64,000 nt of DNA from NCBI GenBank assembly GCA_036500145.1, contig DASYCO010000057.1:23212-87211 (forward strand), written 5' to 3'. Position numbers and translations under genes: made by a program. This DNA comes from Alphaproteobacteria bacterium. GTDB taxonomy: Bacteria > Pseudomonadota > Alphaproteobacteria > SMXQ01. The notes under the pieces were generated by a model. The model was not told where the DNA came from and made no database searches. It saw only the letters and a list, made by a program, of their open reading frames with translations. Below are positions 1-64,000 of this stretch, in pieces (within the stretch, counting starts at the first letter, position 1; every line of letters starts with the position of its first letter).

Positions 1-2017
1 GCTCGGCCGCCGCTTCGGCGGCGTCGCGCGCTTCCTTGTAGGTGTCGCGCGCCAGTTCGAGCGCCTGCTCGGCGCCTTCGACTTCGCCGCGCAGCGCCTT
101 CAGGCGGTTGCGCTGGGTCAGGCGGGCGGCGGCGGCGGTCGTGGTCCCGGCGGCGACGGTGTAGCCGTCCCAGCGCCAGAGCGCGCCCGAGCGGCTGACG
201 AGACGCTGGCCGAGCGCGAGCTCGGAGGAGAGCGCCTTGCCCTGCTCGTCGTTCTCCACCAGGCCGATCTGGCCGAGGCGGCGGGCGAGGGCCGAAGGCG
301 CTTCGACATAGTCGGCGAGCGGACGCAGGCCGCCTGGCAGCGCGCGCGGATCGTGCAGCGGCGGCAGGGTGCGCCAATGGATGGGCGCCGCCTCGTCGGC
401 CGGCGCCGTCAGGTCGTCGCCGAGCGCCACGCCGAGCGCGGTCTCGAAGCCCGGCTGCACGGTGAGTGCGTCGATCAGCGGCGGCCACAGGTCGTTGTCG
501 GACATGGCGAGCACGTCGCCGAGCGCCTTTTCCTCGGCGCGCAGGCGCGCGGCGGCGGATTCGGCGGTCTGCAGCTCGTCGCGCTTGGCGCTGGCGGCGC
601 GGTCGGCGTCGAGGCGCGCGCTTTCGGCGCTGGCGCCCTCGGCGCGGGTGTTCTCGAGCGCGGCTTGCGCTTCCTCGGCGGCGGCGGCGGCTTCGGCGAG
701 CGCGGCCTGGTCGATGGCGTCCGCCGCGGCGATCTCGCGCTCGCGCGTCGCCTGGGCGATGCGCTCGGCGAGGCGGGCGTGGCGGCCTTCGGATTCGCCG
801 AGGCGGCGGGCGATCTCGCGGCGCTGCGCCTCGATGGCGGCGACTTCTTCCGTCGTGCGCGTCAGGGCCGTCTCGGCTTCGGCCGTGGCAGCCTTGGCCT
901 CTTCGAGCGCGGCGACGGCGGACTCGATCTCGATGGCCTCGTTGGCGCGGGCTTCGTCGAGCAGCTTGCTCTCGGCGTCGAGGCGCGCGATGGCCTCGTC
1001 GGCGTCCTGGGCGCGGGCCTGCTCGCGCGAGATGTCGGCGGCGAGCTGCGACAGGCGGCGCTCGCAGGCTTCGCGCGCGGCGTTGATGCGGGCTTCCTCG
1101 GCCTGCAGCTGCTCGCGGGCGACCAGCAGGCGCTGCAGCTTGGCGGCGGCCTCGGCCTCGTATTCGCGCAAGGGCGGCAGGGAGGCGGCGGCCTCGGCCT
1201 GGGCGGTGGCGGCGATGCCGGCCTCGCGCGTCAGCTCCTCGACCAGCGTCTCGGCGGCGGCGTGGCGGGCGTTGGCCTCTTCGAGCGCCTTCGTCGCGAC
1301 GGTCCAGCGCAGGTGCAGGACCTGCGCCTCGGCCTTGCGGATATGGTCCGACAGGTTGCGGTAGCGCGTCGCCTGGCGGGCCTGCTTCTTCAAGGACTGG
1401 TGCTGGGCGTCGAGCGCGGCGATGACGTCGTCGAGGCGGGCCAGATTGGCTTCGGCGGCGCGCAGGCGCAGCTCGGCTTCATGGCGGCGCGAATAGAGGC
1501 CGGTGATGCCGGCCGCTTCTTCCAGGATGGCGCGGCGCTCGGTCGGCTTGGCGGCGATGACGGCGCCGACCTGGCCTTGGCTGACGATGGCGGTCGAGCG
1601 CGAGCCCGAGGCGGCGTCGGCGAACAACAGCTGCACGTCGCGGGCGCGCACGTCGCCGCCGTTGATCTTGTAGGCCGAGCCTTCGCCGCGGTCGATGCGG
1701 CGCGTCACTTCCAGGTCGGGGTTCTCGTTGAAGGCGGCCGGCGCCGTGCGGTCGCTGTTGTCGAGGGTGATCGTCACCTCGCAGTTGTTGCGCGCCGGGC
1801 GGTTGGACGTGCCGCCGAAGATGACGTCGTCCATCTCGCCGCCGCGCAGCTGGCGCGCCGAATGTTCGCCCATGGCCCAGCGCAGCGCGTCGACGATGTT
1901 CGACTTGCCGCAGCCGTTGGGGCCGACGACGCCGGTCAGGCCGGGCTCGATCAGGAGCTCGGTCGGATCGACGAAGGACTTGAAGCCGGACAGCCGGAGC
2001 TTGGTGAACTGGACCAA
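1..2017 (-). CDS. smc: Chromosome partition protein SMC, N-terminal part (gene continues beyond window start); TTG start at 2017
   Basis: Reverse-strand translation from 2017 gives MVQFTKLRLSGFKSFVDPTELLIEPGLTGVVGPNGCGKSNIVDALRWAMGE (Walker A, SMC head) followed by long Ala/Glu/Arg/Leu-rich coiled-coil sequence; plus-strand 565-aa ORF 353..2050 is its GC-rich shadow. Confidence 0.8.
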   Translation of the reverse strand, partial: MVQFTKLRLSGFKSFVDPTELLIEPGLTGVVGPNGCGKSNIVDALRWAMGEHSARQLRGGEMDDVIFGGTSNRPARNNCEVTITLDNSDRTAPAAFNENPDLEVTRRIDRGEGSAYKINGGDVRARDVQLLFADAASGSRSTAIVSQGQVGAVIAAKPTERRAILEEAAGITGLYSRRHEAELRLRAAEANLARLDDVIAALDAQHQSLKKQARQATRYRNLSDHIRKAEAQVLHLRWTVATKALEEANARHAAAETLVEELTREAGIAATAQAEAAASLPPLREYEAEAAAKLQRLLVAREQLQAEEARINAAREACERRLSQLAADISREQARAQDADEAIARLDAESKLLDEARANEAIEIESAVAALEEAKAATAEAETALTRTTEEVAAIEAQRREIARRLGESEGRHARLAERIAQATREREIAAADAIDQAALAEAAAAAEEAQAALENTRAEGASAESARLDADRAASAKRDELQTAESAAARLRAEEKALGDVLAMSDNDLWPPLIDALTVQPGFETALGVALGDDLTAPADEAAPIHWRTLPPLHDPRALPGGLRPLADYVEAPSALARRLGQIGLVENDEQGKALSSELALGQRLVSRSGALWRWDGYTVAAGTTTAAAARLTQRNRLKALRGEVEGAEQALELARDTYKEARDAAEAAAE

Positions 2018-2104
2018 TGTGCCCCCTCGTTACAGTTGGGTCATCGTTGACGCGAAAGAAGGACGCGCGGTGAACTCAAAGCGGCGCGCCCAGGCGGGCG
2101 GGCC

Positions 2105-2836
2105 TTACTTGGACGCGAGAATGGGATCGAGGATCGCGCGCAGCTGTTCGATGGGCACGCCGCTGTAGCGCCCGCCATCGATGAACAGGGTCGGCGTGCC
2201 GGTGACGTTGTAGGTCTTCTCGCCCTCGAGCGCCGACGCCAGCACGACCTGCTCGACGGACTTGTCGGTCAGGCAGGCCTTGAACTGGTCGTCCGACATG
2301 CCGCCGATCTTGCCGACGGCGGCGAGGCCCTCGAGCGGATCCTTGGCGGTGGCCCACTGCACCTGGCGGGTGAACAGCAGGTCGATGAAGCCGAAATAGC
2401 GCTCCGGGCCGGCGCAATGGGCCATCATGGCCGCGCGCAGCGCCAGGCCGTCGAGCGGGAAGTCGCGGTAGACCAGGTTGACCAGGCCCTTGTCGATATA
2501 TTCCGTCTTCAGCGCCGGCAGGATGTTGACGGCGAAATTGGCGCAGTGCGGGCAGGTCAGCGAGGCATATTCGTAGATGGTGAGCTTGGCGTCCGGGCTG
2601 CCGAGGACCATGTCGTCGGGCTTGACCGTGAAGGTCATGGCGCCGCTGGCGGCGGCCGGGGTGGACTGCAGGCGGGGCGTGGTCGACTGCTGGGCGGCGG
2701 CGGAAGAGGTCGCGCCATTGGTCGCGGCAACCGGCGCCGGAGCGCTCACGCTGACCGTGCCGAACTTCTCATAAGCGGCGAAACCGACCACGGCCACAGC
2801 CGCGACGACGCCTAAAATCACCAACATGTTACGCAT
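2105..2836 (-). CDS. DsbA-family thiol:disulfide oxidoreductase (signal-anchored, CPHC active site)
   Basis: 243-aa ORF with N-terminal hydrophobic segment and thioredoxin-fold motif LTCPHCANF. Confidence 0.75.
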   Translation of the reverse strand: MRNMLVILGVVAAVAVVGFAAYEKFGTVSVSAPAPVAATNGATSSAAAQQSTTPRLQSTPAAASGAMTFTVKPDDMVLGSPDAKLTIYEYASLTCPHCANFAVNILPALKTEYIDKGLVNLVYRDFPLDGLALRAAMMAHCAGPERYFGFIDLLFTRQVQWATAKDPLEGLAAVGKIGGMSDDQFKACLTDKSVEQVVLASALEGEKTYNVTGTPTLFIDGGRYSGVPIEQLRAILDPILASK

Positions 2837-3044
2837 CTGATTCTCCGAGACACAAGATATAGCGGGTCCGCCTCAGTCGTCCAGCAAACGAGTCGGGGCG
2901 GCGGCACCTCCCGGCCAGACTCTTGTGGATAAGCATTCGGTCCTCCACGGCTCTGTGGAAAACCTGCCGATCCGGCATTTAGGGCGCTTTATTCAGGAAA
3001 CCGACTCACCGGAAAGCCGATGAGCAGGCGGCCTGGGAATATAG

Positions 3045-3563
3045 TCAGCGGCCCTTGGTCTTGATCGCGGCGCCCAGGCGGGCGAGGGCCGCGCGCAGGT
3101 CGCCATCCTCGATGTTGGCGTCTTCATGGACGGCGACGTCTTCCGCCAGGGCCTTGGCGGGCCTCGCCGCGGCTTTCGCCTTGGCGCGGGGCGCGACGCG
3201 GCCGTGCAGGATCTTGATCTGCGCCACGGCGGGATAGCCGAAGTAGCCGTTGATGCGCTCGATAACCTGGGGCGACAGATGTTGCAACTCGGGCGCGAAG
3301 GCGCTCTCGCAGGTGACGTGCAGGGTGCCGGCGCGGCGGTCGTTGCGCGGGAAGGCGATGCGCTCGGGCGAGGTGTGGCGGCCCAGCATGTCGCCGACGA
3401 TGGCCGGCCAGTCGGTCAGGATGCCGGCCTCGGCGAAGCCGCGCGTCTTGAAGATGGGCGCGGTGATCGGCGGCAGGGTGGCGGCAAGGCTGCGCAGGCC
3501 CCGGCGCTGCGGCGGCTGCTTCGGCATGGGGGATTTGGCGGGAGACTTGGGGGCCGTGCTCAT
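3045..3563 (-). CDS. DUF721 (DciA-like) protein, divergent from mutY
   Basis: ORF 3045..3695 with likely internal start MSTAPKSPAK at 3563 (avoids overlap with mutY start at 3584); conserved DUF721-mutY divergent pair in alphaproteobacteria (established knowledge). Confidence 0.55.
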   Translation of the reverse strand: MSTAPKSPAKSPMPKQPPQRRGLRSLAATLPPITAPIFKTRGFAEAGILTDWPAIVGDMLGRHTSPERIAFPRNDRRAGTLHVTCESAFAPELQHLSPQVIERINGYFGYPAVAQIKILHGRVAPRAKAKAAARPAKALAEDVAVHEDANIEDGDLRAALARLGAAIKTKGR

Positions 3564-3583
3564 GTCCGCTATCGTACCCGGCC

Positions 3584-4726
3584 ATGAGCGCAGCGACAAA
3601 CCCGCGAAAATCCTCTCCCAAGAACGTGACGGCCAAGCGCGCGGCGAAACCTGCGGCTGGTTCTGCGCGCGGCCGCGATTCCGCCGAATCGGCAATGTCC
3701 GCCAGGGTCTTGCGCTGGTACGACCGCCATCGCCGCGTGCTGCCCTGGCGCGCCCTGCCGGGCGAGGCCGCCGATCCCTACAAGGTCTGGCTGTCGGAGA
3801 TCATGCTGCAGCAGACCACGGTGGCTGCCGTCGGGCCCTATTTCCGCGCCTTCGTGTCGCGCTGGCCGACGGTCGGCGACCTCGCCGCCACGCCGCTCGA
3901 CGACCTGCTCGCCGCCTGGGCCGGCCTCGGCTACTACGCGCGCGCCCGCAACCTGCATGCCTGCGCGCGACATGTGCGCGACGAGCTGGGCGGCGTCTTC
4001 CCCGACACGCTCGAAGGCCTGCTGGCGCTGCCGGGCGTCGGCCCCTACACGGCGGCGGCCGTCGCCGCAATCGCCTTCGACCTGCCGGCGGCGGCGGTCG
4101 ACGGCAACGTCGAGCGCGTCGTCTCGCGTCTCCATGCGGTGACCGCGCCGCTGCCCGCGAGCCGCCCCGAGCTGCGCCGGCTGGCCGAGGCGCTGGTGCC
4201 GCAGCGGCGCGCCGGCGACTTCGCACAGGCGATGATGGATCTCGGCGCGACGATCTGCACGCCGCGCAGCCCGGCCTGCGCGATCTGCCCGCTGAGCGAG
4301 GACTGCGCCGGGCGCAGGCAGGGCATCCAGGCCGAGCTGCCGAAGAAGGCGGCGAAGAAGGCGCGGCCCTTCAAGCGCGCCGCCGCCTTCTGGATCGTGA
4401 AGGGAGGCGACGTGCTGCTGCGCCGCCGCGCGCCGAGCGGCCTGCTCGGCGGCATGCTGGAAGTGCCGTCGAGCGCATGGCACGAGGGCGATCTCGACCT
4501 CAAGGCGGCCGAGGCGGAAGCGCCGCTGCAACTAAAGTGGGTCACGCTGCCCGGCGTCGTGCGCCACGGCTTCACGCATTTCGAGCTGGAGTTCACCGTG
4601 CTCGCCGCCCACGCGCGGCCGGGCGTCAACACGCCGGAGGATTGCATCTGGTGGCCGCGCGCGAAGATCGCCGAGGCGGGCCTGCCGACGGTGTTCGCCA
4701 AGATCGCCAAGCACGCGCCGGGCTGA
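3584..4726 (+). CDS. mutY: A/G-specific adenine DNA glycosylase MutY
   Basis: 380-aa ORF; HhH-GPD motifs (LPGVGPYTAAAV), 4Fe-4S cluster Cys motif CTPRSPACAICPLSEDC, C-terminal NUDIX-like domain. Confidence 0.9.
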   Translation: MSAATNPRKSSPKNVTAKRAAKPAAGSARGRDSAESAMSARVLRWYDRHRRVLPWRALPGEAADPYKVWLSEIMLQQTTVAAVGPYFRAFVSRWPTVGDLAATPLDDLLAAWAGLGYYARARNLHACARHVRDELGGVFPDTLEGLLALPGVGPYTAAAVAAIAFDLPAAAVDGNVERVVSRLHAVTAPLPASRPELRRLAEALVPQRRAGDFAQAMMDLGATICTPRSPACAICPLSEDCAGRRQGIQAELPKKAAKKARPFKRAAAFWIVKGGDVLLRRRAPSGLLGGMLEVPSSAWHEGDLDLKAAEAEAPLQLKWVTLPGVVRHGFTHFELEFTVLAAHARPGVNTPEDCIWWPRAKIAEAGLPTVFAKIAKHAPG

Positions 4727-4744
4727 GTCTTTCGCGCAACGAGA

Positions 4745-4774
4745 AAGGGCGTCGCTGCCGGCGACGCCCTTTTC
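4745..4774. terminator. Bidirectional rho-independent terminator between convergent mutY and Bug-like gene
   Basis: Hairpin aagGGCGTCGCtgccgGCGACGCCCttttc with T-run. Confidence 0.5.
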
Positions 4775-4801
4775 GTCTGCGTGGCGTTTATGTCGCTTCG
4801 T

Positions 4802-5875
4802 TCACTCGTATCCCATCGCCACGCGGGCCTTGCGCATGATCTCCGGCGGCGTGTCGTAGACGGCGGCGACGAGGCGCTGGATCTCCTCGCCGGGGGAGGG
4901 CTCGATGTCGAAGCCGCGCGCCGACATCTCCTTGCGCAGCTCCGGATCGTTGATCGCGCTCATGAAGGCGCCGCGCAGGGCGTTGATGCGTTCGGGCGGC
5001 ACGGTGGCGCCCGTCACGAAGGGGCGGCCGAACTGCTCCTGCATGTCGTAGAGCGTCAGAATCTGCCGTTCCTCCTCGGTCTTGGCGAAGTCGACGGCGG
5101 CGGGCACGCCGACCATCTCCTTCAAGTCGGGCGGGATGGGCTTCGAGCCCTGGTGCGACAGGCCGCGCACGAAGTTGCTGGTGAACCATTCGGGCTTCGT
5201 CGCGATGACGTTGAGGTAGCTGGCGCCGCACAGGCCCTGCACCTCGCCGCGATCCACCGCCAGGAAGATGTCAGCGTTGCCGGGGTAGCCGGTGACGATC
5301 TTCACCTTCATGCCGAGCACGTTCTTCAGCAGCGAGGCGTATTCGCGCGTCGACGAGGCGCCGTTGGAGGCGCCGAGCACCATTTCCTTGTCGTAGGCGT
5401 CGGCGAAGGTCTTCACCTGGGCGTCGGTGCGGATGAAGCAGCCCTCGACGTTGGGGCTGGCGTTGCCGAGATAGGCGAACTTCAGCTCCTTCGAGCCCTT
5501 GCTGGGATCGCCGAGCACGGGATCGACGATCACCGTCGGATGGATGCCGCCGACGTAGGTGCCGTCCTGCGGCGAATTGACCGCGACCTTGGCCGCCGCC
5601 GTGTAGCCGCCGGCGCCCGGCAGGTTCTGCGGCACCACGGCTGGATTGCCGGGAATGTACTTCGCCATGTACTTGCCGACGGTGCGGCCGAAATAGTCGA
5701 AGCCGCCGCCGGTCGCCGAGCCGATCATCATGTAGACGGTGTTGCCCTTGTAGAACTCGACGACCTTCTTGTCGGACGGCGCCGACGCCGTCTGCGTGGA
5801 TTGCGCATGGGCCGCCGTGTGCGCCGTCATCATCAGCAGGGAACATCCGACGACGCCGAGAAATGTCTTGTGCAT
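4802..5875 (-). CDS. Periplasmic solute-binding protein, Bug/TctC-like (tripartite tricarboxylate transporter receptor family)
   Basis: 357-aa ORF with signal peptide; motifs GSATGGGFDYFGR and NLPGAGG resemble Bug-family signatures; paralogous to 40582..41616. Confidence 0.5.
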   Translation of the reverse strand: MHKTFLGVVGCSLLMMTAHTAAHAQSTQTASAPSDKKVVEFYKGNTVYMMIGSATGGGFDYFGRTVGKYMAKYIPGNPAVVPQNLPGAGGYTAAAKVAVNSPQDGTYVGGIHPTVIVDPVLGDPSKGSKELKFAYLGNASPNVEGCFIRTDAQVKTFADAYDKEMVLGASNGASSTREYASLLKNVLGMKVKIVTGYPGNADIFLAVDRGEVQGLCGASYLNVIATKPEWFTSNFVRGLSHQGSKPIPPDLKEMVGVPAAVDFAKTEEERQILTLYDMQEQFGRPFVTGATVPPERINALRGAFMSAINDPELRKEMSARGFDIEPSPGEEIQRLVAAVYDTPPEIMRKARVAMGYE

Positions 5876-6716
5876 GCTCTACTCCATCTCATGCCAATTG
5901 AATTGAGCAGTGGGAAGGCGAGTCACGAAAAGCTGGGGAATGTCGACTTCGAAGGCCGCGAACGGCTCTTTCACGATGGCGGGCGCGATTCGTCCGCCGT
6001 GGAGGCTTGCACTGCACGCTCGTCCGGTCCGGCGGCCGGGCAGAAGTGACGCTCAGCGCCGCGCGGCGGCGCTGTCGGCTAGCACTCGACCGCCGCGACG
6101 CGCGGCAGCCATCGACGCGAAACGAAGCAAGCGCCATGCCAGTGCCGATGTCGGATGCGCGCGACGCCGCAAGGCGCGGCGGTGGCGGCGACGCGGACGC
6201 GACTGGTGAAGCTGCTGCAATGAAGCGACTGATTGATATTGCGCGACGATCTGCGCGCTGACGCGGTCCGCAACTCTGGTAAGCGCGTTCGCGGTCCGGC
6301 GGCTATGCCGCGCGGCGCGATGCCGTGGCGTCTCGCCCTCGACGCGATGCGAAATGAGGGCCTGCACAGGATAGGGCATCTGTCCGCGCGGCGGGCAGAA
6401 AATCGCTCAGGGGGCAGGCGAGCAACTAAAAATCATAAGTATTCGTCCTAATAAATCTTGCCGATTAATTATGCATCGCGCCGGGAATTTGTATGGAAAC
6501 GCTTGGTTTTTCTACGTTGACTCAAAAGAAGAACCGTACCGATAATCTGAGTGCTTAGATCATCCGGCCCACGCCGCCGGAACCGAACGACGTGCATCGA
6601 ATTACGCGTGCATAACAACTAAGCGTGCATAACGGCGCAGCGCGTCGCTCGGCGCACCGCGCCCGCTCCCGATAGATATCGAGCTTTTTTCAAATCTATA
6701 AAAAGGGACGTGCAAA

Positions 6717-7676
6717 ATGGCATTAAGCAAGCTGCGACTCGAGACGACCGCCCCCTTCCAGGGCCTGGCGGAGCTCGTCGCCTACGATGAAGGCCTCTTC
6801 GCGAAGGAGGGCATCGAGATCGAGTGGATGGATCGCGAGAAGGGCGTCGACAAGAGCCCCCAGATGCATATCACCGACCACAAGGACACTTCGCGCTTCC
6901 TCAGCCACGGCAAGATGATGGAGCAGGGCAAGGCCGACCTCTACAACGCCTGCGAATGGGGCAACTATTCGCGCGTCGAGACGTCGAAGGTCGGCAGCCG
7001 CCAGGTCGGGCGCCGCTCGATCGTCACCTTCGCCGCCCTCGTGGTGCGCCCGGAGTCGCCGGTGCAGACGCCGCAGCAGTTCGCCAACGTGCCGATCGGC
7101 GTGCCGATGTATTCGGGCACCCACTATCTATGCCTGCAGATGCTCGAAGGCTTCGTGCCGCGCGACATGATCAAGATCGGCCGCGTGCCGAACGGCTCGA
7201 ACTACCGCTTCCAGATGCTGCTGGACGGCACCATCGAGGCGACGACGCTGACCGAGCCCTACATCTCGCTCGCCGAGAAGATGGGCTGCCGCGTCGTCAT
7301 CTCGGCCTTCCATCACGGCACGGAGGTCGCCTCCGACCGCGTCGACGCCGAGACCTACGGCAAGTTCAACCGCGCGGTGCGCGAGGCGGTGCGCCGCATC
7401 AACGCCGACAAGCGGAAGTACCTGCAGTACTTCATCGACTACTACAAGGAGCTCGATCCGAAGATCACGCAGCTGACCGTCGACGACCTGCGGCCGAGCC
7501 GGCTGTTCCTCGTCGATCCGGCGCCGATCCCGACGGAGGAGCTCAACCGCACCTACGACTGGATGAAGAGCTGGGGCTTCCTGGAGACCGGTTGCAGCGC
7601 CGACGCGCTGGTCAACGAGGAAGTCTCCATCCTCGGCACCAAGAAGGCGGCAGACGAGATGGCGACGGCGCGCTGA
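6717..7676 (+). CDS. NMT1/THI5-like (NitT/TauT-type) substrate-binding domain protein, no signal peptide
   Basis: 319-aa ORF preceded by AT-rich promoter region; fold-level resemblance only. Confidence 0.45.
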   Translation: MALSKLRLETTAPFQGLAELVAYDEGLFAKEGIEIEWMDREKGVDKSPQMHITDHKDTSRFLSHGKMMEQGKADLYNACEWGNYSRVETSKVGSRQVGRRSIVTFAALVVRPESPVQTPQQFANVPIGVPMYSGTHYLCLQMLEGFVPRDMIKIGRVPNGSNYRFQMLLDGTIEATTLTEPYISLAEKMGCRVVISAFHHGTEVASDRVDAETYGKFNRAVREAVRRINADKRKYLQYFIDYYKELDPKITQLTVDDLRPSRLFLVDPAPIPTEELNRTYDWMKSWGFLETGCSADALVNEEVSILGTKKAADEMATAR

Positions 7677-7772
7677 GCCGCTACCGCCTGCCGCGACTTC
7701 GTCCTATAACGGCTTCGTTCGCCATGCGCCCGCGCGGGAGAGGCTCCCGCGCGGGTCCGCTGGCGCGTCTGC

Positions 7773-9263
7773 ATGTGCGGGGACTTGCGTAACGATGGAG
7801 CTGGCGTGACGATATCGACTGATTCGAGCTACCGGCCGTCGCGCGCGCACCTGGACCTTGGTGGAGACTTCTACGACGAGGTCGCTGCCGCCGACTTTCC
7901 GCAGCATGTCCTGCGCTATCGCAACGGCCGCGCCGCCGCCGCCGTCGGCCTCGAAGGCTTGAGCGACGAAGAGTGGGTGCGGCATTTCGGCCTCTTCGAG
8001 CCGCTGCCGGACAACCTGCCGGCGCCGCTGGCGCTGCGCTACCACGGCCACCAGTTCCGCAGCTACAACCCCAACCTCGGCGACGGCCGCGGCTTCCTCT
8101 TCGCGCAGCTGCGCGAGAAAGGCTCGGGCCGGCTGCTCGACCTGGCGACCAAGGGCAGCGGCCGGACGCCCTGGTCGCGCGAGGGCGACGGCCGCCTGAC
8201 GCTGAAGGGCGGCTATCGCGAGGTGCTCGCCGCCGCGATGCTCGAGGCGCTCGGCGTCAACACGTCCAAGGCTTTCAGCCTGGTCGAGACCGGCGAGAAC
8301 CTGGTGCGCAACGACGAGCCGTCGCCGACGCGCTCCGCCGTGCTCGTGCGCCTTAGCCATTCGCATGTCCGCATCGGCAGCTTCCAGCGCTTCGCCCATC
8401 TCGGCGAGACGGCGAACGTCGAGCGCCTGGTCGACCATTGCATCCGCCACTACTACCCGGCGCTCGCGGCGGAGCAGGGTCCGGCGCGGATCGCCGCCTT
8501 CCTCGCCGCCGTCTGCGGCGCCGTCGCTTCCACCGGCGCCAAGTGGCTGGCTGCTGGTTTTGCCCATGGCGTGCTGAACACGGACAACGTGAACGTCACC
8601 GGCGAGAGCTTCGACTACGGCCCCTGGCGCTTCGTGCCGACCTTCGACCTCGGCTTCACCGCCGCCTATTTCGACCGCAACGGCATCTACAGCTTCGGCC
8701 AGCAGCCGACGGCGCTGGCCTGGAACCTGGCGCGGCTGGCCGAATGCCTGCGGCCGCTTGCCGACGCCGACGCCATTGCAACGGCGCAGCAGAGCTTCGC
8801 GCCCACGCTGCAGCAGGCCTTCGTCGACGCGCTGATCGCGCGCTTCGGCCTAGCCTCCGCCGGCGAGGCGCGCGACGGCGCGCTGCTGGCGGCGATCTAC
8901 GGCTTCCTGACGTCGAGCGGCGCGCCACTTGAGCAGGTCTTCTTCGACTGGTTCAACGGCGAGGCCAGCGCCGCGCGCGCCAGGCGGAGCCCGGTGGCGG
9001 CGCTCTACGAGGCGGAAGGCTTCCTGGCGGTGCGCCGGGCCTGGGCCGACCATGCGCCGCGCGACGCGGCCGCGCTCGACCATGCCTATTTCGCGCGCGC
9101 GCAGCCCTGCAGCATGCTGATCGAGGAAGTGGAGGCGATGTGGCAGCGCATCGCCGAGGCCGACGACTGGCAGGCTTTCCACGACAAGCTCGCCGACATC
9201 CGCGTGATGGCGGCGGCCTATGGGCTGGAAGCGCCCATCGTCGCGGATCTCATTCGCAGCTGA
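7773..9263 (+). CDS. selO: Protein adenylyltransferase SelO (YdiU/UPF0061)
   Basis: 496-aa ORF with conserved SelO blocks (RFAHLGETANVERLVDHCIRHYYP, GVLNTDNVNVTGESFDYGPWRF); start may be GTG near 7806. Confidence 0.85.
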   Translation: MCGDLRNDGAGVTISTDSSYRPSRAHLDLGGDFYDEVAAADFPQHVLRYRNGRAAAAVGLEGLSDEEWVRHFGLFEPLPDNLPAPLALRYHGHQFRSYNPNLGDGRGFLFAQLREKGSGRLLDLATKGSGRTPWSREGDGRLTLKGGYREVLAAAMLEALGVNTSKAFSLVETGENLVRNDEPSPTRSAVLVRLSHSHVRIGSFQRFAHLGETANVERLVDHCIRHYYPALAAEQGPARIAAFLAAVCGAVASTGAKWLAAGFAHGVLNTDNVNVTGESFDYGPWRFVPTFDLGFTAAYFDRNGIYSFGQQPTALAWNLARLAECLRPLADADAIATAQQSFAPTLQQAFVDALIARFGLASAGEARDGALLAAIYGFLTSSGAPLEQVFFDWFNGEASAARARRSPVAALYEAEGFLAVRRAWADHAPRDAAALDHAYFARAQPCSMLIEEVEAMWQRIAEADDWQAFHDKLADIRVMAAAYGLEAPIVADLIRS

Positions 9264-10281
9264 CGTTCGGCCGGTAGACCTGGTTGAGCAGGCTGCCGCT
9301 GCTGCCGCCGACCGCCGTGCCGCCGCCGGTGACGTAGATGAGGCCGTCGGCGAAGGTGGCGCCCGTCACGCCGTGCACGGGGATGGCCATGTCGGCAAGC
9401 TTGGTCCATCTGTCGGCGCGCGGATCGTAATAGTCGTGGTCGGGGAAGAGCCCGGCGCTCTCCTCGCCGCCCCAGACATGGAAGCAGCCGCGCACCATCA
9501 CGCCGTTGATGCCGCTGCGCGCCTTGAGCATGGGCGCCGCCGACGACCAGGCCTTCGTCGCCGGATCGTAGACGTCGTGCGCGGCGGTCTTGTCGCTCTG
9601 GAAGCCGCCGGCTAGGCGGCCGCCGACGACATGGATCTTGCCGCCGATCAGCGCGGCGGCGATGTGGTTGCGCTGGTTCGGCAGGTCCGGCAACGCCTGC
9701 CAGGCGTCGGCCTTGGGATCGTAGACGGCGAAGTCGCTGCCGCGTGGCGGCCGGCCGCCGGCGACGTAGATCTTGCCGTCATGCACCACGGCGGCGCCGG
9801 CGCTGCGCTTGGTCGGCAGGCGCGTCTTCTCGACCCAGCGGGCGGTGTTCGGGCCGAGCCGGGTGTCGAGCGCGTAGACGCTGTCGACATAGGCGGTGTT
9901 GGGATCGGTCTGGCCGCCGATGAGGTAGATCACGTCGTCGACCGTCGCGGCGACGCCGTGGTTGTTGACCTCGGGCAGGTCGGGCCCGAAGGACCAGCTG
10001 TCGGCGGCGATGTCGTAGACCTGCACGGTGCGCACGCTGGCGCGGCCGCTCGGGTAGCCGCCGAGCACGTAGATCTTGCCGCCCGCCGCCGTCAGCGTGA
10101 ATTCGGAATTGGGCGCCAGAAGCGGCGCGCGCTGGCCCCATTGGCCCGCGGCGGGATCGCCGCTGCGCATGGCTCCGGCAGGATCGATGGTTTGCGCGAC
10201 GGCCGAGGACGCCGACGCGATGGCGAAGGCGAGGGCGCAGGCGAGAGAGGCGGGGCGGCGGCGAAGCGCGAATGACGGCAT
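9250..10281 (-). CDS. Secreted Kelch-repeat beta-propeller protein
   Basis: 343-aa ORF, signal peptide, repeated GGKIYVLGG / DDVIYLIGG / GKIYVAGG / GKIHVVGG kelch blades. Confidence 0.7.
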   Translation of the reverse strand: MPSFALRRRPASLACALAFAIASASSAVAQTIDPAGAMRSGDPAAGQWGQRAPLLAPNSEFTLTAAGGKIYVLGGYPSGRASVRTVQVYDIAADSWSFGPDLPEVNNHGVAATVDDVIYLIGGQTDPNTAYVDSVYALDTRLGPNTARWVEKTRLPTKRSAGAAVVHDGKIYVAGGRPPRGSDFAVYDPKADAWQALPDLPNQRNHIAAALIGGKIHVVGGRLAGGFQSDKTAAHDVYDPATKAWSSAAPMLKARSGINGVMVRGCFHVWGGEESAGLFPDHDYYDPRADRWTKLADMAIPVHGVTGATFADGLIYVTGGGTAVGGSSGSLLNQVYRPNVSCE

Positions 10282-10470
10282 CGTGGGTCTCCCGGGCGAG
10301 AGGCGGCCAATAGGCGGTCAGCGTACGACGACGGTCGCCGGATCATAGCGCGACGGCCCTGATGGCGGGAGGGGAACGGGTGCCGGATCGCTCTCCCTTC
10401 GGCCGCCCCGGCCCGGGCCGTTTCCGTTCGGAAACGTGACGGTTACCTCTTTCAACCGAAACTAGATATC

Positions 10471-11783
<1,313 letters not shown>

Positions 11784-11847
11784 TTCGACCGCCGCGCTTC
11801 GGCGCGGCGGAGTAGCGTACGCCGTGCCTTCGCTTATCGATCGCGCC

Positions 11848-11925
11848 GATCTTCTCGATGGGCGCTTTTTTCTTCGCAAACCAAGACTTGGCCCGCCGCG
11901 TCAAACCGGCGGGCCTTTTTTATGC
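11848..11925. terminator. Two tandem rho-independent terminators downstream of ccrM
   Basis: GCGCCgatcttctcgatgGGCGCttttttcttc and GGCCCGCCgcgtcaaaccGGCGGGCCttttttatg. Confidence 0.55.
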
Positions 11926-12015
11926 GTGCAGCAAGATAGACCCTCGGATTAAGCGCGAGGGTGATGATGGAAATACCTCGCCCTATCCACGCGCGCAGAG
12001 TTCGAGTTTCTTAAA

Positions 12016-12046
12016 CCGTCACCCTCGGGCTTGACCCGAGGGTCCA
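12016..12046. repeat. REP-like palindromic element (GTCACCCTCGGGCTTGACCCGAGGGT family), left flank of GIY-YIG gene
   Basis: Near-perfect hairpin CCCTCGGG-cttga-CCCGAGGG; further copies at 11941-11966, 12367-12394, 16070-16098, 21369-21397, 21426-21455. Confidence 0.65.
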
Positions 12047-12058
12047 CGGGGCCGCCGC

Positions 12059-12346
12059 CTAGGTGATAATTTGCGGGTAAAGGTCGAGCCAGTCAGGATT
12101 CGACCTTTCAATGAGCGTGATTTTCCAATCGCGGATCCATCGCTTGAGATTCTTCTCGCGCTGGATGGCGGTCTGGATGTCGTCGTATTGCTCGTAATGC
12201 ACGAGCCGCTTCACGCCATAGCGTTTCGTAAATCCATCTATGGCGTCTTCCCGATGCTCGTGAATGCGCCGGACAAGATCGCTGGTCACGCCGACGTATA
12301 GCGTGCCGTTTCTGTCGCTCGCGAGAATGTAGACGTATCCGCCCAT
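12059..12346 (-). CDS. GIY-YIG nuclease family small protein flanked by inverted REP hairpins
   Basis: 95-aa ORF MGGYVYILASDRNGTLYVGVTSDLVRRIHEH (GIY-YIG core); REP copies at 12016-12046 and 12367-12394 in inverted orientation. Confidence 0.75.
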   Translation of the reverse strand: MGGYVYILASDRNGTLYVGVTSDLVRRIHEHREDAIDGFTKRYGVKRLVHYEQYDDIQTAIQREKNLKRWIRDWKITLIERSNPDWLDLYPQIIT

Positions 12347-12366
12347 CGTTGAAGCGCCGGTAAGAT

Positions 12367-12394
12367 GGGCCCTCGGGTCAAGCCCGAGGGTGAC
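12367..12394. repeat. REP-like palindromic element, right flank of GIY-YIG gene
   Basis: CCCTCGGGTCAAGCCCGAGGGTGACG, reverse complement of the left-flank copy. Confidence 0.65.
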
Positions 12395-12440
12395 GATTCA
12401 TAATTAGTCCGTCGCCACGTTGGCCAGCAGGCGCGCGAGC

Positions 12441-13085
12441 TTAGCTGATGGTGGCGAGCAGCTTCGCCACCGGAGCGAAGCTGCGGCGGTGGTGCGGGGT
12501 GACGCCGAGGCGCGCCAGGCCGCTTTGGTGCTCGGCGGTGCCGTAGCCGACGTTGGTGTGCCAGCCGTAGCCGGGATGCGTCTCCGCCAGTTCGCGCATG
12601 GTGCGGTCGCGCGCCACCTTGGCGAGGATCGAGGCGGCGGCGATGGAGAAGCAGAGCGCGTCGCCGCCGATCACGGCGCGGCCGGGACAGGGCAGCGCCG
12701 GATATTTGTTGCCGTCGACCAGCGCCGCCTCGGGCGCCACGGGCAGCGCGTCATGGGCGCGGCGCATGGCGAGGAAGCTCGCCTGCAGGATGTTGATCTC
12801 GTCGATCTCGGCCACGCTGGCCTCGCCGAAGCCGGCCCAGACGGCGGCGCCGAACAGCGCGCGCAGGCTCGCGTCGATGTCCTCGCGCGCCTCGCGGGTC
12901 AGCGCCTTGGAATCGTCGAGCCGGCGCGCTAATTTCTTCGGCAGCAGGGCCACGTCGAGCATCACGGCGACGGCCACCACCGGCCCCGCCCAGGGGCCGC
13001 GGCCGACCTCGTCGATGCCGCAGACGCGCGTGGCGCCATGTTCGCGCATCAGCTCGGTCTCGTGTCGGTAGCTCGGTCTCGGCAT
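12441..13085 (-). CDS. rnhB: Ribonuclease HII
   Basis: CGIDEVGRGPWAGPVVAVAV and DDSKAL motifs; true start may be the internal Met (MREHGATRV). Confidence 0.9.
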   Translation of the reverse strand: MPRPSYRHETELMREHGATRVCGIDEVGRGPWAGPVVAVAVMLDVALLPKKLARRLDDSKALTREAREDIDASLRALFGAAVWAGFGEASVAEIDEINILQASFLAMRRAHDALPVAPEAALVDGNKYPALPCPGRAVIGGDALCFSIAAASILAKVARDRTMRELAETHPGYGWHTNVGYGTAEHQSGLARLGVTPHHRRSFAPVAKLLATIS

Positions 13086-13120
13086 GGGCTTGATGGACTC
13101 GCTCGGAACTCAGACTGTGG

Positions 13121-14419
13121 TCAGTTGCTGCCGTTGCCGTCGCGTTCCTCGCGCCGGCGCTGCAGGCCTTCCTCCGCCGCCACCACGACCTTGGCCATGC
13201 TGGGCGTCTCGCCCGGGGTGAAGAGGGCGCGGAGGATTTCGCGGAAGGATGTAATCCCGATGGCGGCCGCGTCGTCAAGCCTGCGCGCCATGACCATCCA
13301 CAGCGGGCTGACGACCAGGGACAGCGCGATGATGGCGACGGCCATGCGGTGGCCTTCCGGCGTCACCAGCTCGTTGGCGGCGGCCGAGCCGGCGATGACG
13401 AAGGAGAATTCGCCGATCTGGCCCATCACCGTGCCGGCGAGGAAGGCGCGGTTCCACGGCGTGCCGAGCATGCGCAGGATGCCGATGTTCAGCACCGTCT
13501 TGAACAGGGTGACGACGAGCAGCCAGAGCAGCACCGCGCCGATGTTGTCGCGGATGAAGCCGAGGTCGATCAGCAGGCCGATGGAGAGGAAGAACACCAT
13601 CATCAGGATGCTCTGGATCGGCCGCGTCGCCTCGGCCATGGCCTCGCTCTCGCGGCTGTTGCCGATCAGCACGCCGGCGAGGAACGCGCCGTAGGCGGGC
13701 GACAGCCCGATCAGGCCCGAGATGGTGGCGGCGCCGAGGCAGACGGCGAGGGCGGCGAGCGCCCGCAGGTCGTTGTGGCCGGCGAGGCGCTCGATCAGCG
13801 GCAGGCGGATGGTGCCGCTCTTTGCCAGCACGACGAGGAAGCCGATGAGGAAGAGCACGGCGAAGGCGATCTGCGTCATGCCGATCCAGCCGATGCCGCC
13901 CTCACCGGAGAGGTTGCGCACCACCAGCATCATCGGCACCACGGCCAAGTCCTGGGCGATCAGCACGGCGATGGTGAGCCGGCCCGTCTCGCTGTCGACC
14001 TCGCCGATGTCCTCGAGGATCTTGATGGCGACCGCCGTGGAGGAGAGCGCCATGATGAAGCCGCCGACCAGGGCGGCGGTCGGGTTCCAGCCGAGCGCGT
14101 AGGACAGCAGCATGTTGAAGCCGAGTGCGCCGGCGATCTGCAGGGCCATGCAGCCGAGCGCCGTCTTCCACACGCGCATGAAGGAGCGCAGCGGCAGTTC
14201 CATGCCGATGAGGAAGAGCAGCAGCAGCACGCCGATGTCGGCGAGCAGGCTGATGTTGTCGCGTTCCGCGACGAGGCCGAGGACGGAAGGGCCGAGGATG
14301 ACGCCGGCGAGGATGTAGCCGACGATGGCGGGCTGGCGCAGCCAAGTCATGACCATGCCGCACAGCAGCGCGGCAAGACCGACGACGGCGATGGCGATCA
14401 GACCGGCTTCATGGAACAT
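13121..14419 (-). CDS. Monovalent cation:proton antiporter, CPA2 (Kef-type) family
   Basis: Polytopic membrane protein, about 12 TM segments, GYILAGVILGP motif. Confidence 0.75.
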   Translation of the reverse strand: MFHEAGLIAIAVVGLAALLCGMVMTWLRQPAIVGYILAGVILGPSVLGLVAERDNISLLADIGVLLLLFLIGMELPLRSFMRVWKTALGCMALQIAGALGFNMLLSYALGWNPTAALVGGFIMALSSTAVAIKILEDIGEVDSETGRLTIAVLIAQDLAVVPMMLVVRNLSGEGGIGWIGMTQIAFAVLFLIGFLVVLAKSGTIRLPLIERLAGHNDLRALAALAVCLGAATISGLIGLSPAYGAFLAGVLIGNSRESEAMAEATRPIQSILMMVFFLSIGLLIDLGFIRDNIGAVLLWLLVVTLFKTVLNIGILRMLGTPWNRAFLAGTVMGQIGEFSFVIAGSAAANELVTPEGHRMAVAIIALSLVVSPLWMVMARRLDDAAAIGITSFREILRALFTPGETPSMAKVVVAAEEGLQRRREERDGNGSN

Positions 14420-14501
14420 GCTGGGGGAAAAGTAACACGGAGGGTTGCTGGTGCGGGAGAGCAAACCTCAGCAATGTGGCGCAATGGGGGCGCCTTTATT
14501 T

Positions 14502-15803
14502 CTACAGCAGCTTCAACTGGTCCCCCACCCTTGCAGGCCGCTCGAACAGGTCGGTGCGCAGGCCGGCGCCGCGCGGTTCGGCGTTGAAGCCGAGGCGCTT
14601 GGCGGCGAGGTCGAAGCGCTGCTTGATCAGCTCGGCGTAACGGCCCTCGCCGCGCATGCGGCTGCCGAAGTTGGGGTCGTTGAGCTTGCCGCCGCGCGTG
14701 CCCTTGATGAGCGAGAGCACATGCTCGGCCTTCATCGGGTAATGCGCCCACAGCCATTCGGCGAACAGGTCCTTGATCTCGTGCGGCAGGCGCAGCAGCA
14801 CGTAGCCGGCGCGCCGCGCGCCCGCGTCCCAGGCCGCCTCCAGCAACTTTTCCATCTCGGCGTCGTTGAGGCCGGGGATCATCGGCGCGGTCATCACGCC
14901 GCAGGGCACGCCCGCCGCGTTCAGCTCGCGGATCGCCTGCAGGCGCAGGCGCGGCGAGGAGGCGCGCGGCTCCATGTTGCGCGCCAGCTCCGGATCGAGC
15001 GTGGTCAGCGACACGAAGACATGGGCTAGGCCCTTCTTCGCCATCGGCACCAGGATGTCGAGGTCGCGCAGGATGAGCGCCGACTTGGTGACGAAGCCGA
15101 TGGGATGGTTGTAGGCCTGCAGCACCTTGAGGATGCCGCGCGTGATCTCGTGCTTGCGCTCGATCGGCTGGTAGGGGTCGGTGTTGGTGCCCATGGCGAT
15201 CACCTGGCATTTGTAGCCGGGCTTGCGCAGCTCCTCTTCCAGCAGGCGCGGGCCGTCGAACTTGGCGACGAGGCGCGTCTCGAAGTCGAGGCCGGGCGAA
15301 TAGCCGAGATAGGCGTGGGTCGGCCTGGCGAAGCAGTAGATGCAGCCATGCTCGCAGCCGCGATAGGGATTGATCGACTGGGTGAAGGGAATGTCGGGCG
15401 AATCGTTGCGCGCAATGACGCTGCGGCTGGTGTCGCTCTGCACGGTGGTGCGCAGCGGCGGCATCTCCTCGTCCTCGGCGAGGCGCTGGGCGATGTCCCA
15501 GCCGTCGTCGGTCAGGATGCGCGTCTCAGGCTCGAAGCGCCCGGTGGCGTTGCTCACCGCGCCGCGCCCCTTGATGGCGCGGTCGGGCAGCGCCTGGTCG
15601 GGGTCGAGGGCGTCGTTGTCCGATCCGTTTTCCGGTTCGAACGGCGTCGGCTCAAAGGAGGGCTCGAAGGGCGTCGGTTCGAAGGCGGAGGGCTCGAAGG
15701 ACGAATCGGGCGATGGCGCGAAATCGTCGGACGGCGCGGACGCCGAGAGGCTCGCCGGGTGAGGCGCATCCGCGTCGGACGCATGGGGATGATTTTGGGT
15801 CAT
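14502..15803 (-). CDS. Radical SAM protein (PA0069/SplB-like) with N-terminal FEP(S/T)P tandem-repeat tail
   Basis: CEHGCIYCF radical-SAM Cys motif; N-terminus FEPSAFEPTPFEPSFEPTPFEP encoded by ~30-bp tandem DNA repeats at 15600-15740. Confidence 0.7.
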   Translation of the reverse strand: MTQNHPHASDADAPHPASLSASAPSDDFAPSPDSSFEPSAFEPTPFEPSFEPTPFEPENGSDNDALDPDQALPDRAIKGRGAVSNATGRFEPETRILTDDGWDIAQRLAEDEEMPPLRTTVQSDTSRSVIARNDSPDIPFTQSINPYRGCEHGCIYCFARPTHAYLGYSPGLDFETRLVAKFDGPRLLEEELRKPGYKCQVIAMGTNTDPYQPIERKHEITRGILKVLQAYNHPIGFVTKSALILRDLDILVPMAKKGLAHVFVSLTTLDPELARNMEPRASSPRLRLQAIRELNAAGVPCGVMTAPMIPGLNDAEMEKLLEAAWDAGARRAGYVLLRLPHEIKDLFAEWLWAHYPMKAEHVLSLIKGTRGGKLNDPNFGSRMRGEGRYAELIKQRFDLAAKRLGFNAEPRGAGLRTDLFERPARVGDQLKLL

Positions 15804-16069
15804 GGCGCGAGGCTAGTCGCGTCATAAGAACAAATCAAGAACAAGAGTCGCAGTCCTGAGTTCCCCGTTGGAAGTGCAGGGTTTTTTCCTCACATCGTCA
15901 TGCCCGGGCTTGGCCGGGCATCCACGCCTCGCGATGCCCCCGTAAGAAGGCGTGGATGGCCGGGCCAAGTCCGGCCATGACGGAGGAAAGGAGCGAAGGC
16001 CTGAGCGACGGTCATGGCGAGGGAAGGAGGGCGTCTCAGCGCGGGCGGCATGATCGGCGAAATCGGCGC

Positions 16070-16098
16070 TTCCGCCGAGGGACCCTCGGGTCAAGCGC
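16070..16098. repeat. REP-like palindromic element copy
   Basis: GGACCCTCGGGTCAAGCGCGAGGGTGATG. Confidence 0.6.
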
Positions 16099-16226
16099 GA
16101 GGGTGATGCAGGAGATGGGGCGCGCTCACTCTCTTGTCATGTCTGCGGTCATGACAGGGGCGTCGTGCTTCGCCATAGTGCGCCACGGCCTTTTCGCCGC
16201 CCCGTTGATGACCCTCCGGAGCCCCG

Positions 16227-17129
16227 ATGACCAAGACCGACTTTCCGCCCACGCCAGATCTCCGTCCGCATGCCGCCGCCATGCCGCGCCCTTGGCGCGC
16301 GCGCCTGGCCGACGCCGCCGAAAGCGTCGGCGTGCAGCGCGCCATCACGGCGCTGATCGTCCTCAACGCCGTCATCCTCGGCCTGGAGACCTCGCCCTCC
16401 GCCATGGCCGCCGCCGGGCCCTGGCTCGCCTGGCTCGATTTCGCGATCCTGCTGGTCTTCGTCGCCGAGTTGGCGTCGAAGATGGTTGGGCGCGGCCTCG
16501 CCTTCTTCCGCAACGGCTGGAACCTCTTCGACCTCGCCGTGGTCGGCATCGCCCTGGCGCCGGCGAGCGGCGCGCTCTCGGTGCTGCGGGCGCTGCGCAT
16601 CCTGCGCGTGCTGCGCCTCGTCTCCGTCGTGCCGTCGCTGCGCCGCGTCGTCGCCTCGCTGGTCAGCGCCATTCCCGGCCTCGGCGCCATCTCCGGCGTG
16701 CTGCTGCTGTTCTTCTACGTCAGCGCCGTGCTGGCGACGAAGCTCTACGGCGGGACCACGCCGGAGCTGTTCGGCAGCATAGGCGGCTCGATGTTCACCC
16801 TGTTCCAGATCATGACGCTGGAAGGCTGGGCCGACATCGTGCGCGAGATCATGGAGCCGCAGCCACTCGCCTGGCTGTTCTTCATCCCCTTCATCCTGGT
16901 GGCAACCTTCACCATGCTGAACCTGTTCATCGCCATCATCGTCAACGCCATGCAGAGCGAGCACGAGGCGGAACAGCGCGCCGAGATGGCCGCCATCGAG
17001 AAGGCGTCGCAGGAGGAGACGGCGACCATCGGCGCCCAGATCGCCGGGCTCGGCGGCGAGCTGGGCAAGATGCGCGGCGAGCTCGCCGACATGCGCCGCG
17101 AGATGAAGGCGCTGTTGGCAAAAGCCTGA
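16227..17129 (+). CDS. Single-domain voltage-gated cation channel (BacNav/NaChBac-like), filter TLEGWAD
   Basis: 300-aa ORF; S4 voltage sensor LRALRILRVLRLVSVVPSLRRV; pore FTLFQIMTLEGWADIV; C-terminal coiled coil. Confidence 0.8.
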   Translation: MTKTDFPPTPDLRPHAAAMPRPWRARLADAAESVGVQRAITALIVLNAVILGLETSPSAMAAAGPWLAWLDFAILLVFVAELASKMVGRGLAFFRNGWNLFDLAVVGIALAPASGALSVLRALRILRVLRLVSVVPSLRRVVASLVSAIPGLGAISGVLLLFFYVSAVLATKLYGGTTPELFGSIGGSMFTLFQIMTLEGWADIVREIMEPQPLAWLFFIPFILVATFTMLNLFIAIIVNAMQSEHEAEQRAEMAAIEKASQEETATIGAQIAGLGGELGKMRGELADMRREMKALLAKA

Positions 17130-17178
17130 GGCGCGTAAGCTTGGCCTATGAAGCCGGGGCGAACAGGGGAGAGGCGGC

Positions 17179-18756
17179 ATGGCGGGCGAGACGGAGATCT
17201 TCATCGGGCTCGGCGGCGGCCAGCGCCAGACGCTGAGCCTGCGCCGCGCCAACCGCCACGGCCTGATCGCCGGCGCCACGGGCACCGGCAAGACGGTGAC
17301 GCTGCAGGGCCTGGCCGAAAGCTTCTCCGCCGCCGGCGTTCCGGTCTTCGTCGCCGACGTGAAGGGGGACCTCGCCGGCCTCGCCATGGCCGGCTCGCCG
17401 ACCGCGAAGGCGCATGACGCCTTCGTCGCCCGCGCCAAGGAGATCGGCCTCGACGACTACAGCTACGCCGACAGCCCGGCGATCTTCTGGGACCTGTTCG
17501 GCAAGCAGGGCCATCCCATCCGAACCACCGTCTCGGAGATGGGGCCGCTGCTGCTGTCGCGGCTGATGAACCTCAACGAGACGCAGGAGGGCGTGCTCAG
17601 CATCGCCTTCCGCTATGCCGACGAGGAAGGTCTGCTGCTGCTCGACCTCGCCGACCTGCAGGCGATGCTTGCCCATGTCGCGGAGAACGCCGCCGCGCTG
17701 TCGGCGAAATACGGCAACGTCACCAAGGCGAGCGTCGGCACGATCCAGCGCCAGCTCCTGCAGCTCGATTCGCAGGGCGGCGGGCTGTTCTTCGGCGAGC
17801 CAGCGCTCGAGATCGGCGACTTCCTGCAGCTCGACGAGCAGGGGCGCGGCTACGTCAACGTGCTCGCCGCCGACAAGCTGATGCAGAGCCCGAAGCTCTA
17901 CGCCACCTTCCTGCTCTGGCTGCTGTCGGAGCTGTTCGAGACGCTGCCCGAGGTGGGCGACCCCGACAAGCCCAAGCTCGCCTTCTTCTTCGACGAGGCG
18001 CATCTCCTGTTCGAGGACGCGCCGAAGGCCCTGGAGGACAAGATCGAGCAGGTCGTGCGCCTGATCCGCTCGAAAGGCGTCGGCGTCTACTTCGTCACCC
18101 AGAATCCGATCGACATTCCCGAGAAGGTCGCGGCCCAGCTCGGCAACCGGGTCCAGCACGCATTGCGCGCCTTCACGCCGCGCGACCAGAAGGCGATCAA
18201 GGCAGCGTCCGAAACCTTCCGCATCAATCCCGCGCTCGACGTCGCCGCCGTCATCACCGAGCTGAAGATCGGCGAGGCGCTGGTCTCGACCCTGATGGAG
18301 GATGGTTCGCCTTCGGTCGTGCAGCGCACCTTGGTCAAGCCGCCGCGCTCGCGCGTCGGCCCCTTGAGCGAGAAGGAGCGGGCGATCATCCGCTCGGTCT
18401 CGCCGGTCGAGGGGAAGTACGACCATCCGGTCGACCGCGAATCGGCGGCGGAAATATTGATGGCGCGCGGCCAGGAGGCCGCTGCCGCGGCGGTCGCGGC
18501 GAAGGCCGACAAGGAAGCCGACCGGGCCGCCGCCGAGCGCGCCAAGCTCGAGGCGAAGCAGCGCGAGGCGGACTTGAGGGAGCAGGAGCGCCGGGCGCGG
18601 GCGGAGCGCGCCGCGGCCGCGCGGCCTTCCGTGGCGGAAAAGATGGCGACGACGGCAGCGCGTTCGGTCGCCAGCTCGCTCGGCCGCCAGGTCGCCAACG
18701 AGCTCGGCCGCTCGCTGGTGCGCGGCGTGCTCGGCGGCCTGTTCAGGGGACGCTGA
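17179..18756 (+). CDS. HerA-like helicase domain / DUF853 (YjgR-type) ATPase
   Basis: Walker [16 protein letters not shown] Walker B-like, C-terminal charged low-complexity tail. Confidence 0.75.
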
Positions 18757-18761
18757 GGCGG

Positions 18762-19304
18762 CTAGGCCGTCGCCTTCTTCACGTGCTCCTGCAGGCGCGG
18801 CATGAGCTGCACCAGGTTGCAGGGGCGGAAGCGCGAGTCGAGCTGGGTCTTCATGATCTCCCAGCCGTCCTTGCAGGCCGAGGGCGAGCCGGGCAGGGCG
18901 AAGAGATAGGTGCCGCCGGCGAGGCCCGCCGTGGCGCGCGACTGGATCGTCGAGGTGCCGATCTTCTGGTAGCTCAGCATGCGGAACAGCTCGCCGAAGC
19001 CGTCGATCTTCTTTTCATAGATCGCCTCGAAGGCCTCGGGCGTCACGTCGCGCCCTGTCAGGCCGGTGCCGCCGGTGGCGATCACCACGTCGACGTTCGG
19101 GTCGGCGATCCATTGCTTCAGCTTGGCGGTGATCTCGCCGACGTCGTCATGCACGATGTCGCGCGCGGCGAGCCTGTGGCCGGCCTCGATCAGGCGGCTC
19201 TGCAGCACGTCGCCCGATTCGTCGTCCTTCGGACGGCGCGAGTCGGACACCGTGAGGACGGCGATGTTGACGGGAATGAGGGTGCGGGTTTCGTCGATGG
19301 CCAT
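18762..19304 (-). CDS. moaB: Molybdenum cofactor biosynthesis protein B (MoaB/MogA family)
   Basis: 180-aa ORF with GGTGLTGRD motif. Confidence 0.8.
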   Translation of the reverse strand: MAIDETRTLIPVNIAVLTVSDSRRPKDDESGDVLQSRLIEAGHRLAARDIVHDDVGEITAKLKQWIADPNVDVVIATGGTGLTGRDVTPEAFEAIYEKKIDGFGELFRMLSYQKIGTSTIQSRATAGLAGGTYLFALPGSPSACKDGWEIMKTQLDSRFRPCNLVQLMPRLQEHVKKATA

Positions 19305-19405
19305 GATGGGCGGATGTTACGCCCGGGCGGGCCAGCCGTCAAAACGCGCGGCGCGCTTTCAAGGGCGTCATCAGGTTGCCGTTGCGCAACCTGGTTGCCG
19401 GCGCG

Positions 19406-21166
19406 TTACTCGCCGGCGTCGAGGGTGTCGAGGACGCCCATGCTGCCGGGCGGCGGGCCCATCTGGTCGAGGGCGGCGCGGTTGAGGGCGTCGGCCTCGC
19501 TCGGGGCGTCGGCGCCGTCGCGGGGCGCTTCGGCGATGCGCACGTCGCCGTCGTCCAGGCCGTCGAGGGCGGAATACATCGGCCAGCCGCCGCTGGCCAG
19601 CGCCGCCAGCGAGTCGTTCGCCTGGCCGAGGCGCATGCGGTAGATCCACAGGTTCGCCATGACGCGCTCGACGAAGATGCGCGATTCGCGCGACGGCACG
19701 CTTTCGATGAACAGCAGCGGATCGTCTTCGCCGTTGGTCTTCTTGACCCACTTGGCGAGGTTGCCCGGGCCGCCGTTGTAGGCGACGGCGAGCATGATCA
19801 GGTTGTTGCCGACCGACGGGTCGGCGAGCAGGTGGCGGATGTAGCGCTGGCCGAGCGAGATGTTGGTCTCCGGCTCGAACAGGCGGTCCTTGTTGTTGCC
19901 GCGGAAGCGCTCGCCCTCGGACATGAAGCTGGCGGTGGCCGGCATCAGCTGCATCAGGCCGCTGGCGCCGACGGGGCTGCGCGCGCGGGTGTTGAAGGCC
20001 GATTCCTGACGCATCACGGCGAAGATCAGCGCGCGGTCGACGTCGTAGCCCTCGGGCGGACGCCAGCCCGGCACGGGATAGATCGCGGCATCGCGGAAGG
20101 CGCCGTCGCCGTCGGTCGAGAAGGCGTTGCCGAGGCGCAAGGCCAGGTTCGGCATGTTGGCGCGGCCGGCGAGCGCCAGGGCGGCGCGCGTCGCGGCGGC
20201 CGGCGCGTTGCCGAGGGTGGAAAGCTCCTGTTCGGCGCGGTCGCTGTCGCCGATCTGCAGCAGGGCGGCGGCGCGCTTGCCGGCGGGGATCTGCAGCAGG
20301 GCGGCGAGGTCGCGGGATTCCAGCGGCGGCGTGCGCAGGTCGAGGTCGGGATCGAGGCCGAGGCTCTCGCGCGCGATCAGGCCGTAGAAGGTGCGGGAAT
20401 AGCGCGCGGCCTCCTCGAGCCAGGCCGTCACCTTCTGCGGCTGGCGGGCGAGCATGTTGGAGCGGGCGGCCCAGTAGGCGCCGGCGGACAGCACCCAGGG
20501 CGACGCCTTGGGCGTGCGGGCGATGCCTTCGAAGCCCTTGGCGGCGACCGCGTACTGGCCCTTGCGGAAGGCGTCGAGCGCCGCGTTCCACGGCTTGGCC
20601 GGCGGCTCGACGACGCCGCCGAAGATGGAATAGGGGATCGTCGTGCTCGGCGTGCCGGTCGGGGCCTTGGGCGGCACGCCCTTGGCCGGCTTCTTCTTGA
20701 GCGCCAGGGCGTAGATGCGCTTGGCGTCGGCATGGTCGCCGTATTCGGCGAGCCATTTGGACAGCTCGACGTAGGTCGTCTTGTAGCGCGGCGACAGGTA
20801 GCGCTGGGCCTCGACGTAGCCCATCAGCGACTTGTCGCGCAGCGCGGCGACCAGCTTGTCGGCCTGCGGGAAATGGCCGTCGTCCTGGAGGTCGAAAATC
20901 TGTTCGTAGCGCGCGGCGTCCGCCGACGACAGGACATCCGGCAGCTCGCCCGGCGCCAGCTGATCGGCGGCCACGGAAGGCGAAGCCGCGCGGCCCGGCT
21001 CGCTGGCAAGCGCGCTGGTTGGCGAGGTCAGGGCAGTGAAGGAGAGGAGCGAGAAAGCCCCGGCGGCCAAAATGGCCTTCAGGGTTCGGTTGGCGCTGTG
21101 AATCCCGCTGATGGAGCGTTGGGGACACATAACACGCTGGCTGGGGTGGTTCGCCGCCTCAGTCAT
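19406..21166 (-). CDS. Soluble lytic murein transglycosylase (SLT domain), periplasmic
   Basis: Signal peptide; catalytic motif RQESAFN ... SGLMQLMP ... AYNGG. Confidence 0.75.
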   Translation of the reverse strand: MTEAANHPSQRVMCPQRSISGIHSANRTLKAILAAGAFSLLSFTALTSPTSALASEPGRAASPSVAADQLAPGELPDVLSSADAARYEQIFDLQDDGHFPQADKLVAALRDKSLMGYVEAQRYLSPRYKTTYVELSKWLAEYGDHADAKRIYALALKKKPAKGVPPKAPTGTPSTTIPYSIFGGVVEPPAKPWNAALDAFRKGQYAVAAKGFEGIARTPKASPWVLSAGAYWAARSNMLARQPQKVTAWLEEAARYSRTFYGLIARESLGLDPDLDLRTPPLESRDLAALLQIPAGKRAAALLQIGDSDRAEQELSTLGNAPAAATRAALALAGRANMPNLALRLGNAFSTDGDGAFRDAAIYPVPGWRPPEGYDVDRALIFAVMRQESAFNTRARSPVGASGLMQLMPATASFMSEGERFRGNNKDRLFEPETNISLGQRYIRHLLADPSVGNNLIMLAVAYNGGPGNLAKWVKKTNGEDDPLLFIESVPSRESRIFVERVMANLWIYRMRLGQANDSLAALASGGWPMYSALDGLDDGDVRIAEAPRDGADAPSEADALNRAALDQMGPPPGSMGVLDTLDAGE

Positions 21167-21368
21167 GGGATGGTTCTTACCGGAAGCTCGCAGGTGGGGG
21201 CAAGCATGGTTACTGCCTGGTATTTATTAAAAACCTATAAAAGCTGTGGACGAATGGAAATAAGTAAGGAATTTCAATGGGTATATTTATGACCCCAAGG
21301 CGGCACCGATAGCCAGATGCGACGTTGACTCCGCCGAATCCTCCCTCGTTACCTTCGATTCCCAAACG

Positions 21369-21455
21369 CCGTCACCCTCGGGCTTGGCCCGAGGGTCCAG
21401 GGTCGGCGCTCAGGTGATTGGGGATGGACCCTCGGGCCAAGCCCGAGGGTGACGG
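21369..21455. repeat. Pair of REP-like palindromic elements in inverted orientation (BIME-like)
   Basis: cGTCACCCTCGGGCTTGGCCCGAGGGTcc ... ggACCCTCGGGCCAAGCCCGAGGGTGACgg. Confidence 0.65.
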
Positions 21456-21564
21456 TTGAGAAGGGAAAATTTAGGAGGCTGGGGCGGGGGCGATGCCGAG
21501 CTCTTCCATCTTCCCGGCGACGGAGAGGAGGTCGCGCCCCGGCGCGCGGCAGCGCGGCAAAGAC

Positions 21565-22479
21565 CTAGGGCGTGGCGGCAGTCGCAGCGGGGGCGATGCC
21601 GAGCTCTTCCATCTTCTCGGCGACGGACAACAAGTCCCGCCACGCCTCGCGCTTCTGGCCGGGGCTGCGCAGCAGGTAGGCCGGGTGGAAGGTGGCGATG
21701 ATCGGCACCGGGTGGCTCATGCGCGGCGTCTCGTAGGAGTGCCACTGGCCGCGCAGGCGGGTGATGCCTTCCGAGCGGGCGAGCATGGTCTTGGCGGCGA
21801 TGCCGCCGACCAGCACGATCACGGCCGGGTCGATCAGCTCGATGTGGCGCTCGACGAAGGGCAGGCAGGCGCCGATCTCGCCCGGCGTCGGCGTGCGGTT
21901 GCCGGGCGGCCGCCAGAACAGCACGTTGGTGATGTAGGCGTTCTCGGCGCGGCTGAGGCCGATATGGGACATCATGCGGTCGAGCAGCTGGCCGCTGACG
22001 CCGACGAAGGGCAGGCCCTGGCGGTCCTCGTCGGCGCCCGGCGCCTCGCCGATGAACATGACGCGCGCCGCGGGGTTGCCGTCGGCGAAGACGAGGTTGG
22101 TCGCCGTCTTCTTCAGGGCGCAGCCATCGAAGGCGGCCAGGGCGGCGCGCAGTTCCTCGAGGCTGTTGGCCGCCGCGGCGGCCGTGCTGGCCGAATGGAG
22201 CAGCTCGACGTTCTGGCTGCCCGAGGCGGAATAGGTCGGCGTCTGCAGGATGGCGGCCGAGGCGCGCGGCCCCTCTGCGGCGGCAGTGGGCGCGGCGACG
22301 GGCGCGGCGGCGCGAGGTTTCGCAGCGGCGGGGGCAGGCGCAGGCGCTTCCGGCTTGGCCGCCTTCGAGACGGCAAAGCGGTCGACCGGCTCGTCGGCGA
22401 GGGCTTCGTCGGCGCCGGCGTCGACCTGCCAGCGCAAGGCGGCGAGCGCGTCGAGGGCGGGAAAGGCTGATTCGGACAT
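21565..22479 (-). CDS. Uracil-DNA glycosylase, family 4
   Basis: Motif [26 protein letters not shown] and HPAYLLR; Ala/Pro-rich N-terminal extension. Confidence 0.75.
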
Positions 22480-22633
22480 GGCGAAGTCCTATCATGGGCG
22501 GTGGGCGCGTGAAATCCTCCTGGAGGACCGCGTGAACCATTTTTGGGATTCGTACAGGTTGCGGGACTCGCCCTAATCGCTACACTCGCCGCTTCACCCA
22601 ATGGCCTTTCAAGGCCGCCTTCTAGGAATCAGC

Positions 22634-24301
22634 ATGTCGCCGCGCGATGCCCAGCCTCGGGAAATGATGGAATTCGATGTGGTCATCGTCGGGGCCGGGC
22701 CGTCCGGCCTGTCGGCGGCGATCCGCCTGAAGCAGCGCGCGGCGGATGCGGGCCGCGAGCTGGCGGTCTGCGTCATCGAGAAGGGCTCCGAGGTCGGCGC
22801 GCACATCATGTCGGGCGCCGTGCTCGAGCCGCGCGCGCTGAACGAGCTGATCCCCGACTGGAAAGAGCGCGGCGCGCCCCTGAACACGCCGGCCGGCGAG
22901 GATCGCTTCCTGTTCCTCACCAAGACGGCGAGCGTTCGCCTGCCGACGCCGCCGCAGATGAACAACCACGGCAACTACATCATCAGCCTCGGCAACTTCT
23001 GTCGCTGGCTGGCGAGCCAGGCGGAAGAGCTCGGCGTCGAGATCTATCCGGGCTTCGCCGCCGCCGAGGTGCTGTACGACGAGGCGGGCAACGTCGCGGG
23101 CGTCGCCACCGGCGACATGGGCGTCGGCAAGGACGGCGAGCCGACGGCGAACTACCAGCGGGGCGTCGAGCTGCGCGCCAAGCTCACCTTGTTCTCCGAA
23201 GGCTGCCGCGGCTCGCTGACCAAGACGCTGATCCAGCGCTTCGGCCTGCGCGACGACGACCACCCGCAGACCTACGGCCTCGGCGTGAAGGAGCTGTGGG
23301 AAGTCGATCCGAAGCAGCATCACCAGGGGCGCGTCATCCACACGGTCGGCTGGCCGATGGACGCGAAGACCTACGGCGGCTCCTTCATCTATCACCTGGA
23401 GAACAACCAGGTGGCGGTGGGCTTCGTCGTCGGCCTCGACTACGAGAACCCCTATCTCAGCCCCTTCGAGGAGCTGCAGCGCTTCAAGCAGCATCCGGAC
23501 ATCCGGCCGATCTTCGAGGGCGCGCGCCGCGTCGCCTATGGCGCGCGCGCGCTCAACGAAGGCGGCTTGCAGGCGATCCCTGAATTGGTCTTCCCGGGCG
23601 GCGCGCTGCTCGGCTGCTCGGCGGGCTTCCTCAACGTGCCGAAGATCAAGGGCATCCACACGGCGATGAAGTCGGGCATGACGGCGGCGGAAGCCGCTGC
23701 CGACCTGCTGCTGACGGATGCGCCGCCGGCGTCCGTCACGCTGAACGACTACCCGACGCGGCTGAAGAAGACCTGGCTGTGGGACGAGCTGGCCAAGGTG
23801 CGCAACATTCGCCCGGCCTTCCGCTGGGGCCTGTTTGCCGGCATCGTCTACGGCGCGCTCGAGACCTACATCTTTCGTGGCCGCGCGCCCTGGACCTTCA
23901 GGCATCACGCCGACCACAAGAGCCTGAAGAAGGCGAAGGACTGCACGCCGATCGCCTATCCGAAGCCGGACGGCAAGGTCAGCTTCGACCGGCTGTCCTC
24001 GGTGTTCATCTCGAACACCAACCATGAGGAGAACCAGCCGAGCCACCTGCGCCTGGCCGATCCGTCGCGCGCCATTACGGTGAACCTCGCGGAGTACGAC
24101 GCGCCGGAGCAGCGCTACTGCCCGGCCGGCGTCTACGAGATCGTGCGGGAGGCGCCTAACCAGCCAGATGGGGGGCCGCGCCTGCAGATCAACGCGCAGA
24201 ACTGCGTGCACTGCAAGACCTGCGACATCAAGGACCCGACGCAGAACATCAACTGGACAGTGCCGGAAGGCGGCGGCGGGCCCAACTACCCGAACATGTG
24301 A
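22634..24301 (+). CDS. etfD: Electron-transfer flavoprotein:ubiquinone oxidoreductase (ETF-QO)
   Basis: FAD-binding DVVIVGAGPSGLSAA, C-terminal 4Fe-4S CVHCKTCDIKDP ... NYPNM; ORF could start at 22601. Confidence 0.9.
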   Translation: MSPRDAQPREMMEFDVVIVGAGPSGLSAAIRLKQRAADAGRELAVCVIEKGSEVGAHIMSGAVLEPRALNELIPDWKERGAPLNTPAGEDRFLFLTKTASVRLPTPPQMNNHGNYIISLGNFCRWLASQAEELGVEIYPGFAAAEVLYDEAGNVAGVATGDMGVGKDGEPTANYQRGVELRAKLTLFSEGCRGSLTKTLIQRFGLRDDDHPQTYGLGVKELWEVDPKQHHQGRVIHTVGWPMDAKTYGGSFIYHLENNQVAVGFVVGLDYENPYLSPFEELQRFKQHPDIRPIFEGARRVAYGARALNEGGLQAIPELVFPGGALLGCSAGFLNVPKIKGIHTAMKSGMTAAEAAADLLLTDAPPASVTLNDYPTRLKKTWLWDELAKVRNIRPAFRWGLFAGIVYGALETYIFRGRAPWTFRHHADHKSLKKAKDCTPIAYPKPDGKVSFDRLSSVFISNTNHEENQPSHLRLADPSRAITVNLAEYDAPEQRYCPAGVYEIVREAPNQPDGGPRLQINAQNCVHCKTCDIKDPTQNINWTVPEGGGGPNYPNM

Positions 24302-24307
24302 CCGGGC

Positions 24308-26071
24308 TTACTTGCCGGACTGCTGGACGGCCGCGCCGCGCTTGGAGCTCGCGAGGCGGAGGCCGAGCGTGACGATCAGCAGGAAGGCGATCATCAGCGT
24401 GCCGATGGCGCCGACGCCCTCGACGTTGCCTTCGTCCCACATGTTCCAGATCAGCACCGAGAGCACCTGGTGCTCCGAGCCCTCGTAGAGCAGCAGCGGC
24501 GCGCCGGCCACGCGGATCGCGTGCAGCATCGTCCACACCCAGACGCCGACGAAGGTCGGCAGCATCAGCGGATAGAAGACGCGCCACATGGCGCGCCACG
24601 GCGCCGCGCCCGAGGCGTAGGCGGCTTCTTCCAGGTCCTTGTGGATCTGCAGGATCGCCGCGTTCATCGCGCGCGTGCCGTAGGCCATGAAGCCGACCGC
24701 GAGCACGATGGAGATCGCCCAGATGCCGCCGTGCAGGTCGATGCCGTACTTGGCGCCCTTGAGGAACACCAGCAGGAAGGCGAGGCCCATGACGATGCCC
24801 GGGATGGCGTGCGGCATGAAGGAGAGCTGGTCGAGAATCCGGCGGCCCCAGAACTTCGAGCGCACGATCACCAGGGAGATGACGAAGGACAGCACCACTG
24901 TGAGGGTGGAGGTGATGACGACCAGGTAGAGCGTGTTCATCAGCACCTGGCCGATCAGCGGCGTGCGCCACAGGTCGATGTAGTGCGCGAAGTTCATCGT
25001 CTTGAAGGCGGCGATCGAGGGCGAGCGCAGGAACGGCAGGAACGAGACGTAGGCCAGCACCATGAAGGGCAGGATGATCGAGAAGGAGAGGAACGCCAGC
25101 ACGAGGGCGATCGCCGCCCAGCGCATGCGGCCGAGCTTGGTCTCGCGCGGGCGGTAGCCCTTGCCGGTGACGATGGTGAAGCGCTCGGAGCGGGAGATCA
25201 CCTTGGCGTAGCCCCAGGTCGCGCCGATGGCGAGCAGCACGTAGATCATGGCGAGGGCGTCGGCCTGGCCATAGGCCGGCGACAGCGCGCTGGAGTTCAT
25301 CAGCGAATAGATCTTCGTCGAGAAGACGTAGATCGACGCCGGCAGGCCGAGCACGCCCGGCACCTCGAACACCTCCAGCGCGGTCATGCACTGGTAGATC
25401 ATGATGGCGAGCAGGCCCGGCAGCATGACCTTGAGCGTGACGCGGCGCAGCGTGCGGCTCGGCTTGGCGCCGGACATGGCGGCCGCCTCTTCCAGCGCCG
25501 GATCCATCGAGCGCAGCAGCGGCACCAGCATCAGGAAGGCCGTCGGCACGAGGCGCAGGCCCTCGATGAAGATCATGCCGCCCATCGAATAGATGTTGAT
25601 GGGGGCGAGGCCGACAAAGCGCAGCAGCTCGTTGAGGTAGCCGATGCGCGGGCTGAGCAGCAGCACGTAGGCCATGGCCTGCAGCATGCCGGGCATGGCG
25701 AGCGTCATCGGCACGCCGGCATAGATCCAGAGCTTGCCGGGAATGTTGGTGCGTTCGACCAGCCAGGCGAGCGTGCCGGCCAGCGCGATGCCGAAGGCCG
25801 TCGCGCCGGCGACGTAGATGAAGGTGTTGGTGAACAGCGCGTAGGTGCGCGGATCGAGCCAGACCTCGCGGTAGTTGGCGAGGGTGAGCGCCGTGAGGTC
25901 GAAGTCGGTCGGCAGTTCGGCGACGGACAGGCTGCCGAGGACCAGGAAGACGAGCGGCGTTCCCACCACGAAGAGGACGGCCAGGAACAGCACCCAGTGC
26001 CACGGGTTCACGCGCGAGAACTTGGTGCGCGCGTAGCCGTAGGCCGCATCCGACATGGTCAGTACAGACAT
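24308..26071 (-). CDS. ABC transporter permease, fused two-domain (iron(III)/FbpB-type); no ATPase gene adjacent
   Basis: 587-aa polytopic ORF with two tandem permease halves each containing EAA-like loop. Confidence 0.75.
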   Translation of the reverse strand: MSVLTMSDAAYGYARTKFSRVNPWHWVLFLAVLFVVGTPLVFLVLGSLSVAELPTDFDLTALTLANYREVWLDPRTYALFTNTFIYVAGATAFGIALAGTLAWLVERTNIPGKLWIYAGVPMTLAMPGMLQAMAYVLLLSPRIGYLNELLRFVGLAPINIYSMGGMIFIEGLRLVPTAFLMLVPLLRSMDPALEEAAAMSGAKPSRTLRRVTLKVMLPGLLAIMIYQCMTALEVFEVPGVLGLPASIYVFSTKIYSLMNSSALSPAYGQADALAMIYVLLAIGATWGYAKVISRSERFTIVTGKGYRPRETKLGRMRWAAIALVLAFLSFSIILPFMVLAYVSFLPFLRSPSIAAFKTMNFAHYIDLWRTPLIGQVLMNTLYLVVITSTLTVVLSFVISLVIVRSKFWGRRILDQLSFMPHAIPGIVMGLAFLLVFLKGAKYGIDLHGGIWAISIVLAVGFMAYGTRAMNAAILQIHKDLEEAAYASGAAPWRAMWRVFYPLMLPTFVGVWVWTMLHAIRVAGAPLLLYEGSEHQVLSVLIWNMWDEGNVEGVGAIGTLMIAFLLIVTLGLRLASSKRGAAVQQSGK

Positions 26072-26220
26072 TCACATCCCCCGCCGGTCCGCCTTCTGAA
26101 GCGTCGGACTCGGCTCATGCCGGACATTACCCGGCAAGCCTTGATTGAACGAAGCCGATTACCCTTTCCCGAAGACGCTGGCCTTGGCGGCTCCATTTCG
26201 CTGTCTTCGAGAAGGGCTGG

Positions 26221-26270
26221 ATATTGCATTCAAGATTTCAGAGGAACAATGAATATTTTAATGAAGCCAC
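26221..26270. promoter_or_regulatory. Conserved AT-rich regulatory module (copy A); copy B at 29757-29807
   Basis: atattgcattcaaGatttcagaggaacaatgaatattttaatgaagccacc vs atattgcattcaaTatttcgacggaacaacgactattttaatgacgtcacc. Confidence 0.45.
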
Positions 26271-26399
26271 CTGCTTGCGACAGCCTGCCATGAGCGGCTG
26301 TTTGCCTTTGTGCATCAGTCGCTTTCTCAATCCTGATCTGAAAGTATCCCGAGTTATCTATAAGAGTTGTGAAGGGGCAGCCGGGCCATCGCAAAGCGA

Positions 26400-26460
26400 T
26401 TGACGAGAATTTTGCATCCAAATATTAGGCGTGGCCTATAACCTTTGCATTTATGCATTC
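26400..26460 (+). promoter_or_regulatory. Sigma70-like promoter TTGACG-N17-TATTAG plus TTTGCAT direct repeats, upstream of VOC operon; duplicated at 29969-30030
   Basis: TTGACGagaattttgcatccaaaTATTAGgcgtggccTATAACctttgcatttatgcatt; near-identical module TTGACTcggtttttgcatccaaaTAAGAGgcgtatccTATAATctttgcatttatgtaatt before SBP2. Confidence 0.45.
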
Positions 26461-26600
26461 ACCGTTCTGTGCTGCTATTCCCGCCGGTTCGAGGCTGGCG
26501 CGGCGCGCATCGCGGCGGAGCGGCGGAACCAAGGCAGCAAGACAAAAAGGGGTTCGACGGCATCGCCGTCGCGAGCCCCGTTCGGGAGGAAGCGGAGTCC

Positions 26601-27398
26601 ATGGCATCGAAGATCAACCATGTCGCGATCATGAGCGGGAACTACGCGCTCGAATCGAAGTTCTACGAAGCCCTGTTCGGCATGAAGAGCTCGCCGAACA
26701 ACCGGCCGACCCGCGCCGTCTCCATCGGCGACGGCTATGTCGGCATGAACATCAATCCGCGCCGCGCCGGACGCCCAGGCCGGCTCGACCATTTCGGCAT
26801 CCAGGTGGACGACCTGGAGGCGACCGTCGCCCGCCTGAAGGAGCGCTATCCCGAGTGCGAGGTGCTGAAGCGCCCGAGCTCGCGGCCTTTCGCCGACGTC
26901 TCCAACCACGACCCGGACGGCAACGTCTTCGACCTGACGCAGGCGAAGGGCGGCAACCTCAAGGACATCTACGCCCACAACGACTGGCAGTCGGAGCGCA
27001 GCATCAGCCACATTGGCATCCGCACCATGAACGCCGAGGCCTGCGCCGAGTTCTACATGAAGATGTTCGACCTCAAGCCGGCCAACCTGCCGATCGAGAA
27101 GGCCTACGGCGTCACCGACGGCCATGTGACGCTGATCCTCATGCCCTGGAGCATCAAGGACTACGCCGACACCGGCGTCTCGGGCCCGGGCATGGAATAC
27201 ATCGGCTTCAAGATCGAGGACCTGGACAAGTTCAAGCAGGACGTGGTGGCGGCCGGCGACGCCAATCCGCTGCTGACGCCTGCGCCGCTCGGCGTCGGCG
27301 CCGCCGGCAAGGCGCGCCTCGATATGCTGCAGCGCATGGGGCTCGGCTCCTGGCAGCTTGCCGATCCGGACGGCGTGCTGCTCGACATCGTCGCGTAA
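26601..27398 (+). CDS. VOC (glyoxalase/bleomycin-resistance/extradiol dioxygenase) family protein, two-domain, paralog 1
   Basis: 265 aa from ATG 26601 (INHVAIMSGNYALESKFY...); GGAG-like RBS upstream. Confidence 0.7.
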   Translation: MASKINHVAIMSGNYALESKFYEALFGMKSSPNNRPTRAVSIGDGYVGMNINPRRAGRPGRLDHFGIQVDDLEATVARLKERYPECEVLKRPSSRPFADVSNHDPDGNVFDLTQAKGGNLKDIYAHNDWQSERSISHIGIRTMNAEACAEFYMKMFDLKPANLPIEKAYGVTDGHVTLILMPWSIKDYADTGVSGPGMEYIGFKIEDLDKFKQDVVAAGDANPLLTPAPLGVGAAGKARLDMLQRMGLGSWQLADPDGVLLDIVA

Positions 27399-27426
27399 AG
27401 AATCAGAGAAACCAGGGACGCAGGCG

Positions 27427-28251
27427 ATGAAGGCCAGAATCAACCATCTCACCATCCTCAGCGAAGACCACTACGCGCTCGGCCGCTTCTACGAAGGCTT
27501 CTTCCACATGCGGCCGGCGGCGACGCAGCAGCCGCTGGGAGACGTGCGGATCGGCGACGGGCATGTCGGACTGAACATCAATCCGCGCCTGTCGGGCTAC
27601 CGCGCGCAGCTCGAGCGCTTCGGCATCGAGGTCGACGACATCGCGCAGGCCATGGGCCGCATCCGCGAACGCTATCCGGCCATCGAATGGCTGGAGCCGC
27701 CCAGCGGCGAATCCCCTGCCAGCCAGAAGGGTGCCTCGATCTCCATTCACGACCCGGACGGCAACGTCTTCATCCTCTCCCAGGCGGGCCGGAAGGATCG
27801 CGACGACATCTACGAGCCCAGCGATCAGAAGCAGGCGCGCGCCATCGACCATGTCGCCTTGCGCGTGCTGCATCCCAGGCAGGTGGCGGAGTTCTACGAG
27901 ACGGTCTTCGAGCTGAAGCGGCTCGACCGGCCGTCGGACAACGGCACCGTCTTCCTCTCCGACGGGAACGTCACGCTGGTCGTCATCCCCTGGCGGCTGA
28001 GCGACTTCCTCGGCACCGGCATCTCGGCGCGCGGCATGGACCACATCGGCTTCAGGGTCGAGAGCGTCGCCGCGCTGAAGGCCGACATCGAGCAGGCGAC
28101 CGCGCGCAATCCGGGCTTCCAGCCGAGCTCCAGCGTCGTCGGCCGCGGCAAGGAAGGCGGCGGGCGCCTGACCATGTTCCGCAAGAGCTGCCCCCTCGGC
28201 TGCCACCACTTCGCCGATCCCGACGGCCTGCTGCTCGACGTGACGGAATAG
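27427..28251 (+). CDS. VOC family protein, two-domain, paralog 2
   Basis: 274 aa from ATG 27427 (MKARINHLTILSEDHYALGRFYEGFF...), same block structure as paralog 1. Confidence 0.7.
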   Translation: MKARINHLTILSEDHYALGRFYEGFFHMRPAATQQPLGDVRIGDGHVGLNINPRLSGYRAQLERFGIEVDDIAQAMGRIRERYPAIEWLEPPSGESPASQKGASISIHDPDGNVFILSQAGRKDRDDIYEPSDQKQARAIDHVALRVLHPRQVAEFYETVFELKRLDRPSDNGTVFLSDGNVTLVVIPWRLSDFLGTGISARGMDHIGFRVESVAALKADIEQATARNPGFQPSSSVVGRGKEGGGRLTMFRKSCPLGCHHFADPDGLLLDVTE

Positions 28252-28354
28252 CGCCGGCCGCGCGGCAAGAGCCGCATACGGAAAAGGGGAGCCTTTCGGC
28301 TCCCCTTCTCATGCTCCCTGGCTGCCCACCCCCCGATGGGCGCCGGGGATCATC

Positions 28355-29521
28355 TCATTCCTCTTCGCGCTTGCCCTGCTCGACAGGCTGCGTCCAGTAG
28401 GAGTTCCAGACCTTCAGCATCGTCTTGTCGAGATCGCTGCCCAGCATCTCCTCGTCGCGCACGACAGTCGGCTTGTTGAGCGTGGTCTCAGCGAAGGGGA
28501 CGAAGCGGCTCGACTGCAGCCCCTTGTGCACCGGGATCGAGTTCGAGGTGGCGAACTGCATGACCTGCCCCTCGCTGCTCATCAGCCAGTTGATGAACAG
28601 CCGCGCGCCGTCCTTCTGCTTGGCCTTGTCGAGCATCACGATCTGCGACAGCGTGATGGGCACCGGGTCCGGGCAGTGGTAGCTGATCGGCGCGCCCTTG
28701 TCGGAATATTCCTGGGCGCGGCGCTCCGGCGCGGGCTGGTTGGCATAGAACTCGCCGGCGACGGACAGGGCGGTGACCGCCATCATGCCTTCCTTGCGCT
28801 GCTGCGGCACGACCTCGGTGAAGAGGCGGCGGGTGAAGTCCTGCCCCCAGGCCTCGCCCTTCGTGGTCCACAGCGCCAGCAGCCAGGTGTCGGGATAGTT
28901 GGAGATCGCCAGGTTGCCGTTCTTCCACACCGGGTTGGTCAGCAGGTCGTCCCAAGTCTTCGGCAGGTCGGCCTGCTTCACCTTCGCGGTGTTGTAGGCC
29001 ATGCAGCGGAAGGCCAGCTTGTAGCTGGCCCAGGTGCCGTCGGCGGCGGCGTACTTGCTGTCCATGTTCTTGAAGCCGGGCAGCTCGCGCAGGTCGGCGA
29101 GCGCGTTCATCTTCTTGAGCTGCACGTAGGAATCGGTCGGGCTCATCAGCACGTCGGCGATGGCGCGGTCCTCGCGCAGGGCGAGGATCACCTTGATGCC
29201 GCGCGCGGCGGTGCCGGCGCGCGTGTAGGCCAGCTTCACCGACGGATAGCGCTCGTTGAAGGCCGTCGTCATGCGGCGGAACTCGTCGTCCTTCCAGGTG
29301 CCGAGGATGACGACGCCGGCGCCCTTGCTGGCGCCGTCGAGCCAGGCCTGCGGCACCTTCAGCTCGTCGTCGAGGCCGTTCAGGATCGAGGCGTCGAGCT
29401 TGAGGTCGGCGAGCACCTTCTGCGTCGCCTTCGGCAGGTCCGCGGCTTGCGCGTTCGCCGCGACGATCGACGTCAGGCCCAGGGCCAGAACGGATATGCC
29501 CGAAAGCATCCAATTACGCAT
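28355..29521 (-). CDS. ABC transporter periplasmic solute-binding protein (family 1, FbpA/iron(III)-like), paralog 1
   Basis: Signal peptide MRNWMLSGISVLALGLTSIVAANAQA; paralog of 30112..31284. Confidence 0.75.
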   Translation of the reverse strand: MRNWMLSGISVLALGLTSIVAANAQAADLPKATQKVLADLKLDASILNGLDDELKVPQAWLDGASKGAGVVILGTWKDDEFRRMTTAFNERYPSVKLAYTRAGTAARGIKVILALREDRAIADVLMSPTDSYVQLKKMNALADLRELPGFKNMDSKYAAADGTWASYKLAFRCMAYNTAKVKQADLPKTWDDLLTNPVWKNGNLAISNYPDTWLLALWTTKGEAWGQDFTRRLFTEVVPQQRKEGMMAVTALSVAGEFYANQPAPERRAQEYSDKGAPISYHCPDPVPITLSQIVMLDKAKQKDGARLFINWLMSSEGQVMQFATSNSIPVHKGLQSSRFVPFAETTLNKPTVVRDEEMLGSDLDKTMLKVWNSYWTQPVEQGKREEE

Positions 29522-30111
29522 GTCGTGAATCCCTCTTTTGCCGGATCGTTTCGACGCGTTTCCGCGTCCAAGCGCGAAGGTGGCGCGGGCATGGCCGCAG
29601 GCCGCCTCCAACAATCATTTGCGCTGACATTCCCTGTTGGCCGCCTCGCCGACGTGCGCGGCGATGCCTGGCTCGAAGCCGATATTTCCTGCCCGCGATG
29701 TTTTTGTCCGAAGGCCTGCGCCTTGTGGCGCTCTCGCTGTTCTTCGGTTGCTGCGAATATTGCATTCAATATTTCGACGGAACAACGACTATTTTAATGA
29801 CGTCACCTTCGCTCCGCGCGCTGTGCGGTCGGGCGCCCTCACCCTTGTTCGCCAATCCATTTCCGGCGGGAAATGCTGCGGTGCCGCAGGTTATCTATAA
29901 GACTCATCTCGCCTGTCAGCGCGCGCGGCGATGAATGAAGACGCCGCTCGCAGGGAACGACAAAGACGTTGACTCGGTTTTTGCATCCAAATAAGAGGCG
30001 TATCCTATAATCTTTGCATTTATGTAATTCCCTTTTCCGTGCGGCACTTTTGGACGGAGGGGGAATGCGCCAGTCCGCGTACGCGTCCCCTCTCATGAAA
30101 AGGATTGCCTC

Positions 30112-31284
30112 ATGAACAACGGGCTATACGCGACAGTCGCGGCGCTTGCTCTGACCCTCGCGTTCGGCGGCGCAGCGGCCGCGACGGACCTGCCGCCGTC
30201 GACGCAGAAGGCATTGGCCAAGATGAAGGTCGACCCCAAGCTGATGGACGGGCTCGACGACGAGCTCAAGGTGCCTCAGGCCTGGCTCGACGACGCCGCC
30301 AAGGAGAAGGAAGTCATCATCCTCGGGACCTGGCCGAACGCCCAGTTCCGCACGATGACCGAGCCGTTCCGCGAGCGCTATCCGGCCATCAAGCTCAACT
30401 ACAACCGCTCCGGCACGGCGGCCCGCGGCCTGAACGTGGTCATCGCGCTGCGCGACGGCCGCGTCGTCGCCGACGTGCTGACCAGCATCGCCGACGCCTT
30501 CCTGCCGTTCATGCAGATGAAGGCTTTCGCCGACTTGCGCGAGCTGCCGGGCATCAAGAACGTGCCGAGCGAGTTTGTCGCCGCCGACGGCACCTGGGTC
30601 AGCCACAAGCTGTCCTACCGCTGCATCGGCTACAACACCACGAAGGTGAAGAAGAGCGACCTGCCGCAGACCTGGGACGACCTGCCGAACAACCCGCTGT
30701 GGAAGAACGGCAACCTCGCGATCACCAACCATCCGAACTCCTGGCTGCTCGGCCTGTGGGACGACAAGGGCGCGGCTTGGGGCGAGAACTTCACGCGCCG
30801 CCTGTTCCAGGACGTGAAGCCGCAGCCGCGCAAGGAAGGCATGTCGGCGGCGACCGCGCTCACCGTCGCCGGCGAGTTCTACGCCAACCTGCCCGCGCCC
30901 GAATGGCAGATCCAGGGCTACATCGACAAGGGCGCGCCCATCGCGCTGCATTGCCCCGATCCGGTGCCGATCACGCTGTCGCAGATCGTGATGATCGACA
31001 AGTCGCCGCGCAAGAACGCGGCGCGCGTCTTCATCAACTGGATGCTGAGCCGCGAGGGCCAGGTCATGCAGTACTTCGACTCCTACGTCGTGCCGGTGCA
31101 CAAGGACCTGCAGATCCCGCAGTTCGATCCGGCGTCCGAGTCCATCGTCGGCAAGAAGAAGAACATCCGCGACGACACGCGCCTGCTCGGCAGCGACCTG
31201 CACAAGCAGATGCTGAAGAGCTGGAACGGCTACTGGCTCGGCGCCGGCGGCGATCCGTCGGCCGGCGGGGAGGGCTCCGAATAG
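30112..31284 (+). CDS. ABC transporter periplasmic solute-binding protein (family 1), paralog 2
   Basis: 390 aa with signal peptide; shares blocks LDDELKVPQAWLD, HCPDPVPITLSQIVM, FINWMLS with paralog 1. Confidence 0.75.
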   Translation: MNNGLYATVAALALTLAFGGAAAATDLPPSTQKALAKMKVDPKLMDGLDDELKVPQAWLDDAAKEKEVIILGTWPNAQFRTMTEPFRERYPAIKLNYNRSGTAARGLNVVIALRDGRVVADVLTSIADAFLPFMQMKAFADLRELPGIKNVPSEFVAADGTWVSHKLSYRCIGYNTTKVKKSDLPQTWDDLPNNPLWKNGNLAITNHPNSWLLGLWDDKGAAWGENFTRRLFQDVKPQPRKEGMSAATALTVAGEFYANLPAPEWQIQGYIDKGAPIALHCPDPVPITLSQIVMIDKSPRKNAARVFINWMLSREGQVMQYFDSYVVPVHKDLQIPQFDPASESIVGKKKNIRDDTRLLGSDLHKQMLKSWNGYWLGAGGDPSAGGEGSE

Positions 31285-31442
31285 CGCGTGCCGGCGTCGC
31301 CTTTCGCCAGCGGCCGCAGCAAGACCGCCAGTCAGACTTGAGACATTCCGGACAGCGGCGTCGCCCAGGCGGGCGGCGCCGCTCGTTCGTCGATTTCACC
31401 GCTTAACATCACCATTAAAAGATACCTGAGGAGGATACGTCC

Positions 31443-33317
31443 ATGGCCAGCGCGAAGAAGACGAAGGGCGCGAAACCGGCGCCCGCGAAAGGCGCGACGA
31501 AGAGCAACGCCGCGCAGCGCAAGGCCATGATGTCGGTCGAGGCCGGCGTGAAGATGCGCAAGCCGAACCGCCCCGAGTTCGGCTCCGACGCCATCGTCGA
31601 GCTGCTCAACGGCTTCGGCTTCAACTACGCCTTCCTCAATCCCGGCTCGAGCTACCGCAGCCTTCACGACTCGATCGTCAACTACAACGGCAACGTCAAG
31701 CCCAAGGTGGTGCTCGGCCTGCACGAGGACGTCGTGACCTCGATGGCGCAGGGCTACGCCACGGCGTCGGGCAAGCCGGCGCTCTGCATCCTGCACAACC
31801 TGGTGGGCCTGCTCCATGGCACCATGGGCATCTTCAACATGTACTGCTCGGGCATGCCGATCGTCATCCTCGGCGGCTCGGGCCCGTCGGACCCGAAGCT
31901 GCGCGGCCCGGTCGACTATCTCCATTCCGCCAACACCCAGGGCGAGGCGGTGCGCCCCTACGTCAAGTGGGACGACGAGGCGACGACGCTGGACGGCGTG
32001 ATGGATTCGGTGCTGCGCGGCTACAAGATCGCCAACACGAGCCCGAAGGGCCCCGTCTACATCGCCTTCGATTCGGGCATCCAGGAGCAGAAGCTGGAGG
32101 CACCCATCGCGCTGCCCGACGTCAGCCAGGCGCGCTACCATGCCCCGACCCCGGCGGCGCCCGCCCCCGACGTCGTCGACCGTATCGCCGACATGCTGCT
32201 CAAGGCACGCTATCCGATGATCGTCGGCGGCCGCATCGGCTTCACGCCCGACGCCACCGAGCCGCTGCGCGAGCTGGTGGAACTGCTGGGCTGCGCCTAC
32301 GCGGACGACCGCACCTTCGTCGCCATGGCGACGCGCCATCCGCAGAACCTGACCGGCTCGCGCGAGGCGCTTACCAAGGCCGACGTCGTGCTGGCGGTCG
32401 ACTGCGCCGACGTCCATTGGACGATGGGCGGCTACAACGTCCGGCGCAGCAACGCCTACAAGAAGCTCGAATCGAACGGCAAGAAGGTCATCGACCTCTC
32501 CATGAACGAGAGCGCCAGCAAGCGCTGGGTCCGCGTCGGCGGCGCCATTGCCGACACGGCGATGCAGGTGATGGCCGACCCGATCACGGGCCTCAAGCTG
32601 ATCGCCGAGGCGGTGCGCGAGCGCGTGCTGGCTGACCGCGACCTCGCCGCGCGCCTCGTGCGCCGCACGGCCTCCATCGCCAAGGAGAAGGCGGCGCTTA
32701 CCAAGCACCAGCAGAAGAAGATTCAGGAACGCTGGAACGAGACGCCGATCTCGCCCGAGCGCATGGTCGGCGAACTGTGGACGGCGGTGCGCGACAAGCC
32801 CTGGTACCTGACGCTGCGCAACCATCGCTCCTGGCCGGAAGGCCTCTGGGAGTTCGACGGCGCCGGGCAATATGCCGGCCACTCCGCCGGCGGCGGCCTC
32901 GGCCACGGCACAGGCGCCTCGGTGGGCGCCGCCTTCGCCTGCCTCGACGACGGCCGCTTCCCGGTCGGCATCATCGGCGACGGCGACTTCCTGATGGCGA
33001 CAGGCGCCGTCTGGACCGCGGCGCATTACAAGGTGCCGCTGCTGATGGTGGTCAACAACAACACCTCCTGGTTCCATGACGAGGAACACCAGCACAGGCT
33101 CGCCGTGGCCCGCGGCCGTCCGCCGGAGAACGCCCACATCGGCACGACGACGCGCGATCCCGACGTCGACTTCATCAAGGTCTGCGAAGGCTACGGCGGC
33201 TATGCCGAAGGCCCGGTGACCGACCCGGACAAGCTGGGCGACGTCTTCAAGCGTGCGGTGAAGGTGGTCGAGGACGGCGGCGTCGCCATCGTCGACGTCC
33301 GCACGGCCAACGTATAG
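31443..33317 (+). CDS. Thiamine-diphosphate-dependent enzyme (acetolactate synthase / sulfoacetaldehyde acetyltransferase-like) with Lys/Ala-rich N-terminal tail
   Basis: ThDP motif GDGDFLMATGAVWTAAHYKVPLLMVVNNN; N-terminal PYR domain. Confidence 0.75.
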   Translation: MASAKKTKGAKPAPAKGATKSNAAQRKAMMSVEAGVKMRKPNRPEFGSDAIVELLNGFGFNYAFLNPGSSYRSLHDSIVNYNGNVKPKVVLGLHEDVVTSMAQGYATASGKPALCILHNLVGLLHGTMGIFNMYCSGMPIVILGGSGPSDPKLRGPVDYLHSANTQGEAVRPYVKWDDEATTLDGVMDSVLRGYKIANTSPKGPVYIAFDSGIQEQKLEAPIALPDVSQARYHAPTPAAPAPDVVDRIADMLLKARYPMIVGGRIGFTPDATEPLRELVELLGCAYADDRTFVAMATRHPQNLTGSREALTKADVVLAVDCADVHWTMGGYNVRRSNAYKKLESNGKKVIDLSMNESASKRWVRVGGAIADTAMQVMADPITGLKLIAEAVRERVLADRDLAARLVRRTASIAKEKAALTKHQQKKIQERWNETPISPERMVGELWTAVRDKPWYLTLRNHRSWPEGLWEFDGAGQYAGHSAGGGLGHGTGASVGAAFACLDDGRFPVGIIGDGDFLMATGAVWTAAHYKVPLLMVVNNNTSWFHDEEHQHRLAVARGRPPENAHIGTTTRDPDVDFIKVCEGYGGYAEGPVTDPDKLGDVFKRAVKVVEDGGVAIVDVRTANV

Positions 33318-33668
33318 GGCCCTCGATCTGAGCAGGCCGGGCGACGAGCGCCCGGCCGCGCCGATCACAAAAGCTTGAGGCTAGCGAAGGGCTTCGCGCC
33401 CGCCGCCCGCGTGCGAGTTGGCGCGGGATCGGCCATGTTCGGCGGTTCCTGCGGGGCGGCGCGGCCGTTTCCCTATGACATGCAGCCCGTGGAACGCCCT
33501 GCGCCGGGGGCCGTTTCGCCTATGCGGGACAGCCTTCGCGCCGTCTCGCTGGCAAAAACCCATGATTTTCTTATATCTTAGGGTTTCGCTCTTGCTGCGC
33601 CGGGTGGCCCGCTTGCCCGGCCGCGTCCCGGCCATCCCATCGGCTCCCCTCAGCTCACGGCAGGCTTC

Positions 33669-35435
33669 ATGCAATTTCGTCAGGCGTTCGCGATCGGCTT
33701 CGGCATGATGAGTATGGCGGCGGTGCTCGCCGGCTGCGGCGGCGTGCCGGGCGACAAGCCGATCGAAACGAACGTGCCGCCGGCCGAGTTCTCGGCGTTC
33801 GGCAGCTACCTCGCCGCACGGCAGGCGACGCTGACGCGCGACACGACGAACGCCGCCGACTTCTACGCCCAGGCCCTGCAGCAGGATCCCAACGATCCCG
33901 AGCTGCTGCGCCGCGCCTTCACGCTGATGGCGACCGAAGGCCGCATTGAAGAGGCGGCGGCCTTGGCCGAAAAGCTGCGCGCCATGGGCAGCGGCATCCA
34001 GATGGCCGGCCTGGTGCGCGCCGTCCAGGCGGCCAAGCTCGGTCAGTACGACCGCGCCGAGGCCGAACTCGCGGCCCTGCCCGAGGGCGGCTACAACAGC
34101 TTCATCGGCCCACTGCTGCGCGGCTGGCTGGCCGCCGCGCGCGGCAATCCGCAGGGCGGCGTCAAGACGCTGGCGGCGCTGGGCCAGACGCGCGGCTTCG
34201 AGATGTTCGAGGATTTCCACACCGCCCTGATGCTCGACCAGGCCGGCGACCTCAAGGCCGCCGGGCCCTACTACGAGAAGGCCCAGGCGAGCGGCGCCAC
34301 CTATCTCCGCCTCGTGCAGGCGATGGCCTCCTACTACGCGCGCAGCGGCCAGCCCGACAAGGCGCGCGCGGCGCTGGCCGCCTTCGACAACGACGGCGCC
34401 GAATCGGTGGTGCGCGGCAACCGCCCCGAGCTCGGCGACAGCCCGCAGCTGACCCAGCCGCTGGTGACCAAGCCGATGGAAGGCATGGCCGAAGGCCTGT
34501 TCGACCTCGCCAGCCTGCTCAACCAGCAGAACCTCGACGACCTCGCCATGGTCATGGTGCGCCTGTCGCTCTACCTGCAGCCCGACCTCGACATCTCGCT
34601 GCTGCTCGGCGCCGACATCCTCGAAGACAGCAACCGCGAGGAGCAGGCCATCGAGATGTACGACCGCATCCCGAAGACCTCGCAGCTCTCCTGGTCGTCG
34701 CGCCTGCGCGCCGCCACCCTGCTCGACGAGGTCGGCCGCACCGACGAGGCGGTCGCCGACCTCGACGCCCTGGCGGCGGAACGGCCGACACGCTCCGACG
34801 CGCTCGTGGCGCTCGGCGACCTGCTGCGCAGCAAGGAGCGCTTCGCCGAAGCCGCCGCCGCCTACGACAAGGCCTTCGCGCGCATCGCCACCATCGAGCC
34901 GCGCCACTGGGCACTCTACTATTCGCGCGGCATCGCGCTTGAGCGCTCGAAGCAGTGGGAGCGCGCCCAGGCCGACTTCCTCAAGGCGCTCGAGCTCAAT
35001 CCCGACCAGCCCTACGTGCTGAACTACCTCGGCTATTCCTGGGTCGAGCATGGCGTCAACCTCGACCAGGCGCTGGCGATGATCGAGACGGCGGTCAAGC
35101 TGCGCCCCGACGACGGCTACATCGTCGATTCGATGGGCTGGGTGCTCTATCGCCTCGGCCGCTACGACGAGGCCGTGCCGCATCTCGAGCGCGCCGTCGA
35201 GCTGCGGCCGGCGGACGCGACGATCAACGACCATCTCGGCGACGCCTACTGGCGCATCGGCCGCGAGCTCGAGGCGCGCTTCCAATGGCAGCGCGCGCTC
35301 GTCTTCAAGCCGGAACCCGCCGAGGCGCGCGAAATCGAGACGAAGATCAAGCAGGGCCTTGCGGCGCAGAGTTCGAGCGCGCCCGCCGCCAAGGCGACCG
35401 CCGACCGGCAAGCCGCCCCCGGCCAGGGCGGCTGA
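33669..35435 (+). CDS. TPR-repeat lipoprotein (conserved upstream neighbour of ispE)
   Basis: Lipobox LAGCGG, multiple TPR-like repeats. Confidence 0.7.
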   Translation: MQFRQAFAIGFGMMSMAAVLAGCGGVPGDKPIETNVPPAEFSAFGSYLAARQATLTRDTTNAADFYAQALQQDPNDPELLRRAFTLMATEGRIEEAAALAEKLRAMGSGIQMAGLVRAVQAAKLGQYDRAEAELAALPEGGYNSFIGPLLRGWLAAARGNPQGGVKTLAALGQTRGFEMFEDFHTALMLDQAGDLKAAGPYYEKAQASGATYLRLVQAMASYYARSGQPDKARAALAAFDNDGAESVVRGNRPELGDSPQLTQPLVTKPMEGMAEGLFDLASLLNQQNLDDLAMVMVRLSLYLQPDLDISLLLGADILEDSNREEQAIEMYDRIPKTSQLSWSSRLRAATLLDEVGRTDEAVADLDALAAERPTRSDALVALGDLLRSKERFAEAAAAYDKAFARIATIEPRHWALYYSRGIALERSKQWERAQADFLKALELNPDQPYVLNYLGYSWVEHGVNLDQALAMIETAVKLRPDDGYIVDSMGWVLYRLGRYDEAVPHLERAVELRPADATINDHLGDAYWRIGRELEARFQWQRALVFKPEPAEAREIETKIKQGLAAQSSSAPAAKATADRQAAPGQGG

Positions 35436-35485
35436 GACTCGCCGCCGCTCATCCGTCGTTTTCCTGAGGCCTTCGAGGTCGAGAC

Positions 35486-36382
35486 ATGATCGCCGTCGCG
35501 GCGCCCGCCAAGGTCAATCTCACGCTTCATGTGCTGGGCCGTCGCGCCGACGGGTACCACCGGCTCGACTCGCTCGTCGCCTTCGCCAGCCTGCATGACG
35601 TCCTGCGCGCCGAGGACGCGGCGGGCCTGACGCTGGACCTGGCGGGGCCGGGGGCCGAGGCCCTCGCCGACGACCTCGCCAGGACGCCGTCGCGCGAAAA
35701 CCTCGTGCTGCGCGCGGCGCGCGCGCTAGCCGAAGCGGCCGGCATCGCCGACCCCGCCGCCGCGCTGGGCCTTTACAAGACCCTGCCGGTCGCCGGCGGC
35801 ATCGGCGGCGGCTCGGCCGACGCGGCGGCCGCGCTCATCGCGCTGGCGCGCCTCTGGCGGCTGGATCTCACCGATGCGGCGATGGCCGACATCGCCCTGC
35901 CGCTCGGCGCCGACCTGCCGGTCTGCCTGGCAAGCCGGCCGACGATGATGTCCGGCATCGGCGAGCGGCTGACCCCGGCGCCGGCCTTGCCGCCCTTGGG
36001 GCTGCTGCTCGTCAATCCACGCGTCGCGCTGCCGACCGCCGCCGTGTTCCAGGCGCTCGACGGCCACTTCGGCGCAGAGACGCGCCTCGCCTACCAGGCG
36101 AACGACGCGCCGTCGCTGCTCGCCGCCTTGCGGGCCGGGCGCAACGACCTCGAAGCGCCGGCGCGGCGTCTGGCGCCGGTCGTCGGCGAGGTGCTGGCGG
36201 CTTTGGAGAGATTGCCCGGCGCGCGCCTGGCGCGCATGTCGGGCAGCGGCGCGACCTGCTTCGCGCTGTTCGACGACGCGTCTGCCGCCGAGGCGGCGGC
36301 GCGCGTCTTGCGCGCGGGGCATGAAAGCTGGTGGATCGCCGCCGGCCGGCTGATCGCCGATCGCGCGGAGATTTCGGTCTAG
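35486..36382 (+). CDS. ispE: 4-diphosphocytidyl-2-C-methyl-D-erythritol kinase
   Basis: GHMP kinase motifs KVNLTLHVLGRRADGYH and PVAGGIGGGSADAAAAL. Confidence 0.9.
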   Translation: MIAVAAPAKVNLTLHVLGRRADGYHRLDSLVAFASLHDVLRAEDAAGLTLDLAGPGAEALADDLARTPSRENLVLRAARALAEAAGIADPAAALGLYKTLPVAGGIGGGSADAAAALIALARLWRLDLTDAAMADIALPLGADLPVCLASRPTMMSGIGERLTPAPALPPLGLLLVNPRVALPTAAVFQALDGHFGAETRLAYQANDAPSLLAALRAGRNDLEAPARRLAPVVGEVLAALERLPGARLARMSGSGATCFALFDDASAAEAAARVLRAGHESWWIAAGRLIADRAEISV

Positions 36383-36394
36383 CCTGAGGCCGCC

Positions 36395-38116
36395 TTAGTT
36401 CGGGCCAGCGACTTCGCGCAGTTCGCTCAGCAAGTCGAGCGACGGCTCCCCGGTCGGCGGAAGGCCGGCCATCTCCTGATAATGCTTGATCGCCGCGCGC
36501 GTCGGCGCGTCGAGTGTGCCGTTGGGCGCGCTTCGCGTCAGCGCGAGCTTGCGCAGCAAGGTCTGCAGCTCGACGATGTCCTTGCGCGCCAGGGCTTGCG
36601 GCGGCGTTGCCGGGGGAGTCGCCACAGTTGGCGCCGGAGGCGGCGCGGCGGGAGCGGCGCTCGCCGGCGGCAGCGACGCGCCGTGCGGCGCCGGCTGCTG
36701 GCCCGGCAGCATCTTGGATTCGAGCGCGATCATCCGCGTGCGCGCCGGCGTATAGCCGCTGTCGGCGGCCTGTCGATAGAGGCTGTAGGCGGCGTTGAGG
36801 TCGAGCGGGACGCCGAGGCCGTTCTCGTAGAGCTGGCCGAGGTTGTACTGCGCGTCGGGCAGGCCGCCTTCCGCGGCGCGGCGGAACCAGACCGCGGCGA
36901 CGTCGTAGTCGCGCGGCGCGCCGCGGCCTTGGGCGGCGGCGACGCCAAGGTTGTACTGCGCGGCGACATGGCCCTGGTCGGCGGCGGCGCTATACCAGAA
37001 GTAGGCCATGGTCTGGTCCGCCGGCCGGCCAATGCCATGGTCGTAGATCACGCCGAGATTATATTGCGCGTTGGCGAGTCCCTGGACCGCGGCCTTCTCG
37101 AACAGGTCGGTGGCGGTCTTCTGGTCCTTTGGCAGCAGGCGGCCTTCCATCAGCAGGAGAGCGAGGTCGTGCTGGGCCTTGGGATCGCCCTTGGCGGCGT
37201 CGGCGCGCAGCTGCGCGACCAGTTGCGCGTCGCCGGGCGATGGCGTGGCCGCCGGTGGCTGGGCGGCGGCGACGGGCACGGCGGCGGCGGGCGTGAGCGA
37301 TGTTGGCGGCTTGGTTGCGGCTGGCGTGGGTGCCATCGATAGGTCGGCGGCGCTTGCATCGGGGCCGCGCGTTTCATCCAGGTTGGCCAGCTGGATCGCA
37401 GGATCGGGCGCAGCAGCAGGGGCGGCATCGGGCGGCGCCGTGATGTCGACCGGCGCAGGAGCGGCGAGGGCGGGCAGCGGCGCTGCCGTCGCCAGTGTCG
37501 CTGCCGGCGTTGCCGCCGTCGCCGAGCTGGCGGGCAAAGGCAGGTCGACGGCCGCTGCCGCATGAGGCGGTGTCCCGAGGACCGCGTCGACATCGGCCTC
37601 GACGTAAGAGGGCGGCGGCGGTTCTTCCATGTCGAACCAGAGCCAGACCAGCCCGCCGGCGGCGGCGAAGGAGAGGAAGAGCAGGCCGCCCGCCAATATG
37701 CCGAGGCCGCGGCGATAGGCTTGGCCCGGCGGCGGCGCCTTGACTGGCGCGTCGGGGGCGGGCGCGTCAGCGGCAGGCCCATGGGCCGCCCGTTCGGTCA
37801 AGCCGTCGAGCCTTGCCGTCATTGGCGTGACCAGCCGGGTGACATTGTCCTGCGCCGTCTGCAGCCGCGCTTCCAGGACGCCGAGGACTTGCTGGATCGC
37901 GGCTTGCGCTTCGGGATCGTCGAGCAAGGAGTCCGCGTCGGCCTCGCTCGCGTCTACGTCCTCGTCCTCGGACCAGGCTGGCGGCACGACATGGCTGTCG
38001 GCGTTGGCCAGGATGGCGCGGTCGAGCCAGGCGGCGAGGGATAGGCCGTCGGCGTCGGCGGCGGCCTGCGCGCGGCGCTTCGTCGCGTCATCCATGCCGC
38101 GCACGGTCCAGTCCAT
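36395..38116 (-). CDS. PodJ-like polar localization factor: cytoplasmic N-domain, TM, Pro/Ala-rich linker, Sel1 repeats, C-terminal peptidoglycan-binding domain
   Basis: N-term DWTVRGMDDATKRRAQAAADADGLSLAAWL; TM LGILAGGLLFLSFAAAGGLVWLW; Sel1 repeats (AQYNLGVIYDHGIGRPAD etc.); C-term PG_binding_1-like LQTLLRKLAL ... LDAPTRAAIKHYQEMAGLPPTG. Confidence 0.6.
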   Translation of the reverse strand: MDWTVRGMDDATKRRAQAAADADGLSLAAWLDRAILANADSHVVPPAWSEDEDVDASEADADSLLDDPEAQAAIQQVLGVLEARLQTAQDNVTRLVTPMTARLDGLTERAAHGPAADAPAPDAPVKAPPPGQAYRRGLGILAGGLLFLSFAAAGGLVWLWFDMEEPPPPSYVEADVDAVLGTPPHAAAAVDLPLPASSATAATPAATLATAAPLPALAAPAPVDITAPPDAAPAAAPDPAIQLANLDETRGPDASAADLSMAPTPAATKPPTSLTPAAAVPVAAAQPPAATPSPGDAQLVAQLRADAAKGDPKAQHDLALLLMEGRLLPKDQKTATDLFEKAAVQGLANAQYNLGVIYDHGIGRPADQTMAYFWYSAAADQGHVAAQYNLGVAAAQGRGAPRDYDVAAVWFRRAAEGGLPDAQYNLGQLYENGLGVPLDLNAAYSLYRQAADSGYTPARTRMIALESKMLPGQQPAPHGASLPPASAAPAAPPPAPTVATPPATPPQALARKDIVELQTLLRKLALTRSAPNGTLDAPTRAAIKHYQEMAGLPPTGEPSLDLLSELREVAGPN

Positions 38117-38259
38117 TAGGAACGCCTCAGGAATGCGGCCGTCGTTGCTGGCCGCGTCGAGCGGAAATCGGAAAGGCGCAGATCCATGATGGGACGCTCG
38201 GCAGCCGGAAAGGCGGACGGGACCGGTGCGGCGGCGCCGTCCGGCTCAGCCCGGAAGAT

Positions 38260-38787
38260 TCAATCGGAGAAGAGGCGGGAGAAGAAGCCCGGCCGGCGGC
38301 GTCCTTGCGGGTCGGGCCGTTCGTCGCCGGGGCCATGCTCGATGCGGTCGAGCCGCTCCGTCATGCGCATCATGGCGCGCTCGATCGGGTCGACGTCGAT
38401 GCGGGCGTTGCCGCCGCCGTTCTCCTCGACCTGGGCCGAGAGCTTGGCGACCTTCTCGATGATCGGCGCCAGGGCTTCGGCGGTGCGCGCCTCGGTCTCT
38501 TCGATCTTGTTGGCGAGGCGGTTGATGCTTTCGAGCACGGCCTCGGGGGTCAGCGCCGGGGGCTTGGGCGTGGACGAGCCGGCCGGCATGTCGGCCCCGT
38601 AGGACGCATAGTTCGACGGCGCGTAGACGGCCGGGCCGCTCGAGCTCTTGAGCTGCTGGGCGGCCGTGGCATGGATCGTCTGGCTGAGCCAGACGCCGAG
38701 GGGCAGGCCGGCCTTGCGCGCCGCCAGTTTCGCGGCCTCGCGGGCTTCGTGTTCGACGCCCTTTACGCTCCACGGAACATTGGACAT
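38260..38787 (-). CDS. Small coiled-coil protein sharing the PodJ-type N-terminal motif
   Basis: N-term PWSVKGVEHEAREAAKLAARKAGLPLGVWLSQTI parallels the N-term of 36395..38116. Confidence 0.45.
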   Translation of the reverse strand: MSNVPWSVKGVEHEAREAAKLAARKAGLPLGVWLSQTIHATAAQQLKSSSGPAVYAPSNYASYGADMPAGSSTPKPPALTPEAVLESINRLANKIEETEARTAEALAPIIEKVAKLSAQVEENGGGNARIDVDPIERAMMRMTERLDRIEHGPGDERPDPQGRRRPGFFSRLFSD

Positions 38788-38952
38788 ACCGCTATGCTAC
38801 CTTCAGTCATCTAAAATGCCCGACATAATGTTACGCAATACGCCGGTATGTAAAGGCTGGCGGGTTCCGGCCATCCGGCTTTTTATGAACGCGGCGGGCA
38901 AGCGAAGACGAAAAGCCTAAAGCGCTACCCGGCCCTACCGGGCGCGCCGCAT

Positions 38953-39183
38953 TCAATCTTCGGTGAATTCGCCCGGCGCTTCGCGCGCGGCCTCTTCATG
39001 GTCGGCCACTGCATGAATCAGGCTGGCCAGCCAGGTCGCCATGGGGACATGGGCACGCCGCGCCGCGGCATTGGCCGCGGCCACCGCTTCCGGCGACAGG
39101 CCGGCGAGCCGCCAAAGTCCGGTGCCGTCCGCCGACGCGGCTGTCGGCTGGCTGTTCGGCTGGTCGTCGGGCAGGTCGGTCAT
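38953..39183 (-). CDS. Small ORF with a third copy of the PodJ-type N-terminal motif (possibly longer, to 39291)
   Basis: GLWRLAGLSPEAVAAANAAARRAHVPMATWLASLI; the ORF-track extension to 39561 overlaps tRNA-Gln and is rejected. Confidence 0.3.
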   Translation of the reverse strand: MTDLPDDQPNSQPTAASADGTGLWRLAGLSPEAVAAANAAARRAHVPMATWLASLIHAVADHEEAAREAPGEFTED

Positions 39184-39313
39184 GGCGGCGGGGTCCGTCG
39201 GTGGGGCGTCAGCAGGGGGCAGACTAGCGCATTTCGGCGCTGAAATCTCCGGCGCGGAAAGGCGGTATTGCCAGTTGAGGGGGCCCGGCATTGTCGCTAT
39301 GGTCCGGCCCGCA

Positions 39314-39388
39314 TTGGGGCGTCGCCAAGCGGTAAGGCACCGGTTTTTGGTACCGGCATTCCCAGGTTCGAATCCTGGCGCCCCAGCC
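39314..39388 (+). tRNA. tRNA-Gln (anticodon UUG)
   Basis: TGGGGCGTCGCCAAGCGGTAAGGCACCGGTTTTTGGTACCGGCATTCCCAGGTTCGAATCCTGGCGCCCCAGCCA; close to E. coli tRNA-Gln(UUG); ends in CCA. Confidence 0.9.
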
Positions 39389-39560
39389 AACCAGTCTGCA
39401 GTTTGCGCGTCTCTCAGAGACTTTGCGGCAGAACTGCGAAAAAGCCCGCCAATGGCGGGCTTTTTTACGTTCGGAGTGACCCGGAGACCCGTTCTACAGC
39501 GATGGTATGGCCAGTTTTGGCCGAGCGTCTCCATTCGCGTTTTCGGGGGTGGCACCTCCA
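39367..39560. repeat. Direct repeat copy 1 (tRNA-Gln 3' end plus ~170 bp downstream, includes a terminator hairpin)
   Basis: ~90% identical to 41817..42008: ttcgaatcctg...cagccaaccagtctgcRgtttgcgcgtctctYagagactttgcggcagaactgcgaaaaagcccgccaatggcgggctttttta... Confidence 0.7.
39443..39466 (+). terminator. Rho-independent terminator after tRNA-Gln (duplicated at 41897-41920)
   Basis: aaaGCCCGCCaatgGCGGGCtttttt. Confidence 0.55.
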
Positions 39561-39758
39561 TAAAGTGCTCAAGACGGCCACTGTGAATTTCATTGGATCG
39601 ACAGAACAGTATTTTGATTTGTCTGCGGGGTTCCGCCCGACACTTGCCGTGAATGTGTCGCGGTCAGCACCCATCGACCACCCATGGCCGACGGGTTATC
39701 CTGCATCCTTAAATTATTGGGCCGCTAAGGCTTAAAAAAGCTATCAGGAGGGTGTGCA

Positions 39759-40517
39759 ATGGCTCGAGTTTGGGATCCTTTCCTCACCGAACAGGACAAG
39801 GCTCACCTCGCGGAGAGACGCGGCGGCGATCGACGCGTTGGCTTCGGCACGCGGCCTGCCATTCTCAACATCGACCTTTATCGCGGCGTGTTCGGCGACG
39901 CGAATGTGCCCTTGCTGGAAGGCACCAAGCTCTGGTCGGGGTACTGCGGCCCGGTTGGCTGGAACACAATTCCTCATGTCCAGCGGCTGCATCGCGAAGC
40001 ACGGGCCGCCGGCATTCCGATCTGCCATGCCACGGGGCTTCTTGACGAAGAGTCCGGCATTCCCGGTTGGTCTCAGGCCATTCACGCCGCGTCCCCGCGC
40101 CGTATCCCTCTAAATGATGAGGCTGCGCGGGATCGTTTTGCGCGGCGCTACGACATTATCGACGAGGTCGCGCCACAAACTGGCGATGTAGTCGTGCGCA
40201 AGGCTTCGCCCAGCGCATTTTGGGGCACCTCACTTATCGCTGAGCTCGTGCGCCTGGGAATTGATACGCTGCTGGTGGCGGGCGAAAGTACCAGCGGATG
40301 CGTGCGCGCGACCGTCGTCGATGCCGCCAGCTACCGTTTCCGCGTGCAGGTGATCGAGGACTGCGTATTCGACCGCCACGAAGCCTGCCATGCCATCAAC
40401 CTGTTCGACATGCATCAGAAATACGCCGATGTCATATCCATCGACGCGGCGGTGGACTATCTCCGCGATTTGAAGGGAGACACTGCTGCCCCGCGCCCCG
40501 CGTTGGTCAATTCGTGA
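39759..40517 (+). CDS. Isochorismatase-family cysteine hydrolase
   Basis: 252-aa ORF with conserved D...K...C triad context (VRKASPSAFWGTSL, GESTSGCVRATVVDA). Confidence 0.7.
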   Translation: MARVWDPFLTEQDKAHLAERRGGDRRVGFGTRPAILNIDLYRGVFGDANVPLLEGTKLWSGYCGPVGWNTIPHVQRLHREARAAGIPICHATGLLDEESGIPGWSQAIHAASPRRIPLNDEAARDRFARRYDIIDEVAPQTGDVVVRKASPSAFWGTSLIAELVRLGIDTLLVAGESTSGCVRATVVDAASYRFRVQVIEDCVFDRHEACHAINLFDMHQKYADVISIDAAVDYLRDLKGDTAAPRPALVNS

Positions 40518-40581
40518 CGGCTTGCCGTTGACCTAAATGCCTGGTTAACGCGGCGCTCAATCACTCGTAGGCGTCCATTGA

Positions 40582-41616
40582 TCACTTGGCAGAATATTCG
40601 ATGGCCTTCTGCACGATCGCATCCGGAATAGCATAGAGACGCGCCAGCAGCGTCGACATGTCCTCGGCGGTGCTCGGCATTACGTCCAACCCCTGCTTTT
40701 CGGCTTCTGTCAAAAAATCCGCATCTTTCATGGTTGCCTGAAATCCCGTGCGCAGGGCTTGCAGCCGGTCGGATGGAATGCCCGGAGGTCCGAGGATCGG
40801 CCGCGCGATCGTCTGCGGGGCAAACACCAAGTCAAGGATGCCTTTCTGTTCATCGGTCTTGGCATAGTCGATGAGCAGCGGGACATCCGGCAAGTCGGGA
40901 TGCTTTTCCAGCGCATGCTGAACGATGAAATTAATCTTTTTTTCTTTGAGCCATTCCGGATGCGTAGTCATCAGGCTCGGCATGCTCCAGGCGCATCGCC
41001 CATGAACCTCGCCGCGCTCCATCGCCAGTAGGACAGCATTGCCGCCGTAGCCTGAGATCACCTTGATGTTCGCGCCAAACAGATTGTTGATGAGAACCGG
41101 CACGCTCGCGATGTTTCCGCCGGCTCCGCCGGCGCCGACGATGAACTCTTGCTTGGCTAAAACTTGGTCGAAGGACTTGATCGGCGCCGTGCCCCAAGAG
41201 ACGCAGAATTGCTGCTCTTTGGTGATGTTGCCGATCATGCTGAGCTGGCGCGGATCGAACTTGGCATGCTCGATGCCGAGCAGCGGCGCCGTCATCATCG
41301 AGGAATGGATCGTGGCGATGACTGTGCCGTCCTTGGCCGCTCTTTCATAAAGGTGATTGGTTGCCGTCAATCCACCGGCGCCGGGCATGTTTTGCACAAT
41401 GATGGAGGGGTTGCCAGGCACGTGGCGAGGGAAGCTACGCGCGAAAGTGCGGGCGTACATATCGTAACCGCCACTCGCGGTGGTGCTGACGATGAGGGTT
41501 ATTTGCCGCTTCTGGTAGAAATCTTGGACTGACTGTCCAATGGCGGGGGATAGGCCGAACGCCGTTGTTATGGCTATGCCGGTGAAGGCCAGTAAGCTCG
41601 TTCGCTCGCGCCACAT
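40582..41616 (-). CDS. Bug/TctC-like periplasmic solute-binding protein (paralog of 4802..5875)
   Basis: Signal peptide; motifs STTASGGYDMYART, NMPGAGG. Confidence 0.5.
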   Translation of the reverse strand: MWRERTSLLAFTGIAITTAFGLSPAIGQSVQDFYQKRQITLIVSTTASGGYDMYARTFARSFPRHVPGNPSIIVQNMPGAGGLTATNHLYERAAKDGTVIATIHSSMMTAPLLGIEHAKFDPRQLSMIGNITKEQQFCVSWGTAPIKSFDQVLAKQEFIVGAGGAGGNIASVPVLINNLFGANIKVISGYGGNAVLLAMERGEVHGRCAWSMPSLMTTHPEWLKEKKINFIVQHALEKHPDLPDVPLLIDYAKTDEQKGILDLVFAPQTIARPILGPPGIPSDRLQALRTGFQATMKDADFLTEAEKQGLDVMPSTAEDMSTLLARLYAIPDAIVQKAIEYSAK

Positions 41617-41816
41617 AAATAACTCCCCTGTGCGATTCGAATTATTCTCTTTGTTACGAGGATAGCCTACCTCGCGGAGGTAGTGGCTAAGATAGGGTGC
41701 AGATAGCGCGCTCTATGGGCACTGGTCTGAAGTCGCCTGATGCCCCAGTCTCCGGGGTGGCGCCTTGAGAAAATAACTGCGTGAATTCAAAGGTATGTGG
41801 GGCAGTGCATCACGAA

Positions 41817-42008
41817 CATTCTCGAGTTCGAATCCTGTCTGCTCAGCCAACCAGTCTGCGGTTTGCGCGTCTCTTAGAGACTTTGCGGCAGAACTGCGAA
41901 AAAGCCCGCCAATGGCGGGCTTTTTTATTACCGGTGCCACCCAGAGACGGTCTTAGTCGCGATGGTATGGCCAGTATTGGCCGAGCGTCTCCATTAGCGA
42001 TTTCGGGG
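41817..42008. repeat. Direct repeat copy 2 with degenerate tRNA-Gln 3' end (att-like remnant)
   Basis: gttcgaatcctgtctgctcagccaacc... matches the T-arm/acceptor 3' half of tRNA-Gln with mismatches, then ~170 bp matching 39389-39560. Confidence 0.7.
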
Positions 42009-42162
42009 GTGGCGGCTCATTAGGTAATACGTCGAATATGTCTCGGCACTTCTCTGTCTTTCGTCTCAAATCTAGGGCGCCTTAGCAATGCGACAGTGAG
42101 CATCGCTAAGGCGGTGGATGGACCGACGGCGTTGTTGTCGTACTAAACAAGAAGGTGCCTAT

Positions 42163-42969
42163 ATGGACCTCAAGATATTTGATGTGGAGCACGGCGCATG
42201 CGCGTTGCTCACATGTGACGATTACACTCGCCTGATGGTCGATTGCGGCCATAACGCAACAACAGCCTGGCGGCCAGGCACATATCTCAAGAATAACGGC
42301 ATCTCTTCACTGGAGATGCTAGCCGTCACTAACTATGACGAAGACCATGTCAGCGCCATCGGTGATCTATTCGATAACGTCGATGTTCAGTGGCTGTCGC
42401 GAAACACGAGTGTATCTTCTGGAGCCATTCGTGCTCTCAAAACAGAAGACGGAATGGGTGCTGGAATACAGCGTCTCACCCATGACATTGATCATGTTTT
42501 CACAGGAGGTGGAATGGCGACGTTGCCACAGTTTCAGGGCTTAGTTCGGCAGGTTTTCTGGAACACTTATCCAACCTTTGATGATGAAAACAATCTCAGT
42601 ATGGTTGTTCATCTCAGTTGCCACGGTAAGGGCGTCATGTTCCCGGGCGATCTTGAGCGTAAGGGCTGGATAGAATTATTAAAGCGCGCGGACTTTAAGG
42701 CTGCCTTAGAAAATACAAGTGTTTTAGTGGCTTCTCATCATGGTCGGGAGAACGGCTGCTGTGCGGAAGTATTTGAATACTGCAATCCGTTCTACGTGGT
42801 GATCTCTGATCAGGGCTACACGTTTGATACGCAGCAGACGATCCCATTCTATCGCCGACATGCCCGCGGCGGGCCGTTTCGAAAAGACCCGGAGCGCCGC
42901 GTACTAACGACCCGCCGCGACGGTCGGATTGGATTTACGTTTTCTCCTGATTCATGGGGGCCATACTAG
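42163..42969 (+). CDS. Metallo-beta-lactamase-fold hydrolase
   Basis: 268 aa from ATG 42163 with RBS gaaggtg; MBL HxHxDH-type motif VTNYDEDHVSAIG, later HHGREN; ~50% GC. Confidence 0.6.
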   Translation: MDLKIFDVEHGACALLTCDDYTRLMVDCGHNATTAWRPGTYLKNNGISSLEMLAVTNYDEDHVSAIGDLFDNVDVQWLSRNTSVSSGAIRALKTEDGMGAGIQRLTHDIDHVFTGGGMATLPQFQGLVRQVFWNTYPTFDDENNLSMVVHLSCHGKGVMFPGDLERKGWIELLKRADFKAALENTSVLVASHHGRENGCCAEVFEYCNPFYVVISDQGYTFDTQQTIPFYRRHARGGPFRKDPERRVLTTRRDGRIGFTFSPDSWGPY

Positions 42970-42988
42970 CAGGCCGTTATGTGGCAAT

Positions 42989-43618
42989 TCACTTCCCGTT
43001 ATTCATGCCGAGATATGCCACGAAGATCTCCCGGGCATAGCGCTTTCCGAAGCGTTGCATCCGGTAGAAGGCAATAATCGCCACGACGAGGCCGCCAATC
43101 CAAAGCTCATGACGTTCTGGCGCTGTTGCTGCGGCCAATGCCGCGAAGACTAGACAGCCCGCGCTAATCCCGCGCAGAAGCCCATAGGTCCGGTTGAAGG
43201 CATCTACTCTTTTGGCGCGCCCGGCTGATTCCAGGACGGAATACATTTCGCGAACCGCAGGGTACCACTGGCGCGTCGTCAGGGCGCCGCAGTCGATCTT
43301 CATATGCTGGCTGCACAAGTCGAGCAGGCGCTGTTTTTGCGTCTCGCTGACGAGCTTCTGGTTATTCTTCAGAAGCCAGTCGGATGGCATGCCGCCATGA
43401 GCGCGCCACCAGGCCATCTCCATGAGATTCCCGATGCCCTGGATCAGATGGCCGACGACCAGTGAGGCGATCAGGAAAAGGCCTAGGCCACCGACATTGA
43501 AGTCGTTGCCTCCGAACATCGCCTTTACGTCCGGATACAAGTATATGGTTCCGAAGATGGCTACGCTGCCCGGCACGATGACACCGATGTACTCGTATGG
43601 ATCAAAACGATCGCTCAT
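42989..43618 (-). CDS. Hypothetical 4-TM membrane protein, translationally coupled to upstream E1-JAB gene (ATGA overlap)
   Basis: 209 aa; hydrophobic segments IGVIVPGSVAIFGTIYLY, GGLGLFLIASLVVGHLIQGI, ISAGCLVFAALAAATA, LWIGGLVVAIIAFY. Confidence 0.5.
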   Translation of the reverse strand: MSDRFDPYEYIGVIVPGSVAIFGTIYLYPDVKAMFGGNDFNVGGLGLFLIASLVVGHLIQGIGNLMEMAWWRAHGGMPSDWLLKNNQKLVSETQKQRLLDLCSQHMKIDCGALTTRQWYPAVREMYSVLESAGRAKRVDAFNRTYGLLRGISAGCLVFAALAAATAPERHELWIGGLVVAIIAFYRMQRFGKRYAREIFVAYLGMNNGK

Positions 43619-45510
43619 TCTGTGGCCTCCAAAGGGATTGTAAGATTCACAGTTTCACCTTTCTCGCCCACGATTAGGACGATTGCCGGACAGGCTTCAA
43701 CTATCAACTCTGTCGAAAGCCAACACATTTGGCTGATGTCCGTTCGACTAGGGGTGGCAGAAGAGCCCTCGGGGTGTGAGTGCCATTCGCCGACATATCG
43801 GACCTGACCCATGGTTTTGGCATGGATGTCCTCGATGTTTGCTGACGTGCCTTGAACTCCTCGTTCGAATCCGCTGGGATCACCTTTACTGTCGGCTGGC
43901 GCCGGCAAAGCGTCGACGAGATGGATCGATTTGGCGACTCGATCCACGACTCCAGCCAGCAGTCCTCCGGTCTCGTTGGGCAGCTCGGATACGCGCAAAG
44001 CCCGAATCGTCCGCAGCAGGCCTTCGTCGACGGTGACCATCCAGTCGTCAATGGCCATTCGGTGCGTGGCCTTCTCGCCATTTTCTGTGATGCGGTTGAC
44101 GTTTCCTCCAGATCCAAGCGTCCATATCGCTATTTGTGCTTGTGGATCATCCATAAACTCAGCCACGGCGCCGGCGGCGATGGCGCTGAGCATACTTGCC
44201 CGATGTTGGGGAATCCGGTTCGTCAAGGAGCGGCAAGATCCGGAATAACGCACACCTTCGGGCGCCTCCAGATGGCCAGCCAACTCGGGCTTATTGAGCA
44301 TCAGGCGGTAATATTGTGCCTCAAGGTCGCGGAGTGTGACCGTCCTTCCGCTGTCTTCGGCCAGCATTACGAGCGCGGTGCCCGCCGGGTTGAAGAAGAC
44401 GGAGAATCGGCGTGACGTCGATTCGATGTCGCTGAGATGTCGGCCGACCGCTACCGAGGCTGATGCATCGAGAATCAGGTCAGCCGCAGATAGCCTTGCT
44501 AAGGCGCTGCTAGACGATTCTACGCCAAGTGCGTCGATGGCCAGCCACTCCGCGACGGTCTGATCTTGAGCAATCGTACAGAGATGCTCGGCCAGGGCGT
44601 TCGCCTTAAGTTGCCCGACGGCGTATGGCAGTAACGCGTGACGGGCAAGATTGTGCGGCAGTAGGTGATCGTGATCGAGAATCGCCCATTTAAAGGCCCC
44701 TTCGCGGACGAGGGTTTCCGCTAACTGCGATCCCAGCGATCCGGCACCGACCATGGCGATCTGGCGATCATCAGGTGCGGGACGACCCGATATTTCAGCC
44801 GCCAACTCTCTGTTGAAAGCGACATGGAGGTCGAGCGGCTGAACGGAAACATTCTTTCCGAGACCAGGGCCGTTCGTCGAAACTCCGACTAACGGAAGGA
44901 AGGCACCAGCCTGACCAGGCGATGCAAGCCACCCAAGAGTGTTCCCCGCATCACCAATCGAAGGAACAATGAGGAACGCGCGGCGATCGACGCCGATATG
45001 TTCTCCGGTATCTGGCCGGACGATGTCGAAGGCTACCGCAAGAGCTAAGTGAGAATCGAGGCGCTGTTTTGCCTCCGTGCTTATCCCTGCCCAGTTCGTA
45101 AACCACCTTTTCAAGATGGGCATGAGATCTATGCCGATTTTGTTTAGTTCGGCGGCAAGTTCAGCCAAGTTCTGTGGCAAGCGTCGTAGCCTGCCCATTT
45201 CTCGCGGTTGGCCTTGAAGTCCCAATACGACAAGCTTCACAAGCCCCTGAGAGACTTCTGACGTCGGGACGGCAATTACGACCTGAGGTTCGGTACCGTT
45301 ATTTTTATGAGCGTAGGCCGAAAGTTCAATTGGCTCCTCGGTTTTACTGAAACAATCGGGGGGTACGACCAGTGCATAACCGAGGTTACGGGAAATTGGC
45401 CGTTCAACTTGCGCGCATCCGCCATGTAGGCCGTTGTCATAGGTATAGAGGCTTCCCACTTCGTCAACTCGACGGCGAGCCGGCCGTGGTATCCGCGTTC
45501 GGCCGTCCAT
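43615..45510 (-). CDS. Fused N-terminal domain + E1-like (ThiF/MoeB) adenylyltransferase + JAB/MPN (JAMM) metallopeptidase; true start uncertain
   Basis: Rossmann MVGAGSLGSQLAETLVREG; candidate catalytic Cys YSGSCRSLT; C-terminal JAMM motif EWHSHPEGSSATPSRTD; first ~38 codons lie inside the autotransporter-duplicated segment. Confidence 0.65.
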   Translation of the reverse strand: MDGRTRIPRPARRRVDEVGSLYTYDNGLHGGCAQVERPISRNLGYALVVPPDCFSKTEEPIELSAYAHKNNGTEPQVVIAVPTSEVSQGLVKLVVLGLQGQPREMGRLRRLPQNLAELAAELNKIGIDLMPILKRWFTNWAGISTEAKQRLDSHLALAVAFDIVRPDTGEHIGVDRRAFLIVPSIGDAGNTLGWLASPGQAGAFLPLVGVSTNGPGLGKNVSVQPLDLHVAFNRELAAEISGRPAPDDRQIAMVGAGSLGSQLAETLVREGAFKWAILDHDHLLPHNLARHALLPYAVGQLKANALAEHLCTIAQDQTVAEWLAIDALGVESSSSALARLSAADLILDASASVAVGRHLSDIESTSRRFSVFFNPAGTALVMLAEDSGRTVTLRDLEAQYYRLMLNKPELAGHLEAPEGVRYSGSCRSLTNRIPQHRASMLSAIAAGAVAEFMDDPQAQIAIWTLGSGGNVNRITENGEKATHRMAIDDWMVTVDEGLLRTIRALRVSELPNETGGLLAGVVDRVAKSIHLVDALPAPADSKGDPSGFERGVQGTSANIEDIHAKTMGQVRYVGEWHSHPEGSSATPSRTDISQMCWLSTELIVEACPAIVLIVGEKGETVNLTIPLEATE

Positions 45511-48500
45511 TCACCAGGTGAAGTTCAGGCTGGCGCTCACGGCATGGCTGCTGTCGGCGGCGTTGAGCGTGCCGTCGTAGCGCAGCGACAGGGTCACGCC
45601 GTCGTCGAGCCGGGCGGCAAGGCCGAGCCCGATCAGCGCGCTGTCGCGGTTCATCTCCGCGCCCTGCACGGTGAAGCCGCTGCCCGGCGCGGCGTCGAAG
45701 CCCGCCGTGACCGGCCGCGCCGTGTCGGCATAGTCGTGCACCCAGCCGACGCGGCCGAGCAGCGCCAGCGGAGAGGCCAGGCCGACGTCGGCGTCATGGT
45801 CGAGCTGCAGGCCGAAGATGCTGCGCAGCGCTTCGGTGGTCTCGCCGGCGACGGCGAGATCGAGCTCGCCGGCGCCCGTTTCGGTGAAGCCGCCCCGGTC
45901 GGCACGGCTCGCCTCCAGGCCGAGGAAGGGCGTCGCCGTGGTCTGCCGGTCGAGCGCCACGGCATAGCCGGCCTCCAGGCTGGCCAGCAGCTGGTGCGCC
46001 GCGGCGTCGCCGTTCGCCGTCGCGCCGATGAAGTCGATCGGGCGTTCGACCGCGTTGTCGGCGTAGCCGTAGCCCAGCGAGCCCTGCAGATAGAAGGCGC
46101 TCGGCTGATAGCTGCCATAGACGGCGAGCTGATAGCTCTTGGCCGTCGCCTTGCCGAGGCCGCCCGCGGCGTTCAGCTTGGTCTCGCCGTAGCCGCCGGC
46201 GAGGCCGGCGACGAGGTCGCGGCCGAAGCGCCGGTCCAGACCCGCCGCGCCGCCGCCGCCGGAGTAGCTCAAAGCGGCGCTGTCGGCGTCGCCGTCGATG
46301 TCGCCGGTCACGCCGCCGCCACTCATCCAGGCCGTCCAGGGCCCGAGGCGCACCGGCGGCGCCGCCTGCGCCGTCTCGTCGGCGCTGGCGAGCTGCGTCA
46401 TGGCCGCCGCGAGGTTGACGCGCTGGCCCCTCGCGTTCGCGCCTTGGGCAAGCGCGTCACCGCCGCGCGCATAGCCGGCCTGCTGGCCGACCGTGCTCAG
46501 GAAGCGCTGGCCCGCTAGCATGGCCACTGTATCGAGGCCGCCATAGATCTCGCCGGACATCTGAGTGAAGGCGTGGTTCGCCTGCGCCGCCGACAGGCCG
46601 GTGAGCGTGGCGACGGCCGTGGCCAGCTGCCCGTTGGCGGCGACCTGATCCAGCGTCGTCGCCACGGCCTGCTGGTTGCCCGTCGCCGCTACGTCGGCGA
46701 AGCTGACGTCGTTGCGGGTGAGGGTCAGGCCGACGTCGCGGAAGTTGTAGGTCAGGCTCGGCGTCAGGAAGGCGAGGTTCGAGGTGACGGCGTCGAACCT
46801 GCCGGTGACGCTGCCGAAGGCGCTGTTCAGGATGGTGTAGTTGGTGGCGGCGGAATAGCTGCCGGTCTCGGCCAGCACGCGGACGGTGCCGCCGTTGATC
46901 GTCACGTTGCCGTTGGCGTTGATGCGGTCCGACTGCCCTGCCGCGTTCACTTCCACCTCGTAGGCCGAGCCGGGGTTGAAGGTGACGGACCTGGCGACAA
47001 TGATCGTGCCGATCGAGTTGCCCGGCGCGAAGGTGCCGAAGGCGAACACGTCGCCGTTGATGGCGCCCGACCCGCCGAGCGTGCCGGCGGCGTTGACCGT
47101 CACGTCGCTCAGCGTGGTGCCGTTGATGCGCAGCGTGCCGGCATCCACCGTCGTGCCGCCGGTGAAGATGTTCGTGCCGGTGAGATTGAGCGTGCCGCTG
47201 CCGTCCTTTGTCAGGCCGCCAGTGCTGGTGATGTCGCCGGAGACCGTCGTGTCGCCGGCGCCGCCGACCGTCAGGTCCTGGCCGGTGCTGCCGATGCTGC
47301 CGCTCAGCGTCAGGCTGACCCCGCTGTTGGCGTCGATGCGCGACGCGGCGGCCAGCGTGAGGTCATTGGCGAGCGCTGCGGTGGCGTCGCCGCGCAGCGT
47401 GCCGCCGTCCAGCGTCACGCCGCCGCTGCCGAGGGCGTCGGTCGCGCTGACGGCGAGCGTGCCGGCGCTGACCGTGGTGCCGCCGCTGTAGCTGTTGGCG
47501 CCGGTCAGCGTCAGCGTGCCGGTGCCGGTCTTGGTCAGGTGGCCGGTGCCGTCGATGTCGCCGGCGTAGCTGGTCGTCGCGCTCTGATCGACCACCAGCT
47601 CGCCGGCGCCAAGCGCGACCGTGCCGCCGGCGCCCGACAGGCTGCCGACGATCTGGTTGAAGCCGTCAAGATCGAAGCTGCCGCCATCGACGGTCAACGC
47701 GCCGCTGGCCGCCAGGCGATCGTTGCCGCCGAGCGCCAACGTGCCGGCCGTCACTGTGGTGCCGCCGCTGTAGGTATTGACGCCGGTCAGCGTCAGCGTG
47801 CCGCTGCCGTCCTGATTGACTGATCCGTTGCCCGTGATTGCGTTACCCACGACCTGGGCCGTCGCCTGATCGAAGGTCAAGCTGCCGCCGTTGACCGCTA
47901 TGTTACCGGTGATGGTCGAACCGGCCTGCAAAGTGAGCGTGTTGGCGCCGCCGGTGAAGGTGATGGCATTGGCGCGGGTCGTCCCGTCGCCGTCGAGGCC
48001 GCCGGCGATGGTGCCGCTGTTGGTGATGGTCAGGTCCGAGCCGACGACGCCGGAGCCACCGGCACCGCCTAAGACGCCACCGCCGCCATTGCCGCCAGAG
48101 ATGGTTCCTTCATTGCTGAGACGCGCGTCAGAATCCGTAAAATAGATACCGGCGCCACCATTGCCGCCGTTGGCGTTGGGACCGAAAACAGTGGGAGTGC
48201 CATTGCCGCCGGCGCCGCCGGTGACGGCATTGGCATTCTGGATCGTTATGTCCCCGCTGCCGTGGAAGGAAAGGCCCACGCCGCCGCCGCCGCCGCCGCC
48301 GCCCCAGGTGGCGGAAGTCCCATTACCGCCAGCGCCGCCCGTTATGTCGGCCTCGACGCTCAGGATGGCACTTCCGAGCGACACGAATCCCGCGCCGCCG
48401 CCGCCGCCGCCGCCGCCGGCAGCACCGCTGCCACCGTTGCCACCACGGCCCCCGACGATGCTGCTGCCAATCGTGGAAACGGTGCCGATGCCACCATCGC

Positions 48501-49200
48501 CGCCGCCGCCGCCGCCGCCGCCGTGGACGTTTCCACTGGCATCATTGCCGTTAATGCCGATTCCACCCCCATCGCCACCGGGTGTTCCAACCCCGCTGGC
48601 CGGTCCGCCTGTACCGACGGTTGCCGGTGCCGACACGAGATTGCCGCCGCCTCCACCCCCACCAACCGTACCCCCATTGTCTCCGTTCATGCCCGGCGCA
48701 CCGCCGCCAATGCCGCAGCAACCACCGCCGTCGTCGCGTGGGGCACCGCCGGCGGCGCCGTTGGCATTGCTGTCAGTGCCGTCGCTGCCGGTGCCGCCGT
48801 TGCCGCCGGTACTCCGGACTGTTCGATTTGCACCGCCGTTGCCGCCGGATCCGCCGGCAAGGGCCGGCGCCGCCACCAGTGTCATCGCCAGGGTGGATGC
48901 ACCGGCCAAAATCACGGCCTTTGCGACGACCGCATTGGCTCTCATTCTGGCGCTGGAAGCCTGGATGGCCTGCGGCGCGCGGCGTGCCGCGCGCGAGGTC
49001 TGACGCACTGAACGATCCCCCGTGTTGCGGCGCGAAGGCTGTCTCCCCGCGCCTCGCTCGTCCCTGCGTCGCAAGCCAGAATGGCTTGCTCTCGCCGGGG
49101 CGACGGCGGGCAAAGCCCCGCGCGGCGCAAGCCTGGCGAGAGGCATTCTTGCCTGCGGCGCGAGTATCTCTATTGGGGATGCGGAGTTTTAGCCCCCTAT
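45397..49200. repeat. Large duplicated segment copy 1 (autotransporter gene plus flanks); copy 2 at 56148..60330
   Basis: Flank identity >85% by eye at both ends (e.g. 45400-45600 vs 56150-56350; 48960-49100 vs 60090-60230). Confidence 0.7.
45511..48945 (-). CDS. Autotransporter (type Va) with Gly-rich (GGNGG) passenger and C-terminal beta-barrel; ORF extends to 49146
   Basis: Signal peptide MRANAVVAKAVILAGASTLAMTLVAAPALA; extensive GGxGG repeats; C-terminus ...LSLRYDGTLNAADSSHAVSASLNFTW (terminal aromatic W). Confidence 0.8.
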   Translation of the reverse strand: MRANAVVAKAVILAGASTLAMTLVAAPALAGGSGGNGGANRTVRSTGGNGGTGSDGTDSNANGAAGGAPRDDGGGCCGIGGGAPGMNGDNGGTVGGGGGGGNLVSAPATVGTGGPASGVGTPGGDGGGIGINGNDASGNVHGGGGGGGGDGGIGTVSTIGSSIVGGRGGNGGSGAAGGGGGGGGAGFVSLGSAILSVEADITGGAGGNGTSATWGGGGGGGGVGLSFHGSGDITIQNANAVTGGAGGNGTPTVFGPNANGGNGGAGIYFTDSDARLSNEGTISGGNGGGGVLGGAGGSGVVGSDLTITNSGTIAGGLDGDGTTRANAITFTGGANTLTLQAGSTITGNIAVNGGSLTFDQATAQVVGNAITGNGSVNQDGSGTLTLTGVNTYSGGTTVTAGTLALGGNDRLAASGALTVDGGSFDLDGFNQIVGSLSGAGGTVALGAGELVVDQSATTSYAGDIDGTGHLTKTGTGTLTLTGANSYSGGTTVSAGTLAVSATDALGSGGVTLDGGTLRGDATAALANDLTLAAASRIDANSGVSLTLSGSIGSTGQDLTVGGAGDTTVSGDITSTGGLTKDGSGTLNLTGTNIFTGGTTVDAGTLRINGTTLSDVTVNAAGTLGGSGAINGDVFAFGTFAPGNSIGTIIVARSVTFNPGSAYEVEVNAAGQSDRINANGNVTINGGTVRVLAETGSYSAATNYTILNSAFGSVTGRFDAVTSNLAFLTPSLTYNFRDVGLTLTRNDVSFADVAATGNQQAVATTLDQVAANGQLATAVATLTGLSAAQANHAFTQMSGEIYGGLDTVAMLAGQRFLSTVGQQAGYARGGDALAQGANARGQRVNLAAAMTQLASADETAQAAPPVRLGPWTAWMSGGGVTGDIDGDADSAALSYSGGGGAAGLDRRFGRDLVAGLAGGYGETKLNAAGGLGKATAKSYQLAVYGSYQPSAFYLQGSLGYGYADNAVERPIDFIGATANGDAAAHQLLASLEAGYAVALDRQTTATPFLGLEASRADRGGFTETGAGELDLAVAGETTEALRSIFGLQLDHDADVGLASPLALLGRVGWVHDYADTARPVTAGFDAAPGSGFTVQGAEMNRDSALIGLGLAARLDDGVTLSLRYDGTLNAADSSHAVSASLNFTW

Positions 49201-50139
49201 TCAGGGGGGAGGGCGTCCAAGCCAGAGCGCCATCAAGGCGTTACGGCTGGACACGCCGTATTTTCGGAAGATGCGCTTCACATGGCCATGCGCCGTGTGG
49301 GGACTCTGCCCCACGGCGGCGGCGATCTGCTTTTCCGTCACCCCCTGCAGCAGGCCCTGCAGGATGCGCCGCTCGGTCGGCGTGAGTGGCGCGGAGGCGA
49401 CGCCCAGCCCTTCGCCCAGCATCTGCAGGCGGTAAAACCAGCGCAGGCTGCGCAGGGCATAGGCGACGATGTCACGCTCCGCCGTGCCGAAGGGCTCTTG
49501 GCCAAGGTTGCGATAGAAGCCGAAATAGGTTTCGGCGTCCTCGTTGATCGGGATGCCGACCCAGATCGCGTCGCGGTAGCCGGCGCCGAGATAGAAGGTG
49601 CGGTAGTAGTCGCCCTCGAACCAGTTCTCCGGCGCCAGCTCTACCAGACGGTTGACGCGATACTGCCCGGACAGCTCGACGTTGCGGAATACGGTGACGT
49701 CCACAACGCCCGCGTCCAGCATGTCCGCCTGCTCCTTGGCCTTCCGCTCGATCAGCGGGGTCGGATGGAGCCGGCGGACGGCGCGCGGACGCCAGCCCTT
49801 GACCGGATCTTCGGGTTGCGGGTCGCCCAGCCGCACCGCGCCGATCCAGACGGCGTTCTGCGCGCCGATCAGGCCGCAGACGCCGGACAGCAAATGGTTG
49901 CGCGCCTCTTCCACGTGCGCGGCCTCGAAATCGGCCAGCGTGTCCCACAACGCGTGAACACGGTCCTGCATGTGCCGGTCGATAGGCGCGGAACCGGTAG
50001 ACGCAGAATCGGGAGGCGTGGAACCGGGCGGGCTGGGAGCGGATTCGTCCATGCCGATGATATTCAGGTCCGATGGTGACAACACAACAGGAAAAGCGCC
50101 GGCGGGGCGGGCCATGCGGCATTCATGGAGAGCAACCAT
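49201..50139 (-). CDS. LuxR-family transcriptional regulator (C-terminal HTH), upstream of autotransporter 1
   Basis: HTH LTPTERRILQGLLQGVTEKQIAAAVGQSPHTAHGHVKRIFRKYGVSSRNALMALW; alternative start at 50052. Confidence 0.7.
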   Translation of the reverse strand: MVALHECRMARPAGAFPVVLSPSDLNIIGMDESAPSPPGSTPPDSASTGSAPIDRHMQDRVHALWDTLADFEAAHVEEARNHLLSGVCGLIGAQNAVWIGAVRLGDPQPEDPVKGWRPRAVRRLHPTPLIERKAKEQADMLDAGVVDVTVFRNVELSGQYRVNRLVELAPENWFEGDYYRTFYLGAGYRDAIWVGIPINEDAETYFGFYRNLGQEPFGTAERDIVAYALRSLRWFYRLQMLGEGLGVASAPLTPTERRILQGLLQGVTEKQIAAAVGQSPHTAHGHVKRIFRKYGVSSRNALMALWLGRPPP

Positions 50140-50230
50140 AGCGTGTTAGCCGTAGTTCCAATCTGGACGCGCTGGGGGCGGGGCGATTCTAGTCATCAAT
50201 CCGCATGATCTGCATCTGGTTGGCTCGCAT

Positions 50231-50632
50231 CTATGCGGACGCCGATCCAAACCGATTGTCGGCCGCGCTGCCCTTTTGGCAGAGCCAGAACAAGACGATG
50301 ATTGCAAAGAGAACCGTCGCCGCGAGGGCGGCGTAGGCCCATCCATCGGACTTCAGCGCAATCGCCAGGCCCCAGAGCGGCAGGCTGGCCAGAGGCAGGA
50401 GGCCCCACCAGCCTGAACGGCCAGCGTCATGGAGCCGGCGCCAGCCGACTGCCAAAGTCGGAATCAGGGTGGCAAGATTGAAGGCCGAAGCGAGCGGTGG
50501 CCAGATCACCTGCAGCACGATGGTGGCAACGGTGCAGAACAGAGCGAAGTACCAATATTCCGCTCGCGGAGCCCGCCCCCGGAAGGTCGCGTAGTTCTGG
50601 AAGCAAGCTTTGATCGCGTCGATGAAGGTCAT
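50231..50632 (-). CDS. DUF805-family inner-membrane protein
   Basis: FRGRAPRAEYWYFALF and RRLHDAGRSGWW signature. Confidence 0.6.
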   Translation of the reverse strand: MTFIDAIKACFQNYATFRGRAPRAEYWYFALFCTVATIVLQVIWPPLASAFNLATLIPTLAVGWRRLHDAGRSGWWGLLPLASLPLWGLAIALKSDGWAYAALAATVLFAIIVLFWLCQKGSAADNRFGSASA

Positions 50633-50681
50633 GGTCCCCCGGGATGCGCTGTGTCGTGCTGGGAAGCGTAAATCGCTAGTC

Positions 50682-51569
50682 TCAAATGCGTACTGAGAAG
50701 CGGTCATAAGCGGTGATTTCCGTCATGCGCAGGTCGACATCGCGCTGATAAATCTCGGTCCGCAAGAACCTCAATTCGTCCGGGACATCCGCAGCTGCGA
50801 CGTCCCTGTACCAAGCTTTTGGCTGAGCAGCGTTGTCGCCATTCCAGTGATAGCCACGGGCCTTGAGGATGTCCTTGAGGTCAAAGGGCGAACCTTCCGC
50901 CCAGATGCGTTGGGTGACCTTGCGCGCATTCTCCAGCAGGGCCGCCAAGGCGAGAACGCCGCTCTTGGGCAAGCGCTCAGCCAGAAGCGCAATGGCTGCC
51001 TGGCAATCAGCCGCGGCGCGATGGCCGTCAAAGAAGAAACCCATGTCGGAGGCGAGGTATCGCAGCTTGCCGCCTGAAAAGCCTTCTGCCGCCCACGGGA
51101 CCTGCGACATGGAACATGCCCAGGCCTTGGTCGTGAAGACATCGCTCAGCCTCTCGACAAAGCGCCGATCGAAGTTGGCGTTGTGCGCGATGACGAGAGA
51201 GGCCGGGGCGGCGAATGCCCGCACCTCCGCCAGATCGATGGTCTTGCCGGCAACCAGGGCGTCGTCGATGCCCGTGAGGGCGGTGATCTCAGCAGAGATC
51301 GGCTGGGCCGGCTGCTGCAGCTGCTCGAAAGCCCGCCCGACCTCGAAGATCCGCCCATCGGCGCTGTAGGTGAAGGGCACCATCGCCAGTTCGATGATTT
51401 CGTCGCGGGCGGGATCGAGGCCCGTCGTCTCGACATCGAGAAAGATGGCGCGCTTGGTGGGAGTGCCGTCTGCCGGCGTAATCACGCTGCGCGGGCGCAG
51501 GCGCCGCAGCACGCGGTAGTCGCCTGAGGCCTCGAGCGTGGCTGCCATGGCCTCGGTGCCGTCCGTCAC
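50682..51569 (-). CDS. DEDD-type 3'-5' exonuclease domain protein (DnaQ/epsilon-like)
   Basis: Exo I motif IFLDVETTGLD, later HNANFDRRFV and YH...D. Confidence 0.7.
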   Translation of the reverse strand: MTDGTEAMAATLEASGDYRVLRRLRPRSVITPADGTPTKRAIFLDVETTGLDPARDEIIELAMVPFTYSADGRIFEVGRAFEQLQQPAQPISAEITALTGIDDALVAGKTIDLAEVRAFAAPASLVIAHNANFDRRFVERLSDVFTTKAWACSMSQVPWAAEGFSGGKLRYLASDMGFFFDGHRAAADCQAAIALLAERLPKSGVLALAALLENARKVTQRIWAEGSPFDLKDILKARGYHWNGDNAAQPKAWYRDVAAADVPDELRFLRTEIYQRDVDLRMTEITAYDRFSVRI

Positions 51570-51691
51570 AGCTTGATCCTTGTGCGAAAAGGCTGGCGTC
51601 TGGTCGCCGGCCTGAATGGGGATATTGTCCTTATATGCGCAAGCATAGGCTAACGAAAATCACCGCATATCGTATTGACAGCCCAATTAAA

Positions 51692-51777
51692 GTAAGTAAT
51701 ACTTACATTATGAAGATTGAGGCTCTATAGGGGATTTTTACCATTGATGCTGCCAAATGGCAGTCTATATACTGCCA
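51692..51777. promoter_or_regulatory. Candidate operator palindromes upstream of the ParS/RES operon
   Basis: GTAAGTAaTACTTAC (51692-51706) and TGCCAaaTGGCAgtctatatacTGCCA (51751-51777), three TGGCA/TGCCA half-sites. Confidence 0.4.
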
Positions 51778-51781
51778 TAAG

Positions 51782-52234
51782 GTGGTATCAATGGTCTTAC
51801 ATCCCTCATCTTCTGTCGGCAATGGCAGCGATTTGACCTTGCCGGCCAACTTGGCCGATGCGGCGACACGCCGACGTCTGACACCAGCTGCGATAGAGGG
51901 GTTTGTCCGCTTGAGCGAACTGTGGCGCCTGACGAACAGCGAGGCCTGCGCGCTGCTGGGAGACATGTCGGAGCGAACTTGGTTTCGCATGAAGGCATCG
52001 ACTTGGAGCGGCGAGCTCACGCAGGACAGCCTGACGCGCATCAGTGCCACCATCGGCATCTTCAAGGGCCTACGCTTGCTGTTTTCGCTGCCGCTGGCAG
52101 ATGAATGGGTCAAGCTGGCCAATGCAGGGCCGGTGTTCGGTGGCCGTGCGCCCTACGATGTCATGCGAGATGGCGGTATTCCGGCCATGCTGCAAGTCCG
52201 CCGGCATGTGGATGCGTTGCGCGGCGGGCTCTAA
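51782..52234 (+). CDS. Antitoxin, Xre/MbcA/ParS family (DUF2384 toxin-binding domain)
   Basis: 150 aa; stop 3 bp before RES toxin start; C-terminal DUF2384-like region. Confidence 0.6.
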   Translation: MVSMVLHPSSSVGNGSDLTLPANLADAATRRRLTPAAIEGFVRLSELWRLTNSEACALLGDMSERTWFRMKASTWSGELTQDSLTRISATIGIFKGLRLLFSLPLADEWVKLANAGPVFGGRAPYDVMRDGGIPAMLQVRRHVDALRGGL

Positions 52235-52236
52235 TG

Positions 52237-52947
52237 CCAATTGCCGTGACCAGCCTCAAGCCCCGTCGAACCGTGCGCTTGATTCCAACGGGGCGCCTTA
52301 AGGATCCCGTCCTGCAGCCATTGGCCTCCAGCGCACAGGGACTGGAGGCTTTGGCGCAATTGGAAGGGGTCACCAATGAACGTCTCACCGCCCAGCACAC
52401 GGGGCTGCCAGATCTGCATCCACGTGAGCTGGTGTTTGGTCGCGCGGGACATACGCTGATCAATGCTGCCTTCACGCACGTGCGGCCAGGTGGCAGTCGC
52501 TTCAATGATGAGAACCGCGGCGCTTGGTACTCAGCCTTCGAGACGCGCACGGCTATCGCGGAAGTCGCCTACCATCTCACGCGCGAATTGCAGGCCATCG
52601 GCCGCTTCGAGAACGTCACCGACTATACCGAGCTCTTTGCCGATTTTAGCGGCCCGTTCCATGATTTGCGGGGCGGGCAGCACACCGGCATGCGCTATCT
52701 CGCCGCAGATATTTCGGTGGGCTATCCCGCCGGTCAGGCGCTCGCCAGGGAGCTGCAGACGAAAGAAGTCAGCAACGGCGTGATTTACCCCTCCGTGCGC
52801 CGGCAAAATGGCGTCTGCCTTGCGGTCTTTCGCCCAGGGTTGGTGCAGAACGTGCAGCAGGGGGGGATCTGGCGTCTGGAATGGCACGGCCATCCCAAGC
52901 CGCGGGTGACGCGGATCGACATGGCAAGCGACGCAGCGCAAGCCTGA
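52237..52947 (+). CDS. RES-domain toxin (MbcT/ParT-like NAD+ phosphorylase/ADP-ribosyltransferase family)
   Basis: 236 aa from ATG 52237; conserved R...E...S context (GVIYPSVRRQNGVCLAVF). Confidence 0.7.
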   Translation, partial: PIAVTSLKPRRTVRLIPTGRLKDPVLQPLASSAQGLEALAQLEGVTNERLTAQHTGLPDLHPRELVFGRAGHTLINAAFTHVRPGGSRFNDENRGAWYSAFETRTAIAEVAYHLTRELQAIGRFENVTDYTELFADFSGPFHDLRGGQHTGMRYLAADISVGYPAGQALARELQTKEVSNGVIYPSVRRQNGVCLAVFRPGLVQNVQQGGIWRLEWHGHPKPRVTRIDMASDAAQA

Positions 52948-53154
52948 ATGAGCATTTCCGATCTCGACATCTATCGCACGGCGAATGAGCTCATACGGCA
53001 TCACGCGGCCGACGCACGGCTGCAAGCCGCACAGTTTGCTGACCTCTGCGCAACGCGTCACGACCGGGCGGGATTTAATGTCTGGGTTAGGGTCATTGCA
53101 GCTATCCAGCAGCTGCAGGAGGTAAACGTTCCGAATGGCACGGTTCAGCACTAG
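52948..53154 (+). CDS. Small hypothetical protein (68 aa), start overlaps RES toxin stop (TGAATG)
   Basis: ORF only; position in operon. Confidence 0.3.
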   Translation: MSISDLDIYRTANELIRHHAADARLQAAQFADLCATRHDRAGFNVWVRVIAAIQQLQEVNVPNGTVQH

Positions 53155-53671
53155 GCTCCCAACGCGCCGCAAGCTCATCAGCATAGCTGTGGCGCTCATC
53201 GTTGCGGCAGGCAGCGCGCTTTACTCACAATTGACGGCGCAACCGGCGGACGCTGGCCTTACAGGCATTGCGTCGGTGATCGACGGAGACACCATCGATA
53301 TCCATGGTCAGCGGATTCGCTTCCATGGCATCGATGCCCCGGAGAGCCGGCAAACTTGTGAGCGGAATGGAAAGCCCTGGCGCTGTGGCCAGCAGGCCGC
53401 CTTGGCTCTGTCCGACTATCTCGGGCAGAAATCGGTGCGTTGCGAGAAAAAGGACGTTGATCGCTACAAGCGCATCGTCGCGATTTGCTACGTAGGCACG
53501 ACGGACGTAAATGCCTGGCTGGTGCGCGAGGGATGGGCTTTGGCTTACCGGCAATATTCGAAGGATTACGTTGCCATCGAAGAAGCCGCCCGCCGGCAGA
53601 AGGTGGGGATTTGGCAGGGCGAGGTTCAAGCCCCCTGGGAATGGCGCCGTAAGCCCAAGAAGCAAAGCTGA
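53135..53671 (+). CDS. Thermonuclease (SNase-like) with N-terminal membrane anchor/signal
   Basis: SNase motifs GDTIDIHGQRIRFHGIDAPE and later R...E...R...Y...W pattern. Confidence 0.7.
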   Translation: MARFSTRLPTRRKLISIAVALIVAAGSALYSQLTAQPADAGLTGIASVIDGDTIDIHGQRIRFHGIDAPESRQTCERNGKPWRCGQQAALALSDYLGQKSVRCEKKDVDRYKRIVAICYVGTTDVNAWLVREGWALAYRQYSKDYVAIEEAARRQKVGIWQGEVQAPWEWRRKPKKQS

Positions 53672-53771
53672 TCCTGCTTGCCATGGCGGCCGTAGCGCCG
53701 GAGAATGGCAGCATGTCAGTTGCCCTCCGCCAGAAGCATTTCGAGCGATTACCTGCCGTCAGGTAAAGCGC

Positions 53772-53857
53772 GCCCCCTTGGCGGAATTGGTAGACGCATG
53801 GGACTTAAAATCCCTGACTCGCAAGGGTGTTCCGGTTCGAGTCCGGAAGGGGGCACC
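53772..53857 (+). tRNA. tRNA-Leu (anticodon UAA)
   Basis: GCCCCCTTGGCGGAATTGGTAGACGCATGGGACTTAAAATCCCTGACTCGCAAGGGTGTTCCGGTTCGAGTCCGGAAGGGGGCACCA with long variable arm. Confidence 0.85.
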
Positions 53858-54097
53858 AGAATTCTTCACGCAGGACTTCGCTTGGACTATGCCGGCAACG
53901 CCCGTGTGCTGGCGTGAATGTCTCGATCTACCGCCGCCACGAATTTAGCTGCGCATAGGCAATCGGCTTTACAGGTCCATGACCTCTTTGGGCATTTCAC
54001 CCACAGCCCCCTAGATGCGTACTTCTAATGACCGGGACGCGGTCGCCGGGGCACCCTTCTATTCTTCGCCTCAAAGTCTCTTGGCGAAGGAGTTGCT

Positions 54098-55213
54098 ATG
54101 GCCAGTTCGCTGCCGCGCGGCATCACGCGGGTAAATGGCTATTACGCCATTCATGTTTCCTACAGGCGCCACCACGCGACAGCGTGCGAAGCGACCTTGT
54201 TTGCCGCAGAAATTCGCAAAGGCCGGTTGCTTGATGATTTAATTTCTGAGCGCCCTACGGGCGTGCCCGCTCCTGATATTGAGTTCAGGCCTTGGACGCT
54301 TGAGCATGCCTTTGATCGAACCGCCGCCATGGTATGGAGTCATGGGCGCGATGCGGGTCACAGTCTAGGTTATGGGCGTGCCGCACTAAATTATTTTGGG
54401 CGTCATACCCTCGTAAAATTCGTAACGTTGCATGCAATTGATCATTGGACTGAGCACTTGCGGGCGCGCGGCCTGGCAAATTCTACGATTAATCATCACT
54501 TGTCCGCTCTCTCCCGCATGATCAGGTTTACGTATCATCGGCGAGGTACAGATCATTTGCCTATGATCACTCGCTTGCTTGAGCCAGCTGGACGTACCCG
54601 CTATCTGACGCTGGCCGAAGAACAGGAGATGTTTAGGGTCTTGGAAGACTGCAGGCATCCCGACGACCCTGCCTTTATTCGCGTCCTATTGGATACGGGC
54701 ATGCGTGTCGGCGAAGTCATGAAGCTCACGGATGGAGATGTCGACCTTGACCAAGGGCTCATCCACATCTGGTTCAATAAAGTTGATACGCCACGTTCTA
54801 TCCCGATGACCGATAGCGTTCGCCAGATCATGCAAGATCGGGTTAAGGGGGGCCGAAGAACGCGGAAACTCTTTCCGCGCAGCTACCACTATTATCACCG
54901 CGTATGGCAGCGCATTCGCTGCGCCATGGACTTACAGCAGGATGCGGAATTCGTTATCCATTGTCTTCGCCATACGTGTGCAACCCGCATGATCTACAGC
55001 GGCGTGCATCTTTTGACGGTCAAAGAATGGTTAGGCCATAAGACGTTGCTCTCAACCATGCGCTACTTGCACATGGCGCCCCATAACCTGATGGAAGGGG
55101 TTACAGCCCTTGAGAACATTGGGGTAACAGGTTGCCGTCCGAACTGGACGCCACCACAAAACCCACGGCCGAAGCAGCTGGCTAGGCGGATATTTAAGCC
55201 ACCTAATTTTTGA
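54098..55213 (+). mobile_element. int: Tyrosine-type site-specific integrase adjacent to tRNA-Leu
   Basis: 371 aa; catalytic box HCLRHTCATRMIYSGVHLLTVKEWLGHKTLLSTMRYLH; 240 bp downstream of tRNA. Confidence 0.85.
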
Positions 55214-55932
55214 GAGGCCTGCTGCACTCTATGCAAAGACGGATAACGGCCTTTTGATAAATAGTCGATGAAGACGCGCATACGCAGCGGGAGGCGGCGG
55301 TCTTTCTGATAAATCATATGTAGTGTTCGTTCATCAATTACGTGGTCGGTCAGCACAGGCACGAGCCTGCCTGCGGCAATGTCATCGTGAATCAAATATT
55401 CGCGCAGGATGGCAACGCCGAGATCGGCCAATGCCGCATCGCGAATAACAAAGCTATTGTTCGCCCGCGGCGTCCCAGACACGCGCATGGTTTGGATTCG
55501 CGTGCCGCCTTTGCTGCGAAAGTCCCAGCGATATTGGGCCATGCCACTCGGATCAAGGCAGTTATGGCTGGCAAGATCTTCTGGCCTGCCTGGGATGCCG
55601 TGAGCATCAAGGTAGGCTGGCGTGGCCACGAGCACACGCGGCAACCCAGTGATCGGGCGAGCGATCAAGGAGGAGTCGCGCACGGGCAGGGTGCGCACAG
55701 CGATGTCGAAGCCGCCTTCGATCAGGTTTAGGCCACGCCATTCGTTATGCGGGATACGTCGATCCAGGCCCGCTACGTCTGCCCTTTTTGGAAATTCCGC
55801 CAGAAGTGGATGCTGCGCAGAAACGAAAGGCAGAGCGTTGGCAGACTCTTTGCGAAAAATATCGAGGAGCAGTGTTAGCCAAAACCCAATAAATTTTGAT
55901 TGGCGAACGTCGATGTTGAAGTTTGATATGTA
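55063..55932 (-). pseudogene. Truncated LysR-family regulator (substrate-binding domain only, HTH missing)
   Basis: Reverse-strand frame reads ...LLLDIFRKESANALPFVSAQHPLLAEFPKRADVAGLDRRIPHNEWRGLNLIEGGFDIAVRTLPVRDSS... (LysR effector domain) with no upstream HTH before a stop at ~55933; abuts autotransporter copy 2. Confidence 0.5.
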
Positions 55933-56147
55933 TTATTGACGTCGGTGCGCTGTGCCGCGGCGCGCGGGCATGCTCTTAAAGAAAGTTACTTGGGTGGATC
56001 CCATGAGCTTAGAGCTGGGTTCGCACGATATCGTGCTGCTCGAATACTGTGGATGCGTGGATGTTGGAGTAAGCCTATCGCATAGAACGGGTGTCGCCGG
56101 GGACCCCCGCCTCTTAAGCGATCGCAGAACTGACGTTACGAAAAATT

Positions 56148-60329
<4,182 letters not shown>

Positions 60330-60330
<1 letters not shown>

Positions 60331-60712
60331 CTTTATTCAAGAGAGGGCGGCCAAGCCACGGCGCCATCAAGGCGTTACGGCTGCTGACGCCGTATTTTCG
60401 GAAGATGCGCTTCACATGGCCATGGTGTGGGGACTCTGCCCCACGGCGGCGGCGATCTGCCTTTCCGTCAACCCCCTGCAGCAGGCCCTGCAGGATGCGC
60501 CGTTCGGTCGGCGTGAGCGGCGCGGAGGCGACGCCCAGCCCTTCCCCAGCATCTGCAGGCGGTGAAACCAGCGCAGGCTGCGCAGCGTGTGTTTTCATAA
60601 GCGGTGGGCTAGCCGGCACGGCCAGAGTGATTCTGATGCCGCTCATGTTGATAGATATCTTTCCTACCCGGTCCCTTCGTTCTCCCCTAATACCCCCTTT
60701 GAATTTCATCAA
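60330..60712 (-). pseudogene. Decayed LuxR-family regulator remnant (HTH region retained, frameshifted)
   Basis: 60360-60580 aligns to 49240-49440 with small indels (e.g. catggccatggtgtgggg vs catggccatgcgccgtgtgggg); ORF 60197..60712 reads ...LTPTERRILQGLLQGVDGKADRRRRGAESPHHGHVKRIFRKYGVSSRNALMAPWLG. Confidence 0.55.
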
Positions 60713-60729
60713 GAGTACGGGCGGGGAAC

Positions 60730-62406
60730 ATGGGCGCTTTTCGAAATTTGACGCAGCGCCGCTTCATCGCGGCGCTTCTGGCCAGCGCGGCCCTGATCGC
60801 CCTGCCCGTCGCTGCTGCCAAAGCCCAGAGCGCCGACAAGTGGGGCGCGCACCTCGACCTCGAAGGCAAGGCCGGCACCGACCGCAACCTCGGCGAGGGC
60901 GACCTCTTCCTGCCGCTGGCGCAGACCGACACGACGCTGGTCTTCGGCGACATGCGGATGCGCTTCGACGATCAGGAGAGCAGCGAAGGCAACATCGGCC
61001 TCGGCGTCCGCCACATGCTCTCCTCGGGCTGGAACCTCGGCGCCTACGGCTACTTCGACCGGCGCGGCACCGAGAACGATACAAAGTTCAGCCAGGCGAC
61101 CCTCGGCCTCGAAGCCCTCTCGACCGACTGGGACGTCCGCGTCAACGGCTACATCCCGCTCGGCGCCGACACGCGCAAGATCGGCACGGGTGCGTCAAGC
61201 TCGACGGCGGAACTGTCGGGTGCCAGCGTCGCGATCATCACCACGCCGGGAAACATGCTGGAAGAGCGTTCGCTTGGCGGCTTCGACGCCGAGGTGGGCT
61301 GGCGCCTGCCAGTCTTCGACGCCAACAACGACGAGCAGCTGCGCTTCTACGTCGGCGGCTACCGCTTCGCGGCCGACGGCGTCGAGGACGTGGCGGGTCC
61401 GCGCGCCCGGCTCGACTTCACCATGGCCAAGGTGCCGTTCCTGTGGGAGGGCTCGCGCCTCACCCTCGGCGCCGAGATCCAGCACGACGACCCGCGCGGC
61501 ACCCAGGCGTTCGCCAGCATCCGCCTGCGCATCCCGCTCTACGGCGGCGAGAGTTCAAGCCGCCTGACGCCGCAGGAACAGCGCATGACGGATACCATCG
61601 TGCGCGACATCGACATCGTGAGCCAGACCCGCAGCATCAGCGGCGGCGCGCCGACCGTCGAGACGGCAACCGCGACCGCCGACGGCAGCGCCCTCACCGT
61701 GATCGACAGCGCCTCGACCACCGGCGCCCAGATGATCAGCGCCGTCGCCGCCGCCGGCGTCAACAGCACGGTCATCCTGTCCGGCAGCTTCACCACCACG
61801 GCCAGCACGCAACTTCAGACCGGGCAGACCCTGATGGGGGCCGGCAGCCTGACCGTGCGCAGCGCCTCGGGCAAGACCGCCACGCTCAACACCCCAACGG
61901 CGACGATCAACAGCACGATCCCCGGAGGAGTTAGCGGGACCGTCAATATGGCCAAGGACAGCACGCTGACCGGCATGACGCTCCACGACACGGATTCGAC
62001 AAACGCGTTCGGTGTGGCAGCTGGCGGATCTACCCTCACCGGCGCGCGCATCCTCAACAACACGATCACCGCCACTGCCACCGATCCCGGCGGTTCTGCT
62101 CGAGGCGTCATCATCAGCACTTCCGCCAATGTGCTGATCAGCGGCAATACGATTAGCACTCAGGTGGTAAGCGGCCCCGCGACCGGCATCACTGTGAGCG
62201 GTTCGACCGCGACCGTGTCCAACAACAGCATAGAGGTGCAAGGCGTTCTGAGCGGCCTGTCTGGCGCTGTCGTTTTGCAGGTCGGGACGATTTCCGCCGG
62301 ATCGACCGGCAACACGGTGGTCGCCGGGCAGCCATGCGGCACGACGGGTGGCGGCAGCGGCTCGGTCGGCTTCACCAATGCCGCGGCATGCGACGGCGGG
62401 CCGTGA
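60730..62406 (+). CDS. Secreted outer-membrane beta-barrel protein with C-terminal Thr/Ser/Gly-rich repeat region (possible inverse-autotransporter/adhesin-like)
   Basis: Signal peptide; N-terminal half with alternating amphipathic beta-strand pattern; C-terminal TxTxxxS-type repeats. Confidence 0.4.
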   Translation: MGAFRNLTQRRFIAALLASAALIALPVAAAKAQSADKWGAHLDLEGKAGTDRNLGEGDLFLPLAQTDTTLVFGDMRMRFDDQESSEGNIGLGVRHMLSSGWNLGAYGYFDRRGTENDTKFSQATLGLEALSTDWDVRVNGYIPLGADTRKIGTGASSSTAELSGASVAIITTPGNMLEERSLGGFDAEVGWRLPVFDANNDEQLRFYVGGYRFAADGVEDVAGPRARLDFTMAKVPFLWEGSRLTLGAEIQHDDPRGTQAFASIRLRIPLYGGESSSRLTPQEQRMTDTIVRDIDIVSQTRSISGGAPTVETATATADGSALTVIDSASTTGAQMISAVAAAGVNSTVILSGSFTTTASTQLQTGQTLMGAGSLTVRSASGKTATLNTPTATINSTIPGGVSGTVNMAKDSTLTGMTLHDTDSTNAFGVAAGGSTLTGARILNNTITATATDPGGSARGVIISTSANVLISGNTISTQVVSGPATGITVSGSTATVSNNSIEVQGVLSGLSGAVVLQVGTISAGSTGNTVVAGQPCGTTGGGSGSVGFTNAAACDGGP

Positions 62407-62448
62407 CCGTGTTGCGACTTGGCGCTGATGCTGCGCCCGGTCGGCTTA

Positions 62449-62490
62449 GTATCAGCACAAGACAGATTGGTATCAGCACAAGACAGATTG
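62449..62490. repeat. Perfect 21-bp tandem duplication GTATCAGCACAAGACAGATTG x2
   Basis: Read directly at 62449-62469 and 62470-62490. Confidence 0.75.
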
Positions 62491-62794
62491 TCTGCCTGAA
62501 TATTGGCGGACCAAAGCGTTGAATGATGACATGCGCGAGAGCGACATCGATGCTCTTCGTATGTCCATTCAAGCCTCTCGAAGCGATTTTTGAACACCTG
62601 AAATCAGTCGTCGACGCCGAGCCCGGCAAAGTGGTGCTATTTCGATATCTACCAGTCTTGCAATTGCAGAAAGGAATGTTGTCCGTACAATATCGAACAT
62701 AAATCCTTGATTTGTCACAGAATTAGGCGACGGGACACACCCCAAGGGGATGCGCGGAGGTCCAACCTGCGAAGGTACAGCAGGGAGAACAAAT

Positions 62795-63271
62795 ATGACC
62801 AACGACATGCCCACGACGGACATCAACCTTCTCGTCGCTGAAATCCCCTATCTACGCCGGTACGCCCGCGCCCTGACGCGCAATGTCTCATCCGCCGACG
62901 ATCTCGTGCAGGACGGCTTGGTGCGCGCCATTGCCAGTATTCATCACTTCGAGGCGGGCACCAATCTGCGCGCCTGGATGCTGACCATCATGCACAACGT
63001 CTTCATGGACGACACGCGCAAGGCCAAGCGTTCGCGCGACGGCAACCATGAAGCGGAAGAGCGTTTGAGCGGCCTCTACACACGCCCCAGTCAACTTGCC
63101 AACCTGGAGTTGAACGATCTGCAGGCCGCGCTCAGCGGCCTGCCTGAAGAGCAGCGTCACACCCTGATCCTAGTCGCCCTGGAAGACATGAGCTATGAGG
63201 AAGCGGCACGCGTAACCGGTGTGCCTATCGGCACGATCCGCTCGCGCCTGCCGCGTGCGCGCACGCGCTAA
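62795..63271 (+). CDS. ECF (sigma-70 family group IV) RNA polymerase sigma factor
   Basis: Region 2 (LVQDGLVRAIASIHHFEAGTNLRAWMLTIMHNVFMD) and region 4 (LSYEEAARVTGVPIGTIRSRL). Confidence 0.8.
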   Translation: MTNDMPTTDINLLVAEIPYLRRYARALTRNVSSADDLVQDGLVRAIASIHHFEAGTNLRAWMLTIMHNVFMDDTRKAKRSRDGNHEAEERLSGLYTRPSQLANLELNDLQAALSGLPEEQRHTLILVALEDMSYEEAARVTGVPIGTIRSRLPRARTR

Positions 63272-64000
63272 TGGAAATGGTGAACGGCTTGGCGATCAGC
63301 GACATTTCGCCGGAAGTCGGGATCACACGCCGTCGGAAAAGGCACCCGCTTGCAGTGCCATTGCCCTCCACACAGCGCCCAGACATCATAAGGTAGGCTT
63401 TCAGGCGTGCTTCCTGAGCGTCGATGCCATGTTCCAAATTCGTATTAACGCAACTCTAGTAATCATGGATTTGCTATTGAATTTCTGCCCTTACGGACGA
63501 TGGAAGTCGTCAGGCGGGAAAAGCTGGGACGTAGAGTTCGACGATGAGGTCACCGCCAAAACCTTTTGGCGACATGCCAACCATCTCGACTGCCAACTTG
63601 GCCCGATAAAAAGTTCTGATGAGCTAAGCTCTAATAGCCTTAGTCGCACGTCGCAAAAGTAGCGGCACGCAGAATGCCGTCAGCAAGCCCCCGGATTGCT
63701 GATGGCATTTGTGTTCGCGAGGATCCCGTTAGGACTCCCGTACGGCCTGCACGCCAATCCTCACGCAGGCTTTAAGCCCGCGATCCGCGTCAATATCCGT
63801 CAAGAAGCAAAAAACGATGCCGCCCAATCGACTGCTGCAGAGGAAGACAATGTCTTCGGCCGCAAGCTCTCTCTCGACCCTGCTCTGGTTCGCGATGTCG
63901 CAGATTACTCGGAAGGCCATGGCAGTCACGATCTGTACGTCAACGTACATCTGGAAAAGGGTGCATTGACCTCGTCGGTATGCGCTAAATGGCTGCGGCG

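What the first reader, a model, noticed from the sequence alone, without database searches (positions are those of the whole stretch)
42010..45510. Low-GC mini-island next to tRNA-Gln: (N-domain)-E1-JAB triple-fusion, a coupled 4-TM protein and a convergent MBL-fold hydrolase
A 631-aa protein fuses a ThiF/MoeB-type E1 Rossmann domain (MVGAGSLGSQ ... candidate catalytic Cys in YSGSCRSLT) to a C-terminal JAMM/MPN peptidase (EWHSHPEGSSATPSRTD), preceded by a ~200-aa N-terminal domain of unknown nature (possibly E2-like). Its stop overlaps the start of a 209-aa four-TM protein (ATGA coupling), and an MBL-fold hydrolase converges 20 bp away. The block sits immediately after an att-like tRNA-Gln repeat and is visibly AT-richer (~50% GC) than the backbone. 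E1+JAB (+E2) fusions are the hallmark of prokaryotic ubiquitin-like conjugation modules (CBASS Cap2/Cap3, Bil/Bub-type and related operons), and an association of such modules with MBL proteins has been noted in comparative-genomics literature (from memory). Here there is no cyclase, and no Ubl or beta-grasp gene is evident: neither neighbour ends in Gly-Gly. The TM protein is the only effector-like partner, so the combination does not match a named system.
Basis: partly seen in the sequence, partly recalled or inferred. Interest (0 to 1): 0.78.

Follow-up and report, generated by a model that had tools for sequence, protein, structure and literature searches.

The report
Truncated remnant of 6A-MBL defence operon
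The block is the leftover 3' part of an already named anti-phage system (6A-MBL): a deletion removed its key enzyme gene and the first part of its ubiquitin-ligase-like protein, so it is a decayed copy of a known system, not a new one.

Summary
All three ORFs, the ATGA overlap, the low GC and the tRNA-Gln repeat are real. The "unnamed system" reading fails. The 631-aa protein scores 524.8 bits (cut-off 320) on NCBIfam NF058523, "anti-phage 6A-MBL system cap2_3 protein". This is Iyer/Aravind operon type 6a, later shown to defend against phage.

The window copy is 5'-truncated. Intact homologues are about 750 aa with an N-terminal Prok-E2_A domain. The window protein aligns only from residue ~148-152, so the invariant E2 Cys114 is gone.

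The canonical partner is also missing. This is the 6A-MBL enzyme, whose tail motif P-x-R-A-G ends in Gly in most copies. It sits directly upstream of cap2_3 in 79 of 80 genome loci and in the closest relatives. It is absent from all 64 kb here.

The remnant abuts the stop codon of an autotransporter gene. An independent assembly spans that junction with 0 mismatches.

The 4-TM protein is Csx27-like and recurs next to 6A-MBL (19 of 80 loci; every locus of the window's clade). The convergent MBL is a shorter paralogue matching PADLOC candidate PDC-M48B. TM plus MBL pairs also occur without cap2_3.

Verdict: a recently decayed known system with a possibly still functional TM/MBL accessory pair. 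Low interest.

The parts
43615..45510 (-). ORF of 631 codons: a 5'-truncated cap2_3 gene (E2-E1-JAB protein of the 6A-MBL system). Family homology runs only from about 45428/45414 down to 43615.
   Evidence: NF058523 scores 524.8 bits (cut-off 320), matching model positions 89-665 only. Homologues are 750-757 aa and carry PF14457 Prok-E2_A. Alignment starts at residue ~148-152 of the intact protein. DNA homology to L001 runs 45380..41817.
45415..45510 (-). Junction leader of 96 nt between the autotransporter stop (TGA, 45513-45511) and the first homologous cap2_3 codons. It is read through in frame from ATG 45510. JGI and NCBI call GTG 45459 as the start.
   Evidence: No homology to intact loci. 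Predicted disordered, pLDDT about 28. Sequence shown. No promoter-like or terminator-like site here.
44791..45426 (-). Residual C-terminal edge of the E2 region plus the linker domain (residues ~29-240).
   Evidence: Aligns with residues ~150-360 of intact cap2_3. It is a folded alpha/beta domain with pLDDT 70-92. The whole model matches E. cloacae Cap2 (7TO3_A) over 474 columns, E=1e-19. PADLOC gives no hit for this fragment alone.
44428..44763 (-). E1 (ThiF/MoeB-type) adenylation domain core. The conserved E1 Cys426 (RYSGSCR) is encoded at 44233-44235.
   Evidence: Pfam ThiF 43.8 bits. PDB Cap2 is the best sequence hit. GxGxxG, R, D and the Cys are conserved in 78 homologues and kept here.
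43687..44022 (-). JAB/JAMM metallopeptidase domain (E513; H577-S-H579; S588; D591).
   Evidence: Pfam Prok-JAB 47.3 bits. PADLOC JAB 91 bits. The catalytic motif residues are at positions 100% conserved in 78 homologues.
42989..43618 (-). 209-aa Csx27-like multi-pass membrane protein. Its start overlaps the cap2_3 stop (ATGA).
   Evidence: PADLOC Csx27 E=6.8e-5; relatives hit Csx27 at 2.5e-12. The family lies next to 6A-MBL in 19/80 loci and in every locus of the window's clade. dN/dS is 0.06.
42163..42969 (+). 268-aa MBL-fold hydrolase (MBL2). It is a PDC-M48B-type, ComEC-like paralogue of the 6A-MBL enzyme, without the conjugation tail. It converges on the TM gene.
   Evidence: PADLOC PDC-M48B 258.7 bits. 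NF058524 gives only 16.2 bits against a cut-off of 220. It shares the D / xDxDH / N / GD / HH motifs with the 6A-MBL enzyme, but has N in place of the first His (TNYDEDH). It ends ...SWGPY. dN/dS is 0.09.
41817..42018 (+). Copy of the last 33 nt of tRNA-Gln plus about 170 nt of its downstream flank, including the terminator hairpin. This is the original tRNA-proximal edge of the island.
   Evidence: Direct repeats D1/D2, 87-92% identity, spacing 2460. The segment is contiguous with MBL2 in L001.
39315..39389 (+). Intact tRNA-Gln(TTG).
   Evidence: ARAGORN.
45511..49146 (-). High-GC autotransporter gene. Its stop codon forms the deletion junction. It is not part of the system.
   Evidence: Pfam Autotransporter 200 bits plus PATR. 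GC 0.68-0.74.

Best explanation
The block is the tRNA-Gln-proximal remnant of a small horizontally acquired defence islet. In intact relatives the islet encodes four genes: the 6A-MBL enzyme (about 380 aa), Cap2_3 (E2-E1-JAB, about 753 aa), a Csx27-like TM protein (209 aa), and a convergent PDC-M48B-type MBL.

How the intact system most likely works (inferred from the Type II CBASS Cap2/Cap3 paradigm, from the literature statement on MBL pathways, and from the conserved tail found here):
1. The E1 domain adenylates the C-terminal Gly of the MBL enzyme (tail motif P-x-R-A-G).
2. The enzyme passes through the E1 Cys and then the E2 Cys, and is conjugated to a target. This primes the MBL hydrolase for antiviral action.
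3. The JAB domain trims precursor tails and reverses conjugation.
4. The TM protein and the second MBL are an accessory PDC-M48-like membrane/hydrolase arm.

In this window a deletion removed the operon promoter, the MBL-enzyme gene and the first ~150 codons of cap2_3, including the invariant E2 Cys. The break was joined to the 3' end of an autotransporter gene. Ubl-like conjugation therefore cannot occur here, because there is no substrate and no E2 active site.

The E1-JAB remnant is best read as a recently inactivated gene: the ORF is still open and omega is about 0.15-0.18. The TM and MBL2 genes are intact and under strong purifying selection. They may still act as a PDC-M48-like pair if they are transcribed.

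Shown: family identity, the truncation, absence of the partner gene, the conserved Gly tail, and the recurrence of TM and the second MBL. Inferred: the conjugation chemistry, the roles of TM and MBL2, and loss of function.
For: - Family identity: NF058523 at 524.8 bits, covering model positions 89-665 only.
- Truncation: homologues are ~750 aa with Prok-E2_A. The window aligns only from residue ~148-152, and the invariant R93, F96, H101, C114 and W139 are missing.
- Closest intact loci L001-L003 (76% aa identity) have the order 380-aa NF058524 enzyme (404.7 bits), then cap2_3, then TM, then convergent MBL2. They sit in the same Sel1/tRNA-Gln chromosomal neighbourhood.
- Partner gene: the 6A-MBL enzyme is directly upstream of cap2_3 in 79/80 genome loci and absent from the 64-kb window, even at E=10.
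- Conjugation tail: 67/82 enzyme C-termini end in Gly, 53 of them in AG. Most of the others carry a short extension after RAG.
- Structure: the model's best PDB match is Cap2, 7TO3.
- Junction: identical in JGI and NCBI-TPA assemblies. A Logan contig spans it with 0 mismatches.
- Literature: operon type 6a is defined as an E2-E1-JAB triple module plus a specialised MBL (PMC1779556). [quoted passage not shown] 6A-MBL is listed among known (jumbo-)phage defences.
Against: - The remnant ORF is open for 631 codons and its dN/dS (0.15-0.18) is barely above that of intact homologues (0.13-0.145). Loss of function is inferred from missing parts, not from decay.
- The TGA-ATG abutment to the autotransporter could allow expression.
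- A second, independent truncated cap2_3 (JAB only) plus TM pair is abundant in Acidobacteria. This could mean truncated forms retain a role.
- Only 64 kb of a 208.7-kb contig was visible, so a displaced partner gene elsewhere cannot be excluded.
- The primary 6A-MBL experimental paper could not be read.
Confidence: 0.8

Rival explanations
1. The truncated E1-JAB protein, the TM protein and MBL2 together form a functional, reduced system. For example, a JAB peptidase or E1 adenylase could regulate a membrane effector and a nuclease, without E2 and without the canonical MBL enzyme.
For: - The ORF is open, omega is 0.15-0.18, and every E1 and JAB catalytic residue is kept.
- The ATGA coupling to TM is retained.
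- An independent JAB-only + TM pair is seen on 79 contigs.
- TM and PDC-M48B-type MBLs recur with cap2_3 across the clade.
Against: - No substrate with a Gly tail is present. MBL2 ends ...WGPY and TM ends ...NNGK.
- The promoter and the ribosome-binding context are lost, and no promoter-like site is found.
- 79/80 relatives keep the enzyme and a full-length E2.
- The abundance of the acidobacterial pair reflects many samples of one lineage, not independent conservation.
Confidence: 0.1
2. Only the TM + MBL2 pair matters. It is an autonomous PDC-M48-like candidate defence module that merely hitch-hikes next to 6A-MBL, and the E1-JAB remnant is irrelevant debris.
For: - MBL2 scores 258.7 bits on PDC-M48B.
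- MBL2 homologues at 60-74% identity occur in many phyla without cap2_3, next to small multi-TM proteins. In L093 the neighbour is PDC-M48A (201 bits). In L091 it is a Csx27-like TM.
- TM dN/dS is 0.06 and MBL2 dN/dS is 0.09.
- MBL2 dS to L001 (0.21) is far lower than that of TM and cap2_3 (0.82-0.86), which shows separate histories.
Against: - The window's TM does not hit the PDC-M48A models.
- The TM is translationally coupled to cap2_3, not to MBL2, and the two genes converge instead of forming an operon.
- In the window's clade the TM always follows cap2_3.
- This reading overlaps with the best explanation more than it competes with it.
Confidence: 0.07
3. Assembly artefact: the metagenome contig is chimeric at about 45415-45510, and the real genome carries an intact 6A-MBL operon.
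For: - The source is a metagenome contig.
- There is an abrupt GC step at the junction.
Against: - The same truncated protein appears in three assemblies made by different pipelines.
- Logan contig L090 equals window 45581..41898 with 0 mismatches and crosses the junction by 71 nt.
- No repeat at the junction could mislead an assembler.
Confidence: 0.03

Closest known systems
6A-MBL anti-phage system (Iyer, Burroughs & Aravind 2006 operon type 6a; NCBIfam NF058523 cap2_3 + NF058524 MBL enzyme; phage defence reported by van den Berg et al. 2024)
   Same: - The large protein belongs to the cap2_3 family (524.8 bits) with intact E1 and JAB catalytic residues.
- Close relatives (76% identity) sit in complete 6A-MBL operons at the same chromosomal site.
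   Different: - The first ~150 residues are missing, including the E2 HxN...C active site.
- The MBL enzyme gene with its P-x-R-A-G tail is absent.
- The operon promoter region is gone.
- This is a remnant, not a complete system.
Type II CBASS Cap2 (E2-E1) / Cap3 (JAB), e.g. E. cloacae Cap2, PDB 7TO3
   Same: - Best structural and sequence match in the PDB.
- Same E2-linker-E1 layout in intact homologues.
- Same logic of conjugating the system's own enzyme through its C-terminus, with a JAB peptidase as antagonist.
   Different: - There is no CD-NTase and no cyclic-nucleotide effector.
- JAB is fused to the C-terminus instead of being a separate Cap3.
- The substrate is an MBL-fold hydrolase.
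- Only 17% identity over the structural alignment.
PADLOC phage-defence candidate PDC-M48 (A: ~164-aa multi-TM protein; B: MBL-fold hydrolase)
   Same: - MBL2 matches PDC-M48B over its full length (258.7 bits).
- A small multi-TM protein is encoded next to it.
- PDC-M48A itself weakly resembles Csx27.
   Different: - The window's TM is not recognised by the PDC-M48A models.
- The two genes converge instead of forming a co-directional pair.
- The TM is coupled to cap2_3.
- PDC-M48 is only a candidate, and no paper mentioning it was found.
Csx27 family of 4-TM proteins (type VI-B1 CRISPR accessory). Makarova, Gao, Zhang & Koonin 2019, FEMS Microbiol Lett fnz088, linked the family to competence components and ubiquitin-system multidomain proteins.
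   Same: - Weak but consistent profile similarity: window 6.8e-5, relatives down to 2.5e-12.
- Same size and multi-TM layout.
- Same reported neighbourhood theme (ubiquitin-type multidomain protein plus ComEC-like MBL).
   Different: - No Cas13b or CRISPR array is nearby.
- It is far below the NCBIfam Csx27 cut-off (11.7 against 65 bits).
- The 2019 paper could not be read here. Its content is known only from its title and a secondary summary and from memory.
Bil and Bub bacterial ubiquitination-like operons
   Same: - They use E1, E2 and JAB-type components for protein conjugation in a defence context.
   Different: - Those systems encode a separate beta-grasp Ubl and separate or differently fused enzymes.
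- No Ubl gene exists here or in intact relatives.
- BubCD is only a distant structural match (rmsd about 18 Å).

Membership tests
6A-MBL system | Large protein passes the curated cap2_3 model (NF058523, cut-off 320 bits) | tested here: met
   524.8 bits, but only model positions 89-665 are matched. The intact relative L001 scores 631.9 bits over positions 1-665.
6A-MBL system | N-terminal E2 (Prok-E2_A/UBC-like) module with the catalytic Cys, as first part of the E2-E1-JAB triple module | tested here: not met
   PF14457 is present in 117 of the 120 listed homologues but not here. Residues equivalent to 1-~147, including the 100%-conserved C114, are absent. No fragment is found elsewhere in the window at E<=10.
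6A-MBL system | E1 adenylation domain with the conserved Cys | tested here: met
   ThiF 43.8 bits. C426 and the nucleotide-binding motif residues are kept. The fold matches Cap2 E1.
6A-MBL system | C-terminal JAB/JAMM peptidase with E...HxH...S..D | tested here: met
   Prok-JAB 47.3 bits. All motif residues are kept.
6A-MBL system | Adjacent specialised MBL-fold enzyme (NF058524, cut-off 220 bits) with a C-terminal P-x-R-A-G tail | tested here: not met
   No homologue in the 64-kb window. The neighbouring MBL scores 16.2 bits and ends WGPY. The enzyme is present upstream of cap2_3 in 79/80 loci.
6A-MBL system | Protects against phage infection | not testable with these tools
   Known only from literature statements for the family.
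Type II CBASS | CD-NTase cyclase plus a cyclic-nucleotide-activated effector next to Cap2/Cap3 | tested here: not met
   None of the three block proteins hits a CD-NTase or effector model. The flanking genes are an autotransporter, a LuxR-type regulator, TctC and an isochorismatase.
PADLOC candidate PDC-M48 | PDC-M48B MBL-fold protein | tested here: met
   PDLC04674 scores 258.7 bits over the full length.
PADLOC candidate PDC-M48 | PDC-M48A small multi-TM protein encoded beside it | tested here: inconclusive
   The window's TM hits only Csx27 (6.8e-5), not PDC-M48A. A genuine PDC-M48A (L093, 201 bits) also weakly hits Csx27, so the families are related. The gene order and orientation differ.
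Csx27 (type VI-B CRISPR accessory) | Passes NF040557 (cut-off 65 bits) and lies beside cas13b | tested here: not met
   11.7 bits. No CRISPR-related gene was seen among the ORFs examined around the block.
Bil / Bub ubiquitination-like operons | Separate beta-grasp Ubl gene with a C-terminal Gly | tested here: not met
   No small ORF of that kind is present in the block or in the intact relatives L001-L003. The Gly-tailed protein in this family is the MBL enzyme.

The most novel reading that the evidence does not exclude
The most novel reading not excluded has two parts.

First, the Csx27-like TM protein and the PDC-M48B-type MBL may be true third and fourth components of a distinct 6A-MBL subtype, in which a membrane arm is coupled to the conjugation enzyme.

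Second, 5'-truncated forms may be retained because the JAB or E1 part still controls the TM/MBL arm. Two such forms are seen: E1-JAB + TM here, and JAB-only + TM in an abundant acidobacterial lineage. If so, the window would hold a working reduced system and not debris.
Probability: 0.1. Interest if true: 0.5.

Novelty: already known. Interest (0 to 1): 0.22.

Why it matters
As it stands it matters little: it is a decayed copy of a system defined bioinformatically in 2006 and since named and validated. It still has three uses.

1. It is a caution for annotation. The remnant passes the NCBIfam equivalog cut-off although the E2 active site and the partner enzyme are missing, so automated pipelines will call a 6A-MBL component where no working system exists.

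2. The comparison set assembled here gives support, by sequence, for the conjugation model. The 6A-MBL enzyme carries a near-universal P-x-R-A-G C-terminus, sometimes with a short extension that a JAB peptidase could trim.

3. A Csx27-like membrane protein and a PDC-M48B-type MBL recur beside 6A-MBL. This points to an untested accessory arm that experimenters working on this system could include.

Tried and rejected
- PADLOC on the isolated N-terminal 248 aa and on the E1 C-terminal half gave no hits, so PDC-M48A is not a cap2_3-like protein.
- A full-text search for 'PDC-M48' found nothing.
- These papers are not held: van den Berg 2024 (DOI), Ledvina 2023 (PMC10292035), Chambers 2024 (PMC11476048) and Makarova 2019 (PMC6700684). 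Their content is cited only through other papers or marked as memory.
- Relaxed tblastn (E<=10) of the missing E2 segment and of the 6A-MBL enzyme against all 64 kb found only noise. This rejects a frameshifted or relocated copy within the window.
- A test for pseudogene-like relaxation by dN/dS found no clear signal: 0.15-0.18 against 0.13-0.145. Old decay is rejected and the deletion is taken as recent.
- The promoter scan of 41600-45800 found 0 sites, against 2.3 expected.
- The assembly-chimera idea was rejected because three assemblies agree and L090 spans the junction exactly.
- The iterated MBL2 profile merged with the 6A-MBL enzyme family. This showed they are paralogues. They had to be separated by length and tail motif.
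- The idea that the tRNA-Gln repeat marks the att site of the E1-JAB block was rejected. In L001 the block abuts the tRNA directly, and the repeat here brackets a later 2.46-kb insert.

Full report
**Observation**

- The stop of the 631-codon ORF overlaps the start of the 209-codon ORF as gaATGAgcg.
- The MBL-fold ORF converges on the 209-codon ORF with 19 nt between the stop codons.
- The MBL's real start is probably ATG 42163 (268 aa), behind an AGAAGG site. JGI and NCBI call that start.
- Pfam finds ThiF (43.8 bits) and Prok-JAB (47.3 bits) above their gathering scores.
- GC is 0.48-0.60 across the block, against 0.70-0.76 outside it.
- tRNA-Gln is at 39315-39389. Its last 33 nt plus about 170 nt of flank recur at 41817-42018.

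**What the large protein is**

NCBIfam names it directly. NF058523, "anti-phage 6A-MBL system cap2_3 protein", scores 524.8 bits against a cut-off of 320. The match covers only model positions 89-665.

Of the 120 best homologues listed, 117 are roughly 700-780 aa (mostly about 750) and carry Prok-E2_A + ThiF + Prok-JAB. The window's own cluster (614 aa) and one 626-aa hit (P0017) lack Prok-E2_A.

In alignments the window protein begins to match at residue ~148-152 of the intact proteins. In 78 full-length homologues the N-terminal conserved residues are R93, F96, P97, H101, P110, C114 (100%) and W139 (100%). This is the HxN...C signature of an E2 active site. All of them are missing here. Downstream of the break every residue conserved at 90% or more is retained except one, P281 (Asp here). 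That includes the E1 Cys and the JAMM motif.

The first ~41 residues of the ORF are predicted disordered, and the rest folds well (pLDDT 82, pTM 0.76). The best PDB match is E. cloacae Cap2, 7TO3, over 474 columns (by sequence).

**What is missing**

The closest intact loci are L001/L002 (JGI metagenomes) and L003 (Logan), at 76% aa identity. Their gene order is:
1. a 380-aa protein that scores 404.7 bits on NF058524, "6A-MBL system MBL-fold protein" (cut-off 220);
2. cap2_3 (750-753 aa);
3. a 209-aa TM protein (90-92% identical to the window's);
4. a convergent 268-aa MBL (about 95% identical), seen in L001 and L002. The L003 contig ends after the TM gene.

In L001 and L002 these are followed by the same Sel1/PG-binding neighbourhood that lies at 36395-38787 in the window. 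DNA homology runs from window 45380 to 41817 (83.6%) and then stops.

Across 80 loci from GTDB species genomes, the 6A-MBL enzyme gene lies directly upstream of cap2_3 in 79. The exception is cut by a contig end. The window has no homologue of it anywhere in 64 kb, even at E=10.

The remnant abuts, in frame, the TGA of a high-GC autotransporter gene. No promoter-like site or minus-strand terminator lies near the junction.

The same truncated protein occurs in a JGI contig, an NCBI TPA MAG and a Logan contig. The Logan contig equals window 45581..41898 with 0 mismatches and crosses the junction. A chimeric assembly is therefore unlikely.

**Why there is no Ubl**

I checked the enzyme C-termini in the collected loci. 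Of 82 ORFs, 67 end in Gly and 53 end in AG, within a P-x-R-A-G motif. Most of the others carry a short extension after RAG. That is what one expects of a substrate for E1 adenylation, with optional trimming by JAB. This enzyme is the gene deleted from the window. Neither remaining neighbour has such a tail.

**The two neighbours**

The TM protein resembles Csx27 weakly (6.8e-5). Its relatives do so more clearly (2.5e-12).

A profile built from the family finds it beside 6A-MBL in 19 of the 80 loci, usually just after cap2_3. It is present, always overlapping the cap2_3 stop, in every locus of the window's own clade.

The convergent MBL matches PADLOC candidate PDC-M48B (258.7 bits). It is a shorter paralogue of the 6A-MBL enzyme: it shares the metal-site motifs, has N in place of the first His, and lacks the conjugation tail. 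Its homologues (60-74% identity, more than 2000 proteins) are spread over many phyla and often lie in mobile contexts without cap2_3, beside small multi-TM proteins. One of those neighbours is a true PDC-M48A (201 bits) that also weakly hits Csx27.

PDC-M48B-type MBLs lie within a few kb in every locus of the window's clade that has enough flanking sequence.

It appears to have been noted before: the title of Makarova et al. 2019 and a secondary summary link the Csx27 family to competence components and ubiquitin-system proteins. I could not read that paper itself.

**State of the remnant**

| Gene | Pairwise dN/dS, window vs relatives | dS, window vs relatives |
|---|---|---|
| cap2_3 remnant | 0.12-0.18 | 0.82 (L001), 1.00 (L003) |
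| intact cap2_3 pairs (for comparison) | 0.13-0.145 | – |
| TM | 0.06 (L001, L003) | 0.86 (L001), 0.65 (L003) |
| MBL2 | 0.09 (L001) | 0.21 (L001) |

- The remnant ORF has no internal stop. The deletion is therefore recent relative to the divergence measured, or the remnant still has some use.
- The much lower MBL2 dS shows a recombination boundary between MBL2 and the TM gene.
- A second, independent case exists: a JAB-only fragment, 80% identical to the end of a full cap2_3, followed by the TM gene, in an abundant acidobacterial lineage.

**Mechanism and verdict**

Operon type 6a was defined in 2006 as a triple-module E2-E1-JAB protein next to a specialised MBL (PMC1779556). It is now listed among known phage defences.

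The window holds the 3' remnant of such an operon. Without the enzyme substrate, the E2 Cys and the native promoter, conjugation cannot take place here. The TM/MBL2 pair is intact and may still act as a PDC-M48-like module.

I put 0.8 on this reading. About 0.1 goes to a functional reduced system, 0.07 to "only TM/MBL2 matters", and 0.03 to an assembly artefact.

The finding is a decayed member of a known kind. Its residual value lies in the annotation caveat, the conserved Gly tail, and the recurrent TM/second-MBL accessory arm.

Noticed in passing
window 39357-42018: A 2.46-kb segment carries an isochorismatase-family gene (39759-40517, +) and a TctC-type solute-binding gene (40582-41616, -). 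It is bracketed by ~200-nt direct repeats (39357-39558 and 41817-42018, 87-92% identity). The repeats comprise the last 33 nt of tRNA-Gln and its terminator hairpin. The segment is absent from relatives L001/L002, so it is a later insertion at the same tRNA.
   Followed up: partly
L088/L089 6357-7777 (Acidobacteria; TM protein P0126 seen on 79 contigs): This is a second, independent 5'-truncated cap2_3. A JAB-only ORF of 161-209 aa is 80% identical to the last 155 aa of a full-length cap2_3 (L055). It is followed directly by a Csx27-like TM gene. Recurrent retention of the JAB end plus TM may be chance decay or a functional mini-module.
   Followed up: partly
L001-L083, C-termini of the 6A-MBL enzyme genes: The tail motif P-x-R-A-G is near-universal and ends in Gly in 67 of 82 ORFs. 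Most of the remainder carry short extensions after RAG (for example RAGC, RAGSVIK, RAGRRG). This looks like precursor tails for JAB trimming and supports the enzyme as the conjugated moiety.
   Followed up: partly
window 42969-42989 boundary: Synonymous divergence to L001 is 0.21 for MBL2 but 0.82-0.86 for the TM and cap2_3 genes. This indicates a recombination breakpoint between the convergent genes and a mosaic history for the islet.
   Followed up: no
window 51782-55213: Another mobile patch lies here: an Xre-like antitoxin (51782-52234) and a RES toxin (52105-52947), an SNase-family nuclease (53135-53671), tRNA-Leu(TAA) (53772-53858), and directly after it a tyrosine integrase (54098-55213). 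GC is about 0.59-0.63.
   Followed up: no
L092 (Nitrosomonas oligotropha) 419-11489: A PDC-M48B-type MBL plus a 211-aa membrane protein sits between two tandem filamentous-prophage-like gene sets (Phage_CRI, Coat_B, Zot). This suggests the MBL module can ride on inoviruses.
   Followed up: no
window 43615-45510 versus NCBIfam NF058523: A curated 'equivalog' model passes its cut-off by 200 bits on a protein that lacks the E2 active site and whose partner gene is missing. Automated annotation would report a 6A-MBL component here without flagging the truncation.
   Followed up: yes
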